In this document: positions 1 to 64,000 of the stretch, piece after piece
How positions within the stretch are numbered: the first letter of the stretch is position 1
How the letters are laid out: every line of letters starts with the position of its first letter
Source: Candidatus Aminicenantes bacterium
GTDB lineage: Bacteria; Acidobacteriota; Aminicenantia; JAMOAD01
Length of the DNA: 64,000 bases
Reading direction: 5' to 3'
NCBI GenBank assembly: GCA_027067555.1
Contig: JAMOVU010000177.1
Coordinates: 2,996-66,995, forward strand
The notes under the pieces: generated by a model
Told to the model about the DNA's origin: nothing
Databases searched by the model: none
What the model saw: only the letters and a program-made list of their open reading frames with translations
Program-made: the position numbers and the translations under genes

Positions 1-2
1 AG

Positions 3-455
3 ACTTATGCTTCTTTGATTGGTATTCCTTTTGCTCTTGCTTATAATAGGGAAGAATTGGATAAATATATTCGGATGTTTAATGATTATGATTTGATATT
101 TATTGATACTGTGGGAAAAAGAATTTCTGAAGAGAGTGTTAAAAGGGATTCAGAAATATTGGGAAAAGAAAGGATTAAAAAACTCCTTGTTCTGTCGGCT
201 ACAACTAAAAGTGAGGATTTAGTAGATGTTGTCAAAAAATATAAAATTATGGGGCCTCAATCAATAATTTTTACAAAAATGGATGAAACATTAAGCTTTG
301 GTAATATCTTTAATACCCTGGTAAAAGAGGGTTTGCCTCTCTCTTATTTTACCACAGGGCAGAAGGTTCCTCAGGATATTGAGGTAGCTTCTCCCGAAAA
401 ATTAACCAATCTTTTATTAAGGAGAGTGAAAAATGGATCAGGCAGAAACTCTTAG
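3..455 (+). CDS. flhF: Flagellar biosynthesis SRP-family GTPase FlhF, C-terminal part (5' truncated by window edge)
   Basis: Frame is open from the window start (TYASLIGIP...); DTVG (G3-like) and TKMDET (G4) motifs, TTGQKVPQDI; directly upstream of flhG-fliA. Confidence 0.9.
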   Translation, partial: TYASLIGIPFALAYNREELDKYIRMFNDYDLIFIDTVGKRISEESVKRDSEILGKERIKKLLVLSATTKSEDLVDVVKKYKIMGPQSIIFTKMDETLSFGNIFNTLVKEGLPLSYFTTGQKVPQDIEVASPEKLTNLLLRRVKNGSGRNS

Positions 456-1305
456 AAAAATTAAAAAGGAAAGAATTAAAAAAAGAGGAGTCTCTATGAA
501 AAAAATTGCAATAACATCAGGAAAAGGCGGAGTGGGAAAAACAAATGTAGTGATTAATCTTGCTATAGCTCTTCAGAGAAGAAAGAAGAAAATTACTATT
601 TTTGATGCTGATCTGGGTCTTGCAAATATAGATATCCTTTTAGGATTAACTCCAAAATATAATATTGTTAACCTTATTTCCGATAATTTACCTATTGAGA
701 AAATTATGGTTGATGGTCCGGAAGGTATAAAAATTATCCCTGCTTCTTCCGGAATTCAAGAAATAACAAATCTTGATCCGTATCAGGAAGAGAGATTAGT
801 ACAAGAGCTTTCGAATATAGAAAAATTTACAGATATACTTTTGATTGATACTGCAGCAGGCATATCTGATCTTGTTTTAAGCTTTTTAATGAGTTCTGAA
901 GAAATTATTTTGGTTACCAATTCAGAGCCTACCTCTATTGTGGATGCTTATGCTGTTGTTAAAGTGGTGTCAAAGTATGATATGGAAAAGCCTATCTCAG
1001 TTGTAGTGAACAGTGTAAAAACACAGGAAGAAGGAGAAAAAGTTTATAACCAGCTCAAAAATGCTGTTGATAGGTTTATTGGAAGAGAGATAAATTTGCT
1101 GGGATTTCTTCCCTATGATAAAGCTGTCGTAGAAGCTGTGAAAATGCAGAGAGCTGTTACAGAGGCATTCCCTGAAAGTGAGATTAGCAGGGCCTTCTCT
1201 AATTTATCAAGAATTGTCCTCAATAAGCTTACATGGAGGAAAAGTGAGGAAAATAATGCTGAAACATGGAAAAAAATGTTAAATTTTAATGAAAGTGAAA
1301 AATAG
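433..1305 (+). CDS. flhG: MinD/ParA-family ATPase FlhG/FleN
   Basis: Deviant Walker A SGKGGVGKT, DADLGLAN, DTAAG; flhF-flhG-fliA synteny. Confidence 0.92.
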   Translation: MDQAETLRKIKKERIKKRGVSMKKIAITSGKGGVGKTNVVINLAIALQRRKKKITIFDADLGLANIDILLGLTPKYNIVNLISDNLPIEKIMVDGPEGIKIIPASSGIQEITNLDPYQEERLVQELSNIEKFTDILLIDTAAGISDLVLSFLMSSEEIILVTNSEPTSIVDAYAVVKVVSKYDMEKPISVVVNSVKTQEEGEKVYNQLKNAVDRFIGREINLLGFLPYDKAVVEAVKMQRAVTEAFPESEISRAFSNLSRIVLNKLTWRKSEENNAETWKKMLNFNESEK

Positions 1306-2026
1306 TAATTTTGAAGAGCTTATTATGAAAAACCTGCCTTTGGTTAAGAATATTGCCATTAAAATTCATGGCACTTTGCCTAAAAGCATTGAGCTTGATG
1401 ATTTAATAAATACGGGAATATTGGGCTTAATAGATGCAATAAAAAAATATGATAAGAATTTTGGCTTAAAATTTGAGAGCTATGCCTCAATAAGAATCCG
1501 GGGAGCTATTCTTGATGAGTTGAGAAAATTGGATTGGCTTCCAAGATCTGCAAGGGAGAGGAAAAAAGAAATTGAAAGGGCATATCTTGAACTTGAAAAA
1601 AAAGATGGTAAACCTCCTACAGAGGAGCAGGTTGCCGAATATTTGGGAATAGAAGTGGAGAAATTAAGGGAGCTTCTTTATAGATACAGGGGGAATAAAA
1701 TTGGTAGTTTTTATGCATCCGGCGAAAAAGGTGAAAGTGGTGAGGAGCTTATACTTTATTATCTTGAAGATGAAAGAGAAGATTCGCCCGAGGCCAAAGT
1801 TACATACAAGGAACTTAGAGAGTCTCTTAAAAAGGCAATCTCCAATCTGCCGGAAAGAGAGAAGTTGCTTATTTCTTTGTATTATTATGATGATTTGAAT
1901 CAAAAAGAGATAGGAGAGGTTATGAATATTACAGAATCAAGAGTGTCACAGTTAAGGACACAGGCTATAATGAGATTAAGAGCTAAAATAGATGAATTTT
2001 TTAAGATTAAGAAAGGAGGGAAATAA
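1289..2026 (+). CDS. fliA: RNA polymerase sigma-28 factor FliA/WhiG
   Basis: DDLINTGILGLIDA, RIRGAILDELRKLDWLPRS, region 4 EIGEVMNITESRVSQL. Confidence 0.95.
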   Translation: MKVKNSNFEELIMKNLPLVKNIAIKIHGTLPKSIELDDLINTGILGLIDAIKKYDKNFGLKFESYASIRIRGAILDELRKLDWLPRSARERKKEIERAYLELEKKDGKPPTEEQVAEYLGIEVEKLRELLYRYRGNKIGSFYASGEKGESGEELILYYLEDEREDSPEAKVTYKELRESLKKAISNLPEREKLLISLYYYDDLNQKEIGEVMNITESRVSQLRTQAIMRLRAKIDEFFKIKKGGK

Positions 2027-3036
2027 TGGCTAAAATCCTTTCCCAGGAAGAAGTTGACGCTCTTTTGAACTCCTTTTTAGAGGAAGAGAAAGGAGGGAAA
2101 GAGAGTGTTGCTACAATTACACCGAAGAAATCTCCGAAAAGAGAGGAGAAAAAAGGTACTATCTATAATTTCAGAAGACCGGATAGAATTTCTAAAGATC
2201 AGATAAGATCAATACACTATTTACATGATAGATTTGCAAGAAATTTTTCATCTTCTCTTTCTGCTTACCTTCGTGCTCTGGTTGAAGTTAACCTTGTATC
2301 TGTTGAACAGTTAACTTATGCTGAATTTGTCTTATCCTTACCTGACCCAACATTTTTTAATGCGGTTTCTATGAGTCCTCTTGAAATAGGGGCTATTATT
2401 GAAGTTAGTCCTTCAATTGTATTCCCCATTATTGATAAATTGCTTGGTGGGTCAGGAGCTCCACATGAGGGGCCTTCAAGAGCAATCACAGAAATAGAAG
2501 TTAAATTAATGACTGGCGTTTTAAATTTGATGCTCAGAGACCTTAAAGAGGCTTGGAAGCAGATTATTGAACTTGATATGAGGATAACGGCTCAGGAAAC
2601 CTCTCCACAATTGATACAGATTGTTGCTCCGAATGAAGTTGTTGTACTAATAGTTTTTGAGATAAAAATGGGAGCATCTTCCGGAATGGTTAACTTTTGT
2701 ATTCCATCAATTGTTTTGGAGCCTATAGCGCAGAAGTTTTCGCAGGATTGGTATACAGGCAGGAGAAAATACTCTGAAGAAGAAATTTATAGGATTAGAG
2801 ATATTCTAAAAGAGGCAATTTTTGAAGTTTTCGGAGAGATAAAAGGGAAACCACTGACTTTAGAAGAGATTATGAATTTGGAGAAGGGTGATATTTTAAT
2901 GATAGAGAAAAAAGATTTTTTAAACCCTTTGATAGTGATCTCTGGAAAACCCAAATTTGTAGGAGAGCTTTTTGTTCAAGATGAAAGAAAGGCTGTAAAA
3001 ATAAAATCTATTATTAAGAGGTTTAAAAATGAATGA
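2026..3036 (+). CDS. fliM: Flagellar motor switch protein FliM
   Basis: N-terminal CheY-binding LSQEEVDALL, YNFRRPDRISKDQIR, C-terminal SpoA-like domain. Confidence 0.95.
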   Translation: MAKILSQEEVDALLNSFLEEEKGGKESVATITPKKSPKREEKKGTIYNFRRPDRISKDQIRSIHYLHDRFARNFSSSLSAYLRALVEVNLVSVEQLTYAEFVLSLPDPTFFNAVSMSPLEIGAIIEVSPSIVFPIIDKLLGGSGAPHEGPSRAITEIEVKLMTGVLNLMLRDLKEAWKQIIELDMRITAQETSPQLIQIVAPNEVVVLIVFEIKMGASSGMVNFCIPSIVLEPIAQKFSQDWYTGRRKYSEEEIYRIRDILKEAIFEVFGEIKGKPLTLEEIMNLEKGDILMIEKKDFLNPLIVISGKPKFVGELFVQDERKAVKIKSIIKRFKNE

Positions 3037-3910
3037 AGTGGTTAACGAATTATTAAAAAAACTGGTTAAAGAATCAATAACCTCTGTATTATCCATGCTT
3101 TTGGGAAAAGAGGTTGATTGCAAGGTGGATGATTTTGAAGAAGCAACGAAGGATGTTATTTTAAACAGGTTTGCAGAACACAAAAGAGTTGTTGTCTCAA
3201 TGTTTGAGCATAAGGAAAGTGGGGGAGAACTATACTTTATTCTCTCGGAAAAATTTGGAGGACTTGTTTCCAATTATATTATGGGAGTTGAGGAGGAGAA
3301 AGAAAGCATCGGAGATGAGGATATTGATGCACTTTCAGAAGTGGGAAATCAAGTTGCGAGCAATTTGGGCATAAGCCTTAAAGGTGAGCTTGATAAGGAT
3401 TTTAACTTTTCTCAGGCAAAAACAAATGTTATTGAGTTAGGTGAACTCTATGAGAAAATAAAAACAGATGAGGTGGATTTTTCAAATGTTGAAGTAAAAA
3501 TAGGGGATAAGAGTAACAATCTTATAATTGCAATGACAAAGGACTTAAGTGCTTATTTGGAAGGAGGGCACACAGAGAAGTCTCCTGCGGAAGTAAGTGG
3601 GGGTAGAGAGATGGAACCTATTCGTCCTTCTGAGCCTATGGATATTAATTCAAAAATTGAAATGCTTTTGGATGTTGAACTTCCTGTTGTTATAAGAATC
3701 GGAAAAACAGAGATGTATTTAAAGAATATTCTAAAATTAGGAACAGGTTCAATAATCCAGCTTGACAAAGTGGTAGACGAACCGGTAGAATTATTTGTTA
3801 ATGACAAATTAATTGCAAGAGGAGAAGTTGTTGTGGTAGATTCAAATTTTGCTTTAAGAATTACTGAGATAGTTAGTAAAGAGGAGAGAATCCGATCATT
3901 GGGAAAATAG
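3029..3910 (+). CDS. fliN: Flagellar motor switch protein FliN/FliY (CheC-like domain plus C-terminal FliN domain)
   Basis: C-terminal LLDVELPVVIRIG...GEVVVVDSNFALRITEI; CheC-like DALSEVGN motif. Confidence 0.88.
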   Translation: MNEVVNELLKKLVKESITSVLSMLLGKEVDCKVDDFEEATKDVILNRFAEHKRVVVSMFEHKESGGELYFILSEKFGGLVSNYIMGVEEEKESIGDEDIDALSEVGNQVASNLGISLKGELDKDFNFSQAKTNVIELGELYEKIKTDEVDFSNVEVKIGDKSNNLIIAMTKDLSAYLEGGHTEKSPAEVSGGREMEPIRPSEPMDINSKIEMLLDVELPVVIRIGKTEMYLKNILKLGTGSIIQLDKVVDEPVELFVNDKLIARGEVVVVDSNFALRITEIVSKEERIRSLGK

Positions 3911-3913
3911 AAA

Positions 3914-4741
3914 TTGAGTGTTTATAAAATCGAATATAATGATTTAAAAGAGCTGCAGATATTCTTGTACAAAAAAACCGGCTTATATTTTGAGGAAAGA
4001 AAGTTTGACTATTTGAGAATTAAACTTGAAAATCGTCTTGATAAGCTTAGAATTTATTCTTTGAAAGAATACTTAAATCTTTTGAAAACAGATCTAAAGG
4101 AAATCCAGCAACTAATAGATGAAATAACTATAAATGAAACCTATTTTATGCGTGAAATAGATGTTATCGATACATATTTTTCAAAGATAATTGGTTATAA
4201 TCATCACAATTTCTCAAGAATTAAAATTGTTTCCGCTGCTTGCTCTTCCGGAGAAGAGCCTTATAGTATTTCAATCTTGGTTATGGAAAAGTATCCGGCT
4301 TTGGTAGATAAACTTAATATATTTGCTTTTGATATTGATTCTAATGTAATTGAAAAGGCAAAAAAGGGTATTTATAGACAATTTTCATTAAGAGCGATAA
4401 ACAGAAGTACAATAGATAAATATTTTATAAAAAATAATGGTGAGTATAAAATAAATGATAAAATAAAAGAAACAGTTAGCTTTTACAATTTAAGTATTTT
4501 CGACCCTCGTGCTTACGAAATTATGGTAGGTAGTGATTTGATTTTAAGCAGAAATGTGCTAATATATTTTGGAATAGAATATAAGAGGAAAGCTGTGAAT
4601 CTCTTCTATGAATCCTTAAAAGATAATGGCTATTTAATTTTGGGTAGGAGCGAGTCGATTTACAATGTCAACAGTAAATTTGTTATGGTTCATTATCCTA
4701 ATGTTATCTTGTATAAAAAGGAGGTAAAGAATGGGAGTTAA
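3914..4741 (+). CDS. cheR: Chemotaxis protein-glutamate O-methyltransferase CheR
   Basis: TINETYFMRE, SAACSSGEEPYS, SRNVLIYF; TTG start. Confidence 0.93.
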   Translation: MSVYKIEYNDLKELQIFLYKKTGLYFEERKFDYLRIKLENRLDKLRIYSLKEYLNLLKTDLKEIQQLIDEITINETYFMREIDVIDTYFSKIIGYNHHNFSRIKIVSAACSSGEEPYSISILVMEKYPALVDKLNIFAFDIDSNVIEKAKKGIYRQFSLRAINRSTIDKYFIKNNGEYKINDKIKETVSFYNLSIFDPRAYEIMVGSDLILSRNVLIYFGIEYKRKAVNLFYESLKDNGYLILGRSESIYNVNSKFVMVHYPNVILYKKEVKNGS

Positions 4742-5561
4742 AATTGAAGATATAGTAAGAAAAATAGGTTCTCTTCCCCCTTTGCCGACTATTGCAATGA
4801 AGTTGATTAGTCTTTTAAACAACCCTGATACAAAGGTGTCGGATCTTACAGAAATAATATCAAAGGATCAGGCTCTGACGGCAGATATTTTGAAAATAGT
4901 TAATTCACCTTTTTATGGTTTGAGGAAAGAGATTGTTTCCATATCTCAGGCAATTAATTATCTTGGTTTTATGAATCTTAAATCTCTTTTGTTAGCCTTA
5001 AATACTAAGAAGTTTATTCAGAGTGGTGATTTAAAAGATGTGATTTTATGGAAGCATTCGCTTTCAACAGGATTATTTGCAAAGTATATAGGTGAGAAAA
5101 TCAAAGTATATAATCCGGAGGAGCTTTTTGTCACAGGCCTTCTCCATGATATAGGAAAAACTGTTCTGAGAAGAAAAGTTGCTCATGTTTACGATCCCAT
5201 TATTGATGAAGCTTACTCTGCTGGTAGAAATTTTGAAGGGCTTGAGAAAGCTGTTTTAGGTTTTACCCATAGTGATGTTGGGATGCTTTTGGTGCAGGAA
5301 TGGAATTTGGGGGAGAGGATGAAAACAGTTATATTTTATCATCACCATCCGGAATTGGCCACTGAATATAATCAGGAAACAGCTGTTGTTTATCTTGCGG
5401 ATCAATTGAGTAATTTTAATGGTTTTGGTTTTTATAGGGATTTTAACATAAGTTATAATGATGCAATGATGAGTGTTTTAGGTTTAAATGAAGAAATGAT
5501 TGGGAGCTTTAATGAGGAATATAAAGATAAAATAGAGGAGGAGATAGGAGTTTTCTTATAA
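4731..5561 (+). CDS. HDOD domain protein
   Basis: LPPLP..., DQALTADILKIVNSPFYG, LWKHS, GLLHDIGK, GFTHSDVG. Confidence 0.92.
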   Translation: MGVKIEDIVRKIGSLPPLPTIAMKLISLLNNPDTKVSDLTEIISKDQALTADILKIVNSPFYGLRKEIVSISQAINYLGFMNLKSLLLALNTKKFIQSGDLKDVILWKHSLSTGLFAKYIGEKIKVYNPEELFVTGLLHDIGKTVLRRKVAHVYDPIIDEAYSAGRNFEGLEKAVLGFTHSDVGMLLVQEWNLGERMKTVIFYHHHPELATEYNQETAVVYLADQLSNFNGFGFYRDFNISYNDAMMSVLGLNEEMIGSFNEEYKDKIEEEIGVFL

Positions 5562-6436
5562 TGGATAAAGTAAAAGCTTTTTTAAACAGTGTAAAAGATT
5601 TGCCTGCTTTTCCGAAAAGTGCTATTGAATTTATGAAATTAAGTAAGGATCCTAAGACATCTTTAAATGATATAGGGAAATTTATCAGTAAGGATACTAC
5701 TTTATCGACAAAAATCTTAAAATTGGCTAACTCTCCTTTTTACAATAGAGGTAGGGAAATAAAATCTATAAATCAAGCGGTAGTTCTTCTTGGTCTTGAT
5801 ATTATAAAAGGAATTGTTTTATCTCTTTCTATTATAAGAATGTTTCCTCTTAGAGTAGGTGGACGGGAATTTGATAGAACTCTTTTTTGGGACCACTCTG
5901 TTGCTTCTGCTTTTATTGCCAGAAAACTTTCAAAGGAGTTCTCATTGTGGGATCCTGAAGAAGCATACACGGCTGCTCTTATTCATGATATAGGAAAACT
6001 TCTTTATAATCAGTTCTTTCCCGATGATTATACAAGGGTTGTCAAAAGAGCTCTTAGTGAAAATAAAAGATATATTGAGATTGAGAAAGAGGAGTTTGGA
6101 TACACTCATGCTGAATTTGGTTTTAAAATAGCAGAAAAGTGGAATCTTCCAATTGAGCTTAAAGAAGCTATAAGGTATCATCATAAACTTGAGGAGGAAG
6201 CAAAAAACAAACTTCTTGTGGCAATTGTAGGGTTTTCAAATATTTTTTCAAAACAGATTGGCTATAATTTCCCATGGGAGTTTGAGCCTCTCGTTTTAAG
6301 TGAAAATGTATTTTGGCAGGAAATGGTAAAGCATAATCCCAAGCTCAAGAATATAGATGAAGCATTTTTTACCTTTGAAATGAGAGAAATGAAAGAAAAG
6401 ATAGAAGCTTTGATAAAAGAATCTTTGGAGGGATAA
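5561..6436 (+). CDS. HDOD domain protein (second, tandem)
   Basis: LPAFP, ILKLANSPFY, FWDHS, ALIHDIGK, GYTHAEFG. Confidence 0.92.
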   Translation: MDKVKAFLNSVKDLPAFPKSAIEFMKLSKDPKTSLNDIGKFISKDTTLSTKILKLANSPFYNRGREIKSINQAVVLLGLDIIKGIVLSLSIIRMFPLRVGGREFDRTLFWDHSVASAFIARKLSKEFSLWDPEEAYTAALIHDIGKLLYNQFFPDDYTRVVKRALSENKRYIEIEKEEFGYTHAEFGFKIAEKWNLPIELKEAIRYHHKLEEEAKNKLLVAIVGFSNIFSKQIGYNFPWEFEPLVLSENVFWQEMVKHNPKLKNIDEAFFTFEMREMKEKIEALIKESLEG

Positions 6437-7549
6437 ATGGAGAAAATAAAAGTTTTAATTGTAGATGATTCTTCCTTTCTTAGAAAAATAATGAAAAAAA
6501 TAATGCAGGAAAGTGGTAAAATAGAAGTTATTGGGGAAGCTGCTAATGGTAAGGAAGCTATAGAGAAAGCAGCGGAATTAAAACCTGATATTATTACTCT
6601 TGATATTAACATGCCTGTAATGAGTGGTCTTGAAGCTCTTGAGATAATAATGAAAGAGAACCCCATTCCTATAATAATGGTAAGTTCTTTAACTACAGAA
6701 GATGCGGAAGTTACATTTGAGGCGCTTGAAAAAGGAGCTGTCGAGTTTTTCCCAAAGCAGGCAAAAGATTTTAACGCAAATATAAAGTCCATAAGAGAGG
6801 AGTTGATTCCAAAAATAGAAAATATTGCAAGAAAAAAGAGATTGTTTGGATTTCCATTTGGAACCACATCAGGGGTGAGAAGGAAACCCTCTGTTGAAAA
6901 GGTAATAGAAAAGAAACCGGAAAAAATTGAGCCTAAGACAATAGAATTAATTGTGAAAGAGCCTATTGAACTTGTTGTTGTGGGCTCTTCAACCGGAGGT
7001 CCGAATGCTTTGCAAACTCTTTTAACCTCACTTCCTGCGGATTTTCCTGCAGGAATTATAATTTCTCAACACATGCCTGCTACTTTTACAGGTGCTTTTG
7101 CTGATAGAATGAACAGATATTCAAAAGTGCAGGTTAAGGAAGCTAAAACCGGCGATAAAGTTGAAAAAGGGGTGGTACTAATTACTCCGGGAGGGCAGCA
7201 TATGTATCTTAAGAAGTACAGAGCGGGTGCTCCTGAAGTTATTATTTCAGAAGAACCAAAATCTGCGATATATAAACCCTCTGTTACTGTTATGGCGAAG
7301 TCTGTTGCAGAGAATTACACCAAAAGGACAGTAGGGGTAATGCTTACCGGAATGGGGAGCGATGGTAAGGATGGTTTTGTGGAGATGAAAAAAAGAAATA
7401 GGGCAGTTATTATTGCCCAGAATGAGGAAAGCTGTGTTGTGTACGGAATGCCAAAGGCAGTTGTCGATGCAGGAATAGCGGATTATGTACTTGATATAAA
7501 AGATATTGCTCCTACTTTAGATAAAATTGTTAGAGGTAAGAAAAGTTGA
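6437..7549 (+). CDS. cheB: Chemotaxis response regulator protein-glutamate methylesterase CheB
   Basis: N-terminal REC domain (VDDS, TLDINMP); methylesterase GSSTGGP, SQHMP, LTGMGSDG. Confidence 0.96.
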   Translation: MEKIKVLIVDDSSFLRKIMKKIMQESGKIEVIGEAANGKEAIEKAAELKPDIITLDINMPVMSGLEALEIIMKENPIPIIMVSSLTTEDAEVTFEALEKGAVEFFPKQAKDFNANIKSIREELIPKIENIARKKRLFGFPFGTTSGVRRKPSVEKVIEKKPEKIEPKTIELIVKEPIELVVVGSSTGGPNALQTLLTSLPADFPAGIIISQHMPATFTGAFADRMNRYSKVQVKEAKTGDKVEKGVVLITPGGQHMYLKKYRAGAPEVIISEEPKSAIYKPSVTVMAKSVAENYTKRTVGVMLTGMGSDGKDGFVEMKKRNRAVIIAQNEESCVVYGMPKAVVDAGIADYVLDIKDIAPTLDKIVRGKKS

Positions 7550-7971
7550 TTAATTATATACAAATTATTCTTGATGTTATTTTTATTATTTTAATAATTT
7601 TTCTTTTATATAGAACAAGATCATTATCAAAACTTCAAACATTAATAAAAAATTCAAAAAAAGATTTTGAATCTCTTTTGTTAGAGGGTAAGAAATGGGG
7701 GGATGAAATAATAAAAAAAATAGATATCAGAGAAAAAGAAGCGAGAGACCTTTTAATCAAACTGGAAAATGCTCATAAGAAACTTCTTGAAGAGGAAAAG
7801 AAGCTTATTATTGAAACTCCTGATATTGAAAAAACCAAAAGTGTTTTACTCCTTTACAATCAGGGCTTATCAAAAGAGGAGATTGCTAAAGGGTTAAATA
7901 TCCCGAAAGGAGAGATTGATTTAATTTTAGATTTAATTAACTTTATAAAGAAAAGTAATAAATTGTCGTAG
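7546..7971 (+). CDS. Flagellar-operon membrane-anchored coiled-coil protein with C-terminal HTH-like segment (DUF2802/DUF6115-like)
   Basis: N-terminal TM helix, coiled coil, LYNQGLSKEEIAKGLNIPKGEIDLIL; last gene of the operon. Confidence 0.65.
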   Translation: MINYIQIILDVIFIILIIFLLYRTRSLSKLQTLIKNSKKDFESLLLEGKKWGDEIIKKIDIREKEARDLLIKLENAHKKLLEEEKKLIIETPDIEKTKSVLLLYNQGLSKEEIAKGLNIPKGEIDLILDLINFIKKSNKLS

Positions 7972-7972
7972 T

Positions 7973-8560
7973 TTACTTTAAGAGCTTAATTATAAAAAAA
8001 CCACCTATAAGAAGAATAACAAAGGCTATTGATAGAATATTAAAGTATTTGTCTATAAATGATTTGATTTTAGCCCCATAAAAATAAAAAAGAGTGGAAA
8101 TTATAAAAAATCTTGCCGATCGGCTTAAAGCTGAGGCTATAAAAAAAATAAGAAAGTTTATCTTCCAGAACCCCGATGTAATTGTTATTAATTTGTACGG
8201 AATTGGAGTAAATCCTGCAATTCCAACGATCCATGCTGAATATGTATTGTAAAGCTCTCCCAGATGGGTGAATTTGTCTGTGAGATGGTAGAATTTTATA
8301 ATCGGTTTTCCTATTGTATCAAATAAAAAATAGCCAATTCCGTAACCGGCGATTCCACCCAAAATTGAGCCAATGGAGGTTATTACCGCGAATTTGAATG
8401 ATTTTTTTGGCTTTCCAACTTCCATTGCCATCATTAATACATCTGGCGGAATAGGAAAAAAGCTTGATTCAGCAAAAGCATTGAGAAAAAGTGCCCATTC
8501 GCTGTAGGGGGATTCTGCCCAGCTCAAGACTTTATCATACCATCTTTTTAAAAATCTCAT
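7973..8560 (-). CDS. YqaA/DedA (VTT domain) membrane protein
   Basis: AFAESSFFPIPPD, GFTPIPYK motifs; follows surE. Confidence 0.9.
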   Translation of the reverse strand: MRFLKRWYDKVLSWAESPYSEWALFLNAFAESSFFPIPPDVLMMAMEVGKPKKSFKFAVITSIGSILGGIAGYGIGYFLFDTIGKPIIKFYHLTDKFTHLGELYNTYSAWIVGIAGFTPIPYKLITITSGFWKINFLIFFIASALSRSARFFIISTLFYFYGAKIKSFIDKYFNILSIAFVILLIGGFFIIKLLK

Positions 8561-9296
8561 TTTCTCTCTCTTTTAAAATTTTGTACAGATTACTATCAAA
8601 AAAGTTCAAGGAGAGGGGTGTAATTGAAACAAAACCATTTTCAACAGCTTTCACATCACTTTCATTCTCTCCGAAAGTTGTTATCTTGCCGGGACCTATC
8701 CAATAATATTTATTCCCTCTTGGGTCCTGTTTTTCTATTACTTCCGCATCATATCTTTTATGACCGAGTTTTGTAAATTTTACACCTTTTGGAGAATAGG
8801 GGACATTTATTGAAAGTATGTTCCCTTCTGGAAGGGGATTGTCTAAGAGGAATGGGATGAGCTCTTTTAGAACTTTTACTGCTGAATCAAAATCATATTC
8901 TCCCTCTTGATTATCTATTACGGAAATTGCTATAGCCTGGATCCCTAAAAGAGATGCCTGAAAAGCTCCGGCTACTGTCCCCGAATATATCGTATCCTCT
9001 CCTACATTGGGACCATGATTTATTCCAGATATGACTATATTCGGTTTTTCCTTTAAAAGAACCTTTGTTGCAAGATAAACGCAGTCTACCGGTGTTCCCG
9101 AAACAGCATAATGGTAATCATCAACTTTGCTTATTCTCAACGGGGAGTTTGTTGTAATACTAAAAGAAACAGCACTTTTTTCTCTATCCGGAGCTACAGT
9201 GTAAACATTTCCAAATTCCTTTACTCCATTCTCAAGCCTTTTAATACCTTCTGCGAAAATTGAATCATCATTGGTTATTAAAATATTTTTTTTCAT
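8535..9296 (-). CDS. surE: 5'/3'-nucleotidase SurE
   Basis: ILITNDD, SGTPVDCV, SGINHGPNVG, YSGTVAGA; ATG at 9296 has an upstream GAGGA SD, and the longer ORF-track start overlaps the tRNA. Confidence 0.95.
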   Translation of the reverse strand: MKKNILITNDDSIFAEGIKRLENGVKEFGNVYTVAPDREKSAVSFSITTNSPLRISKVDDYHYAVSGTPVDCVYLATKVLLKEKPNIVISGINHGPNVGEDTIYSGTVAGAFQASLLGIQAIAISVIDNQEGEYDFDSAVKVLKELIPFLLDNPLPEGNILSINVPYSPKGVKFTKLGHKRYDAEVIEKQDPRGNKYYWIGPGKITTFGENESDVKAVENGFVSITPLSLNFFDSNLYKILKERENEIFKKMV

Positions 9297-9320
9297 AAAT
9301 TTCCTCTTAAATGAAAAAAA

Positions 9321-9394
9321 TCGGGACGAGTGGATTTGAACCACCGGCCCCACGCACCCCAAGCGTGTGCGCTACCAGGCTGCGCCACGTCCCG
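9321..9394 (-). tRNA. tRNA-Pro(GGG); 3' CCA not encoded
   Basis: Reverse complement folds as a cloverleaf: acceptor CGGGACG/CGTCCCG, anticodon stem CACGC/GCGTG with loop TTGGGGT, T-loop GGTTCAAATCC. Confidence 0.95.
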
Positions 9395-9405
9395 ATAAAA
9401 TTCCC

Positions 9406-9795
9406 CTATGTTTTACTATTTTTTTTAAGTATTGTCAAGATCTCCTGAATTTCTTTTTTTATTTCCGAGAGTATTGATAAGTCTATAGTTTCTTTTGTTT
9501 TAGATGTTTTTTCTTTGCTTTGTTTTTTTATCTTTTTTTCTGTGGTAATCTCCTTGCCAATTATTTCTCTTGCTTCTTCTATTGATTTTCCTTCATTTAG
9601 GACAATTTCCTTTATTTTGAGAAAAATTAAGATATCCTCTCTTTTGAATAATTTTTCACCATCATGATTTGTTTCTATATTAAAAAATGGGAATTGTGTT
9701 ATCCAGTAGTTTATTACTCTTTTGGATAGATTGGTTATTTTTATAACTTCCCTTTCTCTAAAAAAAAGTTTTTCCGGTAAAGTGAAATTGTCCAT
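9406..9795 (-). CDS. MerR-family HTH transcriptional regulator
   Basis: LFFREREVIKITNLSKRVINYWITQFP resembles a MerR wHTH; merR-tRNA-Pro-surE is a familiar conserved order. Confidence 0.75.
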   Translation of the reverse strand: MDNFTLPEKLFFREREVIKITNLSKRVINYWITQFPFFNIETNHDGEKLFKREDILIFLKIKEIVLNEGKSIEEAREIIGKEITTEKKIKKQSKEKTSKTKETIDLSILSEIKKEIQEILTILKKNSKT

Positions 9796-9846
9796 ATCCT
9801 ATTATTATTTAAAATTTTCTTTTTTTCAAGCCTGAGTTAATGTGTT

Positions 9847-10815
9847 CTATTTTTTATATATTTTTACGGATTTTTTTAAAATTTCATAGATTTTTTTTCT
9901 TAAAATTGTAGGCTCAATTACCTCAACTTCATTTCCGAATCTCAAAACCTCTCTGATTAACTCATAATTAAAGGTTGATTTAAAGCTTACAATAATTTCA
10001 TCAGAATCCAACTTTTCACACTTTTGTTCCGGATGGAAGATAAGAGTTTCAATAAGATGGGATATGGATTTTGAAAATCTTAACTTTACTTCAAAAAGCT
10101 CTTTTCTTTTATCTGTTAGGTAAATTCCAAAGGATTGGTTGAGAATCTCCTTTATTCTTTTTTCTGAAAAATGATATTCTCCATCAGATTCTAAGACTTT
10201 TGGGTTAAAAATTCTTGAGACAGCATAGGTCCTCAATTGTGAATTTTTTTCGGCTAAAAGATACCAGTTTCCCATGTAATAAATCAGATGCAATGGAGTT
10301 ATTGTGCTTTCTGTTATATTGTCTTTATCAGCAAATACAGAGTAATAATTTATTTTCATTTTTTTGTTTTCGATTATAGCTTTAGCTATTGTTTCAAGTG
10401 CTCCCTCTTTGTTCTTATGAAGTCTTATACCTTTGTATGATACAGAATTGCTTATCTTTTCGAATTCTTCTTCGGAAAAGGAGGTGATTTTCTTTAAAAA
10501 AGCTTTTAATGTTTTTTTTAATTTTTCATCTCTGATTAATTCCTTTAAAATAGCAAAAAGCAAAAGTTCCTCGTTTGATGCCCAGAAAAGTGGTAATTCA
10601 TAATTTTTATCTGCTTCGTCAAAATAGTATCCCTTTCTAACTCTGTCGTATTTTAGAGGTACTTGCAATCTATCTCTCATAAAATCAAGATCTCTTTGCG
10701 CTGTTGATCTTGAAACTTCAAAGTATTCCTGAATATCTGTTGCATTCGGGAATTTCCCATTTTTTACCTCTTCAATAAACCACACAAATCTCTCAAAAGC
10801 TAATTTTTTTGACAT
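9847..10815 (-). CDS. WYL-domain transcriptional regulator (N-terminal wHTH, WYL, WCX)
   Basis: FEVSRSTAQRDLDFMRDRL HTH; TITPLHLIYYMGNWYLLA...RTYAVSRI WYL core; LRFGNEVEVIEP WCX tail. Confidence 0.92.
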   Translation of the reverse strand: MSKKLAFERFVWFIEEVKNGKFPNATDIQEYFEVSRSTAQRDLDFMRDRLQVPLKYDRVRKGYYFDEADKNYELPLFWASNEELLLFAILKELIRDEKLKKTLKAFLKKITSFSEEEFEKISNSVSYKGIRLHKNKEGALETIAKAIIENKKMKINYYSVFADKDNITESTITPLHLIYYMGNWYLLAEKNSQLRTYAVSRIFNPKVLESDGEYHFSEKRIKEILNQSFGIYLTDKRKELFEVKLRFSKSISHLIETLIFHPEQKCEKLDSDEIIVSFKSTFNYELIREVLRFGNEVEVIEPTILRKKIYEILKKSVKIYKK

Positions 10816-10972
10816 ATTTTTTTTATAACAGAAATAAGAAGTTTTTACAATTTTTTCTCCATAGGATAAGCTGAGATAAAGATATTTTGTACAAGACACA
10901 AGAAGCTGAAGAGCAAAAAGCCTCCAAGCTTCAAAGCTAATTTTGTCTTTGTGTTTTGTCCTGAAATGGCGT

Positions 10973-11467
10973 TCAGTACTGAACCTTATCCTCTTTTTCT
11001 ATCCACTTGTTAAACAAAGCTTTGCACTCTATGTTTTCTTTAATTTTTATTTTTTTTAATCTCTTTTCCCTGTCATTACCTGATATTGCTTCGTATATAT
11101 AATTATCATCAAACCCTATCTCAGCTGCTTCCTCTCTTGTGCATATATAGTATAGTCTTTTTATTTTTGCCCAATATATTGCAGAAAGGCACATAGGGCA
11201 CGGCTCACATGTTGAGTATATTTCACAATCGGAAAGGTCAAATCTTTTTAGCTTTTTACTTGCTTTCCTTATGGCAACTATTTCCGCATGGGCTGTGGGA
11301 TCATTAGTTTTTAATACTTCATTGTGACCTCTGGATATTATCTTTCCATTTTTTACTATAACAGCTCCGAATGGCCCCCCTTCTCCCTTCTCCATTCCTT
11401 TCTTAGCCTCTTCAAGGGCTATTTTAAAAAAGTAAGATATATTCTTCTTGCTATTCTTCATTATCAA
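10973..11467 (-). CDS. guaD: Zn-dependent nucleoside/guanine deaminase (GuaD-like)
   Basis: GGPFGAVIV, HAEIVAIR, CEPCPMC, YWA...IGFDD. Confidence 0.85.
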   Translation of the reverse strand: MIMKNSKKNISYFFKIALEEAKKGMEKGEGGPFGAVIVKNGKIISRGHNEVLKTNDPTAHAEIVAIRKASKKLKRFDLSDCEIYSTCEPCPMCLSAIYWAKIKRLYYICTREEAAEIGFDDNYIYEAISGNDREKRLKKIKIKENIECKALFNKWIEKEDKVQY

Positions 11468-12620
11468 TGCTTTTTATTAGTTCAAAGACAGCTTTTTCAG
11501 TCTTTTCTACTGTTTTAATGTCAACCCTATCAAGAGTATCAGTGGGCCTGTGCCACTCTCCCAATTCACCTGTTTTTGCAAATGACATAAAGGTTAAAAC
11601 CTTAAATCCGTACTTTCCTCCTATCGCTCCCTCAGTATAAGCCCCCCTGAAACTTGCCTCTTTAAGTTCAAGCTCAGGATTTTTTTCGGATATTTCCTTT
11701 ATTTTCTTAAGTAATTCTTTATCAGATTTTGTTGTAAAAAGAAATGTTTCCTGAGTTATGTAGGTAGGATTTGAATCCAATGTGCCAACTCCGTCAACTG
11801 CAATCCAGTAGCAATCTTTTAATTCTTCTTGATACTCCTTTGCTAAAGCATCAGCACCATAACACCCGACCTCTTCGCACCCACTGTTTACAAGCCATAC
11901 TTCCGTTTGATTTAAAGGATTTTCTCTAATCTTTTGAGCAAGAGAAAGAATAATGGAGGCGCCAGTGGCATTATCATTGGCTCCGGGAGAGTACTCGGTA
12001 AAATCAGCCTGAATTGTTAAGATAAAAATCAAGAGTAAGAATAATGAAGGGATGAGTGAAAACCATTTGAAAAAAATTATCTGTTTAAATATGGACAACG
12101 TGTAGATAATTAAAAGTAGAAGACTTGAAGAAAAACCAAGAGGTACGAGTTTTTGAAAAAATTTTGTTCTTCCGGCGGTAGAGAAGATAAAAGGGCTTCT
12201 GTGGGTATCTATATGTCCCAAAACGACTACTTTATTTCTTATTTCTCCGTTTGGTTTTATCTTGCAAATAATATTTTGACTCTCTCCTTTGGGAAGGAAG
12301 GTACGAAATAGATTATTTCTAAAAGAAAGTTCCATTATTATTGAGATAATTGACATCAATGATAGTACACTTATTAAAATTAATAAAGTTTTATTTTCAG
12401 TTGCTAAATAGATAGTTTCCGAGAGCACAAAAGAAAAAGAGAAAACAGCGTAGGGATACCACGCAGAAACTGCGCTCTTAAATTTTTGGATTACCGGTTT
12501 ACATCCTAAAGTTTCAAAAATTCTTTTTGAATACTCGGCAGCTTCTTTTTCTTTTTCGGTTGTTGAACCTCTTGGTCCTATTTTCTCTGAAAAGTATGTC
12601 AAATGCTCTTTAAGACTCAT
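11451..12620 (-). CDS. M28-family metallopeptidase with inserted transmembrane segments
   Basis: LGHIDT, GANDNATG, GCEEVG, WHRPTD metal ligands; two hydrophobic hairpins. Confidence 0.8.
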   Translation of the reverse strand: MSLKEHLTYFSEKIGPRGSTTEKEKEAAEYSKRIFETLGCKPVIQKFKSAVSAWYPYAVFSFSFVLSETIYLATENKTLLILISVLSLMSIISIIMELSFRNNLFRTFLPKGESQNIICKIKPNGEIRNKVVVLGHIDTHRSPFIFSTAGRTKFFQKLVPLGFSSSLLLLIIYTLSIFKQIIFFKWFSLIPSLFLLLIFILTIQADFTEYSPGANDNATGASIILSLAQKIRENPLNQTEVWLVNSGCEEVGCYGADALAKEYQEELKDCYWIAVDGVGTLDSNPTYITQETFLFTTKSDKELLKKIKEISEKNPELELKEASFRGAYTEGAIGGKYGFKVLTFMSFAKTGELGEWHRPTDTLDRVDIKTVEKTEKAVFELIKSIDNEE

Positions 12621-12709
12621 AGCTATCTCCTTAAAGTTTAATTAATAATATTATCACCTAAGTTATTTTGAGACAATAACGGAGGAATGAAAAGTTTTTT
12701 AAGAAATTC

Positions 12710-15364
12710 TTAGATCCCCCATCTATAGCTTATTTTTGCTAAAAATATATTTGAACCCTTTGCATTTATAAGCTCATTGAGTTCGCTTGAAAGATCAAGT
12801 GTTGTGACATTTGAAAAACTGCTTCTGTTTTGAGTCCATACAAGATAAAAGTTTGAGCCTGTTTTGAACTCCCACTTTAACACAGCTGTTCCTCTTATGG
12901 ATTTGTAGTTAAAATCTGGGTTGTAAAGATAAAAAGCTTTTGCAGGACCTTTTCCGTCAGGGTCAATTTTGTAAAGATTATTATTAAATTCAATAGTTGA
13001 ACCATTTTCTCCGTAAACATTAAAATCATAAGTTTTAGGAGCATTTAACTCTTTGAACTCGTAAAAGTCACCTATGGCAATAAAAGGCTGCATAAATAGA
13101 GTGAAGCTGAGCTTTGGAGAAAAGGTCCAGTTTAATCTTATGTTTAAAGAGTAAATTTGCTGATCTATTGAGGAAAATATGTATCTTTTACCGAATGTTT
13201 TACTCATTAATGGATCATCGATATTATTTACCCATTGGGATTTGTTTGTCCCTATCGTAATTCTCGGGCCAATGGAAAGATTTAATGTTGATTTTGGTTT
13301 TATCCCCAAATATGAACCTACTGAGTAAGTCTTTCCACCATCTTCTGATTTCATTAGATTTGAAAAAATGGATATTGTTACTGGTTTTCTTCTGTCGGAA
13401 TAGATACTAAACTCCGAAAATTCCCCACGGGGAGTTTGCATCAAGGGGCCTCCTCTTGTTGCTGTTTTTGAAAGCCCTCTGTCGGAAAGTCCCAACATAA
13501 TATGGATTCCCCAGTAATTTAAAAATGTTCCTTCAAACATTCCTATATATAGTTTACTCAGTGTATTTCCACCAAAATCAAAGTTCCTTTGTAAGCCGCC
13601 GGCTGCAAGCCAGAATCTGAATATTTTTCCGGGTTTATAATATTGATAACCGGGAAAAATGTGAAGATTGATTATATCGCTTTCTCTCTGAAATCCGAGA
13701 TCAGTTACATCAAAACTCGGAGAGATAAAACCAATATTTGAAAAAAATAGCCAGTTTCCCTTTTCTTTATTTAAGATTAACCTACCGGCATAACCCGAAA
13801 GACTTGTGGCATCAGGGTTAAGGTTAAGATAATCCGCATCAGGCCTTTGAAAATAGTGTTGAGGGGATAGCTGAACATCATAAATTCTTTCAGGTGTTCC
13901 ATAGATTTTTGTTGCTCCAAGCCATCCGGAAGCGACCCATTTTTGGTCTTTACCGAAAAAATTCCATCCGTCTATTCCTATTGCCAGAGCCTTTTCATTT
14001 AAAATTGAAGAAAGTTCATTATTATCAAAATCCCTTAAAACTCCTGTTCCGATAAATCCGATTCCTCTTTTGCCTTTGTTAAATTCTTTTTGGATTCTTA
14101 CTATACTGTAAAAGCTCAAAGGCTCAACTTCTGCACTTCCTTCTACACCATCACTAAATGTTTGGGCGTATTCTCTTGAGGTTAAAGCTGAAATAACACC
14201 TATATTCCAGTTATTCCCGATTTTACCTGTTAGTTTTGCTGCTCCCAAGATTGTGGTTCTGTCAGGATACTTTGCGTATTGAGCATTTGCGTATCCTTGA
14301 GGTGGTCTTCCTATTCTTCTGCTGTAAAAAAATTGGGGAGGTGTCCAGTTAACATTAATATTCATATTAACTCCACCATGTCCGAAATTAAAAATACCTG
14401 CTCCTTCTATGAAAAAAGGCCTTTTTTCTTCAAAATAGGTTTCATAAGCAGTTAGATTCATTACAGCAGGGTCAACTTCTACCTGTCCGAAATCCGGGTT
14501 AAAGCTAAGATTTAATTTTAAATTGCTTTTAAGATTAATTTTAGCATCAAGTCCGATATTCCCTGAAAAATCCTTTCCACTTTTAAAGGGATTACCTTCC
14601 TCTTCAGGGTATAAATTTGCTTGTCCCACTATATAGGGTAATAATTCAGTATAAATTCCGGGCTTAATATCACTTATTCCCACCAATTTAGCAAAGTGTG
14701 ATACATATCCCTTATCATTTCTTGGTATCCAAACAAATGAAACTTTTTCATTTTTTCTCTTTATAACTCTTTCAAAATTAACTCCCCAAACCTGTTCCTT
14801 TTTGTCTGATTTAAAGTTTAATTGATTAAAGGGTATTTTAATTTCAACTGTCCATCCATCCTTGTTTATCTTAACTGCTGATTCCCACACACAATCCCAG
14901 CTATCATCCCTGTTAGAATCATTATAAAGTGCTCCATCAAGGACTGAATTCGTGGGATTTACCTTAAAGAGATAACCGGATCTTCTATCAAAGTAGGGGT
15001 CAATTGCAAATATGAATTGATCAGCTTCAGGATCACTATCTCTTACTCCAAACCTTTTTACAATTTTATCCGGCTCCGAATCATAAAGCTTTGCGGCAAC
15101 ATAAAGGTTCTTTTTATCATAAGCCACCCAAACAACTGTTCTTTCTGTGGGTTTCCCTCCATCAACCGGCATTAATTGAATAAAATCATCTCTTCCTCTA
15201 TTTTTCCACACTTTTTCATTTAAAATGCCATCGATTTTTATTTTTTCATAAGTACGATAAGCTTTTATTGTTTTGTTCTTTCTTGGGTCAACCTTTTCTG
15301 AAAATGCATAATTGAAAAATATTAGTGCAAGAGTTAGTATAAAAGCAATTTTTTTTAAATTCAT
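12710..15364 (-). CDS. Secreted/outer-membrane protein, CBM9-like N-terminus plus DUF5916
   Basis: Signal peptide; IKIDGILNEKVW; GWTVEIKIPF; NPDFGQVEVDPAVMNLT...FEEKRPFF; C-terminal Trp/aromatic beta-barrel-like end. Confidence 0.8.
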   Translation of the reverse strand: MNLKKIAFILTLALIFFNYAFSEKVDPRKNKTIKAYRTYEKIKIDGILNEKVWKNRGRDDFIQLMPVDGGKPTERTVVWVAYDKKNLYVAAKLYDSEPDKIVKRFGVRDSDPEADQFIFAIDPYFDRRSGYLFKVNPTNSVLDGALYNDSNRDDSWDCVWESAVKINKDGWTVEIKIPFNQLNFKSDKKEQVWGVNFERVIKRKNEKVSFVWIPRNDKGYVSHFAKLVGISDIKPGIYTELLPYIVGQANLYPEEEGNPFKSGKDFSGNIGLDAKINLKSNLKLNLSFNPDFGQVEVDPAVMNLTAYETYFEEKRPFFIEGAGIFNFGHGGVNMNINVNWTPPQFFYSRRIGRPPQGYANAQYAKYPDRTTILGAAKLTGKIGNNWNIGVISALTSREYAQTFSDGVEGSAEVEPLSFYSIVRIQKEFNKGKRGIGFIGTGVLRDFDNNELSSILNEKALAIGIDGWNFFGKDQKWVASGWLGATKIYGTPERIYDVQLSPQHYFQRPDADYLNLNPDATSLSGYAGRLILNKEKGNWLFFSNIGFISPSFDVTDLGFQRESDIINLHIFPGYQYYKPGKIFRFWLAAGGLQRNFDFGGNTLSKLYIGMFEGTFLNYWGIHIMLGLSDRGLSKTATRGGPLMQTPRGEFSEFSIYSDRRKPVTISIFSNLMKSEDGGKTYSVGSYLGIKPKSTLNLSIGPRITIGTNKSQWVNNIDDPLMSKTFGKRYIFSSIDQQIYSLNIRLNWTFSPKLSFTLFMQPFIAIGDFYEFKELNAPKTYDFNVYGENGSTIEFNNNLYKIDPDGKGPAKAFYLYNPDFNYKSIRGTAVLKWEFKTGSNFYLVWTQNRSSFSNVTTLDLSSELNELINAKGSNIFLAKISYRWGI

Positions 15365-15444
15365 AATTCCTCCTGAAAATTAAAGTTAGTAAAGGTATTA
15401 CGGATAAACGCTATTTTTGTTCCGTTTTGCTTAAGTTTTGAGAA

Positions 15445-16326
15445 TTATCTGGGCTTTACTTTATTATATTCATCAATAAGCTGTTTTAAATTAAGATGTG
15501 TGTATCTTTGTGTTGTGTTAAGTGATGCATGTCCTAAAAGTTCCTGAATTGTTCTGAGATCTGCTCCCATTGAAAGCAGATGAGTTGCAAATGAGTGTCT
15601 TAATGAGTGAGGGGTAATGTCTTTAGTGAGGCCTTTTACCAAAAGATGCTTTTTAAGCATCATTTGAATATACCTTTGAGAGAGCCTTTTCCCGAATCTG
15701 TTTATAAAAACCGCCGAAGTTTTTGGTCTTTTCTCCTCTCTGTTTCTAAGATATTCTTTTACCTTTGCCTTTGCAATATCTCCGAAAGGTACTATTCTCT
15801 CTTTTTTCCCTTTCCCCTTTACTCTTATAAGCTGTTCTTTGAAGTTAATGTCTTCCAAATTTAAAGAAACAAGTTCTGAAATTCTAATCCCCGTAGCATA
15901 AAGGAGTTCCAAAATGGCATCATCCCTTATTTTAGTAAAATTATCTTTATCTTTCTCTTTTTCCTCCAAAAGTTCATTTACTTCGGTTATTGTCAGGAAT
16001 TTGGGAAGTGGTTTGTCAAGCTTGGGGAGAGGGACTGATTCAGCGGGATTTAATTTGATGATTCTTTCCTTTAAAAGATATTTAAAAAATGATCTTAGTG
16101 CTGAGATTTTTCTTGATATTGATGTCTTTTTTTCTCCCTTTTCAGATAAATACACAATAAATCCTCTGATATCAAGGGGAGAAATATCATCGATTTTTTT
16201 ATCTCCGAGATACTCTGAAAATTGGCTTAAATCCATTCCATAATTTTTTATAGTGTGCTCTGATGAGTTTTTCTCATATTTAAGATAACTTAAAAATTTT
16301 TTTATGTATTCTTTCATTAAAACCAT
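15445..16326 (-). CDS. xerC: Tyrosine recombinase XerC
   Basis: LLYATGIRISEL, TPHSLRHSFATHLL, LLGHASLNTTQRYTH; 293 aa in housekeeping context. Confidence 0.9.
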   Translation of the reverse strand: MVLMKEYIKKFLSYLKYEKNSSEHTIKNYGMDLSQFSEYLGDKKIDDISPLDIRGFIVYLSEKGEKKTSISRKISALRSFFKYLLKERIIKLNPAESVPLPKLDKPLPKFLTITEVNELLEEKEKDKDNFTKIRDDAILELLYATGIRISELVSLNLEDINFKEQLIRVKGKGKKERIVPFGDIAKAKVKEYLRNREEKRPKTSAVFINRFGKRLSQRYIQMMLKKHLLVKGLTKDITPHSLRHSFATHLLSMGADLRTIQELLGHASLNTTQRYTHLNLKQLIDEYNKVKPR

Positions 16327-16943
16327 TCTGTGACAAAAGACTTCAAATGTGAGGTATCATTCAGTTTGTAAAGCACATATCCTCTTTTTTTATCATAAAT
16401 TAGTGTTGACACTGAGGCATTATCAAGATGAAATTTCCAGAAAAAATCATTTTTAAGCCCCACTGCACAGGCAATGAGTGTTTTTAGAACTGATCTGTGT
16501 GAAATTAGAGAAATCTTTTCATATTTCATTGTTTTTATGAATTCAAAAAGATTGCAGACCCTTTTGTAAACATCTCTTATACTTTCTCCATTCGGGAATA
16601 CTATCTTTTCCGGAGTTTCTGTCCAGAGTTTCCACCTTTCAGGATTTTCCTTTTTTATCTTTTCCTTCTCAATTCCGCTCCAGCTCCCGAGATCAAGATT
16701 ATTAAGTCTTTCTTCAATTATAATTTCTTTTTCCGGAAAGATTATCTCTGCTGTTTCAACAGCTCTTATAAGAGGGCTTGAGAAAACAACTTCTATGTTT
16801 ATGGTGTTAAAATAATCTTTTGTGAATTTTGCCTGCTCTCTTCCTGTATCCGAAAGAGGGATATCAAGTCTTCCTCTGAATATTCCCTTTTTGTTTGATT
16901 CTGTCTCTCCATGCCTTATTAAATAAATCTCTTTTTTCCCCAT
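16317..16943 (-). CDS. Histidine phosphatase family protein (PhoE/CobC-like)
   Basis: LIRHGET, SSPLIRAVETA, FPNGES. Confidence 0.9.
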   Translation of the reverse strand: MGKKEIYLIRHGETESNKKGIFRGRLDIPLSDTGREQAKFTKDYFNTINIEVVFSSPLIRAVETAEIIFPEKEIIIEERLNNLDLGSWSGIEKEKIKKENPERWKLWTETPEKIVFPNGESIRDVYKRVCNLFEFIKTMKYEKISLISHRSVLKTLIACAVGLKNDFFWKFHLDNASVSTLIYDKKRGYVLYKLNDTSHLKSFVTEWF

Positions 16944-17039
16944 TTTCCTAAACCTTATCTTATATTATCATAAAACGAAGATAACTTTAATTTGACTTGA
17001 TTATTCAGAATCTTTACTATAGAATTTAAAATATCGGAG

Positions 17040-18311
17040 ATGGATTTGAAAAGTAAAAAAAGTTTAAGAAAAGAAATTGTAGAAAAGTATAAAAACCATG
17101 TGTCATCTTCAAAAGTAAAATTTTACAAAAAATACAGAATGAACTTTATAATGGGCAAAAGAGAGGGAAGCTTTATTTGGGATATTGATGGAGAAAAAAA
17201 GCTTTTAAACCTTCACTGCAATGGTGGGGTTTTTAATTTGGGTCATAGAAACAGAGAGCTTATTGAAATATTAAAAGAATCACTTGAATATTATGATATA
17301 GGGAACCACCATTTGATGAGTAGAGCAAGAGCTGAACTTGCCGAGTACATTGCTTATCTTATGCCGGAAGATCTTGACTATGTTATTTTCGGAGTTAGCG
17401 GAGGAGAGGCGATAGATACTGCTATAAAAATTGCAAGGGGTTATACTGGAAGAAAGAAAATAATCTCAGCTAAAGGTGGTTATCATGGTCATACAGGCCT
17501 TGCACTTGCCGCTGGCGATCCAAAGTATAGAGAGCCATTTTATTCATCATCATCTGATTTTGTCCAGATAGAATTTAATAATATAAAAGCCTTGGAAGAG
17601 AATATTGATAGAAGAACAGCAGCCGTTATTTTTGAAACAATTCCTGCGACACTTGGTATGCCAATAGCTGACAAAGATTATTTTAGAACAGTGAAAAGAA
17701 TTTGTGAGAGAAAGGGAGCGCTTTTAATTCTTGATGAAGTGCAATCAGGTCTCGGAAGAACCGGAAAACTCTGGGCTTTTCAGCATTTTAATGTTGTTCC
17801 TGATATTGTTGTTTTGGGGAAGGGGCTTTCAGGTGGACTTTATCCTATAACTGCTACTGTTATAAGAAGAGAGCTTGAAAGAGTATTTAAGAAGGATCCA
17901 TTTATTCATATCTCGACTTTCGGAGGAGCAGAACCGGGAGCTGTTGTTGCAAAAAGAGTGCTTGAAATAGTATCCGATGAGAATTTTTTAAAATCTGTTA
18001 ATAGAAAATCCGAGCTTTTTTCTCTTTATTTTAATGAATTAAAAAGGGTGGAGACAAAATTTGTAAAAGGATTAAGAAGATTGGGATTAATGATGGGGCT
18101 TGAACTTTACGATGAATATTCGGGTCCCGCTCTTACGAAATCCGCATATGATAAAGGTGTTCTCTTGGTCTATGCAAACAATGATAAATCAATAGCTCAA
18201 CTTTTACCTCCTCTTACAATTTCTGAGGATGAGATAAAGCTTGCATTTGAATTGTTAAAAAAAGCGGTTAAAAAAGCTAAGTATTTGAGATATCTTTTAA
18301 AAATCATTTAG
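17040..18311 (+). CDS. Class III PLP-dependent aminotransferase-family enzyme
   Basis: SGGEAID, YHGHT, LILDEVQSGLGRTG, DIVVLGKGLSGG (PLP lysine), STFGG. Confidence 0.93.
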   Translation: MDLKSKKSLRKEIVEKYKNHVSSSKVKFYKKYRMNFIMGKREGSFIWDIDGEKKLLNLHCNGGVFNLGHRNRELIEILKESLEYYDIGNHHLMSRARAELAEYIAYLMPEDLDYVIFGVSGGEAIDTAIKIARGYTGRKKIISAKGGYHGHTGLALAAGDPKYREPFYSSSSDFVQIEFNNIKALEENIDRRTAAVIFETIPATLGMPIADKDYFRTVKRICERKGALLILDEVQSGLGRTGKLWAFQHFNVVPDIVVLGKGLSGGLYPITATVIRRELERVFKKDPFIHISTFGGAEPGAVVAKRVLEIVSDENFLKSVNRKSELFSLYFNELKRVETKFVKGLRRLGLMMGLELYDEYSGPALTKSAYDKGVLLVYANNDKSIAQLLPPLTISEDEIKLAFELLKKAVKKAKYLRYLLKII

Positions 18312-18321
18312 AGGTGTTTTT

Positions 18322-19230
18322 ATGGAAAGGCTTGAAGTGTTGAGAGAATTTGAAAAAAATTTGGTCCCTCACAACCCTGAAAATTCAGGAATAAAACCTG
18401 AGATAATAGGCTATGGTGAAATATCCACAATATTTAAGATTCCGGAGTTAGAAGGTTTTGCATTTAAAAGATTACCACTTTTCAAAAGTACGGAAGAAGC
18501 TTCGAATTATGCCGAAAAATACAAAAAATATTGTGGTTTTTTAAAAGAAGCCGGAATAAAACTTCCGGATGATGAAACATTTATTGTTGATATCGGAAGA
18601 ATTCCCGTATCCCTTTATATTGCTCAAAAGGAGCTTCCTTCAAATTCAATAGGCAATAAGATTATTTCGGATATGAAAAAAGAAGCAATAAAGGAATTTT
18701 TCGAAAGAATAGTTTTTGAAACAAAAAAAGTATGGGATTTTAATAAGAAAAACAGAGAAAAGGTGGAACTTTCAATAGACGGTCAGCTTTCAAACTGGGC
18801 ATTGGTGGACAATGATATTTATTTTATTGATACAAGCACTCCACTTTTCAGATTAAATGGTGTTGAGCAGATGAATCCTGAACCCCTTTTGAAAAGTGCC
18901 CCCGGGTTTTTAAGATGGATTTTAAAACTCTTTTTTCTTGATGATGTGATGAACAGATATTATGATGAAAGATTGGTTTACATTGATTTTATTGCGAATC
19001 TTTACAAAGAGAAGATGGAAGAGCTTATTCCCATGACAATTGAGATAATAAATTCCAATTTATCGGAAAATATTGAAAAAATTAAAAGAGAAGATGTGGA
19101 TAAATACTATAAAGAGGATAAGATGATATGGACACTTTTTCTCTCTTTCAGACGATTCGACAGATTTTTGAAAACAAAAGTTTTTGGGAAAAGGTATGAA
19201 TTTATTCTTCCCGGAAAAATAGAGAGGTGA
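18322..19230 (+). CDS. Uncharacterized protein (recalled as DUF6206-like) with protein-kinase-like motifs
   Basis: GYGEIS Gly loop, AFKR, IDGQLSNW (DxxxxN), YFIDT. Confidence 0.65.
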   Translation: MERLEVLREFEKNLVPHNPENSGIKPEIIGYGEISTIFKIPELEGFAFKRLPLFKSTEEASNYAEKYKKYCGFLKEAGIKLPDDETFIVDIGRIPVSLYIAQKELPSNSIGNKIISDMKKEAIKEFFERIVFETKKVWDFNKKNREKVELSIDGQLSNWALVDNDIYFIDTSTPLFRLNGVEQMNPEPLLKSAPGFLRWILKLFFLDDVMNRYYDERLVYIDFIANLYKEKMEELIPMTIEIINSNLSENIEKIKREDVDKYYKEDKMIWTLFLSFRRFDRFLKTKVFGKRYEFILPGKIER

Positions 19231-19232
19231 AA

Positions 19233-20543
19233 ATGTGCGATACCTTTGTATTAAAAAAAGATGGAAAAATTTATTTTGGTAAAAATAGTGACAGGGAGCC
19301 CAACGAGGCTCAAATTATAGAATATCATCCACCCAAAGTGTATAAAAAAGGAGAAAAACTTAAAACCACATATCTTGAAATAGAGCAGGTTAAAGAGACT
19401 TACGGAATAATAATAGGCCGACCATTCTGGATGTGGGGAGCTGAAATGGGAGTGAATGAAAAAGGGGTTGTTATTGGGAATGAAGCTGTTTTTACGAAGC
19501 TTCCTTATTTAAAAAAGAATGTTTTAACAGGAATGGATATCTTAAGGCTTGCTCTTGAGAGAGGAGGTAATGCTGAAGAAGCAGTTGATGTGATTCTAAA
19601 ACTCCTTAATGATTATGGGCAGGGTGGAATATGCGGATTTGAAGATAAAAGAATGAGCTATCACAATAGTTTTTTAATAGCTGATAGAGAAAAAGCGTTT
19701 GTGCTTGAAACAGCAGGAGTGTTCTGGGTTTACAAAGAAATAAAGGATTTTTACGCAATATCAAACAGGCTGACCATTGAAGAGGAGTTTGATAAAATTC
19801 ATCCTGAAGCAATAGATTTTGCAATGAAAAAGAGATGGGTAAAAAAGGGAGAAAATTTTAGTTTTTCAAAGGCATTTTCGGATTTTATTTTTACAAAATT
19901 TTCTGGCTCATATTCGAGATGGTCGAGAGCCTTATCCCTTTTGAGAAAGAAGTATGATAATTTTAAACTTGAAGACACTTTTTCAATTTTAAGAGATCAT
20001 GGTGGAGAAGAGTATAATCCGGACTCTCATTTTTTAGCTGATTATATATGTGCTCACGGAGGAAATATAATAACTCGAAATGCAACTCAAACGGTAGGCT
20101 CTTTGGTTGTTGAAAATAGTGCAAATAATACAAAAGTTTGGTCGACTGCATCATCATCTCCCTGCACGGCTGTTTTTAATCCTGTCCCATTTGAAAATCT
20201 TCCGATTTTTGAAAAAAAACCAGATTCGTATTATGATGATAAAACCTACTGGTGGGTACATGAAAAACTTTATAGAGAAACTTTAAAGGATTTTTGGGAG
20301 CGAATGAATGTATACTCCAAAGAAATAAAGTTTTTTGAAAAGAGAGTAATTGGTGATATTGAAGATGATAAAAAACTCAATGACCTGGACTTTTATAATG
20401 ATAATTTTGTCAGGGCAAAGAAAAAATATCTTGAGTGGTATGATTGGATAAAGGATAGGAAGATTAGAAAAAGACCCAACTTTGTTTTCAGGGTATTCTG
20501 GAATGGGCAAAATAGAAAAGCAGGGCTTAATATTAGACTTTAA
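19233..20543 (+). CDS. Peptidase C69/secernin-like Ntn hydrolase
   Basis: M-C-D-T N-terminus (Cys nucleophile), FGKNSDREPNEAQ, WMWGAEMGVNEKGVVIGNEAV, GMDILRLALER; SD GAGGTG before ATG 19233. Confidence 0.9.
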   Translation: MCDTFVLKKDGKIYFGKNSDREPNEAQIIEYHPPKVYKKGEKLKTTYLEIEQVKETYGIIIGRPFWMWGAEMGVNEKGVVIGNEAVFTKLPYLKKNVLTGMDILRLALERGGNAEEAVDVILKLLNDYGQGGICGFEDKRMSYHNSFLIADREKAFVLETAGVFWVYKEIKDFYAISNRLTIEEEFDKIHPEAIDFAMKKRWVKKGENFSFSKAFSDFIFTKFSGSYSRWSRALSLLRKKYDNFKLEDTFSILRDHGGEEYNPDSHFLADYICAHGGNIITRNATQTVGSLVVENSANNTKVWSTASSSPCTAVFNPVPFENLPIFEKKPDSYYDDKTYWWVHEKLYRETLKDFWERMNVYSKEIKFFEKRVIGDIEDDKKLNDLDFYNDNFVRAKKKYLEWYDWIKDRKIRKRPNFVFRVFWNGQNRKAGLNIRL

Positions 20544-20599
20544 ATCAAATAGAAAGAAGTTGCCAAGCTTTTTTATATATGTTATTATTTTTTTGAGGT

Positions 20600-21340
20600 T
20601 TGAGTATGGGAGTTTTTAGTATTTTTAAGAAAAGCATTTCATTGTCAAAAAATGATATAGTAAAAACAGAAGACATAGCAGAACATCTTAGTCGTTTGTT
20701 AAAGAATGGAACAAATTTATATTTTAAGAGTGGGAATTATGGGAGAAGTGTTCCTCTTGTTCTAAAGAAGATAGGAGAGATGAGAGAAAGGATAGCTTTT
20801 AAAGCAGTCTCTGTTTTCCCTGAAAAAGAGGGGGCAAAGATTACCGTTGAATATGAAACGATGGGGAATCGCTATAAATTTGAAACAAAGGTAATCTCTT
20901 ATAAAGAGGATACAGGAATTGTAATATCAACATTTCCGTCTGTTATTAGGGATAATGAGAGAAGAAGGGAGAAAAGAGTTAAAATACCAAACAGAGCAAG
21001 GTTCATGGTCAAAGTTATTTCAGGAATGGGAGGAGGAATAGGTTTTTCAGGTGATATTATTGATTTAACTTTATTAGGCCTGAGTATGTATGTTGAAAGA
21101 GTTATTGATATAAGAAGTGAAAAAGAAATGCAGGTAAAAGATAAATTGTTTACCCCAGGGATGGAGCTCAGTGTAATAAGGTTTAAAGCAGAAGGCTCAA
21201 GAGAGGCTGAAGTTTCAGGAAAACTAATTTATGCAATAAAGGATGGAGCTAAAATAAGAGTTGGAATTGAGTTTAAGAAACCCTCTGATAATAGCTTGAA
21301 TATTATTAAATCAATGCTTATGAAGTTTTCAGGAAGATGA
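20600..21340 (+). CDS. PilZ-domain c-di-GMP receptor (YcgR-like flagellar brake architecture)
   Basis: RREKR (RxxxR) and DLTLLG (DxS/TxxG) motifs after an N-terminal YcgR-like beta domain. Confidence 0.75.
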   Translation: MSMGVFSIFKKSISLSKNDIVKTEDIAEHLSRLLKNGTNLYFKSGNYGRSVPLVLKKIGEMRERIAFKAVSVFPEKEGAKITVEYETMGNRYKFETKVISYKEDTGIVISTFPSVIRDNERRREKRVKIPNRARFMVKVISGMGGGIGFSGDIIDLTLLGLSMYVERVIDIRSEKEMQVKDKLFTPGMELSVIRFKAEGSREAEVSGKLIYAIKDGAKIRVGIEFKKPSDNSLNIIKSMLMKFSGR

Positions 21341-22368
21341 ATAATAAGATAAAGATAGGGTTAATTTTTGGTGGAATGTCTCCTGAGCACGAAATTTCAA
21401 TAATTTCTGCAAAATCTGTGTATGAGCATCTTGATAAAGAAAAATATAAAGTTTATTCGTATTATATTGATAAAAATGGCTTTTGGTCAGAAGTGAAGTC
21501 TCCTGAGAAGTTAGAGGAAAGAAAGAGTAATCCTGCTCCGTTTATTGCATTTAAAGGAGTTTCCCCTTTTATTGAAGTTGTTGATATTTTTTTCCCTGTC
21601 CTCCACGGTCCTTACGGTGAGGATGGTACTGTTCAGGGAATCTTTGAGAGTTTAAAAATACCCTTTGTCGGAACAGGTGTTGTGGGGGCTGCTGTTACTA
21701 TGGACAAAGTTTTAACAAAAAAAATTCTTGAAGCTGATGGAATTCCGGTAGCAGATTATCTTATTTTGTGGAAGAATAATGATATTTTGGAAGAGCCTCA
21801 GAGAATAAAGGATAGTGTATATGAAGCATTGAAATTTCCGGTGTTTGTTAAACCATCCAGCTCAGGGTCAAGCATAGGTATTACCAAGGTTAAAGAACCA
21901 GCTGCACTTCCCTCTGCAATAAAAAAGGCTTTTGAATATTCTGAAAAAATTTTAATTGAAGAGAGTATAGAGGGTGCAAGGGAGATAGAAGTTTCAGTTT
22001 TCAGTGATAAGTCAGGAATAAGAGTTTCAATCCCGGGAGAAGTTATCCCTTTTAATGAGTTTTATGATTATGAAGATAAATATGAGCTTGGTAAAACAAA
22101 GTTTGAAATTCCAGCAAAACTTCCGGAAAAATTGGTTAAAAAAATACAAAAAACCGCACACGATTCTTTCAAAATCTTGGAACTTTACGGAATGTCACGG
22201 GTTGATTTTCTTTTAGATAAAGATAATAATTTTTATGTAAATGAGGTAAACGCAATCCCTGGTTTTACCTCTATTAGTATGTATCCAAGGCTCTGGAAAG
22301 AGAGCGGTATTGGATATTCTGAACTTTTAGATCTTCTTATTCAATCAGGTTTGCAGAGGTATGAGTAA
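21337..22368 (+). CDS. ddl: D-alanine--D-alanine ligase
   Basis: GGMSPEHEIS, LHGPYGEDGTVQG, GSSIG, FYDYEDKY, NEVNAIPGFT. Confidence 0.96.
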   Translation: MNNKIKIGLIFGGMSPEHEISIISAKSVYEHLDKEKYKVYSYYIDKNGFWSEVKSPEKLEERKSNPAPFIAFKGVSPFIEVVDIFFPVLHGPYGEDGTVQGIFESLKIPFVGTGVVGAAVTMDKVLTKKILEADGIPVADYLILWKNNDILEEPQRIKDSVYEALKFPVFVKPSSSGSSIGITKVKEPAALPSAIKKAFEYSEKILIEESIEGAREIEVSVFSDKSGIRVSIPGEVIPFNEFYDYEDKYELGKTKFEIPAKLPEKLVKKIQKTAHDSFKILELYGMSRVDFLLDKDNNFYVNEVNAIPGFTSISMYPRLWKESGIGYSELLDLLIQSGLQRYE

Positions 22369-22789
22369 AGGCAGAATTCTTGCCATCGACTATGGCGAAA
22401 AAATTTTTGGACTTGCAATATCAGATGAAGAATGGAAGTTTTCATTCCCCTTAAAAAATTATAGAAGAAAGAGTAATGAAGAAGATATTTTATTTTTAAA
22501 AAATCTCATTATGGAAAGAAATATTGTAAAAATTATCTTCGGAAACCCTTTGAATTCAAAAAGAGAAGAATCAAAGATGAGTAAAAGAGTTAGAGAATTT
22601 GCAAAGAAATTGGCAGTAAATATCAGAGTGGAAATAGGGTTTTATGATGAAACATTTACAACAAAGGAAGCAGAGTTAATTTTGAGAGAGTATGGTTTTA
22701 AGGAGAAAAAGATGAAGGGTAAAAAGGATTCAATAGCAGCTTCCTTTATCCTTTCCTCATATCTGGAGACGATAAATGAAAGTAATTAA
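22361..22789 (+). CDS. ruvX: Holliday junction resolvase-like protein RuvX/YqgF
   Basis: ILAIDYGEKIFGLAISD, YDETFTT, DSIAASFIL. Confidence 0.92.
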   Translation: MSKGRILAIDYGEKIFGLAISDEEWKFSFPLKNYRRKSNEEDILFLKNLIMERNIVKIIFGNPLNSKREESKMSKRVREFAKKLAVNIRVEIGFYDETFTTKEAELILREYGFKEKKMKGKKDSIAASFILSSYLETINESN

Positions 22790-23798
22790 AGCTTTATTAT
22801 ATTTTTTATTTGTTTTTATTATTGTTGGGATAATTACACTTTACCTTTACTTTGATAAGGCTGTTAATACAAAGTTTAAAGCATTCTCGGGTGAGAAGAT
22901 TATTGTGATAGATAGAGGCTCTTCTGTTTCAAGAGTAGCTAATATTTTAGAAAGGGAAGGTATTATTAAAAATTCGGATATATTTAAACTTGCTTACAAA
23001 TTCTACTTTAGAGGTAAAGTGATAAATGCTGGAGAGTTTAAGTTTGATAAGCCTCTTTCAATAAAGGAGGTACTTCAGAAATTGATTTCAGAATATGGTA
23101 TTTTGATAAGTTTTACAATAAAAGAAGGTGATTCTATTTTTGATATTGGGGAAAATCTTGAAAAGAGAGCTATTTTTAAAAAAGATGATTTTCTTAAATT
23201 CGTAAAAGAAAATACATACTTTATTGCTGATTTAGCCCCCAATGCAAAGAGTTTGGAGGGGTTTCTATTTCCAGATACTTACAAGTTTTCAAAGGGAATT
23301 GATATTAGAAAACTTGTTAGTATATTTGTAGAGAACTTCAGAACAAAGTTTTTCCCTGTCTGGAATAAACGGCCATCCGATTATAAATTTTCTATCTATG
23401 AAACAATCACTCTTGCTTCTTTAATAGAAAAAGAAACCTCAACAGGGTCTGAGCGTAGTTTGATAAGTTCTGTTTTTCATAATCGTTTAAAAAAAGGAAT
23501 GCTTCTTCAGTGTGATCCCACTTTTATATATGCTTTAAAAGTGGATGGTAAATGGAAAGGGAAGATTGGGTACAGAGAAATTAAATATGATTCTCCTTAC
23601 AATACCTATCTTTACAGGGGGCTTCCACCCGGTCCCATTGCAAATCCCGGGATTAGTTCAATTAAAGCTGCAATATACCCTGCAAATACCAAATATTTAT
23701 ATTTTGTCTCAAAAAATGATGGAACCCACTATTTTAGTAAAACCTTGAAAGAGCACAACAGGGCTGTATATAATTATCAAATAAGGAAGGTCAGATGA
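22776..23798 (+). CDS. mltG: Endolytic transglycosylase MltG
   Basis: LEGFLFPDTY, LASLIEKET, LQCDPT, SPYNTY, GLPPGPIANPG. Confidence 0.95.
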   Translation: MKVIKALLYFLFVFIIVGIITLYLYFDKAVNTKFKAFSGEKIIVIDRGSSVSRVANILEREGIIKNSDIFKLAYKFYFRGKVINAGEFKFDKPLSIKEVLQKLISEYGILISFTIKEGDSIFDIGENLEKRAIFKKDDFLKFVKENTYFIADLAPNAKSLEGFLFPDTYKFSKGIDIRKLVSIFVENFRTKFFPVWNKRPSDYKFSIYETITLASLIEKETSTGSERSLISSVFHNRLKKGMLLQCDPTFIYALKVDGKWKGKIGYREIKYDSPYNTYLYRGLPPGPIANPGISSIKAAIYPANTKYLYFVSKNDGTHYFSKTLKEHNRAVYNYQIRKVR

Positions 23799-24816
23799 AG
23801 AAGAGATTAGTTTATATAGATTATTACCGTATGATAATAATCCTCTTAATGATGCAGGGGCATACTTTAAGAGCTCTTTTAAGGAGAGATCTGAAAACAG
23901 GTATTTGGTTTAAAATTCACGAGTATATTCACGGGGCTGTAGCGCCTGGATTTCTTTTTCTTTCTGGTTTTCTATTTTTTTATACTCTAAAAAAAAAGAT
24001 AAAAATAAGCTAATTTCAAGAATAATTCAGTATATAGGTATTATTTCAATAGGCTATTTCCTTCATCTGCCGTTTTTTTCTTTTGAAAAGATTGCTATGT
24101 TATGGGATAAGGGAGCAGGTGAGAAATTGCTTCAAATGGATATATTGCAAACAATAGGGTACTCACTACTCTTTTCAGCTATTTTATGGCTTTTTAATAA
24201 AAAAGCCTTTTTCCCTGTTCTTACTGCAATTGGTGTTTTAGACATTATTCATATTTTTTATAAAATTGATATTTCCAATGTTTTCTTTAAATTTTTTTTC
24301 AAACCTGAACTCTCTCCGTTTCCCTTTTTCCCTTGGTCTCTTTACTTTATTGTGGGAGTATTATCCTCCAAATATTTGAAAAAGAAAAGTGATTTGCTTT
24401 TAATTTTTTCTGTTGTTCTTTGCAGTATTCAAATTTTTATTTCAGGTGTTCATGCTGAGAGAATTGCTGATATCGGAAAGATTCTTTTTTTATTTGAGAT
24501 GTGTAAAAGATTCTGTACAACGGTTCCTCCCAAAATGAGGGCTTTTATGAGAGCTTCTCGGGAAAGCCTTTTCCTTTATGTATCTCACATTATGATAGTT
24601 TATGGCTCTGTTCTTTCAAGAGGGTTATCATTTTACATAGGGGAAAATCTAAGTTTTTCAGAGTTTTTAGTGGTGTTTATTACAATGAGTGTAATGCTTT
24701 ATTTTATTGCTTATTATATAAATATGATTCGCGAAGAGAATTTTTCTCTTTTCCTTCTTATCAAAAATAGCCTTTATCTTATCTTTTTGTTGAATTTTTT
24801 TAAAAGACCTTGGTAA
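23795..24816 (+). pseudogene. Membrane acyltransferase (DUF1624/HGSNAT-like), split by a frameshift in an A9 run (ORF pieces 23795-24013 and 24097-24816)
   Basis: RLVYIDYYRMIIILLMMQGH and VAPGFLFLSG in the first frame; adding one A at 23989-23997 gives a continuous ~340-aa ORF through IGYFLHLP and MDILQTIG. Confidence 0.75.
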
Positions 24817-24825
24817 TTCCTATAA

Positions 24826-25989
24826 TCAGGCTTTATCAAAGGATTCCGAAAGAAAATCTTTTAGCTTTCCAATTCCTGAAAAATCCTCGATTTTACCTTC
24901 AATCCAATCCTCTCTTCCTCCGCCTCTGCCTTTGACTATTGAGAATATTTCAGAGCTTATTTTCCTAAGGTTTAGTGTACCTTTCCCTCTTCCGATTAAA
25001 ATATATTTTGAAGGCTCCTTTGTGAGAAAAAGGATATTTTTTCCATTGTCCACCAATTTCTTTGCCATAAATTTTATATCTTTGATTTCTTCATCTTCAA
25101 ATATTTTAAAAATAAATTCTTCTGATGATTTTAAAATTCTTTCTATCTCTTCTTCGAGTTCTCTTTTTTTATAAAAATTGAGCTTTTTTCTCATGTTTTC
25201 AATTTTTCCCTTCATATCTTTAATAGCTTCATTGAACTCTTCCTGCGGTCTTCCAATCTCCCTTTGAATGTTTAGTATTATTTCATTCTTTTTCTGATAA
25301 TCCTTTAAGGCTCTGTATCCTGCTACATAGTATAATCTTATGTTTGATCTTACTTTGTCAGTTTTAATTATTTTTATAAGAGAAATTTCTCCAGTACTCT
25401 TAACATGAGTTCCCCCACATGCCGAATAATCAAATCCATCTATTTCAATTATTCTAATTTTCCCTTTTATTTTCGGAGGTTTTCTTAGTGGAATTTTTGA
25501 AATATCTTCGGTTTCATAAACCTTTATTGGAAGATTCTTAATAATTAGGTCAAGGCATTCTTTTTCAGTCTCAACTATTTTTTCGAAAGGGAAATTTTTT
25601 GTATTAATTTCAATGGATGAGTGGTTATCACCAATTGAAAATGACAAAGTTTGGTATCCATAAAGTTTTACTAAAACTTCCGAGAGAAGATGCTGAGCAG
25701 TGTGTTGCTGCATGTTATCATATCTTTTTTCGAAATCTATTGTGATTATTATCTCTTCTTCTGATATATCCTTTTCAATGTAGTGAAAGATTTTATCTCC
25801 ATCTATTTCTGTTTTAATTATTTTAATTCCATTAATAAAACCGATATCTGATGGTTGCCCTCCCCCTTCTGGATACACTATTGTTTTATCCGGAAGTATT
25901 TTCCATAGATTTTCTGATTTTTCATTTTTTATAATTTTAGCCTTTATCTCTTTCAAATAAGAATCTTTCTGATAAATTTTTTCTGTCAT
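24826..25989 (-). CDS. alaX: Alanyl-tRNA editing protein (AlaX-L type, with DHHA1 domain)
   Basis: YPEGGGQPSD, MQQHTAQHLLS, ACGGTHV, GRGGG. Confidence 0.88.
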   Translation of the reverse strand: MTEKIYQKDSYLKEIKAKIIKNEKSENLWKILPDKTIVYPEGGGQPSDIGFINGIKIIKTEIDGDKIFHYIEKDISEEEIIITIDFEKRYDNMQQHTAQHLLSEVLVKLYGYQTLSFSIGDNHSSIEINTKNFPFEKIVETEKECLDLIIKNLPIKVYETEDISKIPLRKPPKIKGKIRIIEIDGFDYSACGGTHVKSTGEISLIKIIKTDKVRSNIRLYYVAGYRALKDYQKKNEIILNIQREIGRPQEEFNEAIKDMKGKIENMRKKLNFYKKRELEEEIERILKSSEEFIFKIFEDEEIKDIKFMAKKLVDNGKNILFLTKEPSKYILIGRGKGTLNLRKISSEIFSIVKGRGGGREDWIEGKIEDFSGIGKLKDFLSESFDKA

Positions 25990-25990
25990 T

Positions 25991-27211
25991 TTATCCTCCT
26001 ACTATAAACATTAATAGGAAAAGAGATGCTATTAAGATTAGAACCGATGGGAGAAGATATTTATACACATCTTTTAATTTTGCTTCATAGTATTCTGCGC
26101 TCAGTACAAGGCAAAAATGCACGGGTGATAATAGCACGCCGGAAAAACCACTAACATATAGGAACATGATTTTCCACATATCAGGATTTGTTGTTCCCAC
26201 AATTGAAACAAAGAGAGGAAAGGAAATGCCAGCAAACGCTGAATTTACACCTGTCAAAAAACCTATTATAAAAGGGACAAAAAACATTATTAGGTATTTT
26301 AGTCCTTTTGCTCCTAAAATCAACTCCTTCGTAAGGTCTATTACCTGAGAGTGAAGGATATAATTTTTAAATATCATAACAGCTATAATTGTTAGAAGGA
26401 TAGAAGGTTTAAATGCTTTTTTCAGAATTTCCCATTTTTCCTTTAAACTCTTCTTAAGAATTATAAATGAAAACATTACCACTATTAAAACTGAAAGATA
26501 AACTTTGATTTTAAATATCAGAACAATAGCTATTATTAAAAGGATTTCCCAGAGTCCGTAAAAAAAGTTAAAAAGATTCTCTTTTAATGACCTGCTTTTT
26601 ATATCATTGTTTTTTAAGGGAGGCAAGTATATTTTCATAAACAGCATTCCTATGGCAATGGCTATTATCGTGAAATAAAATTGATGCTTGAATAGAGGAA
26701 CAAAATCAACCTTAAAAATTCCAGCGCAAAGAATTAATCCCGGGTAGAGAGGCCAGATATATTCCCAGATATGCCTGAACCAAAAATTAATATATGTTTT
26801 AAGAGCAGGGGATATTTGATCATCCTTTAATGTTTCATTTAAAATCGGAGCAGAGACAAGAGCCCCGCCGGGCATCGGTAAGAGACCTATTAATGCAGGT
26901 GATACTGAAATTATCAGGAATTTTCTCTTTAATAGTCCTTCGGTAGCTTCTACGAATATTTTCAGGGATTCTTTTGCCTTTAAAATTTGTCCCAAAATCA
27001 AAACCATCATAATTATTGTTAAAAGTTGTAGAGTATCAGTTGAAATTGTGGCTTGATAGGAAAGTTTAATTATTTCAAGGGGAGATAAGCCAAAAAGAAG
27101 AGCAAGAGAGATTCCTCCTATCAGGATTGCTAAGAAGAGTTCTATTTTGAAATAAAGGAGAACCATTAACAAAATAATAGGCAGCAGAAGTTTTAAAATC
27201 TCTATCAGCAT
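25991..27211 (-). CDS. DUF401-family membrane transporter-like protein
   Basis: PALIGLLPMPGGAL, NFWFRHIWEYIWPLYP, LLSPVHFCL. Confidence 0.85.
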   Translation of the reverse strand: MLIEILKLLLPIILLMVLLYFKIELFLAILIGGISLALLFGLSPLEIIKLSYQATISTDTLQLLTIIMMVLILGQILKAKESLKIFVEATEGLLKRKFLIISVSPALIGLLPMPGGALVSAPILNETLKDDQISPALKTYINFWFRHIWEYIWPLYPGLILCAGIFKVDFVPLFKHQFYFTIIAIAIGMLFMKIYLPPLKNNDIKSRSLKENLFNFFYGLWEILLIIAIVLIFKIKVYLSVLIVVMFSFIILKKSLKEKWEILKKAFKPSILLTIIAVMIFKNYILHSQVIDLTKELILGAKGLKYLIMFFVPFIIGFLTGVNSAFAGISFPLFVSIVGTTNPDMWKIMFLYVSGFSGVLLSPVHFCLVLSAEYYEAKLKDVYKYLLPSVLILIASLFLLMFIVGG

Positions 27212-27336
27212 ATTTTTACCTTGCGAAGTATTATATCAAATAATTGTTAGTATTTTTTATACGGATAAAAGATTGTTTTGTATGAGATCTTGGAAATAAA
27301 TATATATTTTTAAGAAAAATTCTGATAAAATAAAAA

Positions 27337-28128
27337 ATGAGTGAAAAAAAATCACTGGGAGAAATTTTCAGGCAAAAAAGGGAAGAAAAAAAGATTACTC
27401 TAAAAAATGTTTGTGAAGTAACCAAGCTTTCTAAAAGTATCATTTTAGCAATAGAAAGTGATAATCTTGAGGATTTACCGGGAGGTTTTTTTAATCGGGG
27501 GATTTTAAGAACTTATGCGAGATTCCTGGGGCTTGACGAAGAAGAGATTATAGGAATGTATGAAAATATTTATGAAAAAGATGGAGAAAGGAGAGAAAAC
27601 GTATTGACCAGTAATAGAGAGTTTAATTTTAACTTTTTATCAAAAAAAGTTATTTTGGCATTTTTAGCAATATTGATTTTGTTATCATTAATATGGCTAT
27701 TTATTCCTTCTGATTTTTCTATTGCTAAAGTTGAAAATATTAAAAAAATCACTCAAACAGAAGAAAACTTCAAAAAAGTGGAAAAAAAGGTGCTAAAGAA
27801 GAAGATTATGAAGACAAATCCTGAGCCTGCAAGAGAAGTCATAAATAATAACAGGAAAAAAAGAAGGGAGAGTGATGTTAATAAAAACGAACTTATGCTT
27901 AAATTAGTTTTTAATGATGATTGCTGGACAGAAATTCGTAGTGGGGATAAAGTTATTGTATCTACTCTTTTTTCAGCGGGGGATAGTTTTAGAGCTAAAG
28001 GAAAAGTCTTTAGTATAAAGCTTGGAAATCCAGGCGCTGTTGATATCTTTATAAATGGGAAAATATATAAATTTGAATATAAGGATGGTATCCCTAAGAC
28101 ATTAATATTAAGTTATAAGGATTTTTAA
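27337..28128 (+). CDS. rodZ: RodZ-like HTH / TM / DUF4115 protein
   Basis: SLGEIFRQKREEK, LPGGFFNRGILRTYARFLGL, single TM, KLGNPGAVDIFING. Confidence 0.85.
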   Translation: MSEKKSLGEIFRQKREEKKITLKNVCEVTKLSKSIILAIESDNLEDLPGGFFNRGILRTYARFLGLDEEEIIGMYENIYEKDGERRENVLTSNREFNFNFLSKKVILAFLAILILLSLIWLFIPSDFSIAKVENIKKITQTEENFKKVEKKVLKKKIMKTNPEPAREVINNNRKKRRESDVNKNELMLKLVFNDDCWTEIRSGDKVIVSTLFSAGDSFRAKGKVFSIKLGNPGAVDIFINGKIYKFEYKDGIPKTLILSYKDF

Positions 28129-28133
28129 GATAA

Positions 28134-29150
28134 ATGAATGCTAAAGAGGTCGTTGAAAATTTAAAGAAGGATAACCTTGATTCAACAATAAAAGAATTTA
28201 TTTTAGACAGAACCCTTCCTCTTCCGAAAAAAGAATTTATAGAGGCTTTAAGTTATTTAACACGGGACAGTTATTTTAAGGATAGGGCGTATAAAGAACT
28301 TGAAAAGCTCGATTCTGAATCAATAAAGGCCTATTTTATTGACAAAGATTTGATTCCTGAAGTAGCACTCTTTTTATTTAAAAATTTCAAGCATAAATTG
28401 GATAGGGGTACGTATATTGAAATGATTAACAATTTTTCAATACCTCCACAGGTTCTTGTTGAAATAGCCAAATCCGATGATCAGGAATTACTGGAACTTT
28501 TGTCATTAAAAGATATTAAATTACTTGCTCATCCTGAGATTATTGATGTTTTGGTTGCAAATCCGAACCTTTCAAGGGATAAGAGATTCAGACTTATTGA
28601 AATGAAGAAGAGATTTATAGAGGGATATGAAGAGGAAACTATTGAAGAGGATGTTGAGGAGATGAAAGAGGAAATAGAGGATGAAGAAGAGGATATAACA
28701 ATTGAAGTTGAAATGGATATGGGAGAAGGAGAAGAGGTTCAGGTATTAAATCTTAATCAAATAAAAAAGATGACAGTGGCGGATAAAATCAAGCTCGCAT
28801 TGTTTGGAAATAAAGAAATAAGAAAGATTTTGATAAATGATTCTAACCGCTTGGTCAGAGAAGCTGTTTTGCAGAGCCCTAAGTTAACAGATACAGAAGT
28901 TGAAAGTTTTGCTCGAATGAAAAATCTTCCCGATGATGTTATAAGGAGGATAAGTTTTAATAAACAGTGGACTTCAAAATATTCTGTTGCGCTTTCTCTG
29001 ATAAAAAATCCCAAAACCCCTGTAAGTTTTTCATTAAATTATCTTGATAAGCTTATTGTTAGGGATTTGAAACAGATTCAAAAAGACAAGGATGTTCCTG
29101 ACCCTGTAAGAAAAAAGGCAAAAATCTTGATTTCAAGAAAATTAGGATGA
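28134..29150 (+). CDS. Conserved hypothetical all-helical protein with acidic linker
   Basis: C-terminal KIKLALFGNKEIRKILINDSNRLVREAVLQSPKLT motif, recalled from Myxococcota/Acidobacteriota hypotheticals. Confidence 0.7.
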   Translation: MNAKEVVENLKKDNLDSTIKEFILDRTLPLPKKEFIEALSYLTRDSYFKDRAYKELEKLDSESIKAYFIDKDLIPEVALFLFKNFKHKLDRGTYIEMINNFSIPPQVLVEIAKSDDQELLELLSLKDIKLLAHPEIIDVLVANPNLSRDKRFRLIEMKKRFIEGYEEETIEEDVEEMKEEIEDEEEDITIEVEMDMGEGEEVQVLNLNQIKKMTVADKIKLALFGNKEIRKILINDSNRLVREAVLQSPKLTDTEVESFARMKNLPDDVIRRISFNKQWTSKYSVALSLIKNPKTPVSFSLNYLDKLIVRDLKQIQKDKDVPDPVRKKAKILISRKLG

Positions 29151-29611
29151 AGATAAAAAAGATTTATACTATTATTCTCATATTTTCAATTATTTCTTTC
29201 TTTGTTTCAGCTTGTATCAGAAGAAGTGACTTGGAATTGATTCCCAGGATGAGAAACAATATTGTTCAAACTGCAAAATCTCTGGTAGGCAAACCCTATT
29301 GTTTTGGTGGTAAAGGACCGACCTGTTTTGATTGCAGTGGTTTAGTTTACTATGTTTATAAAGTTAATGGATATAATATCCCTTCCACTACAAAAAAACT
29401 TAAAAAAATTGGAAAAAAAATAAAGAAAATTAATAATTTGAGAAAAGGTGATATCTTAATTTTTAAAATAAACCGAAAGCTTTGGCATGCTGGTATTTAT
29501 ATAGGAAATGGATTTTTTATTCATTCACCCAAGAGGAATGCAAGAGTAAGAGAGGAAGAACTAAATAAATATTGGAGAAAAAAGTTTAAAATGGGAAGGA
29601 GAATTATTTGA
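29147..29611 (+). CDS. NlpC/P60 (C40) cell-wall peptidase lipoprotein
   Basis: Lipobox VSAC, GKPYCFGG, FDCSGLV, HAGIYIG, FIHSP. Confidence 0.92.
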   Translation: MKIKKIYTIILIFSIISFFVSACIRRSDLELIPRMRNNIVQTAKSLVGKPYCFGGKGPTCFDCSGLVYYVYKVNGYNIPSTTKKLKKIGKKIKKINNLRKGDILIFKINRKLWHAGIYIGNGFFIHSPKRNARVREEELNKYWRKKFKMGRRII

Positions 29612-30072
29612 TGAAAAAAATAAGGATTTCTGTGATTGGAGGACATGCACCATCTGATGAGTGCTATGAGTTAGCATATCAATTTGGGAAAAAAGCAGCT
29701 GAAAAAGATTGGCAAATAATTTGCGGGGGTCTTGGAGGAGTCATGGAAGCTGTCTCAAAAGGAGTTAGTGAAGCAGGTGGTGAGGTGATTGGTATTTTGC
29801 CATCAGAAGATTTTCACTCCGGTAATCAATACTTAACATTCTCAGTAGCCACAGGACTTGGGTGGATGAGGAATGCTCTTGTTGTAATGAATGGTGATGT
29901 GGTAGTTGCAATTGACGGAAGTTATGGAACTTTATCAGAGATTTCCTACGCTAAGATAATGAATAAAAAGGTTTTTTCTTTAAGCTCATGGGATATTGAT
30001 GGTGTTAAAAAGGTAAAAGATTTAGAAGAGCTGATAAGAGAGATAGAAGATTTTTTAAATGCCCAATTATAA
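29608..30072 (+). CDS. TIGR00725-type LOG/SLOG-family protein
   Basis: ICGGLGGVMEA, TGLGWMRN, GSYGTLSEI. Confidence 0.88.
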   Translation: MMKKIRISVIGGHAPSDECYELAYQFGKKAAEKDWQIICGGLGGVMEAVSKGVSEAGGEVIGILPSEDFHSGNQYLTFSVATGLGWMRNALVVMNGDVVVAIDGSYGTLSEISYAKIMNKKVFSLSSWDIDGVKKVKDLEELIREIEDFLNAQL

Positions 30073-30802
30073 AATAAAGATTCAGTATGATGGAACGGAT
30101 TTTCACGGGTGGCAGATTCAAAAAGACCGGATTACCATTCAGGGGGAAATTTCAAGAGTTTTAAAAATAATTACAGGAAGCAAAGTAAGAGTAACAGGTT
30201 CAGGCAGAACGGATGCAGGCGTTCATGCTCTTGGACAGGTGGCCAATTTTGTTACAAAGTTAAATATAGAAGCAGAATCTATGCTTAAAGCTCTTAACTC
30301 ATTACTTCCTCCCACTATAAGAATTATTGAATCAGAAGTAGTTCCGGATAGTTTTAACGCGATGTTTAATTGTATTGAAAAAACATACCGTTACACTATT
30401 TATCATGGAAGAATTATATCTCCGTTCTTGTACAGATATGCGCTTCACTATCCTTATAATTTAGATTTTGAAAAGATGGAACAAGCTGCTCAAAAATTAA
30501 TAGGTGAGAAGGATTTTTCTGCTTTTACTGTAAAATCATCCGCTAAAAATCATGTTAAGAATTTAAAAGTGATAAGATTCAATCGAAAAGGAGATATCAC
30601 AGATATATATTTTACAGGTAATGGTTTTTTAAGATATATGGTAAGAACTCTTGTTGGAACTTTAATTGAGATTGGGAATGGTAAAATTAAAGTTGAAGAA
30701 ATTGAAGAAATAATTGAATCAAAAGACAGAAGTAAAGCTGGCCCAACCTCGCCCCCTCATGGATTGTTTTTGATTGAAGCAAGATATCCTGAAAATTTAT
30801 AA
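30059..30802 (+). CDS. truA: tRNA pseudouridine(38-40) synthase TruA
   Basis: YDGTDFHGWQIQ, GSGRTDAGVHA, GFLRYMVR, AGPTSPPHGL. Confidence 0.97.
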   Translation: MPNYKIKIQYDGTDFHGWQIQKDRITIQGEISRVLKIITGSKVRVTGSGRTDAGVHALGQVANFVTKLNIEAESMLKALNSLLPPTIRIIESEVVPDSFNAMFNCIEKTYRYTIYHGRIISPFLYRYALHYPYNLDFEKMEQAAQKLIGEKDFSAFTVKSSAKNHVKNLKVIRFNRKGDITDIYFTGNGFLRYMVRTLVGTLIEIGNGKIKVEEIEEIIESKDRSKAGPTSPPHGLFLIEARYPENL

Positions 30803-30864
30803 TTTAATAAATGTTGAAAAAAGAAGTAAAATTATTTTAAAATAAGCTTTAATTAAAGTAGGAG

Positions 30865-31788
30865 ATGAAAATGAAGAGATGGAAAATTTTTTGGCGAGCG
30901 GTTAGATCATATGCTTTTACAATTACTATAGTTCATATATTATTGGGAAGTGTAATTGCTAAGTGGGAAAATACTGCTCTGAATTTTAATTTTTTTAATC
31001 TTATATTAGCTTTATTTGGAGCTGTGGTAATTCATGCTGCTTCAAATGTGATTTCCGATTATTATGATTATAAAGCAAAAGTTGATAGAGAGGGAACTTT
31101 TGGCTCAAGTGGTGTTTTAGTTGAAAAATTGCTAACACCAAAAGAAGCTTATATTTTTGCTATTTTTCTTTTTTTAATAGGTTTTTTTATTGCTCTGTAT
31201 TTTTTTCTTACATTAGAGAATAAAATTGTATTCTTAATTATTGTTTTATCAGGGTTTGTTTTCGGAATGTTTTATACTGCCGGTCCTTTTGCTTTGAAAT
31301 ACAGAGCTCTGGGAGATTTTGCTGTTTTCATGGCTTTTGGCCCTATTATGACTCTGGGTGCTTATTTTGTTCAGGCTCAGAAATTTTCCTGGTGGCCCAT
31401 AATTTTTTCAATTCCACTCGGATTAGTGGTAGATGCTGTGCTTCATGGAAATAACATTAGAGATATAGAAAATGACAAAAAAGTTAACATAAAGACCATT
31501 CCGATTGTTATTGGTGAAGAGAAGGCAAAGATAATGTATTATTTTTTAATTGGTGGGGCATATTTGATACAATTACTTTTAATTATCTTTGCTTCTCTTC
31601 CTTATTACACTCTACTTTCACTTTTTTCACTTCCATTGGGAATTAAACTAATTAATATGATGAAGAGGAAAAATGAACTACCACCTGAGAAGTTTGCATT
31701 GATTGATATGTATACATCGCAATATCATCTAACTTATGGAATTTTGTTCGTTTTGGGGATTTTCATAAGTGTTTTAACTCATAAATAA
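30865..31788 (+). CDS. menA: 1,4-dihydroxy-2-naphthoate prenyltransferase (MenA, UbiA family)
   Basis: SNVISDYYDYKAKVD, LKYRALGD, LHGNNIRDIENDKKVNIKT. Confidence 0.85.
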   Translation: MKMKRWKIFWRAVRSYAFTITIVHILLGSVIAKWENTALNFNFFNLILALFGAVVIHAASNVISDYYDYKAKVDREGTFGSSGVLVEKLLTPKEAYIFAIFLFLIGFFIALYFFLTLENKIVFLIIVLSGFVFGMFYTAGPFALKYRALGDFAVFMAFGPIMTLGAYFVQAQKFSWWPIIFSIPLGLVVDAVLHGNNIRDIENDKKVNIKTIPIVIGEEKAKIMYYFLIGGAYLIQLLLIIFASLPYYTLLSLFSLPLGIKLINMMKRKNELPPEKFALIDMYTSQYHLTYGILFVLGIFISVLTHK

Positions 31789-31855
31789 GTAAAAAACATA
31801 TTGTTTTAATTTATTATTTGATTTATAATAATTATAACATTAAAAATGGTTTGGA

Positions 31856-33073
31856 ATGAAAAACAAAATCTATAATTCCGCTTTTTATTATTATGATAAA
31901 GAGAAAATAGAAGAAGAACTCAGGAAAGGTTTCTTTTCTCTTAAATTTACAAAAGATGTTGAAGAGAGATTTAAAGAATTTCTTTTTATTAGAATAAGAG
32001 AATCAATGAGATTTTCAATACTTTTGGGGATTCTTATATATTTTATCTTTGGCCTTTTGGATTACTTTATTTATCCTGATTACTTTAGTAAATTATTTTT
32101 TATTCGTTATATTATAGGAGGTCCTCCAATTGTACTGGCAGGCTTTTTTTTGTTAAAAGCAAAAAAAGAGATTGAGATGCAGTTTCTTTTTAGCGTTGCT
32201 TTAATTGTGGCAGGATTGATGATAATTTTTATGATTTATCTTGTGCACGATCCAACTCATAGATATTATGCTGGGCTTACCGTTGTTTTGTTATATTCCT
32301 ATGTTGCTGTGGGTATTCGCTTCAGGTATACTTTTATCATTGGAAGTATATTAATAGGAACCTATTTTTTAAGCGCCATTTTTATTTTTTCCCCTGAGAC
32401 AAGTTTTTTAATAAGTAATATTTTCTTTTTAATCTTTTTTAATTTTATTGGGATGATTTCAAGTTTTTGGTATGAGAAAAATCAAAGAAAATTGTTCCTT
32501 CTCTCCTCTCTTGTAGCAATAGAAAGAAAAGAACTTAAAAGCACTAATGAGAGACTAAAAGAATTAACAAGAACAGACCCTTTGACAAAAATTGCAAATA
32601 GAAGATATTTTGAAGAATTCCTGAAGATAGAATGGAAGAGATCTATGAGAAAAAGAGAACCAATTTCTGCAATAATGGTTGATATCGATTACTTTAAAAA
32701 ATATAATGATTATTATGGACATCAAAAGGGGGACATAGCTTTATATAAAGTTGCTAAAAGCTTGAAGAATTTCTCAAGGAGGGCTGGTGATTTTGTTGCA
32801 AGGTTTGGGGGTGAAGAGTTTATTGTTATTTTAACAAACACTGAAAACAAAATTGCGGTTGAGATTGCTGAAAATATGAGAAAAGAGGTTATGAAACTTA
32901 AAATTAAGCATCCTCTCTCTGATATTGCAGATGTTTTAACAATAAGTCTTGGGGTGGCAACCATGATTCCCGAAAAAGAAATTAATTGTGAACTTTTGGT
33001 TAAAGCAGCGGATGAGGCTCTTTATAAAGCAAAAAAAACAGGAAGAAACAAGGTTGATAATGTGGTTATTTAA
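31856..33073 (+). CDS. Membrane-anchored diguanylate cyclase (GGDEF)
   Basis: About 6 TM helices, DPLTKIANRR, DIDYFKKYND, RAGD I-site, RFGGEEF active site. Confidence 0.93.
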   Translation: MKNKIYNSAFYYYDKEKIEEELRKGFFSLKFTKDVEERFKEFLFIRIRESMRFSILLGILIYFIFGLLDYFIYPDYFSKLFFIRYIIGGPPIVLAGFFLLKAKKEIEMQFLFSVALIVAGLMIIFMIYLVHDPTHRYYAGLTVVLLYSYVAVGIRFRYTFIIGSILIGTYFLSAIFIFSPETSFLISNIFFLIFFNFIGMISSFWYEKNQRKLFLLSSLVAIERKELKSTNERLKELTRTDPLTKIANRRYFEEFLKIEWKRSMRKREPISAIMVDIDYFKKYNDYYGHQKGDIALYKVAKSLKNFSRRAGDFVARFGGEEFIVILTNTENKIAVEIAENMRKEVMKLKIKHPLSDIADVLTISLGVATMIPEKEINCELLVKAADEALYKAKKTGRNKVDNVVI

Positions 33074-33074
33074 T

Positions 33075-34355
33075 TTAAGAGATTCCAAGTTTCTTCATTT
33101 TTCTCCAGAGAGTTGTTCTGTTAATGCCGAGTTTTTGGGCAGCTAATCTTTTATTCCACTTTACTTCTTCCAGAATCTTAAGTATTTTTTCTTTTTCTTT
33201 AGTATTTTGATTTATCTCTTTGTTCCCACTTTCTATTTTAATATACTCGGGAAGATGATCAATTTTTATTTCACCTTTTTCACAAAAAATATAAGCGTAC
33301 TCGAGAATATTCCTGAGTTCCCTAATGTTACCCGGATAATTGTAGGAAAGTAAAAGGTTAAGAGCATCTTTGGAAATCCCGGTTATTTTCTTATTGTGTA
33401 CAATGTTTAGTCTATATATAAAATAATCTATAAAGAGAGGTATATCTCCTTTTCTTTCCCTTAGAGGTGGGATTTTTACATTAACCACATTAAGTCTATA
33501 AAATAGATCTTCTCTGAAATTACCCTTTTTAACCTCTTCAGAAAGATTTTTATTTGTGGCTGAAATTACCCTGACATCAACTTTCTCCGCTCTTGTGCTT
33601 CCGAGAGGAATTATTTCCCCTGTCTCAACTACTCTCAAAAGTTTGGCTTGAATGTTTTGGCTCATCTCCCCAACTTCATCCAAAAAAATCGTTCCTTTAT
33701 TTGCCTGGACAAAAAGACCGGGTTTGTCCTTTTTCGCATCTGTAAAAGCTCCTTTTTTGTATCCGAAAAGTTCTGATTCAAGAAGCGTATCGGGAAGAGC
33801 TGCACAATTTATCTTTACAAAGGGTTTATTCTTTCTATCACTTAGATTTTTAATCGCAGTAGCAAAAACTTCTTTCCCAACTCCACTTTCTCCTTCTATC
33901 AATACAGGAACATTGCTTTTTGCAATTTTTGGCAATGCACTTATAATATTTAAAAGGTTTTTATCTCTTGTGATTATGTCTTCTAATTTAAAGCCCTTTT
34001 TTATTCTTCTTTCAAGTTCATACTCTCTTGTTATATCCTGAAAAATTTCAATCCAATTATCTCCAAACGGAAAAGCTTTTACTTTTATATATTTTTCTTC
34101 ATTTTCCTTATTTATAATGTTTACTATTATTTCTCTTTGTTCTTTCCCTTCTTTTAATGCTTTAATAGGGCAATTCTTTGTGCAGGCATCTGCTTTGAGT
34201 ATTTCAAAACAAAATTTGCCTACTGCTTCATTTTTTTTGAACCCTGTTATCTGTGATGCTGCCTTATTTATTTCTTTTATTTTAAATTCATTGTCTATTA
34301 TTAAAACACCTTCAAAAAGGTGATCCAATATATCTGAATAATTATCCTGTTTCAT
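33075..34355 (-). CDS. Sigma54-dependent transcriptional activator (PAS - AAA+ - Fis HTH)
   Basis: GESGVGKE Walker A, GAFTDA, FLDEVG Walker B, FREDLFYRLNV, LGINRTTLWRK. Confidence 0.95.
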   Translation of the reverse strand: MKQDNYSDILDHLFEGVLIIDNEFKIKEINKAASQITGFKKNEAVGKFCFEILKADACTKNCPIKALKEGKEQREIIVNIINKENEEKYIKVKAFPFGDNWIEIFQDITREYELERRIKKGFKLEDIITRDKNLLNIISALPKIAKSNVPVLIEGESGVGKEVFATAIKNLSDRKNKPFVKINCAALPDTLLESELFGYKKGAFTDAKKDKPGLFVQANKGTIFLDEVGEMSQNIQAKLLRVVETGEIIPLGSTRAEKVDVRVISATNKNLSEEVKKGNFREDLFYRLNVVNVKIPPLRERKGDIPLFIDYFIYRLNIVHNKKITGISKDALNLLLSYNYPGNIRELRNILEYAYIFCEKGEIKIDHLPEYIKIESGNKEINQNTKEKEKILKILEEVKWNKRLAAQKLGINRTTLWRKMKKLGIS

Positions 34356-34360
34356 GCTTT

Positions 34361-34389
34361 ATTTTAAATCAAATTTAGTTTTTTTGCAA
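34361..34389 (-). promoter_or_regulatory. Putative sigma70 promoter of the sigma54 activator gene (TTGCAA-17-TAAAAT), 5 nt before the ATG
   Basis: Minus-strand hexamers at 34389-34384 and 34366-34361; the -35 overlaps the first palindrome. Confidence 0.55.
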
Positions 34390-34436
34390 CATTGTGCAAC
34401 AAATGAAACATAATGTTTCGCAACATTGTTGCAACA
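34385..34436. promoter_or_regulatory. Cluster of inverted repeats, probable enhancer (UAS) for the sigma54 activator
   Basis: TGCAACATTGTGCA (34385-34398), GAAACAT-A-ATGTTTC (34405-34419), GCAACA-T-TGTTGC (34420-34432); about 85-135 bp upstream of the predicted sigma54 start. Confidence 0.65.
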
Positions 34437-34493
34437 AAATTTCGTGAGCTGGAAAAATTAAATAATTATAAGGGCTTGTGGAAATTTATAAAG

Positions 34494-34510
34494 TTGGCAC
34501 GAAAATTTAT
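34494..34510 (+). promoter_or_regulatory. Putative sigma54 -24/-12 promoter (perfect -24, degenerate -12)
   Basis: TTGGCACG-AAAA-TTTAT versus consensus TGGCACG-N4-TTGC; divergent from a bEBP gene. Confidence 0.55.
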
Positions 34511-34520
34511 ATCTAACAAT

Positions 34521-34937
34521 ATGAAATTAGCAGTAGCGGCTTTTAGAAATATAGTTGCTCCAAGATTGGATTTCTCAGAGCAACTTATTATATATGAAAT
34601 TGTAGATGGGAGAGTTATGGGAAAGAGTACTGTAAATCTTATACTTGGATATCCTATGGAGCTTTTGAGTGTTCTTAAATCTGAAAATATTAGTATAATA
34701 ATTTGCGGTGGAGGACCGCGGGGGTTTTTAAGGAATCTATTTTTTAATGGTATTGAAATACTAAATGGTGGCTTCATGGAACCTGATGTGGCAGTGGATT
34801 TGTTTCTCAAAGGTAAGATACCTTCCTTTTTTGGAAATGCGGCTTTTTATAATGGAGAGTGGCCGAGAAGAAGCAGAAGAGGGAAGAGAAAAGGCTTTGG
34901 GAAAAATAGAAAAAATTTAAATAAAGGGAGGAAATAA
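34521..34937 (+). CDS. NifB/NifX (dinitrogenase FeMo-cofactor biosynthesis-like) family protein
   Basis: MKLAVAAFRNIVAPRLDFS, IIICGG; the ORF-track start at 34413 lies inside the enhancer, so ATG 34521 is preferred. Confidence 0.7.
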   Translation: MKLAVAAFRNIVAPRLDFSEQLIIYEIVDGRVMGKSTVNLILGYPMELLSVLKSENISIIICGGGPRGFLRNLFFNGIEILNGGFMEPDVAVDLFLKGKIPSFFGNAAFYNGEWPRRSRRGKRKGFGKNRKNLNKGRK

Positions 34938-36289
34938 TGGCAAATAGGGAATTTGATGTTTTAGTTATTGGTGGAGGACCTGCCGGTATTATTACGGCTG
35001 TTACCTCAAAGACATATTATCCTGAAAAAAGCGTTGCTATTTTGAGGAGAGAAAAAAAAGTATTGGTTCCCTGTGGGATTCCCTATGTTTTGTATACTCT
35101 TGATTCTCCCGAAAAAAACATTATTCCAGATGATCCTATTTTAAAGAAAGGAATTGAGATTATTGTAGATTCGGTTAAGAAGGTTGACATTAAGGAGAAG
35201 GTAGCCTTTACGGAAAGTGGGGATAAGATTAAGTTTGAGAAAGTAGTTTTTGCAACAGGTTCTACGCCCACAGAACCTTCTTGGCTTGAAGGAAGAGATC
35301 TTGAAAATGTTTTTTATATTAAAAAGAATATTGATTATCTTAGAGATTTAAAAAGCAAACTTTCAAATTTTAAAAATATTGTAATAGTTGGTGGAGGTTT
35401 TATTGGTGCGGAGGTTGCCGACGAACTAAGAAAATATGGAGAAAAGAAAATCACTATTGTGGAAAAATTACCTCATATACTTTATCTTGCTTTTGATGAG
35501 GAGTGCTGTATTAAAGCAGAAGAGGAGCTTAAAAAGGGTGGTGTTGATTTAATTACAGGTGTAGGTGTCAAAAAGATAGAGGGTAAAGGCAAGGTTGAGA
35601 AGATAATTCTTGAGAATGGTAAGAGTATTGATGCTGACGCAGTTATTCTATCTTTGGGATACAAACCCAATGTGAAACTTGCAGCCGAGGCAGGAATAAG
35701 GCTTGGAGCTTCAGGGGCTATTTGGGTTGATGAATATTTGAGGACTGATTATGACCATGTTTTTGCTGTGGGTGATTGCGTAGAGAGAAAGGATTTTATA
35801 ACAAGAAGGATTAGTAAAATCATGCTTGCTTCAACGGCAACTTCAGAGGCAAGGATAGCCGGGGCAAATCTTTTTAAACTTCAAGTGGTTAAAACATTTA
35901 CGGGAACAATCGGAATCTTTTCCACTAAGATTGGTAACAATGCTTTTGGTTCAGCAGGTATTACAGAAGCAATGGCAAGAGAGTTAGGTTTTGATATTGT
36001 TATAGGAGAGGCTGAGAGTATTGATAGACATCCAGGATCTTTGCCCGGGGCTCACAAACAGAGAGTTAAACTTATTGCATCAAAAAAATCTGAAATAATA
36101 ATGGGAGCTCAAGTTTTTGGAGGAGATAGTGTGGGTGAGATTATCAATCTTTTAGGTTTTGCTATTCAGCAAAAAACCACAGCCGGTGGGCTTTTAATTT
36201 CTCAGATTGGAACACACCCACTTTTAACATCAGCTCCCACGACTTATCCAATAATAAAAGCTGCTGAAAGTTTAATTTCAAAAATTTAA
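34937..36289 (+). CDS. FAD-dependent pyridine nucleotide-disulfide oxidoreductase (CoA-disulfide reductase/NADH oxidase group)
   Basis: GGGPAG, redox Cys in VPCGIPY, ATGS, GGGFIGAE, VFAVGDC, dimerization domain. Confidence 0.9.
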   Translation: MANREFDVLVIGGGPAGIITAVTSKTYYPEKSVAILRREKKVLVPCGIPYVLYTLDSPEKNIIPDDPILKKGIEIIVDSVKKVDIKEKVAFTESGDKIKFEKVVFATGSTPTEPSWLEGRDLENVFYIKKNIDYLRDLKSKLSNFKNIVIVGGGFIGAEVADELRKYGEKKITIVEKLPHILYLAFDEECCIKAEEELKKGGVDLITGVGVKKIEGKGKVEKIILENGKSIDADAVILSLGYKPNVKLAAEAGIRLGASGAIWVDEYLRTDYDHVFAVGDCVERKDFITRRISKIMLASTATSEARIAGANLFKLQVVKTFTGTIGIFSTKIGNNAFGSAGITEAMARELGFDIVIGEAESIDRHPGSLPGAHKQRVKLIASKKSEIIMGAQVFGGDSVGEIINLLGFAIQQKTTAGGLLISQIGTHPLLTSAPTTYPIIKAAESLISKI

Positions 36290-36305
36290 ATAGAGGAGGT
36301 GTGAA

Positions 36306-36611
36306 ATGTTTAACTATATGAATCCTTATTATTATGGTTTTGGAGGCTTTGGTTGGGGGAGAGGTAGAGGTTTTGGAAGAGGCAGAGGTTTTGGAAGAGG
36401 CAGAGGTTTCGGAAGAGGCAGAGGCTTTGGCTTCGGCAGAGGGTTTGGTTATGGAGCAACACTTGGTTATTGCCCGTGGACTGGCCTTCCAAGAGGTTGG
36501 AGATGGATGGGGTACTATACTCCCTATAATATGCCTTATACAGGAGGGTTTAACTATCCGGTTCCTTATGCTTACAATACACCAACTCCAGTACAGGAGG
36601 AGAAAAAATGA
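36306..36611 (+). CDS. Small Gly/Arg/Tyr-rich protein (DUF5320-like)
   Basis: Strong SD AGGAGG; (GRGRGF)x4, GYCPWTGLPRGWRW; stop overlaps the next ATG. Confidence 0.75.
   Translation: MFNYMNPYYYGFGGFGWGRGRGFGRGRGFGRGRGFGRGRGFGFGRGFGYGATLGYCPWTGLPRGWRWMGYYTPYNMPYTGGFNYPVPYAYNTPTPVQEEKK
36357..36428 (+). repeat. 18-bp coding tandem repeat x4 (GRGRGF)
   Basis: ggRagaggYagaggYttY units with synonymous variation only. Confidence 0.9.
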
Positions 36612-37216
36612 GGATACTCATTACTTCATCAGGTCCTGATTTAAATTCTCCGGTGGATATGAGATTTGCAAGAGCACCTTATTTCATTGTGTATGATAGT
36701 GAGAATCCTGAAAACCCTGAAGTGATTCAAAATCCTTTTATGAATACTCCTTCCGGGGCTGGAGTTGTTGCAGCTCAATTTGTGGTGGAAAGAGGAGTGC
36801 AAGCAGTTGTTTCAGGTGCTTTCGGACCAAACTCTTCTATGATTCTAAGTTCGGCTGGTATTCAAATGATTACTGAGACAGGAGGCGTTTCTGTAAAAGA
36901 AGCTATTGATAAGGCGATAAGTGGGAATTATCCCCAAGGAGTTCCCCAGCAGGCAGCCATGCCAGCTTCTTATTTTCCTCAATACAACCCCTATGGATTT
37001 GGATGGGGATTTGGAAGAGGCTTCGGATGGGGAAGAGGCTTTGGAAGAGGCTGGGCTATGAATTGGGGAACTTTTCCTATAGGAACATATCCCCAAGTTT
37101 ACAATTTTGATGAAAAGAATTTTCTAAAAAATATGATAGATAATCTTAAATCTCAGCTAAATTACTATGAAAAAAGATTGGCAGAGATTGAAAAAAATAT
37201 TAAGGAGGAAAAATGA
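36608..37216 (+). CDS. NifB/NifX-family protein with GFGWGRG tract and C-terminal coiled coil
   Basis: VDMRFARAPYF, GAGVVAAQ, GAFGPN; FGWGFGRGFGWGRGFGRGW; LKSQLNYYEKRLAEIE. Confidence 0.85.
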   Translation: MRILITSSGPDLNSPVDMRFARAPYFIVYDSENPENPEVIQNPFMNTPSGAGVVAAQFVVERGVQAVVSGAFGPNSSMILSSAGIQMITETGGVSVKEAIDKAISGNYPQGVPQQAAMPASYFPQYNPYGFGWGFGRGFGWGRGFGRGWAMNWGTFPIGTYPQVYNFDEKNFLKNMIDNLKSQLNYYEKRLAEIEKNIKEEK

Positions 37217-37770
37217 AAATATTAGTAACTGCAAGCTCTGAAGATTTGAATGGTCCTGTGGATCCTCGTTTCGGAAGAGCAGCTTATTATGTGATTTTTG
37301 ATTCTGAAAACCCTGATGCTGTTCAGATAATTCCTAATCCCAATGCAGCTTCACCAAGTGGAGCGGGTATTGCAGCAGCTCAGTATGTTGCATCTCAAGG
37401 TGTTAACATAGTTGTTTCAGGATCTTTTGGCCCCAATGCCTCATCAGTACTTTCAGGCGCAGGTATCCAGATGGTTTCAGCACCTTCAGGAATGAGTGTA
37501 AGAGAAGCTTATGAGATGGCACTTCAAGGAAAGTTAGGTGCTGCTCCTGCGAATCCGAACGGACAGATGCCACCTTATCCGCCTCAAGGGGGATTTGGTG
37601 GACCGGGCTTCGGCGGAGGCGCAGGTTTTGGAGGCGGTTTCGGAGGTGGATTCGGAAGAGGCCGAGGCGGTGGTTTTGGTAGAGGCAGAGGCCGAGGAGG
37701 CGGTTTTGGAAAAGGTGGAGGAAGAGGCCAAGGCGGTGGCTTTGGCGGTGGTTTTGGTAGAGGCTGGTAG
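37213..37770 (+). CDS. NifB/NifX-family protein with ~60-aa Gly/Phe/Arg-rich tail
   Basis: VDPRFGRAAYY, GAGIAAAQ, GSFGPN; tail GGFGG/GRGRGGGFG. Confidence 0.85.
   Translation: MKILVTASSEDLNGPVDPRFGRAAYYVIFDSENPDAVQIIPNPNAASPSGAGIAAAQYVASQGVNIVVSGSFGPNASSVLSGAGIQMVSAPSGMSVREAYEMALQGKLGAAPANPNGQMPPYPPQGGFGGPGFGGGAGFGGGFGGGFGRGRGGGFGRGRGRGGGFGKGGGRGQGGGFGGGFGRGW
37588..37767 (+). repeat. Low-complexity GC-rich coding repeat (GGFGG/GRGRGG)
   Basis: Imperfect repeated units; locally far higher GC than the flanks. Confidence 0.8.
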
Positions 37771-37810
37771 TAAGTCTCTTTTCAAATAAAGCTTACCCTC
37801 CTTTGTGTGG

Positions 37811-37841
37811 ACGGAGCGGGCGAGCCCGCTCCGTTTTTTTT
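37811..37841 (+). terminator. Rho-independent terminator of the NifX operon
   Basis: Perfect 10-bp stem ACGGAGCGGG/CCCGCTCCGT, loop CGAG, then a T run. Confidence 0.92.
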
Positions 37842-37881
37842 ATTCTATTGAATTAATCTTTTCATTGATTTATATTATTTT

Positions 37882-38706
37882 ATGAAATATTTAATATTCA
37901 CAGATCTTGACGGAACATTGCTTGATTATGATACCTATGAATGGAAGGGAGCTGAAAAATCTCTAAACTACCTTAAAAAAAATAATTTTCCTATAATATT
38001 TATTACAAGTAAAACATTTGAAGAAACAAAACTTTTCAGAGAAGAAATGGGGTTAATTGATTATCCATTTGCCATTGAAAATGGAGGAGCTGTTTACTTT
38101 CCAAAAGTTTATGAGGATTTTTTAGATTGTAAATATAAAGTTAGCAAAGATGGGTTTTGTAAGGTAGAAATTGGAATGCATATAAATAATATTCTCCCTT
38201 TGCTTAGGGAAGCATCTAAGAGGTATGAAGTAAATGTGAAAACTATTTTTGATTTTTCCGATGAGGAGTTTGAAAGGATTTTGAATTTAAAAGGAGAAAT
38301 AGTAAAAAAAGTAAAAGAGAGAGAATATGATATTCCTTTTGTTTTAAAGAGTAATGAAAGTGATAAAGAGGAATTTTTTAAGGAATTAAAAGCTTTTGGA
38401 TTAAAAATTATAAAAGGCGGGCGTTTTTATCATTTATCCGGTGAATACGATAAGGGAATGGCTGCTGAGATTATTTATAAATTTTACAGAAATTTTTATA
38501 AAAATAGTGATTTAAAAACCATAGGTCTTGGTGATTCTGAGAATGATTTGCCAATGTTAAAATTTGTAGAGATTCCTGTTTTGGTCAGGAAAAAGAGTGG
38601 GGTTTATTCAGAAGAAATAAAAAAAGAAATTAAAGATATCTTTTTAACAAAAAAACCGGCTCCGGAAGGATGGAATGAAATATTTGAAAAATTGTTTTTA
38701 ATATAG
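37882..38706 (+). CDS. mpgP: Mannosyl/glucosyl-3-phosphoglycerate phosphatase (HAD IIB, MpgP/GpgP)
   Basis: FTDLDGTLLD, TSKTFEE, GGRFYHL, YDKG, LGDSENDLPML, PEGWNE. Confidence 0.88.
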   Translation: MKYLIFTDLDGTLLDYDTYEWKGAEKSLNYLKKNNFPIIFITSKTFEETKLFREEMGLIDYPFAIENGGAVYFPKVYEDFLDCKYKVSKDGFCKVEIGMHINNILPLLREASKRYEVNVKTIFDFSDEEFERILNLKGEIVKKVKEREYDIPFVLKSNESDKEEFFKELKAFGLKIIKGGRFYHLSGEYDKGMAAEIIYKFYRNFYKNSDLKTIGLGDSENDLPMLKFVEIPVLVRKKSGVYSEEIKKEIKDIFLTKKPAPEGWNEIFEKLFLI

Positions 38707-38758
38707 TAATATAAAAATGTAAAGACAATCCACGAAAAATCTTAATAGGAGGTGTGAA

Positions 38759-39967
38759 ATGTCGGATTTTTTTCAGTCGGGTAATATAACAACTATTAAT
38801 ATTTTAGGAGAAAAAGGCTCTGATATTATAGATTCTCACTTAATGAAATTTTCAAAAAGAAAGAAAACAGCAGTACTGATTCCTGTCCTTTACAGTGATT
38901 ACGTAAGGCCTGCAATGAAAAGGATACTTGAAATTATGAAGGAAATTAATTTTATTCATGAAGTTGTTTTATCTTTAGGCGGAGCATCAAGAGAAAAATT
39001 CGAGAAAGTGAAAGATGAAATAAAAGGACATCCCAGAAATATAACGGTTCTTTGGATGGATAATCCGAAAATTAAAGGTATGATATATGATCTGGAAAAG
39101 GCAAATCTTAAGATAGGACCTGAGGGAAAGGGAAAATCCTGTTGGACCGGTTTTGGTTATATTCTTGCAAAAGGTGAGGCTGACATAATCGCTCTTCACG
39201 ATTCTGATATAGAAACATATTCCAAAGATATGCTTGCGAGATTGATTTACCCACTTGTGAGCCCTCATTTACCGTTTGAATTTTCAAAAGGGTTTTATGC
39301 AAGATTTAGCAAAAAACTTCATGGAAGAGTGACAAGACTTTTTGTAATACCGTTTTTTAAAGCATTGTTAAAAGTTTTGGGACCGCATCCATTTATCTAC
39401 TATCTTAATAGTTTCAGGTATCCGCTTTCCGGGGAATTTGCTTTGAGAACCGGGCTTGCAAGAGTTATGAGATTTCCGGGAGATTGGGGTCTTGAAGTTA
39501 GCGTTCTCTATGAAGTTTACAGAAATGTCACCCTTAAGAGAATTACGCAGGTGGAACTTGCACAGAGGTATGATCATAAACATCAAAAGGTCTCGGAAGC
39601 TGATGCAAATGCGGGTTTGCATAAAATGACTATAGATATTGCAACAAATGTTTTAAAAAATATTGCAGCTGAGGGAGTCATAATTTCTGATGGCAATATA
39701 AGAGCGATCCAAAAAACATATTTAAGAATTGCTGAAGATATGATTTCAAGTTATCATGCAATAGCAATGATGAATGGTCTTTCTTTTGATAGGCATCAGG
39801 AAGAATCAATAGTGGAAACATTCTATAAAGCTCTAATACATTCGTCTGAGAAATTTCTTGAAGATCCTATGGGCGTTCAAATGCTTCCAAACTGGAACAG
39901 GATTACTTCAGCATATCCGAATTTTCTTGATAGATTAAAAAGATTGGTGGATAAAGATAATAAATAG
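38759..39967 (+). CDS. gpgS: Glucosyl-3-phosphoglycerate synthase-like glycosyltransferase (cyanobacterial/proteobacterial GpgS type)
   Basis: MSDFFQSGNITT, GKGKSCW, LHDSDI, KGFYAR, GRVTRLFV, RYPLSGEF, DWGLE, YDHKHQ; next to the phosphatase. Confidence 0.8.
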   Translation: MSDFFQSGNITTINILGEKGSDIIDSHLMKFSKRKKTAVLIPVLYSDYVRPAMKRILEIMKEINFIHEVVLSLGGASREKFEKVKDEIKGHPRNITVLWMDNPKIKGMIYDLEKANLKIGPEGKGKSCWTGFGYILAKGEADIIALHDSDIETYSKDMLARLIYPLVSPHLPFEFSKGFYARFSKKLHGRVTRLFVIPFFKALLKVLGPHPFIYYLNSFRYPLSGEFALRTGLARVMRFPGDWGLEVSVLYEVYRNVTLKRITQVELAQRYDHKHQKVSEADANAGLHKMTIDIATNVLKNIAAEGVIISDGNIRAIQKTYLRIAEDMISSYHAIAMMNGLSFDRHQEESIVETFYKALIHSSEKFLEDPMGVQMLPNWNRITSAYPNFLDRLKRLVDKDNK

Positions 39968-39975
39968 GAGGTAAA

Positions 39976-41238
39976 ATGGGTTTTAAACCTTATGAAACAG
40001 CCTTAAGAGATGAGGCCATAAAATGGATTAAAGAACAGCAAAAAGTTGATATACTTGTAGGTGTTCCATGTTATAATAATGAAGATACAATAAGATTTGT
40101 TGTTGAGCAAATAGGAGAGGGATTAAGTAAATATTTCCCGGAGCTTAGAAAGGCTATTTTTATTTCAGACGGAGGTTCTACTGATAATACAAGAGAGAAT
40201 GCTCTTAAGGCCAAAATTCCCTCTGATGTTTCAGAGATCGTTACAATCTACCGAGGAATTCCCGGGAAAGGTACTTCTTTAAGAGCAATCTTTGAAGTTG
40301 CAAAGCATCTTGAAGTGAAGGCAATAGCGGTTTTTGATTCTGATTTAAGAAGCATAAGACCGGAGTGGATTAAGTATGTTGTCGAGCCTGTTTTAAATGA
40401 AGATACTCACTTTGTTGCACCGTATTATAAAAGATATAAATATGATGGTACCATAACTAATATGATTGTTTATCCAACCACAAGAGCTCTTTACGGAAAG
40501 AGAGTAAGACAGCCAATCGGAGGAGATTTCGGATTTTCAGGAAAATTGGCAAAACTTTATTCTGATAAGGATGTTTGGATGACCGATATAGCAAAATTTG
40601 GTATTGATATCTGGATGACAACCGTTGCTATAAATGAAGTGAAAAGTATTTCTCAAGTTAATCTTGGCGTAAAAATCCACAATGCAAAGGATCCTGCAGC
40701 TGATCTTGTCCACATGTTTATTCAGGTGATTTCAACCATGTTTGACCTTATGAATGAGTATGAAGATAATTGGACTAAAATAGAAAAAAGTGTTGATATT
40801 CCTCTTTTGAAGGGGGTTGAGGATAGTCCTGAACCAACTGAAATAAAGGTGAATTTGAAAAAGTTAGAGGATGAGTTTATTGATGGTTTTGAGCAATTTT
40901 CTTCACTTTACAGAGATATTCTTTCTCCTGAAAGTTATAATGGCCTTCGCAAAGTTTATGAAAATAAAAAGAAGGGAAATGGAATAAATATTAATTCAGA
41001 GCTTTGGAGTTTAATTGTTTATGATGCTGCTTATACTTATCATAATTGGTCAAGGAACAGAAAAAAGTTAATAAATATTCTCTCTCCTCTCTATTTTGGA
41101 AGAACAGCCTCTTTTATATCTGAAACCATAGACATGAATTGGGAGCAGGCTGAAAAAGTAATAGAGAAACAGGCTGAGGTTTTTGAGAAAAACAAAAAAT
41201 ATTTGAAAAACAGAATTTTGCAGTGGAAAGAATTTTGA
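39976..41238 (+). CDS. Single-step glycosylglycerate synthase-like GT2/GT78 enzyme (Ggs/Mgs-like)
   Basis: VGVPCYNNEDTI, SDGGSTD, GKGTSLR, FDSDLRSI, RQPIGGDFG, FGIDIWMT. Confidence 0.75.
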   Translation: MGFKPYETALRDEAIKWIKEQQKVDILVGVPCYNNEDTIRFVVEQIGEGLSKYFPELRKAIFISDGGSTDNTRENALKAKIPSDVSEIVTIYRGIPGKGTSLRAIFEVAKHLEVKAIAVFDSDLRSIRPEWIKYVVEPVLNEDTHFVAPYYKRYKYDGTITNMIVYPTTRALYGKRVRQPIGGDFGFSGKLAKLYSDKDVWMTDIAKFGIDIWMTTVAINEVKSISQVNLGVKIHNAKDPAADLVHMFIQVISTMFDLMNEYEDNWTKIEKSVDIPLLKGVEDSPEPTEIKVNLKKLEDEFIDGFEQFSSLYRDILSPESYNGLRKVYENKKKGNGININSELWSLIVYDAAYTYHNWSRNRKKLINILSPLYFGRTASFISETIDMNWEQAEKVIEKQAEVFEKNKKYLKNRILQWKEF

Positions 41239-43629
41239 TTATTTTAAAATGATTGGGGTTATGTAGTTTTCTTCTATTTTTATATTTAAAGGTTTTTCTT
41301 TAAGTTTCAAAACTATTTTTTGATTTTTTTTTCTGATTAAAGTGCTCTCCATTATTTCTTTATCTTTATAAGTAATTCTTATGTAAAGGGGGAATACCAA
41401 ATGTTTGGTATTAAACTGAAAAAGATTTATTTTAATTAGGTTCCCGTTTATTTTTGTTTTCGCCTGAATTACCGGAAGCTCTCGTCTGTAAATCCAATCT
41501 CTTAAAAATTCACTTGCTGTTTTATTTTTTCCTGCAATTTCATTTATAAATATAGCGGTTGTGATGGATTGAAACTTATGCTTTTTTAATAAGTTTTTTA
41601 AATTATTAAAAAATAGCTTTTCTCCCATGATTTCTTTTAGCATGAAAAATACTAATGCTGATTTATTATAAATTATTGAAAAATAAGCTTTTGTATTCTC
41701 TTCCCAGTTACCAATTCTTTTTCCATAAGAGAGAGGACCGAACTTATAATACTTTTTTACACTTTTATTCATTACTTTTACAGCTTTTAAAAATTCTTCC
41801 GGGGAATTTTTGTGTAAATATTCAATAACAGCAAATTGTGATAAACCTTCAGTAAACCATAAATCTCTAAAACTTGTCCATGAAATAATTCCGCCCCACC
41901 ATTGATGAGCCAACTCGTGTACTAAAACATCTGTTAGGTTTAGTGTGAATTTTACAGGAGAGGATGGATAATAAAATGTTTTTTTTCTTTTTGGTATTTT
42001 TAATATAAGCAATCCCTGATAGCTTGAACCTGAAAGATTATGATTGTGAGTTAAAAGCACATTAATACTTTTAAGGCTCAAAGGGCCGAAAATATTATTT
42101 AAAAAAGATGTAATTTTTGTTATTTTATGTATTTCTTTTTTTACCGAATTGTTAGGAATGAAATCAGAATATACCCTGAATAATTGAGCCTTTGAACTTA
42201 ACTTATTAATTAAATAAAATTTCCCGCATGCAAGGGGCATTCCTTTGATTGAATCAGAATAAAAAGTGTCTTTTTTAATGTTTTCTCCGGCACCAAAGCA
42301 TTTGAAACCGGGTTGTTTTTTAACTTTTAATACAAACCTGAAGAAATCCAGATTATCTTTTAGATAATAGTTCGAATCCCTTCCAAAAAAATAAAAGGGA
42401 TTTCTTATAAAAACGTAAGTTCTGTCGGCTTTTTTTAAAGAGGAAAAATAGAAATCTGTTTCATCATTTTCTACAAAATGAGATGAAAAGGTAAGCTCCA
42501 ATTCTTTCATAGGATTTTGAGTTTTAATAAAAAGTTTGTTAAGAGCTTTGTAATATGAGACCTTATTATTTTTTGAATAAATTCTTCTAATTTTTATATA
42601 ACGAGGTAAGCTGATTGATAATTTGCTAATTTTATGTTTAAAGTAAAGTTTTTCTTTAGCATAATAATCTTTAAAATTTTTGTCCAAAAACATTTCAAAC
42701 TTTATCTCTGATATTTTTGTAAGCTCTCCTGTTCCCATTAATTTCATAGTTTTAAATTTATTGTAATCAAGAAGGATTTTTTTAAAATTCAAGCCAAAAA
42801 GCTGAGTATCAGGAAAGGCTGTTTTGTCAAATCTAAAGGCAAAAATTTTTCCTCTTTTAAATGGAAAAATAATTAGGTTTTCTGATTTTTCGTTCAGGAG
42901 AAAAGCGGATATTTTTTTCTTGTCAAGGCTAAAACCGAAAATATTTTTAAATATTTTTAGAATTTTTTCATTAATTTTCACTTCTTTTTCACTTAATAAT
43001 CCGTTTTCAAGAATCTTTTTAACATTTGTTTCAAAATCAAAGGCTGATAAAATTATCCATTTTGTTTTAAACTTTTTATATTCTTTACCAAAAAGATGTT
43101 TAAATTGTTTCTTTTCTTCTGAATCAGAGGGAGAAATAAAAATGTCTATTTTCCCTTCAAAAATTATTGGAAAAGGAGAAGAGGATAGAATAAAAACATT
43201 AGCTTTTTTTATTAAAATTTTTGCATCTCCTATTCTTATTTCTTCATTTGAAAGTTTAAGTGTTTTTATGTTTTTTATTATAAAGAAAGGATTGATTATT
43301 TCCAGAGGAACTAAGGATTTTATCTTATTATTGCTTTTTTTATAAGTGTAATAGATTATTTTACCTCTATCTCCTTTTGCAAAAGATATTGTAAAATTTG
43401 TTTCTCCGCTTCTTTTTACGCTTAACACTTCGTTAGTTTTTAATGCATTCAATAAAAATTTATATGAATTATCTTCAAAGAGGTTTTTAATTTTTTCATA
43501 TTCTCTTTTTTTTATTAAATCAATTAATGATTTTGAATTTAGTTGGGGAATAAGAAAAAGTAAGAGAACAATTATTTGAAATAAAGAAAAGATCTTCTTT
43601 TTCCTTATCATAAAATAATTATAGAACAA
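41239..43629 (-). CDS. Secreted M1-family (gluzincin) aminopeptidase-like protein
   Basis: Signal peptide; HELAHQWW plus downstream WFTEG, YNKSALVFFML; likely start ATG 43611. Confidence 0.85.
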   Translation of the reverse strand: MFYNYFMIRKKKIFSLFQIIVLLLFLIPQLNSKSLIDLIKKREYEKIKNLFEDNSYKFLLNALKTNEVLSVKRSGETNFTISFAKGDRGKIIYYTYKKSNNKIKSLVPLEIINPFFIIKNIKTLKLSNEEIRIGDAKILIKKANVFILSSSPFPIIFEGKIDIFISPSDSEEKKQFKHLFGKEYKKFKTKWIILSAFDFETNVKKILENGLLSEKEVKINEKILKIFKNIFGFSLDKKKISAFLLNEKSENLIIFPFKRGKIFAFRFDKTAFPDTQLFGLNFKKILLDYNKFKTMKLMGTGELTKISEIKFEMFLDKNFKDYYAKEKLYFKHKISKLSISLPRYIKIRRIYSKNNKVSYYKALNKLFIKTQNPMKELELTFSSHFVENDETDFYFSSLKKADRTYVFIRNPFYFFGRDSNYYLKDNLDFFRFVLKVKKQPGFKCFGAGENIKKDTFYSDSIKGMPLACGKFYLINKLSSKAQLFRVYSDFIPNNSVKKEIHKITKITSFLNNIFGPLSLKSINVLLTHNHNLSGSSYQGLLILKIPKRKKTFYYPSSPVKFTLNLTDVLVHELAHQWWGGIISWTSFRDLWFTEGLSQFAVIEYLHKNSPEEFLKAVKVMNKSVKKYYKFGPLSYGKRIGNWEENTKAYFSIIYNKSALVFFMLKEIMGEKLFFNNLKNLLKKHKFQSITTAIFINEIAGKNKTASEFLRDWIYRRELPVIQAKTKINGNLIKINLFQFNTKHLVFPLYIRITYKDKEIMESTLIRKKNQKIVLKLKEKPLNIKIEENYITPIILK

Positions 43630-43700
43630 AAATTCTTTTTAGTATAGATTTTTGAAAATTAATAAACCACTCTAAAAAATATAGCTTATTTTCAAAATTA

Positions 43701-45278
43701 TTAATTATTTTTTCGTTTAGTTTTGAGCTCATTGATTACATTTTCTATTTCCTCTTTTAGTTCTTTCATTTCTTTTTGGAATTCTTTGCCCATTTTTTCT
43801 GTTTTTATTCTTTTCAGTTCTTCTCTTAATCTTTTCATCTCTTCTTTTAATCTTTTCATCTCTGAAAGCTCAAAAAACTCTTTTTTCATTTTTTCAAAAT
43901 TCTTTAAAATTTTAAATTCCCTTTCTTCTTTTTTATCCGGAAGAATTTTTATTACTTTCAATTTTCCATCTCTGTAAAACTCCACTTTTACTTTTTCATT
44001 GTCTTTTAAAGAGTTAAGGATTTTCCTTATGTCTGAAACAGTTTTTACAGGATTTCCTTTAACTCTGACTATAATATCTCCGGCTTTCAACCCGGCTCGT
44101 TCGGCTGCTGAGCCTCTTGAAACGGATGAAATTAAAAGACCGTAACCTTCTTTTACCCCGTATTTTTTAGCTAATTGTGGACTTAGTTCATACACATTTA
44201 TTCCGAGGAACCTTGTGTTAAAAACTTTGAAAATAATCTTCCCGTTTTTTGGAAATGTCCAGAATTTAAAATCAGGGCTTTTTTTACCAGGTCTGAAAGT
44301 TTCAAAATCTTTTTCCTCAAAATCTTTGTAATTTAGTGTCCCTACCTTTAATTTTATAATTTTTATTTTTTTTGCTCTGTTTATTTTTATCTTTATCCAT
44401 TCTCCGGGCATTAGATCTCTTACAGTTTCCACAAGTTCTCCATAGGAATTAAGTTTTTTCCCATTTATTGCAAGAATAAAGTCTCCCTTTTTTATTCCAT
44501 ACTTTTCAGCGGGAGAACCTTTAATAACCTCTTCCACTATTAATTTCCCGTTCTCTTCATTTACATAAACCCCGAGCCACCCTCTTTTTACATGCCCGAA
44601 TTTTTTTATTTGCGAAGAAACTTTTTTTACAATTTTAGAAGGGATTGCATAGCAGACATTATTTCCTGCTATTTCCTCTCCCTTTACAACCATTTCTTCA
44701 TTTATATCTCTGAATATATAGCTTGGAGAGAGGGAAAAACCAACGCCTCCCTTTATTATTCCAACAAGCTCTCCATTTTCATTAACAACTGCTCCACCGG
44801 AAAGTCCCGGTACTATCGGAGCATTGAGGAGAAGTGAATTTTTCTTTTTTACACTAATTATTCCTTGATAGATGGTTGGAAAAGAGTCATAGGAGACTCC
44901 GATGAGAGCGACCCAATCACCAACGGAGCTATTATAGTTTATTGTAATCGGTTTTAATATCTTTTTTGATATTTTTAAAAAAGCGAGAGAGGATAGTTTA
45001 TCTTTTCCTATAAAAGTTGCTGGATAACTTTTTCCATTGGATAGGGTTATAGTATATTTTCCGTTTTGTTTAGCTATTTTATAAGTTGAGACAATAATAT
45101 CATTCTCAATTGCCACACCGGAGGCTATGTATGTTTTGTGGTTTTTTACTACCACTTTTACAACTGATGGGGATACTTTTATTAAGACTTTTTTTGCCTT
45201 ATCACTTTTAATATTCTGGGCAAATATTAAAAATGTGATTATAAAAATAATCAGAATAAAAATTAATATCTTTTTCAT
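43701..45278 (-). CDS. HtrA/DegP-like trypsin domain plus 2 PDZ domains and C-terminal coiled coil; probably catalytically impaired
   Basis: PGLSGGAVVNENGELVGI, RGWLGV, GSPAEKYGIKKGD, GSAAERAGLKAGD; His and Asp positions substituted. Confidence 0.85.
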   Translation of the reverse strand: MKKILIFILIIFIITFLIFAQNIKSDKAKKVLIKVSPSVVKVVVKNHKTYIASGVAIENDIIVSTYKIAKQNGKYTITLSNGKSYPATFIGKDKLSSLAFLKISKKILKPITINYNSSVGDWVALIGVSYDSFPTIYQGIISVKKKNSLLLNAPIVPGLSGGAVVNENGELVGIIKGGVGFSLSPSYIFRDINEEMVVKGEEIAGNNVCYAIPSKIVKKVSSQIKKFGHVKRGWLGVYVNEENGKLIVEEVIKGSPAEKYGIKKGDFILAINGKKLNSYGELVETVRDLMPGEWIKIKINRAKKIKIIKLKVGTLNYKDFEEKDFETFRPGKKSPDFKFWTFPKNGKIIFKVFNTRFLGINVYELSPQLAKKYGVKEGYGLLISSVSRGSAAERAGLKAGDIIVRVKGNPVKTVSDIRKILNSLKDNEKVKVEFYRDGKLKVIKILPDKKEEREFKILKNFEKMKKEFFELSEMKRLKEEMKRLREELKRIKTEKMGKEFQKEMKELKEEIENVINELKTKRKNN

Positions 45279-45601
45279 AATGGTCTCCTTGCTTTGGATT
45301 TGTTATCTATTTCCATCGCATAGTGGGTTGTTGCACTATTCGTACTTAATATAATATTATCCATTATGGGAATTACTTCTTTCTTTGCAAAATCTTTTCT
45401 ATTATTTTCTTTTTCTATTCTTATGTTAATAAATAAAGATATAATTACAATAGAAATAATTGATATAAAAACAAAGAATATTCTTTTTTTCTTTTTAATG
45501 GCTTTTCTTTTTTTTATCTTTTCAAAGACCATTGATTCAAAATTTTCAGACAAATTTTCTTCAAATTCTAACTCCTTTATTAAATCTTCCGTATTTTTCA
45601 T
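45275..45601 (-). CDS. Putative single-TM anti-sigma factor
   Basis: Directly downstream of an ECF sigma (overlapping stop/start); short N-terminal domain, basic patch, one TM. Confidence 0.65.
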   Translation of the reverse strand: MKNTEDLIKELEFEENLSENFESMVFEKIKKRKAIKKKKRIFFVFISIISIVIISLFINIRIEKENNRKDFAKKEVIPIMDNIILSTNSATTHYAMEIDNKSKARRPL

Positions 45602-46116
45602 TTTTTTACCTCCATCATTGAATTATATTTATTTTTTAATATGGCTTTTCCTCTGAAAATATAGGATTTTATTGTGCCAACAGGTTTTTTTAAAATTTGG
45701 GATATTGATTCAAGACTAAGTCCCTCAATTTCTTTCATTAGAAGGGGAGTTTTATATTTTTCGGGAACCTCTTTTAAAAGTTCCTGAATCAAAATCTTGT
45801 TTTCGGTTGGATTTATCTGAAGTTCTGCTTTTTTTATCTCTCTAAAACTTATTATTTTTTTTAGCTTTCTTTTATTAAACTCTTTTCTCGCAATATTTCT
45901 TCCTATGGCAAAAATCCAGTTTTTAAGATTATTTGTCTTTATTGTTTTTGCTTTAAAATAAACTCTTACGAATGTTTCTTGGGTAAGCTCCTCTGCTATC
46001 TCTCTATTTCCGAAAAAATAATACATATATTTAAAAACATCATTTTTATACATTTTTATAATTTCCTTCAAAGCTTCTTCATCTCCTTTTTTAAGCCTTT
46101 TTATCAGCTCTTCCAT
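45598..46116 (-). CDS. ECF-family RNA polymerase sigma factor
   Basis: KGDEEALKEII, AEELTQETFVRVY, WIFAIGRN, LSLESISQILKKPVGTIKSYIFRG. Confidence 0.92.
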   Translation of the reverse strand: MEELIKRLKKGDEEALKEIIKMYKNDVFKYMYYFFGNREIAEELTQETFVRVYFKAKTIKTNNLKNWIFAIGRNIARKEFNKRKLKKIISFREIKKAELQINPTENKILIQELLKEVPEKYKTPLLMKEIEGLSLESISQILKKPVGTIKSYIFRGKAILKNKYNSMMEVKK

Positions 46117-46162
46117 ATATATAAGATACCTCCGATTTGAAAAAAGTTGCAAAAATTGTTAA

Positions 46163-46621
46163 TTATGATTCAAGTTTCAATAGAAATTTTTTTATATGAA
46201 GCCCCCCTGTAAAACCTCCCAATCCATTTGCTCCTATTACTCTATGACAGGGAATTATTACAGGTAGTGGATTTTTACCAAGAGCATTGCCAACCGCTCT
46301 AAAGGCCTTTGGATTATGAATCCTTTTAGCTAATTCTTTATAGGTTATTGCTTCACCATATTTTATTTTTTCGGTTTCTTTTAAAACTTTAAGCTCAAAA
46401 TCCGTTAATTTAGTGTCAAATTTATAATTTATTTCTGGAAGCTCTCTCTTTTCAAAAAAATAGAGCTCAAATTTTCTCTTTATTTCAGAATTTTCCTTTT
46501 TCTTTAAATTATTTATTATTTTGTTTGAAAAAGAGGCTCTTATTACCTTCTCATCACTACTATCCCATAAATAGTGAAAGGTTAGTGTTTCATTGATTTT
46601 GATTAAATCATAAAATATCAT
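46163..46621 (-). CDS. ogt: Methylated-DNA--protein-cysteine methyltransferase
   Basis: TYKELA, RAVGNALGKNP, IPCHRVI, GGFTGG. Confidence 0.95.
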   Translation of the reverse strand: MIFYDLIKINETLTFHYLWDSSDEKVIRASFSNKIINNLKKKENSEIKRKFELYFFEKRELPEINYKFDTKLTDFELKVLKETEKIKYGEAITYKELAKRIHNPKAFRAVGNALGKNPLPVIIPCHRVIGANGLGGFTGGLHIKKFLLKLES

Positions 46622-47100
46622 TACATTTTGTATTTTCCCAATTCTTCAGGAGTAAGTTCCTCAAGCCATTTTTTTATATCATCAACATTATCTACTGAAA
46701 GATTTTCTATCTTTTTCAAGAGATTTTCTTCTGCAAGTAGAATTGCATTAAATCTTAATGCAAGGGCAATTGAATCGGATGGCCTTGCGTCTATTATTAA
46801 TTCATTGTCATTATCAACATTTCTCAAATAAATTTTTGCATAATAGGTATTATCTTTCACCTCAGTGATTATCACTTTTGAAATCTTGTAGCCTATCTGG
46901 GATAAGATATTTTTAAAAAGATCGTATGTTTGGGGTCTTGGGATTTTTATCCCTTCAAGGGCTATTGCTATACCATTCGCTTCTGCAAAACCTATCCAGA
47001 TTGGCAGGATTCTCTCTCCTCCCTTTTCTCTTAAAACAACAACAGGCATTTTTGCAACGGGATCAACTATTAAGTTCTCCACTAAAACTTCTATCTCCAT
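46621..47100 (-). CDS. Bifunctional nuclease family protein (DUF151)
   Basis: LPIWIGFAEA, PRPQTYDL, IDARPSDSIALALR; SD before ATG 47100. Confidence 0.92.
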   Translation of the reverse strand: MEIEVLVENLIVDPVAKMPVVVLREKGGERILPIWIGFAEANGIAIALEGIKIPRPQTYDLFKNILSQIGYKISKVIITEVKDNTYYAKIYLRNVDNDNELIIDARPSDSIALALRFNAILLAEENLLKKIENLSVDNVDDIKKWLEELTPEELGKYKM

Positions 47101-47155
47101 TTTTTTCTCCTTTAGATTTTTAATATAAGTCGTTTTCCCCAAAAGTCAAGAGGTA

Positions 47156-47374
47156 TTAATCTTTATTCTGTTTCTTAAAATACTCCCTTTCTTCTATAAG
47201 TTCATTTATTAGATCTTTTACTTTCCATTCCAGTGATGTTTTAGTAGTGGTTGCAAGTATTATATCTTTATAATCGGGGAAATTTTTTTTAAGTATTTTA
47301 ATAAGTGTTTCAAGCTCCTCCCCTGAAAAACCGTGAAAAATGATAGTCCTTTCATCTTTTCTTTTATTTCCCAT
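47156..47374 (-). CDS. Small DUF3783-like protein
   Basis: IIFHGFSGEEL...ATTTKTSLEWKVKDLINELIEERE. Confidence 0.75.
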   Translation of the reverse strand: MGNKRKDERTIIFHGFSGEELETLIKILKKNFPDYKDIILATTTKTSLEWKVKDLINELIEEREYFKKQNKD

Positions 47375-47375
47375 T

Positions 47376-48314
47376 TTATTTACCCGCAACCTTTTCAATA
47401 TAAAGTGAGATAAAGAAAATAAAGGTTAAAATAAAAATAATTATGGATAAAAACGGATTTTTTAAAAGCTCTTCAGGCTCTTCGAGTTCGCCTCTTTTTT
47501 TGTTGATTGTATAAATCATCCAGATAAGAAAAACTGCAAATGGAAAAGAGAACACCACAAAGGTTATTATTTTAAATTGAATACCGAAGAGCAATATAAG
47601 TGCAAAGGAAAGAAATCCTGTGAAAACCATAAAGTAAAAAAGAACTTTCTCGGAAACATTCTTAAGAGATGGTCTGTAAGCCTGAGAGCTTTCTTCTCCC
47701 AAAAATCTTTTCTCAGCTATTCTCTTTCCTATCATTAAAAACATTCCGAAAAACCACCACCATATTAAAAGAAGATACGGTGGGAACTCCACTCTTGCAA
47801 ATGCATACCAACCGATTAGGAATCTTATGGGATTATTTATGGATTCTGAAACAAAATCCACGATAGGAATATCCTTTAATCTTATAGGAGGAATATTATA
47901 AAAAAAGCCTGCAATCAAAAGAGCAATGAGATAAATAGTATAATTTTTTCCGAAATATAGGTATGCGAAAATAATTGAAGATAATGTCATTATAAAGAAT
48001 AAGATTAAAAGTATGTTTCTACTAACTTTACCGGCTGCAAGAGGTCTTGTTCTTTTAATCGGGTGGTGTTGATCAAAGGGAGCATCTGCAATTTCATTTA
48101 TAATATAATTTGCTGTTGAGATACCCCAGGTGAAAAGAAAAGCAAGTATTATTTTTACAAAAAGGTTAAGGGAGAAAACTATTTTTTGGGGGTAGAGCAG
48201 GAAAAATGAAAAAGTTCCTATGTAAATAGCAAAACTTCTCGGCCATCTTTCAAGCCTTAAGGCTTTTAAATAATTAATTATCTTTTTTTCTTGCATAAAC
48301 TTCCACCGAATCAA
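47376..48314 (-). CDS. UbiA-family prenyltransferase (decaprenyl-phosphate phosphoribosyltransferase-like)
   Basis: ALRLERWPRS, YIINEIADAPFDQHHPIKRTRPLAAG, RLKDIPIVD, GKRIAE. Confidence 0.8.
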   Translation of the reverse strand: MIRWKFMQEKKIINYLKALRLERWPRSFAIYIGTFSFFLLYPQKIVFSLNLFVKIILAFLFTWGISTANYIINEIADAPFDQHHPIKRTRPLAAGKVSRNILLILFFIMTLSSIIFAYLYFGKNYTIYLIALLIAGFFYNIPPIRLKDIPIVDFVSESINNPIRFLIGWYAFARVEFPPYLLLIWWWFFGMFLMIGKRIAEKRFLGEESSQAYRPSLKNVSEKVLFYFMVFTGFLSFALILLFGIQFKIITFVVFSFPFAVFLIWMIYTINKKRGELEEPEELLKNPFLSIIIFILTFIFFISLYIEKVAGK

Positions 48315-49182
48315 ATAAAAAGAGTTTAATCTTAATTTTCTCGCTTATTCTTTTTAAGACTCTTATTTTATCATATATTTTCCTTCCTATGTTAAATCTT
48401 GAAATTAAATAATAAAGAGAAAATTTCCAGTGATATGGTTTAATACTTATAATTTCAAAACCCTCTTTATTTAGAGCGAATTTAAGTGATTTTATATTGA
48501 AAAAGTTTACATGGGGAGGTCTGAAGTGCCACCATCGGCTTCCCGTAATTTTCCTGAGAAGGCTATCTATATCAGGAGTAACAAGAACCAAAAGTCCGTT
48601 TTTATTTAAAAGTGAGTTTGCTTTTTTCAGGATTTCAAGGGGATTTTCAACATGCTCTATAAGATCAAGCATTGTTATAATGTCGTATTTTTTGTCTGTT
48701 TCAAAATTTTCAAAGGTTGTATTATGTATTTTAAAACCGTATTTTTCTTCTGCTTTTTTTGCTGCCCATAATGATGGCTCAATTCCCTCAACTTCGAAGC
48801 CCCTTTCCTTTGCAAGTTTCATAAATATACCGGTTGCGGCCCCTACATCCAAAAGTGTACCCGAATTCTTTATCTTTTTTATTCTTTTCAAAATCCTTTT
48901 AAAATTATCCGATCTTCCTTCCTCTTCAGAATCATAATCAGGGTCTTCAATAGAAGAGTATATTTTTTCAAGGAGTTCTTTAGTAGGAGTTGGGTTTGAA
49001 TACACGAAACCGCAGCTTTTGCACTTAAAAAAAGTCCAGTGCTTCCCGTATTGAGAATCTGTTATTTTAAAATCTTTTGTATCAAAATCATTTATATTTG
49101 AATCATACAATTTTTTTCTCTCAGAAGAGCCGCACAATGGACACTTGTTTACCTCTTTCATTAATACTTTCTTCTCCATCAT
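48274..49182 (-). CDS. Class I SAM-dependent methyltransferase with N-terminal Zn-ribbon
   Basis: CPLC...CKSCG, LLDVGAATG, GIEPS, DLIEHVENP. Confidence 0.9.
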   Translation of the reverse strand: MMEKKVLMKEVNKCPLCGSSERKKLYDSNINDFDTKDFKITDSQYGKHWTFFKCKSCGFVYSNPTPTKELLEKIYSSIEDPDYDSEEEGRSDNFKRILKRIKKIKNSGTLLDVGAATGIFMKLAKERGFEVEGIEPSLWAAKKAEEKYGFKIHNTTFENFETDKKYDIITMLDLIEHVENPLEILKKANSLLNKNGLLVLVTPDIDSLLRKITGSRWWHFRPPHVNFFNIKSLKFALNKEGFEIISIKPYHWKFSLYYLISRFNIGRKIYDKIRVLKRISEKIKIKLFLFDSVEVYARKKDN

Positions 49183-49278
49183 CTCCCGATGATATAAAAA
49201 AAAGAACTAAATATCAAGGAGTATGTTATTTTAGGAGTTGTTATTGTAAAACATATTTATCTGTGCTATTAAATTAAT

Positions 49279-50796
49279 ATGAAGAAAAGAGTGATTATTT
49301 TTGTGGCGGCTTTGGTGGTGATTGTTGCGGCGGGGTTTGTGATAAAAGAATATAAATTTGGAAAAGGGGAGAGCATTAAGATATTATGTATGGGAGATAG
49401 TATAACGGAGAGCTCTTTCGGGAGTTATCCTAAGTATCTGAAAACTCTTTTCAAAGAGAATGGCATTAATGCTGATGTAATTTCAGCCGCAAGACCGGGA
49501 AACACTTCGGGGGAGTATCTTTCATTTTTGAGAAAATCTAATATACTTGAAAAATCCGATCCTTACATAGTCCTTATTATGCTTGGTACGAATGATGTAA
49601 GGATTGATTCGGACAGGACCGATAAGAGAAGATTTCTTGAAAATATGAAAAAAATAATAAGAAAGATAAAGAGGTATGAAAAGGAGAGAAAAAAAAGAGT
49701 TCTTATTTTTTTGATGACTCCTCCTCCGATTTTTAACATTGATATAAGAACCTTTAATGAAAGCTCAAAAAAGAGAATAAGAGAGGAGATTGTTCCGATT
49801 ATAAAGAGCATTGCAAAGAAGAATAAACTCGGTCTTATAGATATTCACTCATATTTTCTTAAAAGAAAAGAGCTTTTGCCGGGAATACATCCTTCAAAGG
49901 ATGGTTATTACAGAATGGCAAAATTTATTTACAGAACAATTGTGCCCTATATAAAAGGTTTGCCCCCTTCTCAAAAGGAAAAACTCCCTTCTATTTTTTC
50001 GGGAAAAATAGTTTTCCAGTCCGATAGAAAGGGGAATGAGGATATTTTTTTAATAGATAAAAAAGGAGTGAAACAGCTCACCTTTAACAAAGCTTTTGAC
50101 GGTTATCCTGTTTTTTCTCCCGATGCTGAAAAGGTGGTTTTTGAATCAAACAGATCGGGAAAGTTTGAGATTTATATTCTGAATCTTAAAACAAAAGAAA
50201 TAAAAAAATTATTTGACTCTCCTTCAGAAGATAGAGCTCCTTTCTGGACATATGATGGCAAATATATTTTATTTTCAAGAAAAGTGAATGGTCGGGAGCA
50301 AATCTTTAAATATGATATTAATTCAAAAAAAATTGCTAAAATTACTGATTTCCGAGGAAGAAATGCGCTTCCTTCTGTTTCTCCTGATAATAATTTTCTT
50401 CTTATGACTTCCAACAGGTTTATCGGCTGGAATGTTTATATTATGAATTTGAAGAGCGGTGAAACAAAAAAGCTTTCTGAAGGTTATGGAGGATGCCGGG
50501 CGAGGTTTTCCCACTCCGGAAAATATATAGCCTGGGTTTCTCATAAATTTGATCATAAAGGGGATATTATTTTAACACCTTTTGAAAGGTTTTCTCCGAG
50601 AAGGCTTACCTTTGATTCTGAAAAGCATGATTATTGTCCTGCTTTTTCACCTGATGATAGGTTTATTGTTTATGCAAGTGGTCCCAAGTTAAAATCCGGG
50701 AATTATGATATAAAGATAATAGAGATTTCCACCGGAAAAATCTGGCAGATAACCTCATCTCCCGCCAAGGATATGATGCCTTATTGGGGAAAGTAG
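49279..50796 (+). CDS. SGNH/GDSL hydrolase fused to a TolB-like (PD40) beta-propeller
   Basis: MGDSIT, LGTND, GIHPS; IVFQSDRKGNEDIF, PVFSPD, PSVSPD, PAFSPD repeats. Confidence 0.85.
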   Translation: MKKRVIIFVAALVVIVAAGFVIKEYKFGKGESIKILCMGDSITESSFGSYPKYLKTLFKENGINADVISAARPGNTSGEYLSFLRKSNILEKSDPYIVLIMLGTNDVRIDSDRTDKRRFLENMKKIIRKIKRYEKERKKRVLIFLMTPPPIFNIDIRTFNESSKKRIREEIVPIIKSIAKKNKLGLIDIHSYFLKRKELLPGIHPSKDGYYRMAKFIYRTIVPYIKGLPPSQKEKLPSIFSGKIVFQSDRKGNEDIFLIDKKGVKQLTFNKAFDGYPVFSPDAEKVVFESNRSGKFEIYILNLKTKEIKKLFDSPSEDRAPFWTYDGKYILFSRKVNGREQIFKYDINSKKIAKITDFRGRNALPSVSPDNNFLLMTSNRFIGWNVYIMNLKSGETKKLSEGYGGCRARFSHSGKYIAWVSHKFDHKGDIILTPFERFSPRRLTFDSEKHDYCPAFSPDDRFIVYASGPKLKSGNYDIKIIEISTGKIWQITSSPAKDMMPYWGK

Positions 50797-51767
50797 TGGA
50801 TAGAAGATTTTTCAGGTATGTAAAGTATATTCTTCCCTTTCTTATTACAGCTTTGATTTTCTATGTTTTTCTCAAGAGAACTTCCTTGGAAAGTATCAGA
50901 GAGTATAAAAATCTTTTAAGGATTGACTATTTATTCATATTCATTAGTTTATCTATTGCAGGAACTGTTTTAAGGACTTTAAGGTACAGAATTTTATTAG
51001 AAAAGAAAATAAAGGTTTTTGACCTCTTTTTAATCACCCTTGTGAGAAATTTTTCAGTTGATTTATTACCCGCAAGAACCGCATCTCTTCTGTTTTACAC
51101 ATACTTTACCAATAGAGAGGGAGTTAATATTGAAGAGGGCGGAGCAAGTTTTGTGGTTTCTATGTTTTATGATTTATTATCTTTATCTGTTTTACTGTCC
51201 TTTGCTTTGCTTTATCTCAGCTCCTATGATAATAGAGGGGGACTATTTTGGGCTGTCTTTTTTATATTTTTACTTTCACTTTTTTTTATTATTTTTTCAG
51301 GAAAAATCATAAATATTATCTCCAGTATAAAATTCATTGATAGATTTAAGAAAATAAAAGGAATTTTAATTGAACTTGGGATTTATTTTAAAAAACACAA
51401 TTCTTTCTGGGAAAGGGTTGAGCTTTTCCTTTTAAGTATTTTTATAAGGGCTTTTAAATACCTTTCTCTTTTTGTACTATTTGTTTCATTAACAGGAGCA
51501 GACTTTGTTCTCAAAAAAATTGCTATTTTTAGCTTTGGAATATCCGCTACAGAGCTTTCATCAGTACTTCCGGTGCAGGGGCTTGCCGGGTTCGGCACTT
51601 GGGAGTTGGCATTCAAATATGTTTTTACTCTGATTGGAATAAAATTAAAAAATCCTTTTTTAGTAGGGCTTATAATTCATACAATTACTCAGGTTTGGGA
51701 GTATTCAATAGGACTTATCGCACTTATTTTCTTATTCTTAAAGAGGAAAGTACGAAAAGATATTTAA
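50784..51767 (+). CDS. Lysylphosphatidylglycerol synthase TM-region (flippase-like) membrane protein
   Basis: LRTLRYRILL, VDLLPARTA, LPVQGLAGFGTWE. Confidence 0.8.
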   Translation: MGKVVDRRFFRYVKYILPFLITALIFYVFLKRTSLESIREYKNLLRIDYLFIFISLSIAGTVLRTLRYRILLEKKIKVFDLFLITLVRNFSVDLLPARTASLLFYTYFTNREGVNIEEGGASFVVSMFYDLLSLSVLLSFALLYLSSYDNRGGLFWAVFFIFLLSLFFIIFSGKIINIISSIKFIDRFKKIKGILIELGIYFKKHNSFWERVELFLLSIFIRAFKYLSLFVLFVSLTGADFVLKKIAIFSFGISATELSSVLPVQGLAGFGTWELAFKYVFTLIGIKLKNPFLVGLIIHTITQVWEYSIGLIALIFLFLKRKVRKDI

Positions 51768-51804
51768 TTTTGACGAAAAGAACAATTATGTTTTATAATC
51801 TTTA

Positions 51805-52842
51805 ATGAAGTTTAAATTTTTTAGCTTTATCTTTTTCTTCTTATTTTCTTTCTCTATTATTTTTTCAGAAAACAGTGAACTTATTTATCCCCTTGTTCCG
51901 GAGATAATCTCTTCAATACCTTTAAAGAGTGAGGAGATTGCCTTTAAGATGTATGAGAATAAAAATTCCCTTGTATTTTCAATAAAAGAGGATGATATTA
52001 TCCATTTTTGGGAGTTTAAAATAGAATCCCTTGAGCCAGATAAATTAAAAGAGTTTTTAGGGACAGAAAAAGACGGAAAAATTAAAAATTTAAAAGATTA
52101 TTCTTTGAAAAAAGATAAAGGAGCGCTTACATTTTTTCTTAATGGTAAAAAGAGATGGAAAAGAAGAGCTCCGAACCTTGAGATCCTTGATTATACATTT
52201 GACGGTAAATATCTTGTAGTGATTTTTCAAAATGGCTTTTTAAATGTTTACAAAAAAGGGGGGGATTTGATTTACTGGAAAAATATTTCTCCTGAGTCAT
52301 TTTTTATTTATCAGGTAAAAAAAGGTTTTTTTGTGTTTTCTCCGGATAAATATTATTTTTTTTATTATAAAAAGAAGGAATTAAAGGAAGGGAAAACAAA
52401 GGTTAAATTAAAGGGTAAGCCTGTTATTAGAGGCGATAGAGTTATTTTGTGGGGGCTGAAATCAAAAGAACACTATTTCTCTGTAATAAAGCTTTATCCT
52501 AAAATTGGTGTGTGGTGTGATACGGACAAAAATGAGTATTTTAAAGGAGACACACTGAAGCTTACTTTGAAAGTTTTTAACATTGAAAAGGTGAAAACCA
52601 CTGTAAGAACAGTTTTTGAAGGAAAAGAGAATGTAGAATACAAAAATTCCAGGAAAAAGGAGTTTAAAGTTTACTTGCCATTTGAAGGGATTGTAAATTT
52701 AAAGGTTTCAATAATGGGAGAGAATTTTTCAAAAGAAAGAGTGTTTAAGATTAATGTTTATGATAAAAATAAACTTGAAGGAGAAATGTTTTATGAGATA
52801 ATTAATAGTGTAATAAATAATAATAGGGAGAGTGTGAAATGA
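51805..52842 (+). CDS. Secreted hypothetical protein, beta-rich
   Basis: 345-aa ORF with signal peptide and a canonical promoter directly upstream. Confidence 0.65.
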   Translation: MKFKFFSFIFFFLFSFSIIFSENSELIYPLVPEIISSIPLKSEEIAFKMYENKNSLVFSIKEDDIIHFWEFKIESLEPDKLKEFLGTEKDGKIKNLKDYSLKKDKGALTFFLNGKKRWKRRAPNLEILDYTFDGKYLVVIFQNGFLNVYKKGGDLIYWKNISPESFFIYQVKKGFFVFSPDKYYFFYYKKKELKEGKTKVKLKGKPVIRGDRVILWGLKSKEHYFSVIKLYPKIGVWCDTDKNEYFKGDTLKLTLKVFNIEKVKTTVRTVFEGKENVEYKNSRKKEFKVYLPFEGIVNLKVSIMGENFSKERVFKINVYDKNKLEGEMFYEIINSVINNNRESVK

Positions 52843-54476
52843 ATGTTTTTCTTGCCTTTTTATCACTTTTTATGGTTTCACAGAGGGCTGATATGATTTT
52901 GTATCATGGAAAAATAATGACGATGAATCCGAATCTTCCCTATGTGGAAGCTGTGGCAATAAGAAGAAACAAAGTGATTGCGATAGGCTCTGATGAGGAG
53001 ATATTAAAATTAAAAACAAAGAGAACCAAGCTGATAAATTTGAATGGAAGGCTTGCTTTACCTGGTTTTAATGATTCTCATCTTCACTTTTTATCCGGAG
53101 CAAAAAGCCTTTTCACTCTGGATTTGAACAATAAAAATGAGGATGAGATAGCTACTCTTTTAAGAGAGAGATTGAAAAGCGCAAGGCCCGGTGAATGGAT
53201 TGAGGGTAGAGGCTGGGATCAATATTTTTTCAGAGGAAAAAGATTTCCAAATAAAGAATTTCTGGATAAAATTGCTCCTGATAATCCTATTGCTTTTAGA
53301 AGAGTATGCGGGCATATTTTGTGGGTAAATTCAAAAGCCTTGGAAATAGCCGGTATAAATAAAAATACAAAATCTCCCGAAGGTGGAGAAATAGTAAAGG
53401 ATAAAAATGGAGAACCCACAGGTATTTTGAAGGAGAATGCGGCTGAGCTTGTTTACAAAGTGATGCCTGAGATGGATTTTAATACTGCTAAAAAATATAT
53501 ATTAAAGGCTCTTGATGAGGCGAAAAAGTACGGAGTAACCTCTATACAGGATAATTCTTCTCTTCTTGCCCTTGAAGTTTATAAGTATCTTTACAAAAGG
53601 GGAAAGCTAACCGTGAGAGTTAGTTTTTGGGGAGATTTTTATAAAAGTGTTAAAGAGAATTTAAAAGTCAAAAGAGGAATCGAAAGATACAATTCAAAGT
53701 ATTTGAGATTTGGTCTTATAAAGGGTTTTATGGATGGGACTTTGGGAGCAAGGACTGCAAAAATGTTTTTTTCTTATGCGGATGATCCCACTACCTCCGG
53801 TATGTTTACCATGGATTTGAATGAGCTTTTCAGAAAAACAATTGAATTTAATAAAGCTGGCTTACAGGTGGGAGTTCATGCGATAGGGGATTATGCTGTC
53901 TGGATGGCATTGAAGGCTTTTGAAGCAGCTGAAATTTCTTCAGGAAGAAAAGATTTGAGAAACAGGATCGAGCATTCTCAGACTGTAAGACTTTCTGATA
54001 TAGATGATTATAAAAAATGGAATGTAATTGCCTCTATGCAACCATCTCATATGCTTTATGATTACAAGTGGGCTGAGAAGAGATTGGGGAAGGAAAGGAG
54101 CAGGGGAGCTTATGCATGGAATTCATTTATCAAAAAAGGAGTCCATGTTGCATTCGGAACCGATTGGCCTATTGTTCCTTTAAATCCTATGATTGGCCTT
54201 TATGCATCGGTTATGAGAGCAAATTTTAAGGGTGAACCAGCAGGAGGTTGGATTCCTGATGAAAAGATTTCACTTTTTCAGGCAATATACAATTATACTG
54301 TTGAAGGTGCTTATGCAACATTTGAGGAAAATATAAAAGGGAAGATTGTTCCCGGGATGCTTGCTGATATAATTGTTCTCTCCAATGATATAACATCTTC
54401 TCCTTATCATGAAATTCTTAAAACAAAGGTGGATATTACTATTTTTGATGGCAAGATAATTTACGAAAGAAAATAA
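52839..54476 (+). CDS. Amidohydrolase family 3 (YtcJ-like)
   Basis: LPGFNDSHLH, VHAIGD, RIEHSQ, FGTDWP, GMLAD. Confidence 0.93.
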   Translation: MNVFLAFLSLFMVSQRADMILYHGKIMTMNPNLPYVEAVAIRRNKVIAIGSDEEILKLKTKRTKLINLNGRLALPGFNDSHLHFLSGAKSLFTLDLNNKNEDEIATLLRERLKSARPGEWIEGRGWDQYFFRGKRFPNKEFLDKIAPDNPIAFRRVCGHILWVNSKALEIAGINKNTKSPEGGEIVKDKNGEPTGILKENAAELVYKVMPEMDFNTAKKYILKALDEAKKYGVTSIQDNSSLLALEVYKYLYKRGKLTVRVSFWGDFYKSVKENLKVKRGIERYNSKYLRFGLIKGFMDGTLGARTAKMFFSYADDPTTSGMFTMDLNELFRKTIEFNKAGLQVGVHAIGDYAVWMALKAFEAAEISSGRKDLRNRIEHSQTVRLSDIDDYKKWNVIASMQPSHMLYDYKWAEKRLGKERSRGAYAWNSFIKKGVHVAFGTDWPIVPLNPMIGLYASVMRANFKGEPAGGWIPDEKISLFQAIYNYTVEGAYATFEENIKGKIVPGMLADIIVLSNDITSSPYHEILKTKVDITIFDGKIIYERK

Positions 54477-54479
54477 GAA

Positions 54480-54510
54480 ATGCCTTCGGGTAATAATATC
54501 CCGAAGGCAT
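54480..54510. terminator. Hairpin terminator between convergent genes (probably bidirectional)
   Basis: Perfect 11-bp stem ATGCCTTCGGG/CCCGAAGGCAT; U-rich tail on the minus strand. Confidence 0.85.
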
Positions 54511-54529
54511 TGGAGTTATATATATGAAG

Positions 54530-55273
54530 TTAATAGGGTAAAACTTTAATAGAGCCATTAACTGTTGAAAGAGAGAGAAAGAATTTTGATTCTTTACCGA
54601 CGGCTTTAACCGTTGAGAAAGATGAGAATGGAAACAATCTTTTTTTGTATGTTATTCTAAGGTCCGGATGATCAATTTTAACTGCTCCGTTCACTGTACT
54701 TGCTTTTAAGCTTAAGTTTTTTGTATCTTTTATATAAACTGCGATTGAACCATTAACTGTTTTTACCGAAAGATCATCATTAAGTTTATCCAAATAAAGC
54801 TTGATACTTCCATTTACAGTTGAAACTTTCCCTGCTCCATAATTATTGGTGACAAGTATTTTTCCGTTTACAGTTGTAAGAATAAATCTTTTTAAATTTG
54901 CATCACTTATAATACTACCGTTTACTGAAGTGGCTTTTAAAGCTAAGTTTGATGGAATTTTTAAAATAAAATTTATTGAAACATTGGAATTTTTTGGAAA
55001 ATATGGTTTTATTTCAAGTGTTTTATCAGATTTGAACACTTTTATATTTACCAGGTCAAGCTTTCGTTTGGAGTTTGCCTTTATGGTGGCAAAAATTGTG
55101 ATTTTATTTCCTTTTTGGGAATTTACTAATATTTTACCATTTATATTTTTTAGGTAAATGTTTGTTAGGTTTTCACTTTGTAATTCTTTGTGAAAGCTTT
55201 TTTCATAGGTATAAGAAAACATTAGAGAAGACAGGAATAATACCAATGTTAAAAATATAATTCTCTTTCTCAT
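54530..55273 (-). CDS. DUF4097 (adhesin-like beta-strand repeat) secreted protein
   Basis: Signal peptide after SD GGAGG; repeated (S/T)VNGSI motifs. Confidence 0.85.
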   Translation of the reverse strand: MRKRIIFLTLVLFLSSLMFSYTYEKSFHKELQSENLTNIYLKNINGKILVNSQKGNKITIFATIKANSKRKLDLVNIKVFKSDKTLEIKPYFPKNSNVSINFILKIPSNLALKATSVNGSIISDANLKRFILTTVNGKILVTNNYGAGKVSTVNGSIKLYLDKLNDDLSVKTVNGSIAVYIKDTKNLSLKASTVNGAVKIDHPDLRITYKKRLFPFSSFSTVKAVGKESKFFLSLSTVNGSIKVLPY

Positions 55274-55422
55274 TACTAACCTCCTTTTTAATAACACTAT
55301 AACGAAGTTAGTAAAAAAATGTTCCAATTTTAAATGGAAAGTATAAATACGAGTGTTGACTTTTTTTAAAGCTAATATTATTATATATTGCTTTTAAAAG
55401 TAGAAAATAAAGGAGAAAAAAT

Positions 55423-56895
55423 ATGAAAAAGGCTTTCTTGATGTTTTTCCTTTTTGTGATTGTTTTTTCATTAGCAATGCCAATTTTTGCTGCAAATACC
55501 CACAAAGATAAAGCTGCTCATGGCGATGAAGAGGAGCTTTTAGGTGAAAAATTGCCTCTTTGGTCAGCAATTCCGTTTGCAGGAATTTTGCTTTCAATAG
55601 CAGTTTTCCCTCTTATTGCTCCCCATTTCTGGCATCATCACTTTGGTAAGGTTGCCGCCTTCTGGGCACTTTTACTTTTTATACCTTTTTATATTTATTA
55701 TCCTCACGAAGCTGTTCACGAAACTTTACATATAATATTATTAGATTATATCCCTTTTATTATTCTTCTCTGGTCTCTTTTTACTGTGGCAGGTGGAATT
55801 CTGGTTAAGGGGTCTTTAAAGGGAACCCCTGCTGTAAACCTTTTAATGTTAATAATAGGGACATTTTTAGCTTCATGGATAGGAACAACAGGTTCTGCAA
55901 TGCTTTTAATCAGGCCTGTTATCAGAGCAAACAAACACAGGAAGCATAAAACACATGTAATAGCATTTTTCATATTTCTTGTCGCAAATATAGGAGGTTC
56001 ATTAACCCCATTGGGAGACCCCCCTCTGTTTTTAGGCTTTTTACACGGTGTTCCTTTCTTCTGGACATTTAATATTTTCCCTCATATGGGTTTTGTCTCT
56101 TTGATCCTTTTAATTATGTTTTTTATACTTGACTCTTATTATTACAGAAAAGAAACAGATGAAGTGAAAGCACACGGTGATGATGAGGAAAAAGAGCCCA
56201 TAAAGGTTGTTGGACTTGTTAATATAATCTTTCTTTTGGGAATTATAGGTGGAGTTCTTTTGAGTGGAGTGTGGCATCCGGGGAAAGTAAATGTTTTGGG
56301 AATACCAGTTGAAATAGAAAACCTTGTAAGAAATGCAATATTAATTATAATGGGACTTCTTTCCCTTTACTTTACAAAGAAAGAAATTAGAGAGGGGAAT
56401 GAGTTTACCTGGGATCCGATTCTTGAAGTTGCCTATCTTTTCGCAGGTATTTTTATTACGATTATCCCCGCAATTGCCATTTTAAAAGCAGGAGAAAGAG
56501 GTGCTCTGGCATCCTTAATGAGAGCTGTTAAAGATCCTGTTCATTATTTCTGGGCAACCGGGATATTATCAAGTTTTCTTGACAATGCACCAACTTATCT
56601 TACATTCTTTAATTCCGCTTTGGGTAATTTTGTCTTGCCTCACTTTACTCCTTTGACAGAAGCTCAAGCGGCACATTATCTTATTGCCCATAATCCCACT
56701 GTTTTGGAAGCTATTTCAGCCGGTGCTGTTTTTATGGGTGCCAATACATATATCGGAAATGCTCCTAACTTTATGGTAAAGTCAATAGCAGAGGAAAACA
56801 ATATTGAGATGCCCAGCTTTTTCGGATATATAATGAAGTATTCTTTACCTTTTCTTATAACATCCTTTATTTTGGTATCCATAGTATTCTTTTAA
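55423..56895 (+). CDS. Putative Na+/H+ antiporter (ion transporter superfamily, DUF1646-like)
   Basis: SWIGTTGSAMLL, ANIGGSLTPLGDPPLFLGF, SSFLDNAPTY, GANTYIGNAPNFMVK. Confidence 0.9.
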   Translation: MKKAFLMFFLFVIVFSLAMPIFAANTHKDKAAHGDEEELLGEKLPLWSAIPFAGILLSIAVFPLIAPHFWHHHFGKVAAFWALLLFIPFYIYYPHEAVHETLHIILLDYIPFIILLWSLFTVAGGILVKGSLKGTPAVNLLMLIIGTFLASWIGTTGSAMLLIRPVIRANKHRKHKTHVIAFFIFLVANIGGSLTPLGDPPLFLGFLHGVPFFWTFNIFPHMGFVSLILLIMFFILDSYYYRKETDEVKAHGDDEEKEPIKVVGLVNIIFLLGIIGGVLLSGVWHPGKVNVLGIPVEIENLVRNAILIIMGLLSLYFTKKEIREGNEFTWDPILEVAYLFAGIFITIIPAIAILKAGERGALASLMRAVKDPVHYFWATGILSSFLDNAPTYLTFFNSALGNFVLPHFTPLTEAQAAHYLIAHNPTVLEAISAGAVFMGANTYIGNAPNFMVKSIAEENNIEMPSFFGYIMKYSLPFLITSFILVSIVFF

Positions 56896-56910
56896 AAACA
56901 GGTAAAAGGA

Positions 56911-57546
56911 ATGCAAAATTATGTTGTTTTTGAAAAGGAAAAAGTCTATCCTTCAAAAATTGTATGTGTTGGCAGAAATTATGTAAAGCATATTAGAGAG
57001 CTTAATAATGAAATACCGGATGATATAGTCCTTTTTATAAAACCAAATTCATCAATAGGAAAGCCTGAATTTAAAAGATATGATTATCCGATACATTATG
57101 AAGGAGAAATTTCCTTTTTAGTGGGTAAAAGTGTTAAATATGGGGATATAATAGACGCGTCGGTTTTTAAAGGGATAGGATTCGGAATTGATTTTACAAT
57201 GAGAACTCTTCAAAAAAAACTTAAAGAGAAAGGTTTGCCCTGGGAAAAGGCAAAGGCTTTTGACGGAGGAGCCCTTTTCAGTGAGTTTAAATCAATACCA
57301 ACGAATATGAATCTGGAGAATATTGAATTTTCTTTAAGAATAAATGGGGAATTAAAGCAAACATCATCAAGCAGCTACATGCTTTTTAAACCTTTAACAA
57401 TAGTTAAAAAAATTGTTGAATTTTTTAGTTTGGATGAAAATGATATTATTATGACAGGTACTCCTGAGGGAGTGGGTGAAGCTCATAGGGGAGATCTATT
57501 TGAATATGAAATAAAAGATATTCTTTCAGGAAGTTTTAAACTGTAA
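56911..57546 (+). CDS. Fumarylacetoacetate hydrolase family protein
   Basis: KIVCVGRNYVKH, HYEGEI, DFTMRTLQ, WEKAKAFD, MTGTPEGVG. Confidence 0.93.
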   Translation: MQNYVVFEKEKVYPSKIVCVGRNYVKHIRELNNEIPDDIVLFIKPNSSIGKPEFKRYDYPIHYEGEISFLVGKSVKYGDIIDASVFKGIGFGIDFTMRTLQKKLKEKGLPWEKAKAFDGGALFSEFKSIPTNMNLENIEFSLRINGELKQTSSSSYMLFKPLTIVKKIVEFFSLDENDIIMTGTPEGVGEAHRGDLFEYEIKDILSGSFKL

Positions 57547-57595
57547 TTTTTTAATGTTTAAAATTAATTCCCTTTTCCCCTATAAAAAATAAGTA

Positions 57596-57669
57596 CGCGC
57601 CCGGAGGGACTCGAACCCCCAACATTTGGATTAGAAATCCAATGCTCTATCCTGTTGAGCTACGGGCGC
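57596..57669 (-). tRNA. tRNA-Arg(TCT); 3' CCA not encoded
   Basis: Acceptor GCGCCCG/CGGGCGC, anticodon stem TTGGA/TCCAA with loop TTTCTAA, T-loop GGTTCGAGTCC. Confidence 0.95.
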
Positions 57670-57682
57670 ATCTTTTTTTTTC

Positions 57683-57757
57683 TCGGGGCGAGTGGATTTG
57701 AACCACCGACCCCCTGCTCCCAAGGCAGGTGCGCTATCCAGGCTGCGCCACGCCCCG
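57683..57757 (-). tRNA. tRNA-Pro(TGG); 3' CCA not encoded
   Basis: Acceptor CGGGGCG/CGCCCCG, anticodon stem CCTGC/GCAGG with loop CTTGGGA, T-loop GGTTCAAATCC. Confidence 0.95.
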
Positions 57758-57769
57758 CAAAAGTCTGTT

Positions 57770-57798
57770 AATATACCATAATTTGACTACTATATCAA
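57770..57798 (-). promoter_or_regulatory. Putative sigma70 promoter of the tRNA-Pro/tRNA-Arg pair
   Basis: Minus strand TTGATA-17 nt-TATATT with extended TG, a few nt upstream of tRNA-Pro. Confidence 0.55.
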
Positions 57799-57837
57799 TA
57801 TCCTTTATTTGTTTTTTTAGAAGTTTTTAATTAGTTC

Positions 57838-58551
57838 TTATCTTACTATCTCAATCATACCGAAACCATAGCTATTGAGCTGTCCGATACCCCAATCATA
57901 GGCAATTTGAATTATTTCTTTATTACCTGACATGGTAAAGGGTGAAAGCCATGCTTTATACTTTTTCCCCTTAATTTCAACTAATTTTGAAATTTTTCTT
58001 TTTTTTATGAGATAGTTTTTATCAAATTGAATATATAGATGGGATTTTTGAGGGAGTTTTCCATAAATTCTTCTGAATTTTTCAATGAGATTTGTTCTTA
58101 TTAAATTGTAAAATTCACTGTCATGGGGATTTAAAAAAATCTCTTTTTCCTCTTTTTCTTTTGTAATGTATTTTTTGTAAACAGTTATAGGTGAAAGACA
58201 CTTGAATTTATTAATTTCATTATCTGCTTCAAAAGGTGGAAATATAACTGTTTTTTCAATGGTAAGCTCGGTTTCGAACAGAGATATTTTGGGATTGTTT
58301 TTAAAAAAGTTCTCAATTACTTTTATATAGTTTTCGATTGGTGATGTTATGTAAAGAACAATAGGGTTTCTTAGGAAAATTCCTTCATCTGAGATTTCTC
58401 TATTCATTGATCTGAATGGAGAAAAATTAAAGTAAGGCTCTTCAATACCTGCCTTTTTGAGGATTTCCCTTATAAAAAAAGATGTTTCATAAGCCCTTTT
58501 AAAGGGAACAAAGAATCCATTGTCACTTGAGATTTGTATTTTAATCCTCAT
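57838..58551 (-). CDS. cas6: Orphan Cas6-like RAMP endoribonuclease homolog (no array or other cas genes in window)
   Basis: C-terminal Gly-rich loop AYDWGIGQLNSYGFGMIE; KFKCLSPITV; EFYNLIRTNLIEKF; LYITSP; MRIKI N-terminus; 237 aa from ATG 58551. Confidence 0.85.
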   Translation of the reverse strand: MRIKIQISSDNGFFVPFKRAYETSFFIREILKKAGIEEPYFNFSPFRSMNREISDEGIFLRNPIVLYITSPIENYIKVIENFFKNNPKISLFETELTIEKTVIFPPFEADNEINKFKCLSPITVYKKYITKEKEEKEIFLNPHDSEFYNLIRTNLIEKFRRIYGKLPQKSHLYIQFDKNYLIKKRKISKLVEIKGKKYKAWLSPFTMSGNKEIIQIAYDWGIGQLNSYGFGMIEIVR

Positions 58552-58558
58552 TATAATA

Positions 58559-58587
58559 AGGATAAAAATATTTTTTAATATTGTCAA
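58559..58587 (-). promoter_or_regulatory. Putative sigma70 promoter of the cas6-like gene (TTGACA-17-TATCCT), 7 nt before the ATG
   Basis: Perfect -35 TTGACA at 58587-58582, exact 17-nt spacer, no SD before the ATG. Confidence 0.65.
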
Positions 58588-58621
58588 GCAGTATTTAATT
58601 TTTTAAAAATTTTTTGATTTA

Positions 58622-58650
58622 TTGCTGGAAAATTTGAAAAGTGGTAGAAT
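58622..58650 (+). promoter_or_regulatory. Putative sigma70 promoter of the ferritin-like/LOG/MBL operon
   Basis: TTGCTG-17-TAGAAT with extended TG. Confidence 0.5.
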
Positions 58651-58677
58651 TAAAAAACTTATTTTAAGGAGAGAAAG

Positions 58678-59136
58678 ATGAGTAATACATTTAATTCAAT
58701 CGAGGATATTTTAGATTTTGCAGTTGAAAAGGAGTATGAAGCAAGGGATTTTTATAATGAGTGGGCGGAAAAAGTTAAAAATGAAACTTTAAAAGAAGTT
58801 TTAAAATCATTTGCCGCTGAGGAACAAAAACATGCAAATCTTATAAATGAAGTGAAAGCCGGTAAAAAATTTAAACCTCAGGAAGGAAAAATCACAAATT
58901 TGAAAATATCCGATTATCTTGTGGATTATACCCCTTCCGAAGATATGAGCTATCAGGATGCCCTTATAGTTGCTATGAAAAGAGAGAAGGCTGCTTTTAA
59001 GCTTTACACTGATCTGGCAGAGTCATCTGATGATGAAAATATAAAGCAGCTTTTTAATGCTCTTGCTCAGGAAGAGGCAAAACATAAGCTTAGACTTGAA
59101 ACAATTTATGATGATGTAGCATACCCGGAAAACTGA
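58678..59136 (+). CDS. Ferritin-like di-iron protein (rubrerythrin family, no rubredoxin domain)
   Basis: EKEYEARDFY...EEQKH; KREKAAFKLY...EEAKH. Confidence 0.9.
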   Translation: MSNTFNSIEDILDFAVEKEYEARDFYNEWAEKVKNETLKEVLKSFAAEEQKHANLINEVKAGKKFKPQEGKITNLKISDYLVDYTPSEDMSYQDALIVAMKREKAAFKLYTDLAESSDDENIKQLFNALAQEEAKHKLRLETIYDDVAYPEN

Positions 59137-59138
59137 AA

Positions 59139-59960
59139 TTGAAAAAAAGAAAAGTAGAAAAACCTAAAAAGGCATATAAAAACGAAGAATTTTTAACGAG
59201 CAGGGAAGCAAGAGTTATCAGGATTCTTGCGGAATACATAGAGCCTGAGACAAGGTTTGAAAAATTCAATGTAAAAGATACTATCGTTTTTTTTGGTTCA
59301 GCCCGTATTATTTCCGAAAAAGAAGCTTTGAAAAACCTTGAAATTTTGGAAAAAAAGAAGAAAACTGAGAGAATTAAAAAATTACTTGACGAGGCAAGAA
59401 AAGATCTTGTTTTTTCAAAATATTACGAGGCAGCAAAGGAGCTTGCCAAAAAGATTACCCATTGGTCAAAAGAGATTCACAATAGTGAGCATAGATTTAT
59501 TGTTTGCTCCGGAGGGGGGCCGGGAATTATGGAAGCTGCCAACAAGGGAGCGGCAGAGGCTGGAGGCGTTTCAATTGGGCTTAATATAAGCCTTCCTTTT
59601 GAACAAATGCCCAACCCTTATATCACAAGAGAGCTTGCTTTTGAATTTCACTATTTTTTTATGCGTAAATTCTGGTTTGTTTATCTGGCAAAGGCTATTA
59701 TTGTTTTTCCAGGTGGTTTTGGAACAATGGATGAATTTTTTGAGCTTTTAACTCTTATTCAAACAAAAAAATTGGAAAAACACATACCGATAGTGCTCTT
59801 TGGCAAGGAGTATTGGGATGAGATAATAAATTTTGATGCACTTGTTAAGTGGGGGACTATAAGTGCCGAAGATTTGAATCTTTTTAAGTTTTTTGATGAT
59901 GTGGATGAAGCCTTTAATTATATAAAAGAAGAGCTAACAAGAGAATATTTAAAACAATAA
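59139..59960 (+). CDS. LOG-family (TIGR00730) nucleotide phosphoribohydrolase
   Basis: VFFGSAR, SGGGPGIMEAAN, FHYFFMRK, PGGFGTMDE. Confidence 0.92.
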   Translation: MKKRKVEKPKKAYKNEEFLTSREARVIRILAEYIEPETRFEKFNVKDTIVFFGSARIISEKEALKNLEILEKKKKTERIKKLLDEARKDLVFSKYYEAAKELAKKITHWSKEIHNSEHRFIVCSGGGPGIMEAANKGAAEAGGVSIGLNISLPFEQMPNPYITRELAFEFHYFFMRKFWFVYLAKAIIVFPGGFGTMDEFFELLTLIQTKKLEKHIPIVLFGKEYWDEIINFDALVKWGTISAEDLNLFKFFDDVDEAFNYIKEELTREYLKQ

Positions 59961-60649
59961 TGAAAGTATTTATTGTTTTTGACAATAGGGCAAACGAAGG
60001 GTTCAGAAAGGGATGGGGACTTTCACTTTTTATAAGGGGAAAAAATAAAAGTATTTTATTTGATACAGGTTGTAGCGGAGAGGATTTATTGTACAATCTT
60101 GATAAATTTGGAATAAAACCAACTGATTTTTCTGATGTTGTAATTTCTCACGGACATTGGGATCACACAGGTGGTATTTTTTCTCTTTTAAATAGTGATG
60201 CTTATGATTTTTATGTGGGGGAAAGTTTCAGTAAAAAGTTTGCATTTGAGATAGAGCAGAGAAATGGGCATGTTTACAGAGGGGGGGATTGGAGGAAAAT
60301 CTCCGACGAATTTTACATAACACCGGAACTCAAAGAAAATTTCCCTGAGCAAGCTTTGGTGTACAATGGAGATGAGTTTTCCTTTTTATTTGTGGGATGC
60401 TCCCATCCAGAGGTTGAAAATTTTGCTGAGCTTACTTACATAAAATTTAAGAAACCACTTTACATCATGGGAGGTTTCCACTTTTATCCTCTGTCGGAAG
60501 GGAAAATTGAAGAAAGGGTTAAAAAGTTTGAAAGTTTACATATAAAGAGTATTTATCCTTTACATTGTACGGGAGAAATTGGAATAAAAATTGTTCTAAG
60601 GAGAGTAACCGGTAAAAGTTTACAAGCCGGCGATATACTGGAATTCTGA
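59960..60649 (+). CDS. MBL-fold metallo-hydrolase
   Basis: GWGLSLFI, LFDTG, SHGHWDHTGG, GCSHP, GGFH, HCTG. Confidence 0.9.
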   Translation: MKVFIVFDNRANEGFRKGWGLSLFIRGKNKSILFDTGCSGEDLLYNLDKFGIKPTDFSDVVISHGHWDHTGGIFSLLNSDAYDFYVGESFSKKFAFEIEQRNGHVYRGGDWRKISDEFYITPELKENFPEQALVYNGDEFSFLFVGCSHPEVENFAELTYIKFKKPLYIMGGFHFYPLSEGKIEERVKKFESLHIKSIYPLHCTGEIGIKIVLRRVTGKSLQAGDILEF

Positions 60650-60844
60650 TGGATTTTGGGTTTTCCTTATCCGGAAAATTTAAAGGGGCGTAATAATTAA
60701 TTTACTATTGATAGAAAAAATTAACAAAACTATTAACCAATGTTTTTTGAGATAGTAGTTTTTAAAATGATTTTAGTTTTTTTTTCTTTTGGAATGAAAT
60801 TTGTTAATGTCTTTTTTGCAACTTCTAAATAAAGGAGGTGTATT

Positions 60845-61900
60845 ATGAAAAAGAAAACTGTCCTTTTTTTTATCGCTGTATTTTTTATTTTTAACGGATT
60901 TATTCTTTTATCTCAGGAACTTAAAACCGGTGAATCAAAAAAGTTTGTGCCTGGCGACAAGCTTTTGTTTCAGGAAGATTTTTCCAAGTGCCCCGTAGGA
61001 GAGATTCCAATATCTTTTGATAAAATTAAGGGTGCCGGTGAGTGTGTAAGGTATGGAGACAATATTTATTTTACATCTATTAACGGAGATCTAAAGCTTT
61101 TTAAAAGGCTTTTTTTAGGCAATGATGAGTTTTCTGTTGAATTTGATGTTTTGTTTTTAAAGGGGGAATGCGGAGAACTGGAAGTAAGTTTCTACGAAGG
61201 AGAGAAAGTTGGAGATAGACATATCCCTTATAATGTTAGTGTTGGGCCGGGATGTACCGGAGAGGCTGTTTATGTTGGATTGGAAAATATGGGGAAAATT
61301 TTCAAATCTGATTACAAAAGTTTAAAAAGAAAAATTCATATGGCAATACAAGTAAGGCGTAAACAGATGAGAGTATTTCTGAATGGAAAGAGACTTTCGA
61401 TGATACTTTTCAAAGGTAATGTAAAATCCGTGGGTTTTCATATAAGGGGTAAATATAGTGAACTAATAACAAATATAAGAATTGCTAAATATTCTAACAA
61501 AGAGGAAAAACCTTCTCCTGAAAAACTTGGAATAAAAGTTGAAAAAACAGGGGGGGAAATAAAATTGACGATTCCTGAAAAACTTCTTTTTGATTTTAAT
61601 AAATTTTTCTTGAAGCCTGAAGCGAAAAAAGCCCTTGAGGTTATTGCTGATATCTTGAAAAAAGATAAGAATAAAAAAATCCTTATAACAGGGTATACTG
61701 ATAATATAGGGAGTAAAACATATAATCTCAGACTTTCATTGCAGAGGGCTCAGAGTGTTGCGGATTATTTGGTTTATGTGGAAGGCATAAATTCAGAAAG
61801 AATAAAAATAGTGGGGAAAGGAGAATCCAATCCTATTGCGGATAATTCAACTGAAAAAGGGAGAGCGATTAACAGAAGAGTAGAAATAAAAATTTACTAA
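60845..61900 (+). CDS. OmpA-family peptidoglycan-binding protein with N-terminal beta-sandwich domain
   Basis: Signal peptide; LLFDFNK, ITGYTDNIG, YNLRLSLQRAQSV, GKGESNPIADN, NRRVEI. Confidence 0.9.
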   Translation: MKKKTVLFFIAVFFIFNGFILLSQELKTGESKKFVPGDKLLFQEDFSKCPVGEIPISFDKIKGAGECVRYGDNIYFTSINGDLKLFKRLFLGNDEFSVEFDVLFLKGECGELEVSFYEGEKVGDRHIPYNVSVGPGCTGEAVYVGLENMGKIFKSDYKSLKRKIHMAIQVRRKQMRVFLNGKRLSMILFKGNVKSVGFHIRGKYSELITNIRIAKYSNKEEKPSPEKLGIKVEKTGGEIKLTIPEKLLFDFNKFFLKPEAKKALEVIADILKKDKNKKILITGYTDNIGSKTYNLRLSLQRAQSVADYLVYVEGINSERIKIVGKGESNPIADNSTEKGRAINRRVEIKIY

Positions 61901-62034
61901 ATTAAAAAAAAGAATCATTTTGTTTTTTATAGAGAGGACATTTACTAAAAATCAATCTTTCTGGCTTGATTATTTTTAAAAAATAAAATAATATTTACAC
62001 ATTACAATTGTCTGCTATCCATGGGAGATTCAAT

Positions 62035-64000
62035 ATGAAAAAGATGATGGTAGGAATGCTTTTTTTATTTGTATTTTCTTTTAAATTAAAAACTGCATAC
62101 ATGAGTCCGAGAATAAGGATTCCTTATATTAAAAAGTCTGTAAAAATTGATGGGTATTTGGATGAGTCTGTCTGGTCAGAAGCCGCTAAAATTTCAGGTC
62201 TTCATCAGCAGGAACCAGTTGAAAATTCAAAGGAGAGTGAGCACACAGAAATTTATATATTTTACAATGATAATTATATTTATTTCGGGGTGAAATGCTT
62301 TGATAAAGAGCCTAAAAATATAACTGCATACAGTATGAAAAGAGATTTTGAGGTTCAGAATGATGATAATATAATGATTTTGCTTGACCCTTTTAATGAT
62401 AGAAGAAATGCTTATGTTTTTGCAGTGAACCCCAATGGAGCGAAATTTGACGGGCTTGTTGTTAATAATTCAGAAAGAATCTATGATTCTTGGGATGGTA
62501 TCTGGTATGCCTCCGCAAGAAAGGGGAGAGACGGCTGGTATGCTGAAATTGCAATCCCATTTAAAACACTGACTTTTAATAGAAATATAAATAAATGGGG
62601 TTTTAATATAAAAAGGAAGATAAAGAGAAAAATAGAAGAGGATCGCTGGGCATCTCCTTTTCATCAGGTGTACTTTACAAAAGTTGCAGAGTCCGGATTT
62701 TTAACGGGAATAAAAGGGGTAAAACAGGGAAGAGGGCTTGATATAAGACCTTATGGTCTTATAGGAGAGCAAAAAAAAGATATGGGTTCAGAAAGCAAAT
62801 TTAACTATGATGGAGGACTTGATGTTTTTTACAACATAACACCTGCCCTTAAAGCATCTCTTACATATAACACTGATTTTGCTGAAACAGAGGTTGATGA
62901 AAGAAGAATAAATCTTACGAGATTTCCGCTATTCTTTCCAGAAAAAAGAAGGTTTTTTCTTGAGGGAAGTGATATTTTCTCTTTTAATGGAGCTCATCCA
63001 TTTTCTTTTCTCCCTTTTCATTCAAGAAGGATTGGTTTGATTGAGGGTGAGCAAATCCCGATTTTGGCAGGAGCTAAAATTACAGGTAGGGCAGGTGACT
63101 ATAATATAGGTTTTCTTGATATAAGGACAAGGGATTATGAAGATTTACCCGGAAAAAACTTTATGGTAGCAAGGGTATCAAAAAATATTTTGAGTGAATC
63201 TACAGTCGGTTTTATATATACCTCGGGAAACCCAGAGGGAGATTCCAATAATTCTTTAATAGGGGTGGATTTTAAGTATGGAACATCAAAATTTTTAAAA
63301 GATAAAAATCTTTTTATCGTTGGTTATTATGTGAGAAGCTTTTCGAATGATATTGGAAATGATTCAGCTTACGGAATCTCAATAGATTTTCCAAATGATA
63401 CGGTGGATAATTATTTTAGCTTTTTTACAATAGGAGAAAATTTTTATCCTGCCCTCGGATTTGTAAGAAGAAGGGGAATAAGAAATTATCACTTTGGTTT
63501 ATCGTATAATCCAAGAGTAAATGGTAGCCTCATTAGACAATTTTTCTTTGAGCTCAGAGGTGGTGTCACAACAGATCTGGAAGGAAAAACTATTGCCTGG
63601 CATTTATTTACAGCTCCTTTGAATGTAAAGTTACAATCGGGAGAGCATATTGAGTTTAACTATATGCCTGATTATGATCTTCTTGATTTTCCTTTTGAGA
63701 TACATGAAGGAATAATTATTCCTCCGGGTAATTACACTATGAACAGATTCAGATTTGAGTTAAACACTTCAAAAAAGAGGCCATGGGTTTTTGACCTTTC
63801 GGCAAGATTTGGTGAGTATTACACAGGAAAGTCCTTAACTCTTGAGACCGGCTTTAAATTGAAAATAGGAAGCAAAATCCATCTTGAACTTTTAAGGGAG
63901 GGGAATTATGTGAGATTAAAAGAGGGTGATTTTGATGTTCAGGTTATAAGAATAAAATTTGATTTTTACTTTTCTCCGAAGCTCTATTTTCAAAACTATG
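62035..64000 (+). CDS. CBM9-like/DUF5916 secreted protein (3' truncated by window edge; absent from the ORF track)
   Basis: ATG 62035 MKKMMVG..., KIDGYLDESVW, GWYAEIAIPF, NTDFAETEVDERRINLTRFPLFFPEKRRFFLEG; frame appears open to the end. Confidence 0.85.
   Translation, partial: MKKMMVGMLFLFVFSFKLKTAYMSPRIRIPYIKKSVKIDGYLDESVWSEAAKISGLHQQEPVENSKESEHTEIYIFYNDNYIYFGVKCFDKEPKNITAYSMKRDFEVQNDDNIMILLDPFNDRRNAYVFAVNPNGAKFDGLVVNNSERIYDSWDGIWYASARKGRDGWYAEIAIPFKTLTFNRNINKWGFNIKRKIKRKIEEDRWASPFHQVYFTKVAESGFLTGIKGVKQGRGLDIRPYGLIGEQKKDMGSESKFNYDGGLDVFYNITPALKASLTYNTDFAETEVDERRINLTRFPLFFPEKRRFFLEGSDIFSFNGAHPFSFLPFHSRRIGLIEGEQIPILAGAKITGRAGDYNIGFLDIRTRDYEDLPGKNFMVARVSKNILSESTVGFIYTSGNPEGDSNNSLIGVDFKYGTSKFLKDKNLFIVGYYVRSFSNDIGNDSAYGISIDFPNDTVDNYFSFFTIGENFYPALGFVRRRGIRNYHFGLSYNPRVNGSLIRQFFFELRGGVTTDLEGKTIAWHLFTAPLNVKLQSGEHIEFNYMPDYDLLDFPFEIHEGIIIPPGNYTMNRFRFELNTSKKRPWVFDLSARFGEYYTGKSLTLETGFKLKIGSKIHLELLREGNYVRLKEGDFDVQVIRIKFDFYFSPKLYFQNY

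Follow-up and report, generated by a model that had tools for sequence, protein, structure and literature searches.

An atypical class III PLP enzyme, a DUF6206 protein with a predicted kinase fold, and a secernin-like hydrolase form a candidate amino-alcohol pathway module

Results

Gene organization of the locus

The initial annotation of our window, the whole 64,000-nucleotide stretch of Candidatus Aminicenantes DNA that was analyzed, described three tightly linked genes at 17040-20543, and we confirmed all three open reading frames (Table 1). The stop codon of the PLP enzyme gene (TAG, 18309-18311) is followed by AGGTG and then by the DUF6206 ATG, and the DUF6206 stop codon (TGA, 19228-19230) sits within GAGAGGTGA, with the hydrolase ATG two bases on. 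Read from these junctions, all three genes are translationally coupled. We rejected GTG 19227 as the start of the hydrolase gene; the start is ATG 19233, the same call made in public databases (P0121, 100% identity, 436 amino acids). With the start set there, the third protein does begin with M-C-D-T, as had been claimed.

Table 1 Features of the three-gene locus
Feature	Position	Strand	Evidence
Candidate sigma-70-like promoter, TTGATT-17-TAGAAT	16997..17025	+	9/12 matches; GGAG and ATG 17040 downstream
PLP enzyme, class III fold, atypical, 423 aa	17040..18311	+	PF00202, 276.6 bits
DUF6206 protein, predicted protein-kinase-like fold, presumed small-molecule kinase, 302 aa	18322..19230	+	PF19709, 89.3 bits
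Secernin/C69-like Cys-Ntn amide hydrolase (activity predicted), 436 aa	19233..20543	+	PF03577, 28.8 bits; PF03417, 30.3 bits

The promoter proposed upstream is present in the sequence but does not rise above chance: 28 promoter-like matches were found versus 18.7 ± 4.3 in shuffles, and because the region is AT-rich and matches of this kind abound in it, we regard the promoter as plausible but not significant alone. Rfam detected no riboswitch or other RNA in the window and none in 10 related loci, and the leader before ATG 17040 is short, so there is no room for a riboswitch. A PADLOC search for antiphage defense gave no match. The sequence was found in DNA runs only, which gave no RNA-seq support for cotranscription.

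The DUF6206 protein has a predicted kinase fold

The middle protein matches PF19709 (DUF6206) well above the gathering cutoff of 30.4 bits, over residues 44 to 280. The four kinase-like motifs attributed to it lie where they were claimed to be (GYGEIS, residues 30 to 35; AFKR, 47 to 50; DGQLSN, 153 to 158; and YFIDTSTP, 167 to 174), and the Gly-rich loop, the β3 Lys, the catalytic D-x4-N, and the metal-binding Asp are all present in that order. No variation occurs at G30, G32, K49, D153, N158, or D170 across 44 homologues, which represent many phyla and include both bacteria and Asgard archaea.

Structure prediction and a Foldseek comparison, both proposed as checks on the kinase reading, gave a predicted bilobal kinase fold. 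The AlphaFold2 model (pLDDT, 88.4; pTM, 0.87) had 153 matches in the PDB at an E value of ≤1e-3, with WaaP as the first, and 50/50 among the matches listed were kinases or pseudokinases (probability, 0.99 to 1.00), with low TM-scores to solved kinases (0.30 to 0.44). Sequence comparisons gave no such match. No Pfam kinase family matched any of the 44 members, even at an E value of ≤10, DUF6206 alone being matched, and the family models for APH, choline/ethanolamine kinase, fructosamine kinase, and Kdo/WaaP did not match any of these members. Alignment of the DUF6206 profile with E. coli WaaP by hhalign found nothing (probability, 0.4%), and a phmmer search of PDB sequences returned nothing relevant. 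An activation-loop segment is missing from the model, in which the C-lobe is long and helical, a feature typical of small-molecule kinases. By this model, DUF6206 is a cryptic, very divergent predicted member of the protein-kinase-like (PKL) superfamily, and we presume that it is a small-molecule kinase.

Clustering at 50% identity puts the family at roughly 800 clusters within a set of 1.84 billion representative proteins. Its long-form members carry an N-terminal extension of 110 to 210 residues, in which no Pfam domain was detected, and the full-text literature search found no paper naming the family.

The PLP enzyme is PatA-like with an altered pocket

We aligned the PLP enzyme with E. coli PatA, ArgD, and GabT. 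The enzyme keeps the PLP lysine (K261, aligned to GabT K268) as well as the DEVQ Asp, in a conserved D232-E-V-Q, and it carries a PatA-like N-terminal helix. The family motifs are E199-T-[IV]-P-A-T-x-G206, Y148-H-G-H151-T-G, D86-I-G-N-H90-H91, and Q387, all of them conserved in 20 orthologues from the loci and 120 database homologues. H151, T204, and Q387 stand where E. coli GabT has R141, E211, and R398. In the established picture of GabT and OAT, R398 binds the α-carboxylate of the keto acid and E211 is its Glu gate; GabT R141 and PatA K183, in the YHG(R/K)(T/S) motif, hold the distal group of the substrate. The position of R398 is occupied by Gln in 120/120 close homologues and by Lys in the three Asgard copies, and H151 is found in 17/20 locus orthologues (Val in 3) and in at least 118/120 database homologues. 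The enzyme thus has neither the canonical signature of 2-oxoglutarate-dependent omega-transaminases of the GabT/ArgD/PatA/OAT type (R398 plus E211) nor their distal-group Arg/Lys.

The NCBIfam equivalog models all scored below their cutoffs (PatA NF008570, 255.8 versus 612; ArgD TIGR00707, 281 versus 410; and all others likewise). Lacking equivalents of GabT R141, E211, and R398, the enzyme is PatA-like overall yet, from its sequence, not a plain ornithine/putrescine transaminase. It falls outside the AGXT2L clade of the known ETNPPL/PHYKPL phospho-lyases, with 123 bits to human ETNPPL (PDB 6tor) versus 208 to 210 to LysJ/ArgD (1vef, 210) and PatA, and 6tor ranks under more than 50 transaminase sequences in the search. 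No fusion with DUF6206 occurs among the best 120 homologues. We also considered whether the PLP enzyme is the only ArgD of this genome and rejected this possibility, as three other class III enzymes score higher or similarly.

The third protein resembles C69 hydrolases and secernins

Among 32 hydrolase homologues, at least 90% retain C2 and 32/32 retain N18, S19, and R21; Cys2 is predicted to become the N-terminal nucleophile once Met is removed. The hydrolase model (pLDDT, 88.4) has the C69 dipeptidase 5iau as its top Foldseek match (E = 2.5e-16; TM, 0.67); bile-salt hydrolases, penicillin V acylases, and AAT come next. The PF03577 score exceeds the cutoff of 23 bits, and JGI labels its homologues secernin or dipeptidase. 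The Met-Cys start, the conserved C2, and the fold match to 5iau agree with the original assignment, and on the model, the third protein is a Cys-Ntn hydrolase of the C69/secernin type with predicted activity. Secernins, NAAA, and acid ceramidase belong to one PVA subgroup, in which the last two are Cys-Ntn fatty-amide hydrolases, and the substrates of secernins are unknown (PMC9140057). A second C69 and class III pair in the same genome (contig C126) is unrelated, being an ordinary secreted dipeptidase beside an OAT-like enzyme.

The genes travel together across phyla

The co-occurrence of the trio was surveyed in 113 loci from 66 lineages (75% identity), and the genes travel together widely. 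The PLP enzyme is strictly adjacent to the PKL-fold protein, with the two genes adjoining in about 66/68 testable loci, and the hydrolase gene lies directly downstream in 49/70. A secernin-like orthologue is present in 15/17 module genomes, including Asgard and Chloroflexi genomes in which the gene is unlinked, and was not found in the other 2; most genomes with an unlinked hydrolase encode it elsewhere. The module occurs in 1/151 genomes of the window's phylum and in 2/151 Flavobacteriales. DUF6206 was found in 3/302 sampled genomes, and the hydrolase was found in 3/3 of these versus 2/299 others (Fisher P = 2e-6). The module is rare and accessory, and horizontal transfer has clearly carried it from phylum to phylum and into Asgard archaea. 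Its core would be the PLP enzyme with the presumed kinase, and the hydrolase, which is dispensable in some lineages, would provide an accessory feeder step. Nothing relevant on the gene trio turned up in the literature searched, and the three-gene module is absent from it.

No fourth gene (transporter, regulator, or dehydrogenase) was conserved in more than 5 of the 66 lineages, and nothing recurred beside the unlinked hydrolase genes of Asgard archaea and Chloroflexi or beside the hydrolase gene of a genome without DUF6206. In one lineage (locus L116), an unrelated Amidohydro_3 amidohydrolase directly follows DUF6206 in place of the Cys-Ntn hydrolase, which fits an amide-hydrolysis step. Lipid-related neighbors appear in one or two lineages each: a FadD-like ligase (L111, L124, and L125), a KDS-reductase-like SDR (L116), a lipase-like Hydrolase_4 (L025), and a GMC oxidoreductase (L128). 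SAH hydrolase and MetK flank the pair in two Chloroflexi, and this methionine/SAM link was seen in that lineage only.

Discussion

Our best explanation, held tentatively, is that the module encodes a cytoplasmic small-molecule pathway for a hydroxyl-bearing amine, the simplest case being an amide-bound amino alcohol. The secernin-like hydrolase would cut the amide, for example, that of an N-acyl amino alcohol, and free the primary amine. DUF6206, judging from its fold and intact catalytic residues, would then O-phosphorylate the amino alcohol with ATP. Finally, the PLP enzyme may bind the phospho-amine and carry out a 1,2-elimination to an aldehyde or ketone, NH4+, and Pi, in a pocket that would have lost three residues that hold the carboxylates of substrate and 2-oxoglutarate and gained a conserved His-rich environment. 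Amide hydrolysis, then phosphorylation, then PLP-dependent elimination is still the order of steps that fits best. Amino-alcohol kinases are paired with class III-fold phospho-lyases in ethanolamine kinase/ETNPPL (AGXT2L1) and in HYKK (hydroxylysine kinase)/PHYKPL, and NAAA stands upstream of ethanolamine kinase/ETNPPL in the mammalian N-acylethanolamine route. Because the folds of the module mirror this order, N-acylethanolamine/ethanolamine is the lead candidate substrate, with sphingoid bases or ceramide, aminopropanol, and hydroxylysine as alternatives. Both class III lyases (PMC8154272) and NAAA as a Cys-Ntn hydrolase (PMC9140057) are documented.

The interpretation first placed on the locus is partly supported. 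None of the three outcomes named as refuting it occurred (a middle protein without a kinase fold, genes that do not co-occur elsewhere, or a plain ornithine/putrescine transaminase), but the PLP enzyme does not belong to the known phospho-lyase clade. It is nearer to LysJ/ArgD and PatA than to ETNPPL, and phospho-lyase chemistry in this enzyme would therefore be of independent origin. The missing carboxylate-binding residues would fit an aminomutase, a racemase, or a transaminase with nonacid partners as well. The module is accompanied by neither a transporter nor a regulator nor an aldehyde dehydrogenase, and for this reason, no substrate is indicated. Against the proposed pathway are the lack of DUF6206 sequence similarity to amino-alcohol kinases of the APH/ChoK families, its low TM-scores to solved kinases, the two module genomes without the hydrolase, and the scatter of lipid neighbors over one or two lineages each. 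The boldest form of the proposal, in which a new kinase family, a phosphate-eliminating PLP enzyme derived from a PatA-like transaminase separately from animal ETNPPL, and a secernin-type amidase for lipid amides or small amides degrade N-acyl amino alcohols (N-acylethanolamines or ceramide-like lipids) with no need for oxygen, B12, or an amino acceptor, is in our estimation unlikely as it stands.

It is doubtful, in our view, that the PLP enzyme is instead a true transaminase with unusual partners, taking a diamine, polyamine, or amino alcohol as the donor and a nonacid aldehyde or ketone as the acceptor, with the kinase phosphorylating the substrate or product so as to trap it or pull the equilibrium and the amidase deacylating N-acyl or gamma-glutamyl polyamines. 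Its closest characterized relatives are PatA and ArgD/LysJ, with which it has a PatA-type N-terminal helix and the GxFNxGHRN motif in common, JGI labels its orthologues putrescine aminotransferase, a PotD/PhnS-type solute-binding protein and permease come immediately downstream in one locus (L115), and aldehyde-capable oxidoreductases (AKR, SDR, and GMC) lie beside the pair in single lineages. However, the Arg for the keto-acid α-carboxylate (GabT R398, PatA R426, and ArgD R377) is replaced by Gln throughout the close homologues, the Glu gate and the R141/Lys position are changed too, and we know of no transaminase pathway that needs a protein-kinase-like kinase.

A biosynthetic module seems quite unlikely. 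The PLP enzyme would convert a carbonyl to an amine, the kinase would phosphorylate this amine to give a phospho-amine that serves as a head group, an osmolyte, or part of a cofactor, and the Ntn protein would be an amidotransferase or a maturation/trimming hydrolase. Osmolyte and lipid head-group genes do show a similarly patchy, horizontally transferred spread over marine and sediment lineages, genes for two HGSNAT-like membrane acyltransferases and a UbiA prenyltransferase adjoin the Asgard loci, and SAH hydrolase and SAM synthetase genes flank the Chloroflexi loci. The neighbors differ in every lineage, however, and reverse transamination requires an amino-acid donor, the binding Arg for which is missing. 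A role of the PLP enzyme and kinase in supplying aminopropanol phosphate for cobalamin, raised by a CbiZ-like reading of the hydrolase and a CobC-like neighbor, was rejected: CbiB is absent from 11/17 module genomes, among them the window's genome, which is 97.7% complete.

That DUF6206 is a protein kinase, pseudokinase, or nucleotidyl transferase regulating or modifying the PLP enzyme, beside an ordinary amino-acid-feeding dipeptidase, is very unlikely. In favor of this reading, its Foldseek matches are mostly eukaryotic-type protein kinases and pseudokinases (among the matches listed), the hydrolase has a broad-specificity C69 dipeptidase as its nearest solved relative, and c-di-GMP signaling genes are often downstream (PilZ here and HD-GYP in 5 lineages). 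Against it, the model has no activation loop and a helical C-lobe of the small-molecule-kinase type, the intact catalytic residues speak against a pseudokinase, and genes paired as strictly as these, 1:1 and overlapping or nearly so, typically encode consecutive enzymes.

This analysis gives DUF6206 a predicted fold, identifies its catalytic residues, and ties it to two constant partners. If the amide-to-elimination pathway is correct, the module would offer anaerobes, among them Asgard archaea and the main locus groups sampled from marine and subsurface sediments, a compact, cofactor-light way to extract nitrogen and phosphate-free carbon from amino alcohols, and it would represent a second, independent origin of phospho-lyase chemistry within the class III aminotransferase fold. 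If N-acyl amino alcohols are degraded, the operon would be the first biochemical handle on secernin function. Since no substrate is known for animal secernins (PMC9140057), which are homologous to the third protein, the bacterial operon gives concrete and cheap candidate substrates.

Comparison with known systems

The best sequence matches of the PLP enzyme are PatA (YgjG; PDB 4uox), at 31% identity, and Thermus LysJ/ArgD (1vef), which have in common with it the N-terminal helical extension, the GxFNxGHRN loop, the PLP Lys, and the DEVQTGxGRTG motif. It differs from PatA and ArgD in that EPIQGEGG becomes ET[IV]PATxG, PatA K183 (ArgD R144) becomes His, and PatA R426 (ArgD R377) becomes Gln. The best structural match of DUF6206 is WaaP, the LPS core heptose kinase (PDB 6dfl), which shares the bilobal fold, Gly loop, Lys, DxxxxN, and metal-binding Asp, but TM-scores to WaaP and other atypical PKL small-molecule kinases are only 0.34 to 0.41. 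The hydrolase shares the Cys-Ntn fold, the N-terminal Cys, and a GKNSDR-type motif with the C69 Lactobacillus dipeptidase (PDB 5iau), to our knowledge the only solved C69 enzyme, and with animal SCRN2/3. Its family profile, however, barely detects 5iau by sequence (E = 0.08), and the module hydrolase differs from the C69 group in a helical C-terminal extension of roughly 100 residues and in its genomic tie to a kinase and a PLP enzyme.

The mammalian N-acylethanolamine route is the closest parallel in overall logic. None of the three module proteins is orthologous to its counterpart there, the module kinase matches no APH or choline-kinase family, and the hydrolase is C69/secernin-like rather than C89. 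Nevertheless, the two systems have in common a Cys-Ntn amide hydrolase, a PKL small-molecule kinase, and a class III-fold PLP enzyme without the canonical carboxylate-binding residues of transaminases, in the same logical order.

Organization of the locus

The three open reading frames (ORFs) of the module are translationally coupled. The stop codon of the PLP enzyme gene (TAG, 18309-18311) is followed by AGGTG and the ATG of the DUF6206 gene at 18322, and the DUF6206 stop codon (TGA, 19228-19230) lies within GAGAGGTGA, with the hydrolase ATG two bases on at 19233. Public gene calls start the hydrolase at this ATG and give a 436-aa protein (P0121) that begins M-C-D-T, as the initial annotation had read it, so the cysteine becomes N-terminal after Met removal. 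A promoter had also been proposed in front of the three genes. The sequence TTGATT-17-TAGAAT is present at 16997-17025, with GGAG and the first ATG coming after it, but promoter-like matches in this AT-rich DNA are no rarer than chance.

Features of the module and its flanking genes
Feature	Position	Strand	Remarks
Histidine-phosphatase gene	16317-16943	-	Divergent from module; best NCBIfam matches phosphoserine phosphatase PspA and alpha-ribazole phosphatase CobC, both below cutoff
First ORF, PLP enzyme	17040-18311	+	ORF
Second ORF, DUF6206	18322-19230	+	ORF
Third ORF, Cys-Ntn hydrolase	19227/19233-20543	+	ORF; public calls begin at 19233
PilZ-domain gene	20600-21340	+	Weak PF07238/DUF1577 matches; directly 3' of module; own promoter-like site

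Synteny of the histidine-phosphatase gene extends only to the closest relative, locus L006, so the gene is probably outside the module. The PilZ gene is kept 3' of the module in the Aminicenantes relatives L006, L008, and L009, and an HD-GYP/PAS protein takes its place in five other lineages. A c-di-GMP theme thus recurs downstream of the module, a recurrence that could be coincidence.

Contig C177, which carries the window, is part of a 2.8-Mb genome that is 97.7% complete. The closest relatives of the window are Aminicenantes MAGs, and its sequence was found in a hydrothermal-vent metagenome run. L006 (CAZWJH010000003.1) is syntenic with the window, with 88-92% identity over the histidine-phosphatase, PLP enzyme, DUF6206, C69, and PilZ genes, and it clusters within the Aminicenantes clade; its record title, "uncultured Clostridia bacterium," is probably a wrong taxonomic label.

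Co-occurrence and distribution of the three genes

The survey comprised 113 loci, drawn from GTDB genomes, public assemblies, and metagenomes and representing 66 lineages at 75% DUF6206 identity. The linkage noted in the initial annotation holds well beyond the window, with the PLP enzyme gene adjoining the DUF6206 gene in about 66 of the 68 loci with enough upstream sequence and the hydrolase gene directly 3' in 49 of 70. An automated count of the first adjacency gave 57/68, and on inspection overlapping ORFs, a single inserted FRG gene, or a DUF6206-PLP enzyme-C69 gene order accounted for 9 of the 11 loci that had seemed to be exceptions. No fourth gene family recurred in more than 5 of the 66 lineages (HD-GYP in 5 and a FadD-like ligase in 2). 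We consider it very likely that the trio is one functional unit.

A full-length secernin-like orthologue of the hydrolase is present in 15 of 17 module genomes, the two without it being a KSB1 genome and a closed Desulfobacterales genome; the 15 include all three Asgard and both Chloroflexi genomes, in which it is unlinked. Two unlinked secernin-like genes carry in-frame stops, one TAA in a Chloroflexota gene (G012:C1:517682-518983) and one TAG plus two TAA in a Promethearchaeota gene (G010:C11:130417-131670), and could reflect either gene decay or faulty assembly.

Few genomes carry the module. Among those sampled, DUF6206 was present in 1 of 151 from the window's phylum, in 2 of 151 from Flavobacteriales, and in 0 of 11 from the window's class, and the hydrolase family in the same sample occurred in exactly those three DUF6206 genomes and two others (Fisher p = 2e-6). 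In the DUF6206 tree, the Asgard and Chloroflexi sequences group with one from Thermodesulfobacteriota in a well-supported clade, and Thermodesulfobacteriota as a whole are spread over three clades. The module is accessory and horizontally mobile. The closed Fidelibacterota genome CP070787 (L005) has a 130-residue C-terminal remnant of the PLP enzyme gene (7587-7981) before intact DUF6206 and hydrolase genes, with a TRAP transporter where the 5' part would be expected; the same genome has a second, more distant secernin-like copy.

The remaining neighbors vary. An unrelated Amidohydro_3 amidohydrolase gene lies directly 3' of DUF6206 in L116, in the slot usually held by the Cys-Ntn hydrolase, and is followed by a gene for a 3-ketodihydrosphingosine-reductase-like SDR. 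A long-chain fatty-acid-CoA-ligase-like gene is immediately 3' in L111, L124, and L125, and other loci have a lipase-like Hydrolase_4 upstream (L025), a GMC oxidoreductase upstream with permuted gene order (L128), or a PhnS2/PotD-type binding protein and permease (L115). In two Chloroflexota (L017, 4670-8290; L029, 2353-8215), the PLP enzyme-DUF6206 pair is flanked by the SAH hydrolase and SAM synthetase genes, with PGM/PMM and PGI genes after them, which may reflect insertion into a housekeeping cluster or hint at a SAM-related substrate. Asgard pairs follow two HGSNAT-like acyltransferases and a DUF362 gene. No association extends beyond one or two lineages, so we take them only as hints that the pathway includes amide hydrolysis and may act on a substrate derived from lipid. 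The two HGSNAT-like genes immediately upstream of the Asgard pair in L022 and L023 (about 930-3310) are intact; in the window, a broken acyltransferase gene of the HGSNAT/Acyl_transf_3 family (72 aa + 239 aa; 23795-24816, + strand) lies downstream of the module.

The PLP enzyme has lost transaminase residues

The first protein has the class III fold (PF00202, 276.6 bits) and falls under all NCBIfam equivalog cutoffs. It scores highest against Thermus LysJ/ArgD (210 bits) and E. coli PatA (208 bits); the score against human ETNPPL, the ethanolamine-phosphate phospho-lyase, is 123 bits. Identity is 59-60% between the window's genome, KSB1, and Flavobacteriaceae and 43% to the Asgard copy. We rejected a housekeeping ArgD role because the genome encodes three further class III enzymes.

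We aligned the protein with annotated E. coli K-12 PatA, ArgD, and GabT. The PLP lysine (K261, equivalent to GabT K268), the DEVQ Asp, a PatA-like N-terminal helix, and the GxFNxGHRN loop are retained. In GabT and OAT, R398 holds the alpha-carboxylate of 2-oxoglutarate or glutamate, E211 is the gate of R398, and R141 holds the substrate carboxylate. All three are replaced in the PLP enzyme, with His151 at the R141 position (PatA K183, ArgD R144), Thr204 at E211 (EPxQGEGG) within an invariant E-T-[IV]-P-A-T-x-G, and Gln387 at R398 (PatA R426, ArgD R377). Gln387 is present in 120/120 close database homologues and in 16 of 20 locus orthologues, the others having Lys (3, the Asgard copies) or Ile (1); His90 is present in 20 and His91 in 19 of these 20. 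Lacking equivalents of R398, E211, and R141, the enzyme is very unlikely, as judged from the alignment, to work as an ordinary transaminase of ornithine, putrescine, or GABA; the first two are the assignments against which the initial annotation had set its pathway. It is probably not a canonical 2-oxoglutarate transaminase. The keto-acid machinery is gone, and the conserved His-rich pocket could hold phosphate. The likeliest rival makes the protein an unusual transaminase acting on polyamines or amino alcohols; in its favor, the closest matches are transaminases, and against it, the carboxylate-holding arginines are replaced.

DUF6206 is a predicted kinase

PF19709 (89.3 bits) was the sole Pfam match of the middle protein. 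NCBIfam has no model for it, a PDB sequence search gave no match, no other Pfam family appeared among 44 DUF6206 members even at E ≤ 10, and aligning the family profile with E. coli WaaP, the LPS core heptose kinase, in hhalign gave nothing. An AlphaFold2 model based on 44 homologues was confident (pLDDT 88.4, pTM 0.87), and Foldseek against the PDB gave 153 matches at E ≤ 1e-3. All 50 of the matches listed were kinases or pseudokinases, with WaaP at the top, then eukaryotic-type protein kinases and pseudokinases, and APH(2'') among them; TM-scores to solved kinases were low (0.30-0.44). The four kinase-like motifs first read from the sequence are real, and their key residues (G30-x-G32, K49-R50, D153-x-Q-x-S-N158, and D170-T-x-T-P) are fully conserved in bacteria and Asgard archaea alike. 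The model resembles small-molecule kinases in having a long helical C-lobe and lacking an activation-loop segment. As modeled, DUF6206 is apparently a cryptic, catalytically intact protein-kinase-like enzyme, and we predict with good confidence that it is an active kinase.

DUF6206 is a small family: searching 1.84 billion representative proteins with its profile gave 808 clusters, 571 of them at E ≤ 1e-10. One subgroup has a helical N-terminal extension of 110-210 residues without a Pfam domain, and these long forms (roughly 400-527 aa) make up about 20 of the best 150 representatives (P0387-P0470). DUF6206 is unnamed in the full-text literature searched.

The third protein is a secernin-type Cys-Ntn hydrolase

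The hydrolase matched the Peptidase_C69 and AAT Pfam models weakly but over the cutoff. Its model (pLDDT 88.4) superposed best in Foldseek on the Lactobacillus C69 cysteine dipeptidase 5iau (E = 2.5e-16, TM 0.67), followed by bile-salt hydrolases, penicillin V acylases, and isopenicillin-N acyltransferase. The fold is thus similar to that of 5iau, but the sequences are very distant (profile E = 0.08). JGI names close homologues secernin or dipeptidase. A 2022 review described the substrates of C69 secernins as still unidentified and grouped these proteins with acid ceramidase and NAAA, the N-acylethanolamine amidase, in the PVA subgroup of Cys-Ntn hydrolases (PMC9140057). A second C69 peptidase/class III aminotransferase adjacency in the window's genome (contig C126, 25713-28493, - strand) joins a peptidase with a signal peptide (507-aa ORF) to an OAT-like aminotransferase beside ribH/nusB, without DUF6206, and appears unrelated to the module.

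A proposed pathway and its relation to known systems

These three genes form a real, conserved metabolic module that has not previously been described. Its parts are a member of a new, predicted kinase family, a PLP enzyme of apparently independent origin, and a secernin-type hydrolase. We propose that the amidase would liberate an amino alcohol, DUF6206 would phosphorylate it, and the PLP enzyme would eliminate phosphate and ammonia to leave a carbonyl compound. Among the alternatives, a biosynthetic route to a phospho-amine would use the same predicted kinase; its cobalamin aminopropanol-phosphate version was rejected because CbiB is absent from 11 of 17 module genomes. A regulatory kinase with an ordinary dipeptidase is a further rival.

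We favor the order amidase, kinase, and lyase because of the lost keto-acid machinery, the His-rich pocket, and a parallel in folds with the mammalian NAAA, kinase, and ETNPPL series, and we offer the full scheme as a tentative proposal, somewhat short of an even chance. Ethanolamine-phosphate phospho-lyase and its close relative act downstream of protein-kinase-like amino-alcohol kinases (ethanolamine kinase and hydroxylysine kinase). Besides these two, PbfA is the one other lyase documented for the class III fold (PMC8154272). The trio fits this kinase and class III phospho-lyase logic, with an amidase in front, and matches fold for fold the mammalian series in which the Cys-Ntn amidase NAAA leads to ethanolamine kinase and then to ETNPPL. 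The PLP enzyme is no closer to ETNPPL than to transaminases (123 bits versus 208-210 bits), and its lyase chemistry would therefore be convergent.

Follow-up and report, generated by a model that had tools for sequence, protein, structure and literature searches.

The analysed stretch (the window, 64 kb of DNA from a hydrothermal vent metagenome) was found to contain a complete module that is predicted from its sequence to be of the sigma-54 type, controlled by a bacterial enhancer-binding protein (bEBP). The activator gene lies divergent from the operon, and four enhancer half-sites, a -24 box reading TGGCAC, a run of five coupled genes and a strong terminator are all present, each where an earlier, sequence-only reading of this DNA had placed it when claiming that the whole unit was visible. 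It represents a compact form of the "orange protein" (ORP) genes, an orp-type system typical of strict anaerobes. Its features are as follows.

33075 to 34355, minus strand: OrpR-type sigma-54 enhancer-binding protein, 426 aa, with PAS, AAA+ and Fis-type HTH domains (Pfam)
34361 to 34389, minus strand: candidate sigma-70-like promoter of the activator gene, TTGCAA-17-TAAAAT (consensus scan only; putative function)
34382 to 34401, no strand: predicted enhancer (UAS) dyad 1, TTTTGCAACA + TTGTGCAACA, at about -130 from the predicted start
34416 to 34436, no strand: predicted enhancer (UAS) dyad 2, TTTCGCAACA + TGTTGCAACA, at about -95, containing the palindrome GCAACA-T-TGTTGC
34495 to 34510, plus strand: predicted sigma-54-type promoter with TGGCAC as the -24 element and, after a gap of five bases, TTTAT instead of TTGCW
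34521 to 34937, plus strand: NifX-fold protein 1, 138 aa, one conserved Cys (IICGGG), from predicted fold and a match to the MrpORP C-terminal domain
34937 to 36289, plus strand: 450-aa enzyme of the FAD/NAD(P)H disulfide-reductase family with a single redox Cys, in the NSR/CoADR/Nox group (Pfam Pyr_redox_2 and Pyr_redox_dim)
36306 to 36611, plus strand: small protein of 101 aa (pI 10.2), of Gly/Arg/aromatic type and with (GRGRGF)n repeats, kept in loci L084, L085 and L086
36608 to 37216, plus strand: NifX-domain protein 2, 202 aa (Pfam Nitro_FeMo-Co, E=8.5e-19; DUF5320, E=6.4e-12, profile positions 32-99)
37213 to 37770, plus strand: IssA-like NifX-domain protein 3, 185 aa, with a PF02579 domain (Pfam), a Pro-rich linker and a tail
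37809 to 37846, plus strand: intrinsic terminator at the operon end, with a 12-bp hairpin stem (8 of its pairs GC) and a 4-nt loop at 37809-37836, and a T-run

The junctions between the five operon genes are, in order, a 1-nt overlap, a 16-nt gap and two 4-nt overlaps. GGAGG Shine-Dalgarno sites were identified ahead of genes 2-5, gene 1 being without one. A start at 34413 had been assigned to this first gene and was rejected, as the longer ORF passes through the promoter; the actual ATG is at 34521. The TGGCAC at 34495-34500 is invariant across four genomes despite a diverged surrounding spacer, and its distance to the ATG is exactly 20 nt in all four. Desulfobacterota homologues of the first gene have canonical TGGCAC-N5-ATGCA promoters; from this and the TGGCAC box we infer sigma-54 dependence. 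Against it stands the -12 element, in which the near-invariant GC is missing (TTTAT here, TTGAT or TTGTT in relatives). The transcript probably begins at the A of the ATG at 34521 (the predicted +1), in which case the mRNA would be leaderless. A look through RNA runs turned up none that contains this stretch.

Four intergenic copies of T[TG]T[TGC]GCAACA, starting at 34382, 34392, 34416 and 34427, make up the two dyads and also form an inverted repeat of 17 nt, the predicted half-sites spanning -85 to -140. The arrangement of dyad 1, TGCAAC-N4-TGCAAC, occurs once in 64 kb compared with 0 occurrences in 100 shuffles and is kept in L084 and L086. Sites resembling dyad 2 (TTGCA-N4-TGCAA) were found upstream of NifX1 homologues in Desulfobacterota loci. 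In the candidate promoter of the activator gene, the -35 hexamer shares bases with enhancer site 1 and the -10 hexamer stops 5 nt short of the ATG.

The activator matches the Pfam families PAS_9, Sigma54_activat (E=3.9e-69), AAA_lid_14 and HTH_8. Its PAS region, KFCFEILKADACTKNCP, holds the three cysteines pointed out earlier, C49, C58 and C62, in the motif C49-x-E51-x6-C58-x3-C62, the spacing of which equals that of C52/(D/E)54/C61/C65 in OrpR of Desulfovibrio vulgaris. In that protein C52, E54, C61 and C65 are needed for redox sensing via a [4Fe-4S] cluster (PMC8359166). The C-x-E-x6-C-x3-C motif is kept in seven module- or ORP-linked bEBPs (L084-L086, L076, L013, L014 and L071). The activator also has the rare GAFTDA loop, a variant given for DVU2106 (PMC4641369). 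By analogy, a redox-sensitive [4Fe-4S] cluster is most likely bound by C49, C58 and C62 of the PAS domain, with E51 close by. The likely signal would be low redox potential sensed via this domain, with expression ON in the reduced state, in line with the published D. vulgaris OrpR, which works under reducing conditions and loses activity once the redox potential climbs (PMC8359166). The module is probably controlled by redox state; of the redox, sulfur or metal induction suggested previously, sulfur and metal are, by extrapolation from D. vulgaris, less likely.

The closest regulatory system is that of OrpR/DVU2106 of D. vulgaris Hildenborough, with which the activator shares the PAS-AAA+-HTH layout, the C-x-[DE]-x6-C-x3-C triad and the GAFTDA loop (PMC8359166, PMC3897727, PMC6345978, PMC4641369). 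In both systems the activator gene adjoins a sigma-54-type promoter with repeated upstream sites and the targets are PF02579 (Orp8-like) and DUF5320-type proteins; Orp3/Orp4-like MinD-ferredoxin ATPases, as in D. vulgaris, are carried by a close relative of the present module. The two differ in that D. vulgaris has two divergent target operons and the present locus one, which contains neither MinD-ferredoxin ATPases nor Mrp(ORP), has an NSR/CoADR-type flavoenzyme embedded in it and encodes NifX-fold proteins with long cationic tails. The enhancer sequences also differ (GGGCGYRTTTTGCGCCC for D. vulgaris OrpR (PMC8359166), TGCAAC repeats here), as do the -12 element without GC and the probably leaderless mRNA.

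Two of the three NifX-like proteins named in the sequence-only reading are confirmed by Pfam, with PF02579 domains above threshold, one of them fused to DUF5320. The first is under the threshold (E=0.035) and is recognisable solely through its predicted fold and its match to the MrpORP C-terminal domain (E=1.2e-5). The top 15 PDB fold matches of its AlphaFold model (pLDDT 79) are all IPR003731 proteins. Its orthologues in other phyla are the first gene behind OrpR-type activators. Across the structure comparisons of the NifX-type proteins, MTH1175, ORP, PH0822 and MJ0327 come nearest, with NafY and NifX ranking lower. A true NifX/NafY function in nitrogenase-cofactor maturation, to which the Pfam family name Nitro_FeMo-Co would point, is highly improbable given this structural ranking; moreover, no nitrogenase-type ORFs occur among the large ORFs of the window, as had been claimed, and the same module is found in many non-diazotroph contexts.

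NifX-fold protein 1 ends in a basic tail, RRSRRGKRKGFGKNRKNLNKGRK (tail pI 12). NifX-domain protein 2 has a Pro/aromatic linker, a GFGWGFGRGFGWGRGFGRGW tract and a C-terminal DUF5320 coiled coil. The tail of NifX-domain protein 3 comprises 77 residues (41 Gly, 8 Arg/Lys, 11 aromatic, 0 acidic, pI 12); the best solved relatives of this protein are the IssA-type MTH1175 (2.8e-17) and ORP of D. gigas (6.5e-17), and 65 of 110 homologues are at least 140 aa long, mostly with such a tail. The 101-aa mini-protein has a conserved GYCPWTGLPRGWRWM motif with one Cys, matches no Pfam or NCBIfam family and resembles the middle part of canonical DUF5320 proteins in its repeat style. The DNA of its gene has an 18-nt tandem repeat. 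As judged by sequence, the cargo proteins are of the ORP/IssA type, in which PF02579 domains are followed by proline linkers and then by cationic Gly/Arg/aromatic tails. The earlier proposal of metal-cluster handling is retained in this form, metal-sulfur material being the probable cargo of the module.

RGG/aromatic tracts are classic drivers of condensation, and Gly/Arg/aromatic tracts are present on four consecutive proteins, so that the tracts could phase-separate for a purpose other than metal-sulfide binding, such as organising RNA or enzymes. This is very unlikely, as the tracts are fused to, or encoded beside, Fe-S-cluster-carrier folds, their proteins would be co-regulated by an Fe-S redox sensor and are linked to Fe-S ATPases in relatives, and the single studied protein of such architecture assembles via bound thioferrate.

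In their architecture the tailed NifX-fold proteins agree with IssA (PF2025), the thioferrate iron-sulfur storage protein of Pyrococcus furiosus, which has a proline-rich stretch and then a tail behind its IPR003731 domain (PMC5524996). The tails are alike in being disordered, cationic, aromatic and glycine-rich, with a high pI and few or no cysteines, a likeness by architecture and not by tree, and the sulfidic, iron-rich habitat is also shared. With this architecture and the OrpR Cys triad and GAFTDA loop, the module is not without precedent, as the label "function unknown" had implied. However, IssA is archaeal, whereas the bacterial module encodes three paralogues, of which one ends in a DUF5320 coiled coil, and in addition a free tail-like mini-protein. 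The IssA tail has 15 glycines in 70 residues compared with 41 in 77 in NifX-domain protein 3, and an archaeal sulfur response contrasts with the predicted control by an OrpR-type sigma-54 activator.

The flavoenzyme retains its redox Cys, as had been noted: C46, in PCGIPY, aligns with the catalytic C48 of P. horikoshii CoADR, the best solved relative (E=1e-54), and is invariant in 28 homologues. The protein is below the NCBIfam CoADR equivalog cut-offs. It shares 46.7% identity over its full length with T. maritima NSR TM0379 (recovered as L088), which has been characterised as an NAD(P)H polysulfide/thiosulfate reductase (PMC9431562), so that the closest characterised relative among those found is of this type. 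The NSR-type NAD(P)H sulfur/polysulfide reductases (TM0379, T. kodakarensis TK1481 and the more distant PF1186 and P. horikoshii CoADR) are likewise homodimer-type FAD/NAD(P)H enzymes of ~450 aa with one redox Cys in PCGIPY, but the present enzyme is encoded inside an Fe-S carrier operon and not standing alone (PMC9431562, PMC6026696).

TK1481, of the same subfamily, also works as an NAD(P)H oxidase (PMC9431562), close homologues are labelled "NADH oxidase" in sources and such enzymes are common in anaerobes. With a predicted redox-state sensor as activator, this could suggest O2/peroxide defence, in which the flavoenzyme removes O2 as an NADH oxidase, Fe-S clusters are held or repaired by the NifX-fold proteins during oxidative stress and the operon is ON when oxidised. 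Such a role is unlikely: OrpR is on when reduced and off at higher redox potential, the opposite of what an O2-defence operon would need, the closest characterised relative found is a polysulfide/thiosulfate reductase, and the partners kept beside the enzyme are carriers of the ORP/IssA type rather than peroxidases or rubrerythrins.

The combination of NifX, DUF5320 and CoADR-like genes, a survey of which had been proposed, does recur: the six-gene module is kept in three other genomes, and ORP-type genes lie within 10 kb of the flavoenzyme-subfamily gene in 39 of the 83 loci encoding this subfamily in Bacteria and Archaea. The nearest ORP-type gene is at most 1 kb away in 23 loci, and the strand is the same in 36 of the 39. 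Orp3/Orp4/Orp9-type ATPases are absent from the present operon and from the 64-kb window. In L085 the module is directly followed by NifX, two MinD-ferredoxin ATPases (Orp3/Orp4-like), FeS_assembly_P and another NifX. The order in L076 is OrpR-type bEBP, NifX1-like, DUF5320, NifX, two MinD-Fer4, NifX, NifU_N-Mrp and flavoenzyme, and that in L028 is DUF134, DUF5320, NifX, two MinD-Fer4, NifX and flavoenzyme; ATPases and flavoenzyme are within a single cluster in Geopsychrobacteraceae and Bacteroidota. The flavoenzyme had been thought to stand in place of MinD-like/ferredoxin ATPases, but as these ATPases are found beside the module (L085) or clustered with the flavoenzyme, it is an extra recurrent member and not a substitute. 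Neither is it dedicated to ORP clusters, since a 73%-identical homologue occurs on its own, with no module around it, and another of 58% identity neighbours hydrogenase and NfnAB-like genes.

In D. vulgaris the orange protein binds a Mo/Cu-sulfide cluster, and cell division, not storage, is the process to which the ORP complex has been tied (among PMC8359166, PMC3897727, PMC6345978, PMC4641369). The module might have this canonical role, with Mo(W)/Cu-sulfide cluster binding, ATPases encoded elsewhere, a link to cell division and the flavoenzyme as a mere co-expressed redox helper. NifX-domain protein 3 matches D. gigas ORP nearly as well as MTH1175, the regulator is OrpR-type, D. vulgaris without OrpR has morphological defects (PMC8359166) and the ATPases adjoin the module in L085. 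This role is a minor possibility when set against the lack of ATPases in the operon or window, the long polycationic tails, an IssA-type trait not described for Orp8, and a flavoenzyme that is translationally coupled within the operon and recurrent in such clusters.

The reading preferred here, and considered moderately probable, is that under reduced conditions the operon yields polycationic carriers for anionic iron-sulfide, while the flavoenzyme provides sulfide or reducing power. Extrapolating from D. vulgaris OrpR, the activator bound to the two TGCAAC dyads would drive sigma-54 RNA polymerase at the TGGCAC promoter in the reduced cell, and at rising redox potential the [4Fe-4S] cluster would degrade and transcription halt. 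The three NifX-fold (IPR003731) proteins and the mini-protein have cysteine-poor polycationic Gly/Arg/aromatic stretches; the folded domains may nucleate anionic inorganic iron-sulfide (thioferrate-like chains or cluster fragments), as proposed for IssA, and the tails, mini-protein and DUF5320 coiled coil may wrap and bundle these species. The co-translated flavoenzyme, of the NSR/polysulfide-reductase type, would rely on NAD(P)H and on its one Cys, either converting sulfane sulfur (polysulfide, persulfide or thiosulfate) to sulfide for loading or supplying the thiol or reductant that frees Fe-S fragments. Mobilisation of thioferrate from IssA requires a cellular thiol or reductant of unidentified nature, for which DTT suffices in vitro (PMC5524996). 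The pairing of ORP-type genes with the flavoenzyme, being widely recurrent, offers a testable idea for the role of unsolved clusters.

The six genes treated here, an activator gene and a divergent operon of five genes, most likely form a minimal orp-type module (named after the orange protein, ORP), which would be switched on when the cell is reduced. Its parts are located as follows:

33075-34355 (-): activator gene (426 aa; Pfam PAS_9, Sigma54_activat at E=3.9e-69, AAA_lid_14 and HTH_8)
Starts at 34382, 34392, 34416 and 34427 (unstranded): four enhancer half-sites, T[TG]T[TGC]GCAACA
34495-34500 (+): -24 box TGGCAC, invariant in four genomes
From ATG 34521 (+): five-gene operon, divergent from the activator gene
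37809-37836 (+): terminator, a 12-bp GC-rich hairpin with a T-run

By its sequence the activator is of the OrpR type. In OrpR of Desulfovibrio vulgaris (DVU2106) the redox potential is sensed by a PAS domain that carries a [4Fe-4S] cluster; sensing needs C52, C61 and C65, position 54 is a conserved Asp/Glu, and orp operons are switched on by OrpR only under reducing conditions (PMC8359166). As this type requires, Pfam analysis of the window's activator gave an N-terminal PAS domain, a central sigma-54-interaction AAA+ domain and a C-terminal Fis-type HTH. The three Cys of the PAS domain, pointed out in the sequence-only reading, were confirmed as C49, C58 and C62, and with E51 their spacing is identical to that of the corresponding OrpR positions. 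The Cys triad motif is kept in seven linked activator homologues. It is present in the module-linked activators of three related loci (L084, L085 and L086) and also in activators adjoining ORP-type genes on contigs of Geopsychrobacteraceae, Desulfobacterales, Desulfosalsimonadaceae and Calditrichia. The sigma-54 contact loop of the activators of the window and of these three loci reads GAFTDA, the loop variant tabulated for DVU2106 (PMC4641369). However, the DNA site differs from that of D. vulgaris, as the palindrome GGGCGYRTTTTGCGCCC is not the window's site and TGCAAC-based repeats are found there instead. This observation is expected, given a distant lineage of low G+C content. Extrapolated from OrpR, the direction of the switch would be ON in the reduced cell.

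A gene for a membrane GGDEF diguanylate cyclase (31856-33073, +) runs towards the activator gene, and a single nucleotide (1 nt) separates their stop codons. In L084, the 93% relative, the same gene is split into short GGDEF fragments (3518-4139) and is therefore probably decaying.

The four enhancer half-sites make up two dyads one helical turn apart, the outer parts of which form a 17-nt inverted repeat. The arrangement TGCAAC-N4-TGCAAC was found once in the 64-kb window and in 0 of 100 shuffles. The -24 box of the window recurs unchanged in three relatives, which have flavoenzymes 93%, 79% and 74% identical to the window's, and the spacer around it has diverged. The enhancer palindromes and -24 box first read from the sequence were thus upheld, whereas a canonical -12 GC (TTGCW) is absent, with TTTAT in the window and TTGAT or TTGTT in the relatives. 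Desulfobacterota homologues of the first operon gene have canonical TGGCAC-N5-ATGCA promoters with TTGCA-N4-TGCAA sites upstream, so that the regulatory circuit is conserved across phyla and the -12 element is deviant in the window's lineage. No RpoN box was found in the 64-kb window.

The distance from TGGCAC to the ATG is exactly 20 nt in all four genomes, so that the predicted +1 would fall on the A of the start codon. As the first gene is also the only one in the operon to lack a Shine-Dalgarno site (genes 2-5 have GGAGG), the operon mRNA would be leaderless from the predicted sigma-54-type promoter. The start codon itself is indicated by all four related genomes, which begin the gene with MK[LV]AV at the position matching ATG 34521, and by more distant homologues, which have the same Met behind a Shine-Dalgarno site. 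A longer first ORF of 174 aa (34413-34937) was rejected since it spans the enhancer and promoter, and since all relatives begin at the conserved MK[LV]AV. The fixed spacing from promoter to ATG makes this a clean candidate for leaderless sigma-54 transcription, and no title or abstract on such transcripts was found in a literature search. The source of the window is a hydrothermal vent metagenome; its stretch is present in DNA runs of such metagenomes and in no RNA run.

In a crude count over the whole window (63 crude gene calls), no Shine-Dalgarno site precedes about 9 of 37 first-in-unit genes, and a TAnnnT hexamer lies 4-8 nt ahead of their start codons, an example being the HAD gene at 37882; on this count leaderless mRNAs may be common in the organism. 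The activator gene also has no Shine-Dalgarno site. A candidate sigma-70-like site, TTGCAA-17-TAAAAT (34361-34389, -), ends 5 nt ahead of its ATG (34353-34355), and its mRNA may be leaderless as well. With its -35 hexamer overlapping enhancer dyad 1, this candidate promoter could be repressed by the activator itself. An Rfam scan of the window found three tRNAs and nothing else.

The operon encodes, in order, NifX-fold protein 1, a flavoenzyme, a Gly/Arg mini-protein and proteins 2 and 3 with NifX domains. Its junctions (a 1-nt overlap, a 16-nt gap and two ATGA overlaps) and the hairpin at its end bear out the description of five tightly coupled genes with a strong terminator. Directly downstream (37882-41238, +) lies a compatible-solute-type cluster, which fits a vent organism, with genes for an HAD phosphatase, a homologue of glucosyl-3-phosphoglycerate synthase (NF040724, E=1e-100, below the cut-off) and a GT2 with a mannosylglycerate-synthase-like domain.

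Three NifX-like proteins had been proposed. For proteins 2 and 3 Pfam agrees, with PF02579 domains above threshold (E about 1e-18), and protein 2 also matches DUF5320 over its C-terminal two thirds. Protein 1 misses the Pfam threshold (E=0.035) and was placed by its match to the PF02579-type domain of MrpORP and by its predicted fold: the best 15 PDB fold matches of its AlphaFold model (pLDDT 79) are all IPR003731 proteins, among them PH0822, MJ0327, TM1290, MTH1175, ORP and NafY. The nearest solved relatives of protein 3 are MTH1175 (2.8e-17) and the orange protein of D. gigas, 2wfb (6.5e-17). Nitrogenase maturation, a rival explanation for NifX-like genes, was rejected on these nearest solved and fold relatives of proteins 1 and 3 and on the gene content of the window's large ORFs.

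Cationic stretches occur in each of the four small proteins, and cysteines are few or absent. Protein 1 has a basic tail (pI 12), and protein 2 a GFGWGRGFGRGW tract with a coiled coil after it. The 77-residue tail of protein 3 contains 41 Gly, 8 Arg/Lys, 11 aromatic and 7 Pro residues with no acidic residue (pI 12); 65 of 110 protein 3 homologues are at least 140 aa long, most of these with such tails or with DUF5320. The mini-protein (101 aa, rich in Gly, Arg and aromatic residues, pI 10.2) has a conserved GYCPWTGLPRGWRWM motif and is kept in all three relatives (L084, L085 and L086). No family model in Pfam or NCBIfam matches it, and its repeat style is that of the middle part of canonical DUF5320 proteins. 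Literature searches on DUF5320, and on DUF134 together with NifX, found nothing relevant. G+C content rises to 42% at 36-38 kb compared with ~32% elsewhere in the window, a rise due to the repeated Gly/Arg codons, and these repeats were picked up by Tandem Repeats Finder as well. An acidic alternative-frame ORF (36334-36639) was dismissed as a shadow of these repeats, conservation being confined to the Gly/Arg frame. The public call of the mini-protein gene in L084 (7397-7630) is in the wrong frame and gives an acidic 'EAEALAEAEAL' product, the Gly/Arg frame being intact and conserved there.

Compared with the ORP complex, PF02579 proteins are common to both, including the single-domain form known as Orp8-like (two such domains above threshold), but Orp3/Orp4 and Orp9/MrpORP are absent from the window. 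No Orp3/Orp4-type MinD-like ATPase with two [4Fe-4S] ferredoxin motifs was found in the operon or the 64-kb window, and only the PF02579 part of Orp9/MrpORP (Mrp/NBP35 with C-terminal PF02579) matches NF041136, scoring 24-27 bits where the cut-off is 450. An unlikely rival explanation is the canonical Mo/Cu role of ORP, for which the ATPases missing here would have to be encoded elsewhere. A ParA/MinD-type ATPase without a ferredoxin insert is encoded at 433-1305 (+), in a region also encoding a CheB methylesterase; this protein is probably FlhG/MinD-like rather than a homologue of Orp3/Orp4.

The second comparison is with IssA of Pyrococcus furiosus, in which an IPR003731 domain and a proline-rich stretch precede a Gly-rich tail, cationic and aromatic, whose proposed task is to wrap anionic thioferrate (PMC5524996). 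Protein 3 shares this domain order and a high-pI tail of the same cationic, aromatic and Gly-rich character; nanoparticles containing thioferrate are a further feature of IssA. MTH1175, the best solved match to protein 3, is called IssA-type in the IssA paper (PMC5524996), with ORP scoring almost equally. A metal-independent condensate built by such tracts is a rival explanation of very low probability. In vitro IssA depends on DTT, in whose place its authors expect some cellular thiol to act (PMC5524996), and the vent origin of the window's metagenome is in keeping with an IssA-like role.

The flavoenzyme has an FAD/NAD(P)H two-Rossmann fold and a dimerisation domain (Pfam Pyr_redox_2, 3.5e-60, and Pyr_redox_dim). 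Its best solved match is the CoA-disulfide reductase (CoADR) of P. horikoshii (4fx9, E=1e-54). The redox Cys said to be retained in PCGIPY is indeed there: C46, the sole redox Cys, aligns with the catalytic C48 of 4fx9 and is invariant in 28 homologues. The single Cys is at the CoADR position, and the enzyme falls far below the curated CoADR equivalog cut-offs (TIGR03385, 231 bits against 578.8; NF007123, 214 against 458). On sequence it is a close relative of the characterised NAD(P)H sulfur/polysulfide reductases (NSR) of the TM0379/TK1481 type, being 46.7% identical to TM0379 of T. maritima over 443 residues, the full length (E=7e-142). The TM0379 sequence was recovered from a metagenome contig (L088) on which the four TM0379 primers given in PMC9431562 are all present. 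With NAD(P)H as donor TM0379 reduces polysulfide and thiosulfate, an activity that CoA stimulates, and its relative TK1481 has NAD(P)H oxidase activity as well (PMC9431562). Beside the latter activity may be set an unlikely rival explanation, defence against O2; the sulfur chemistry of TM0379 is the side on which the interpretation preferred here draws.

The combination of genes was found to recur. All six genes of the module are conserved in L084, L085 and L086; the flanks are the same in L084 and different (ZnuABC, ProRS) in L086. In L085 a NifX gene comes directly after the module, then genes for two MinD-ferredoxin ATPases, an FeS_assembly_P gene and a further NifX gene. Scanning species-representative genomes with a flavoenzyme-family profile gave 80 loci, with matches 47-58% identical, and 83 loci once the three module loci were added. 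At least one ORP-type gene (NifX-fold, MinD-ferredoxin, DUF5320 or DUF134) lies within 10 kb at 39 of the 83 flavoenzyme loci; the nearest such gene is on the same strand in 36 of these 39 and within 1 kb in 23. The gene order in a Geopsychrobacteraceae locus (L076) is OrpR-type activator, NifX1-like, DUF5320, NifX, two MinD-Fer4, NifX, NifU_N-Mrp and flavoenzyme, and in a Bacteroidota locus (L028) it is DUF134, DUF5320, NifX, two MinD-Fer4, NifX, flavoenzyme, DUF4405 and CGGC. The last two genes of the latter (11381-12742) encode a DUF4405 membrane protein and a CGGC-domain protein. The sequence-only reading had the flavoenzyme standing in for MinD-type ATPases, which does not hold, as L085, L076 and L028 carry both; since the two occur together, the flavoenzyme is an extra recurrent member of ORP-type clusters and does not replace the ATPases.

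The enzyme is not exclusive to ORP clusters, a 73%-identical copy standing alone. Another, 58% identical (L003, on the contig of P0016), has NfnAB/sulfide-dehydrogenase-like genes on one side and, on the other, a cytoplasmic NiFe hydrogenase with HycI protease. This setting looks like a second recurrent context and also points to NAD(P)H/sulfur redox chemistry.

In the mechanism proposed for the module, the NifX-fold domains would nucleate anionic iron-sulfide material, its wrapping and bundling would fall to the tails, the mini-protein and the coiled coil, and the flavoenzyme would give sulfide from sulfane sulfur, or a thiol or reductant for release. NAD(P)H and the single Cys would serve to break sulfane or persulfide bonds, or to hold a thiol (CoA, for instance) in its reduced form; sulfide would then be fed into polycation-wrapped thioferrate-like stores, or Fe-S fragments would be reductively released, the task of DTT with IssA in vitro. 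It is tentatively suggested, as a possibility on the doubtful side, that the NSR/CoADR-type flavoenzyme is the missing physiological partner of IssA/ORP-type iron-sulfide carriers, feeding sulfide in or releasing Fe-S, and that the operon mRNA is leaderless from a sigma-54 promoter.

Published descriptions already exist of this regulator type, of the ORP cluster and of IssA. The embedded NSR-type flavoenzyme, its recurrence in ORP-type clusters and the ATPase-free layout were not found in literature searches. ORP-type clusters are widespread in strict anaerobes, and their cellular job is unsettled, the function having been open since 2011. IssA shows that NifX-fold proteins with cationic tails can store Fe and S as thioferrate, for which the mobilising cellular reductant or thiol is still sought. 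The window offers a minimal self-contained module in which a redox sensor is combined with three tailed carriers, a free protein resembling the tails and a flavoenzyme of the sulfur-reductase type, without ATPases, and suggests a small genetic unit for heterologous work. A leaderless mRNA from a sigma-54 promoter would, if true, be a rare case. The survey found the flavoenzyme to be recurrent in ORP-type clusters of Bacteria and Archaea; because it sits in such clusters in many bacterial and archaeal phyla, its role as the partner of the carriers, if true, would give orp clusters a concrete role as a redox-gated iron-sulfide buffer.

Follow-up and report, generated by a model that had tools for sequence, protein, structure and literature searches.

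A solitary Cas6 homologue without the canonical nuclease centre in a few lineages of Candidatus Aminicenantes

Cas6, which normally cuts CRISPR RNA and leaves an 8-nt 5' handle on cleaving the repeats, is a compact module for highly specific RNA recognition and already serves as a tool. In the canonical type I-B/III enzymes (Cas6b; PfCas6, PDB 3I4H/3PKM; 5YI6; M. maripaludis Cas6b), which are encoded in cas operons or beside arrays, the catalytic His resides in a loop of the form LH.KGY...K.FK. The catalytic triad of PfCas6 is numbered Y31/H46/K52 (PMC3652601), and the His pair of MmCas6b is H38/H40 (PMC3479195). Separate precedents exist for Cas6 genes that stand alone, for Cas6 enzymes that lack the His and for a Cas6 paralogue that is non-catalytic. 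TtCas6A of Thermus thermophilus (TTHA0078) acts in trans, its gene being located outside all CRISPR loci; it cleaves the repeats R1 and R3, and its active-site His37 is essential, with a ~17,000-fold defect in the H37A variant (PMC3902920). The Cas6 proteins of Sulfolobus solfataricus (SSO1437, PDB 3ZFV; SSO2004, PDB 4ILL) are active without the 'essential' His and use the conserved Lys25 and Lys28 of helix alpha1, plus Lys51 and Arg231 (PMC3652601). Loss of the His alone therefore does not abolish cleavage.

Two paralogues from Pyrococcus, PH0350 ('PhCas6nc', PDB 3QJJ/3QJL/3QJP) and the P. furiosus Cas6-related protein 3UFC, are archaeal, and the genomes that encode them also hold CRISPR-Cas and a catalytic Cas6. 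In the original structure papers, PH0350 reportedly binds repeat RNA. PMC3902920 refers to it as a non-catalytic homologue of Cas6.

Here, we examined a Cas6 homologue encoded in a 64-kb stretch of Aminicenantes DNA (the window), which is found in hydrothermal-vent metagenomes and whose host is uncultured. Together with its closest relatives, the protein forms a small clade, described below. It is a genuine Cas6 by profile and by predicted fold, in keeping with the initial annotation, which had been made without database searches and had called it a stand-alone Cas6 homologue. It matches Pfam PF01881 (Cas_Cas6_C) at 2e-31 (109.9 bits against a cut-off of 23) and NCBIfam TIGR01877 (cas_cas6) at 5e-30 (105.4 bits against a cut-off of 58.65), and its best profile is the PADLOC Cas6b model PDLC01782, matched over its full length at 1.2e-39. 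The N-terminal Cas6 model of Pfam, PF21350, matches canonical relatives and none of the clade members. An AlphaFold2 model computed from a 14-sequence alignment (pLDDT 92.7, pTM 0.89) consists of two domains of the beta-alpha-beta-beta-alpha-beta type, as in the tandem ferredoxin/RRM domains of the RAMP fold. The top Foldseek matches of this model in the PDB are all Cas6 proteins (5yi6, 3ufc, 3qjj and 3i4h/3pkm; TM 0.78-0.86), with TM values of 0.82-0.86 for 5yi6, 3ufc and 3qjj.

The canonical type I-B/III enzymes constitute the parent family (TM 0.78-0.83 to the window model). Among solved structures, the best sequence matches are the two Pyrococcus paralogues. A profile of the clade aligns with them over the full length (3ufc, 2.5e-21; 3qjp, 1e-18), and they rank high by fold too (TM 0.85-0.86), sharing with the clade the two-RRM Cas6 fold, the G-rich loop and a 'PHD' motif. 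A Cas6 fold with the catalytic residues missing, as in PhCas6nc, is also what the clade displays. The identity to PH0350 and 3UFC is only 23-26%, however, and in both the alpha1-beta2 segment is longer and includes a His (SPHG[YF]WTFS), whereas the loop is deleted in the clade. Moreover, in contrast to these archaeal proteins, which coexist with a catalytic Cas6, the clade is bacterial and its gene apparently single-copy. TtCas6A is a weak fold match (TM ~0.57), and the SsoCas6 proteins are structurally distant from the window model as well (TM 0.53-0.60).

The junction between helix alpha1 and strand beta2 is where the clade departs from the canonical relatives. Here, 13-16 residues are missing in every clade member, and the deleted part is the 'LH[ED]KGY...K.FK' loop that carries the His and Lys of the PfCas6-type centre. 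Canonical proteins read '[FLY]LH[ED]KGY..(..)K.FK[LM]FTFS' in this region, as opposed to 'GIEEPYFNFS' in the window protein. In an alignment of 144 sequences, the segment spans 19-21 residues in the clade, compared with 34-37 in most other homologues. A His is found there in 126 of the 134 non-clade homologues but in none of the ten clade members. Cas6 proteins in the PDB show an insertion at the very point where the clade is shortened. The initial annotation had described a shortened first-RRM segment without His in the window protein, and the alignment shows the same for every clade member.

Neither the Tyr31/His46/Lys52 centre of PfCas6 nor the His pair of Cas6b is present. The position equivalent to Tyr31 of PfCas6 is occupied by R, K, M, Q or S in the clade, and that equivalent to Lys52 by P, R, K or G. 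Not one His is invariant across the clade, in contrast to TtCas6A with its retained His37; the best kept one, H143 (of 'NPH'), is replaced by Tyr in the most distant member. Unlike in SsoCas6, the alpha1 positions equivalent to Lys25 and Lys28 vary, and helix alpha1 lacks an invariant basic residue across the clade. The helix thus offers no conserved stand-in for the two lysines on which the His-less Sulfolobus enzymes rely.

Other Cas6 features are retained, among them two of the motifs that the initial annotation had pointed out, the Gly-rich loop and the second-RRM motif KFKCLSPITV, both of which are conserved in the clade. Within the Gly-rich loop, G221, G223, N226, G229 and G231 are invariant in the ten members. 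The second RRM also contains a basic beta-hairpin, the strands of which comprise residues 188-193 and 196-201 in the AlphaFold2 model. Its pattern, FDK.Y..K.KISKL...K.K.W, is conserved in the clade, with invariant lysines at K178, K186, K189, K197 and K199, and SP[FL]RS[MI]NRE is a further conserved motif specific to the clade. The window protein has a pI of 9.46, and the clade one of ~9.3, against a median of 9.2 for the 134 canonical homologues. Judging from these invariant columns, the hairpin may serve as an RNA-binding surface. The conservation pattern suggests that RNA binding has been kept and canonical cleavage lost, while an alternative catalytic site is possible.

The open reading frame is intact, as had been reported, and runs uninterrupted on the minus strand from 57838 to 58587 in the ORF list of the window. 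The start codon, however, had to be moved (Table 1). The TTG at 58587, from which the initial annotation had read the protein, is the first half of the TTGACA -35 box and not a start codon. An ATG start at 58551 (MRIKIQ...) is backed by the relatives, all of which begin with MR[ILA]K, by the public gene call of 237 aa and by the profile alignments; the alignment to the PADLOC Cas6b model starts at residue 13 of the longer, TTG-initiated frame.

Table 1. Coordinates of the Cas6 homologue, its sequence elements and the downstream tRNA genes in the window
Feature	Position	Strand	Details
Cas6 homologue, CDS	57838..58551	minus	237 aa + stop; start ATG 58551
Sigma-70-type promoter, TTGACA-17-TATCCT	58559..58587	minus	10/12 matches
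Shortened alpha1-beta2 junction, residues 33-41 (KAGIEEPYF)	58429..58455	minus	Alignment with canonical relatives
Basic beta-hairpin of the second RRM, ~residues 177-201 (DKNYLIKKRKISKLVEIKGKKYKAW), putative RNA-binding surface	57950..58023	minus	Invariant columns
G-rich loop G221-G231 (GIGQLNSYGFG), RAMP/Cas6 signature	57859..57891	minus	Clade alignment
tRNA-Pro(UGG) and tRNA-Arg(UCU), neighbours, not part of the feature	57595..57757	minus	Downstream of cas6

The promoter that had been assigned to the gene stands, and its TTGACA -35 box is identical across all eight lineages compared. In the window, the -10 box ends 7 nt from the ATG and a Shine-Dalgarno sequence is absent, whereas the divergent rubrerythrin-like gene has AAGGAGAG ahead of its start. 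A leaderless mRNA is therefore predicted for cas6. The -10 box is located 6-8 nt from the ATG, and hence in leaderless geometry, in the window and in the relatives L001, L013, L004, L008 and L028, while the L007 and L016 orthologues have mRNA leaders instead.

The clade comprises about ten sequence clusters which, where named, come from Aminicenantes metagenome-assembled genomes. A search of 5.8 billion proteins returned eight clusters at 47-96% identity, and all further matches had 37% identity at most. Of 1.84 billion representatives searched with HMMER, just two scored E<1e-30 (P0005 at 58% and P0015 at 42% identity); the scores then jump from 191 bits down to 112. The family is rare, with only a few clusters among 15 billion proteins, and thus not a class-wide core gene. 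Carriers include the assemblies GCA_054031835.1, GCA_027037195.1, GCA_054021895.1 and GCA_054042705.1, together with those behind JALVQI01, JALXDT01, JAMOUT01, DAONEM01 and CAZWJH01. The GTDB representative genomes that carry it are labelled Candidatus Aminicenantes, except for one labelled Clostridia, which is probably a binning label. In a maximum-likelihood tree, the ten clade sequences are monophyletic (SH-aLRT 98) and nested among bacterial I-B/III-type Cas6 sequences. This placement suggests that the nuclease centre was lost independently of PH0350 and 3UFC. Two possible sister sequences, P0049 and P0074, are sited on contigs too short to reveal their gene context.

In all seven distinct contexts examined, cas6 is solitary and has housekeeping surroundings. 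In the window and in L012, L030 and L035 (at least 97% identity), it is flanked on one side by genes for a rubrerythrin-like protein, a LOG-like protein, an MBL protein and OmpA, and on the other by tRNA-Pro, tRNA-Arg, an FAA hydrolase and a CitMHS transporter; the tRNA and ferritin-like neighbours named at the outset are thus as described. L001 and L013 (84%) keep the rubrerythrin side and have sugar epimerases downstream. In the more distant relatives, the gene lies next to M23 and M16 peptidases (L004, 58%), a TPR gene, a small ORF and M16 peptidases (L008, 57%), an acyl-CoA dehydrogenase/ETF and an S41 peptidase (L007, 51%), ribH-nusB and a DHH phosphoesterase (L010 and L016, 47%), or a Xer-like recombinase and SAICAR synthase (L028, 42%). 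Since the neighbours differ between lineages, the solitary state is old. A functional link to the rubrerythrin gene was rejected: the synteny is kept only down to 84% identity, and the relatives at 58%, 57%, 51%, 47% and 42% have unrelated neighbours.

At the examined loci, the gene lies outside CRISPR-cas loci, as that of TtCas6A does. Tandem Repeats Finder (TRF) and a k-mer array scan, which recovered the arrays in loci L018 and L026 as positive controls, detected no CRISPR array in the window, and PADLOC found no core cas gene besides cas6 among its 65 ORFs; the initial annotation had likewise seen neither. Extending the search, we found no array or core cas gene in ~4.5 kb beyond the window, and no arrays or cas genes within 10 kb on either side in the six other contexts. 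By comparison, seven of nine outgroup Cas6 loci have an adjacent Cas3, Cas7b or WYL regulator, or an array no more than 10 kb away. In the window, the intergenic spacers flanking cas6 measure only ~126 and ~80 bp and thus leave no room for cas debris. PADLOC also flags one WYL-WCX regulator in the window, 48 kb from cas6. No copies were found on viral contigs or plasmids, and a viral or plasmid origin is accordingly unsupported.

A candidate target RNA in cis was not found either. The window holds no dispersed CRISPR-repeat-like sequence and no Rfam families other than tRNAs, and the cas6 flanks share no motif across lineages apart from the promoter. The short repeats that follow cas6 in L013 are unremarkable.

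The gene evolves under strong purifying selection. Its dN/dS is 0.016 between the window and L012 (dS ~1.2), 0.063 between L001 and L013, 0.031 between L004 and L015, and 0.13 between L004 and L008. The Cas6 proteins of the window genome and L012 are 96.6% identical, and ten of eleven neighbouring proteins are 82-98% identical; the eleventh, at 51%, is a truncated ORF match. All copies read, which come from more than ten assemblies and reach down to 42% identity, have an uninterrupted reading frame. The GC content of the gene follows that of the host, with 29% in hosts of 30-33% GC and 49% (GC3 66%) in a host of 57% GC. As for expression, no RNA runs with the window's own sequence were found. 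Contigs from RNA libraries were found only for the L016 orthologue (47% identity, wastewater), which is present in many RNA-seq libraries and is covered at 99% identity or more by contigs from four metatranscriptome runs; since such contigs can be partly derived from DNA and do not reveal the strand, they lend only moderate support to expression. This pattern fits a gene that is maintained, either acting in trans or re-purposed, and is unlike that of a decaying remnant.

How could such a gene have arisen, and what might it do? In the scenario that we favour, it would derive from a type I-B/III Cas6 that became detached from any cas operon. The loop deletion and accompanying substitutions would have removed the Tyr/His/Lys nuclease centre of the PfCas6 type, and a few Aminicenantes lineages would since have retained the gene in single copy on the chromosome, apparently by vertical inheritance. 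The protein is predicted to bind RNA still, via the conserved basic hairpin and the groove between the two domains. The bound RNA would be held or chaperoned, and not cut by the canonical mechanism. The protein would act in trans, on RNA encoded elsewhere, and we lean slightly towards a non-CRISPR host transcript, and thus towards exaptation. This preference is based on the housekeeping-like rate of evolution, the long residence in the host, the consistent solitude of the gene and the complete loss of the triad.

We tentatively regard the protein as a derivative of Cas6 that binds RNA in a sequence-specific manner and lacks the canonical nuclease centre, with a leaning to a CRISPR-independent role, a conclusion for which we see almost as much in favour as against. 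Its more specific form is plausible if short of probable: a domesticated solo Cas6 that is constitutively expressed, mostly from leaderless mRNAs, and binds a cellular RNA unrelated to CRISPR, acting as chaperone, regulator or processing factor with a new active site. The initial annotation had proposed a domesticated, possibly non-cleaving RNA-binding Cas6 with a non-defence or trans-acting role. The Cas6 fold, the loss of the triad, the solitude of the gene, the purifying selection and the conserved promoter lend this proposal partial support, while a connection to the tRNA genes did not hold up (see below).

The main alternative is that the protein is a trans-acting CRISPR factor after all, in which case the solitary Cas6 would act on the repeats of arrays elsewhere in the genome, whether or not these have a cas6 of their own. 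It might do so by His-independent processing, as SsoCas6 does, or as a non-cutting chaperone, regulator or loader, in the manner of the Pyrococcus paralogues. TtCas6A provides the precedent of a Cas6 that is solitary but active (PMC3902920), and SsoCas6 that of one which is active without its His (PMC3652601). Furthermore, the best matches in sequence and fold (3ufc, 3qjj/3qjp) are Pyrococcus paralogues from CRISPR-bearing organisms. An Aminicenantes host has been tied to a virus via a CRISPR spacer, and some Aminicenantes have arrays (PMC7490370). The WYL-WCX regulator of the window, 48 kb away, is 30% identical to WYL regulators beside canonical Cas6 genes. Against this, the gene is near an array or cas gene in none of the seven independent contexts. 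All three of Tyr, His and Lys are gone, and alpha1 offers no conserved Lys or Arg for the role of Lys25 and Lys28 in SsoCas6. Defence genes turn over by horizontal transfer, and we infer that evolution as slow as that of the housekeeping neighbours, with a GC content that tracks the host, would be unusual for one. We consider a CRISPR role in trans a real possibility, although we would not call it the probable one.

It is highly improbable that the gene is instead a functionless remnant of a recently decayed type I-B cas locus, drifting towards a pseudogene. Solitary cas genes are often such leftovers, and the catalytic residues have indeed been lost here. However, dN/dS ratios of 0.016-0.13 with synonymous sites near saturation, a reading frame that is intact in all copies, and a conserved promoter are at odds with drift. 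Equally, flanks of ~80-130 bp leave no room for cas debris, and the lineage-specific neighbours indicate a solitude of long standing, and not a full cas operon that decayed recently. A decayed cas operon at this locus was rejected on the tiny spacers and the strong purifying selection.

A role as an RNA-processing factor for the downstream tRNA-Pro/tRNA-Arg transcript, suggested by the short distance of 80 bp from cas6 to the two tRNA genes of the same strand, with no terminator detected in between, is just as improbable and was rejected. Only in the window and L012 (L030 belonging to the same lineage of at least 97% identity) is cas6 followed by tRNA genes, with none within 10 kb at eight other clade loci scanned, and the tRNA genes have an extended -10 promoter of their own at 57798-57770.

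Our literature searches on orphan, stand-alone or non-catalytic Cas6 did not find a bacterial, deeply conserved, solitary and loop-deleted clade of this kind, and those on the CRISPR content of Aminicenantes did not find per-lineage CRISPR counts. In a 2022 review of CRISPR exaptation, solo Cas6 is not among the listed cases (PMC8730458).

If the protein works outside CRISPR, as the exaptation that we slightly prefer would have it, it would clearly exemplify how one Cas protein can be re-purposed for the RNA biology of its host, and would provide a naturally nuclease-dead Cas6 of new specificity. If it serves distant arrays instead, the little-understood non-catalytic Cas6 paralogues of Pyrococcus would have a counterpart in bacteria. 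In that case, the protein would back the view that, for the function of Cas6, recognising and chaperoning RNA is no less important than cutting it (PMC3652601).

At its 3' end, the solo cas6 gene is followed by a tRNA-Pro(UGG)/tRNA-Arg(UCU) unit that has an extended -10 promoter of its own (Table); in the spacer that separates this unit from cas6, no terminator was detectable. At its 5' end, the start codon could be refined in the relatives. In the 84% orthologue (loci L001 and L013), the public gene calls open with MLIMMRIKI, and the called ATG falls within the -10 box TATGCT. The true start of this gene is likely the Met of MRIKI. The clade member P0015 was called from a GTG, and an ATG further upstream yields the family N-terminus MRLKV.

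Table. Coordinates of features in the window and at the loci of relatives.
Feature	Position	Strand	Description
tRNA promoter	window 57770-57798	-	extended -10 promoter, TTGATA-17-(TG)TATATT, immediately 5' of tRNA-Pro(UGG)/tRNA-Arg(UCU)
WYL-WCX regulator	window 9850-10815	-	322 aa; Pfam WYL 4e-15, WCX 2e-12
Repeat-rich ORFs	window 36300-37770	+	three in a row, Gly/Arg/Phe repeat-rich
CRISPR arrays	L018 8719-9661; L026 18748-20745		adjoining outgroup Cas6 genes
Early start	L001 10001-10012; L013 9989-10000		4 codons, public gene calls of the 84% orthologue
P0062	L032 7886-8671		Cas6 homologue, 261 aa

The window also encodes a WYL-WCX regulator, which matches the PADLOC models of CRISPR-associated WYL proteins at 1.8e-29. 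At locus L019, a WYL gene immediately follows the canonical Cas6, and its product is 30% identical to the window regulator over the full length. The regulator gene of the window and the solo cas6 are 48 kb apart; the former is surrounded by genes for a tadA-like deaminase, MerR, tRNA-Pro(GGG) and SurE. Its product may be a regulator of a generic kind, or the gene may be the second to have survived from an I-B locus that was lost. The arrays beside the outgroup Cas6 genes of L018 and L026 have 30-nt repeats with the 3' end GAATTGAAA[TC], which is the classic I-B/III 8-nt handle.

The window's own lineage includes a GTDB representative (L012, CAZWJH010000003.1), whose record is titled 'uncultured Clostridia bacterium'. 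This bin is probably taxonomically mislabelled, since its Cas6 is 97% identical to that of the window, synteny with the window is kept and all remaining carriers are titled Aminicenantes. Elsewhere in the window, the ORFs rich in Gly, Arg and Phe contain GFGRGRG-type repeats with units of 12, 18 or 24 nt and coincide with a local GC peak (42% vs ~32%).

Outside the solo Cas6 clade, the tree places the homologue P0062 nearby, in a wider group with an SH-aLRT support of 90. Its alpha1-beta2 segment, the site of the canonical catalytic loop, lacks His as in the clade, and its gene is likewise solitary, flanked by a ParA-like gene, a subtilase and PTS genes. Taken together, its position in the tree, the missing His and the solitary gene suggest that solitary His-less Cas6 genes may range more widely than the Aminicenantes clade.
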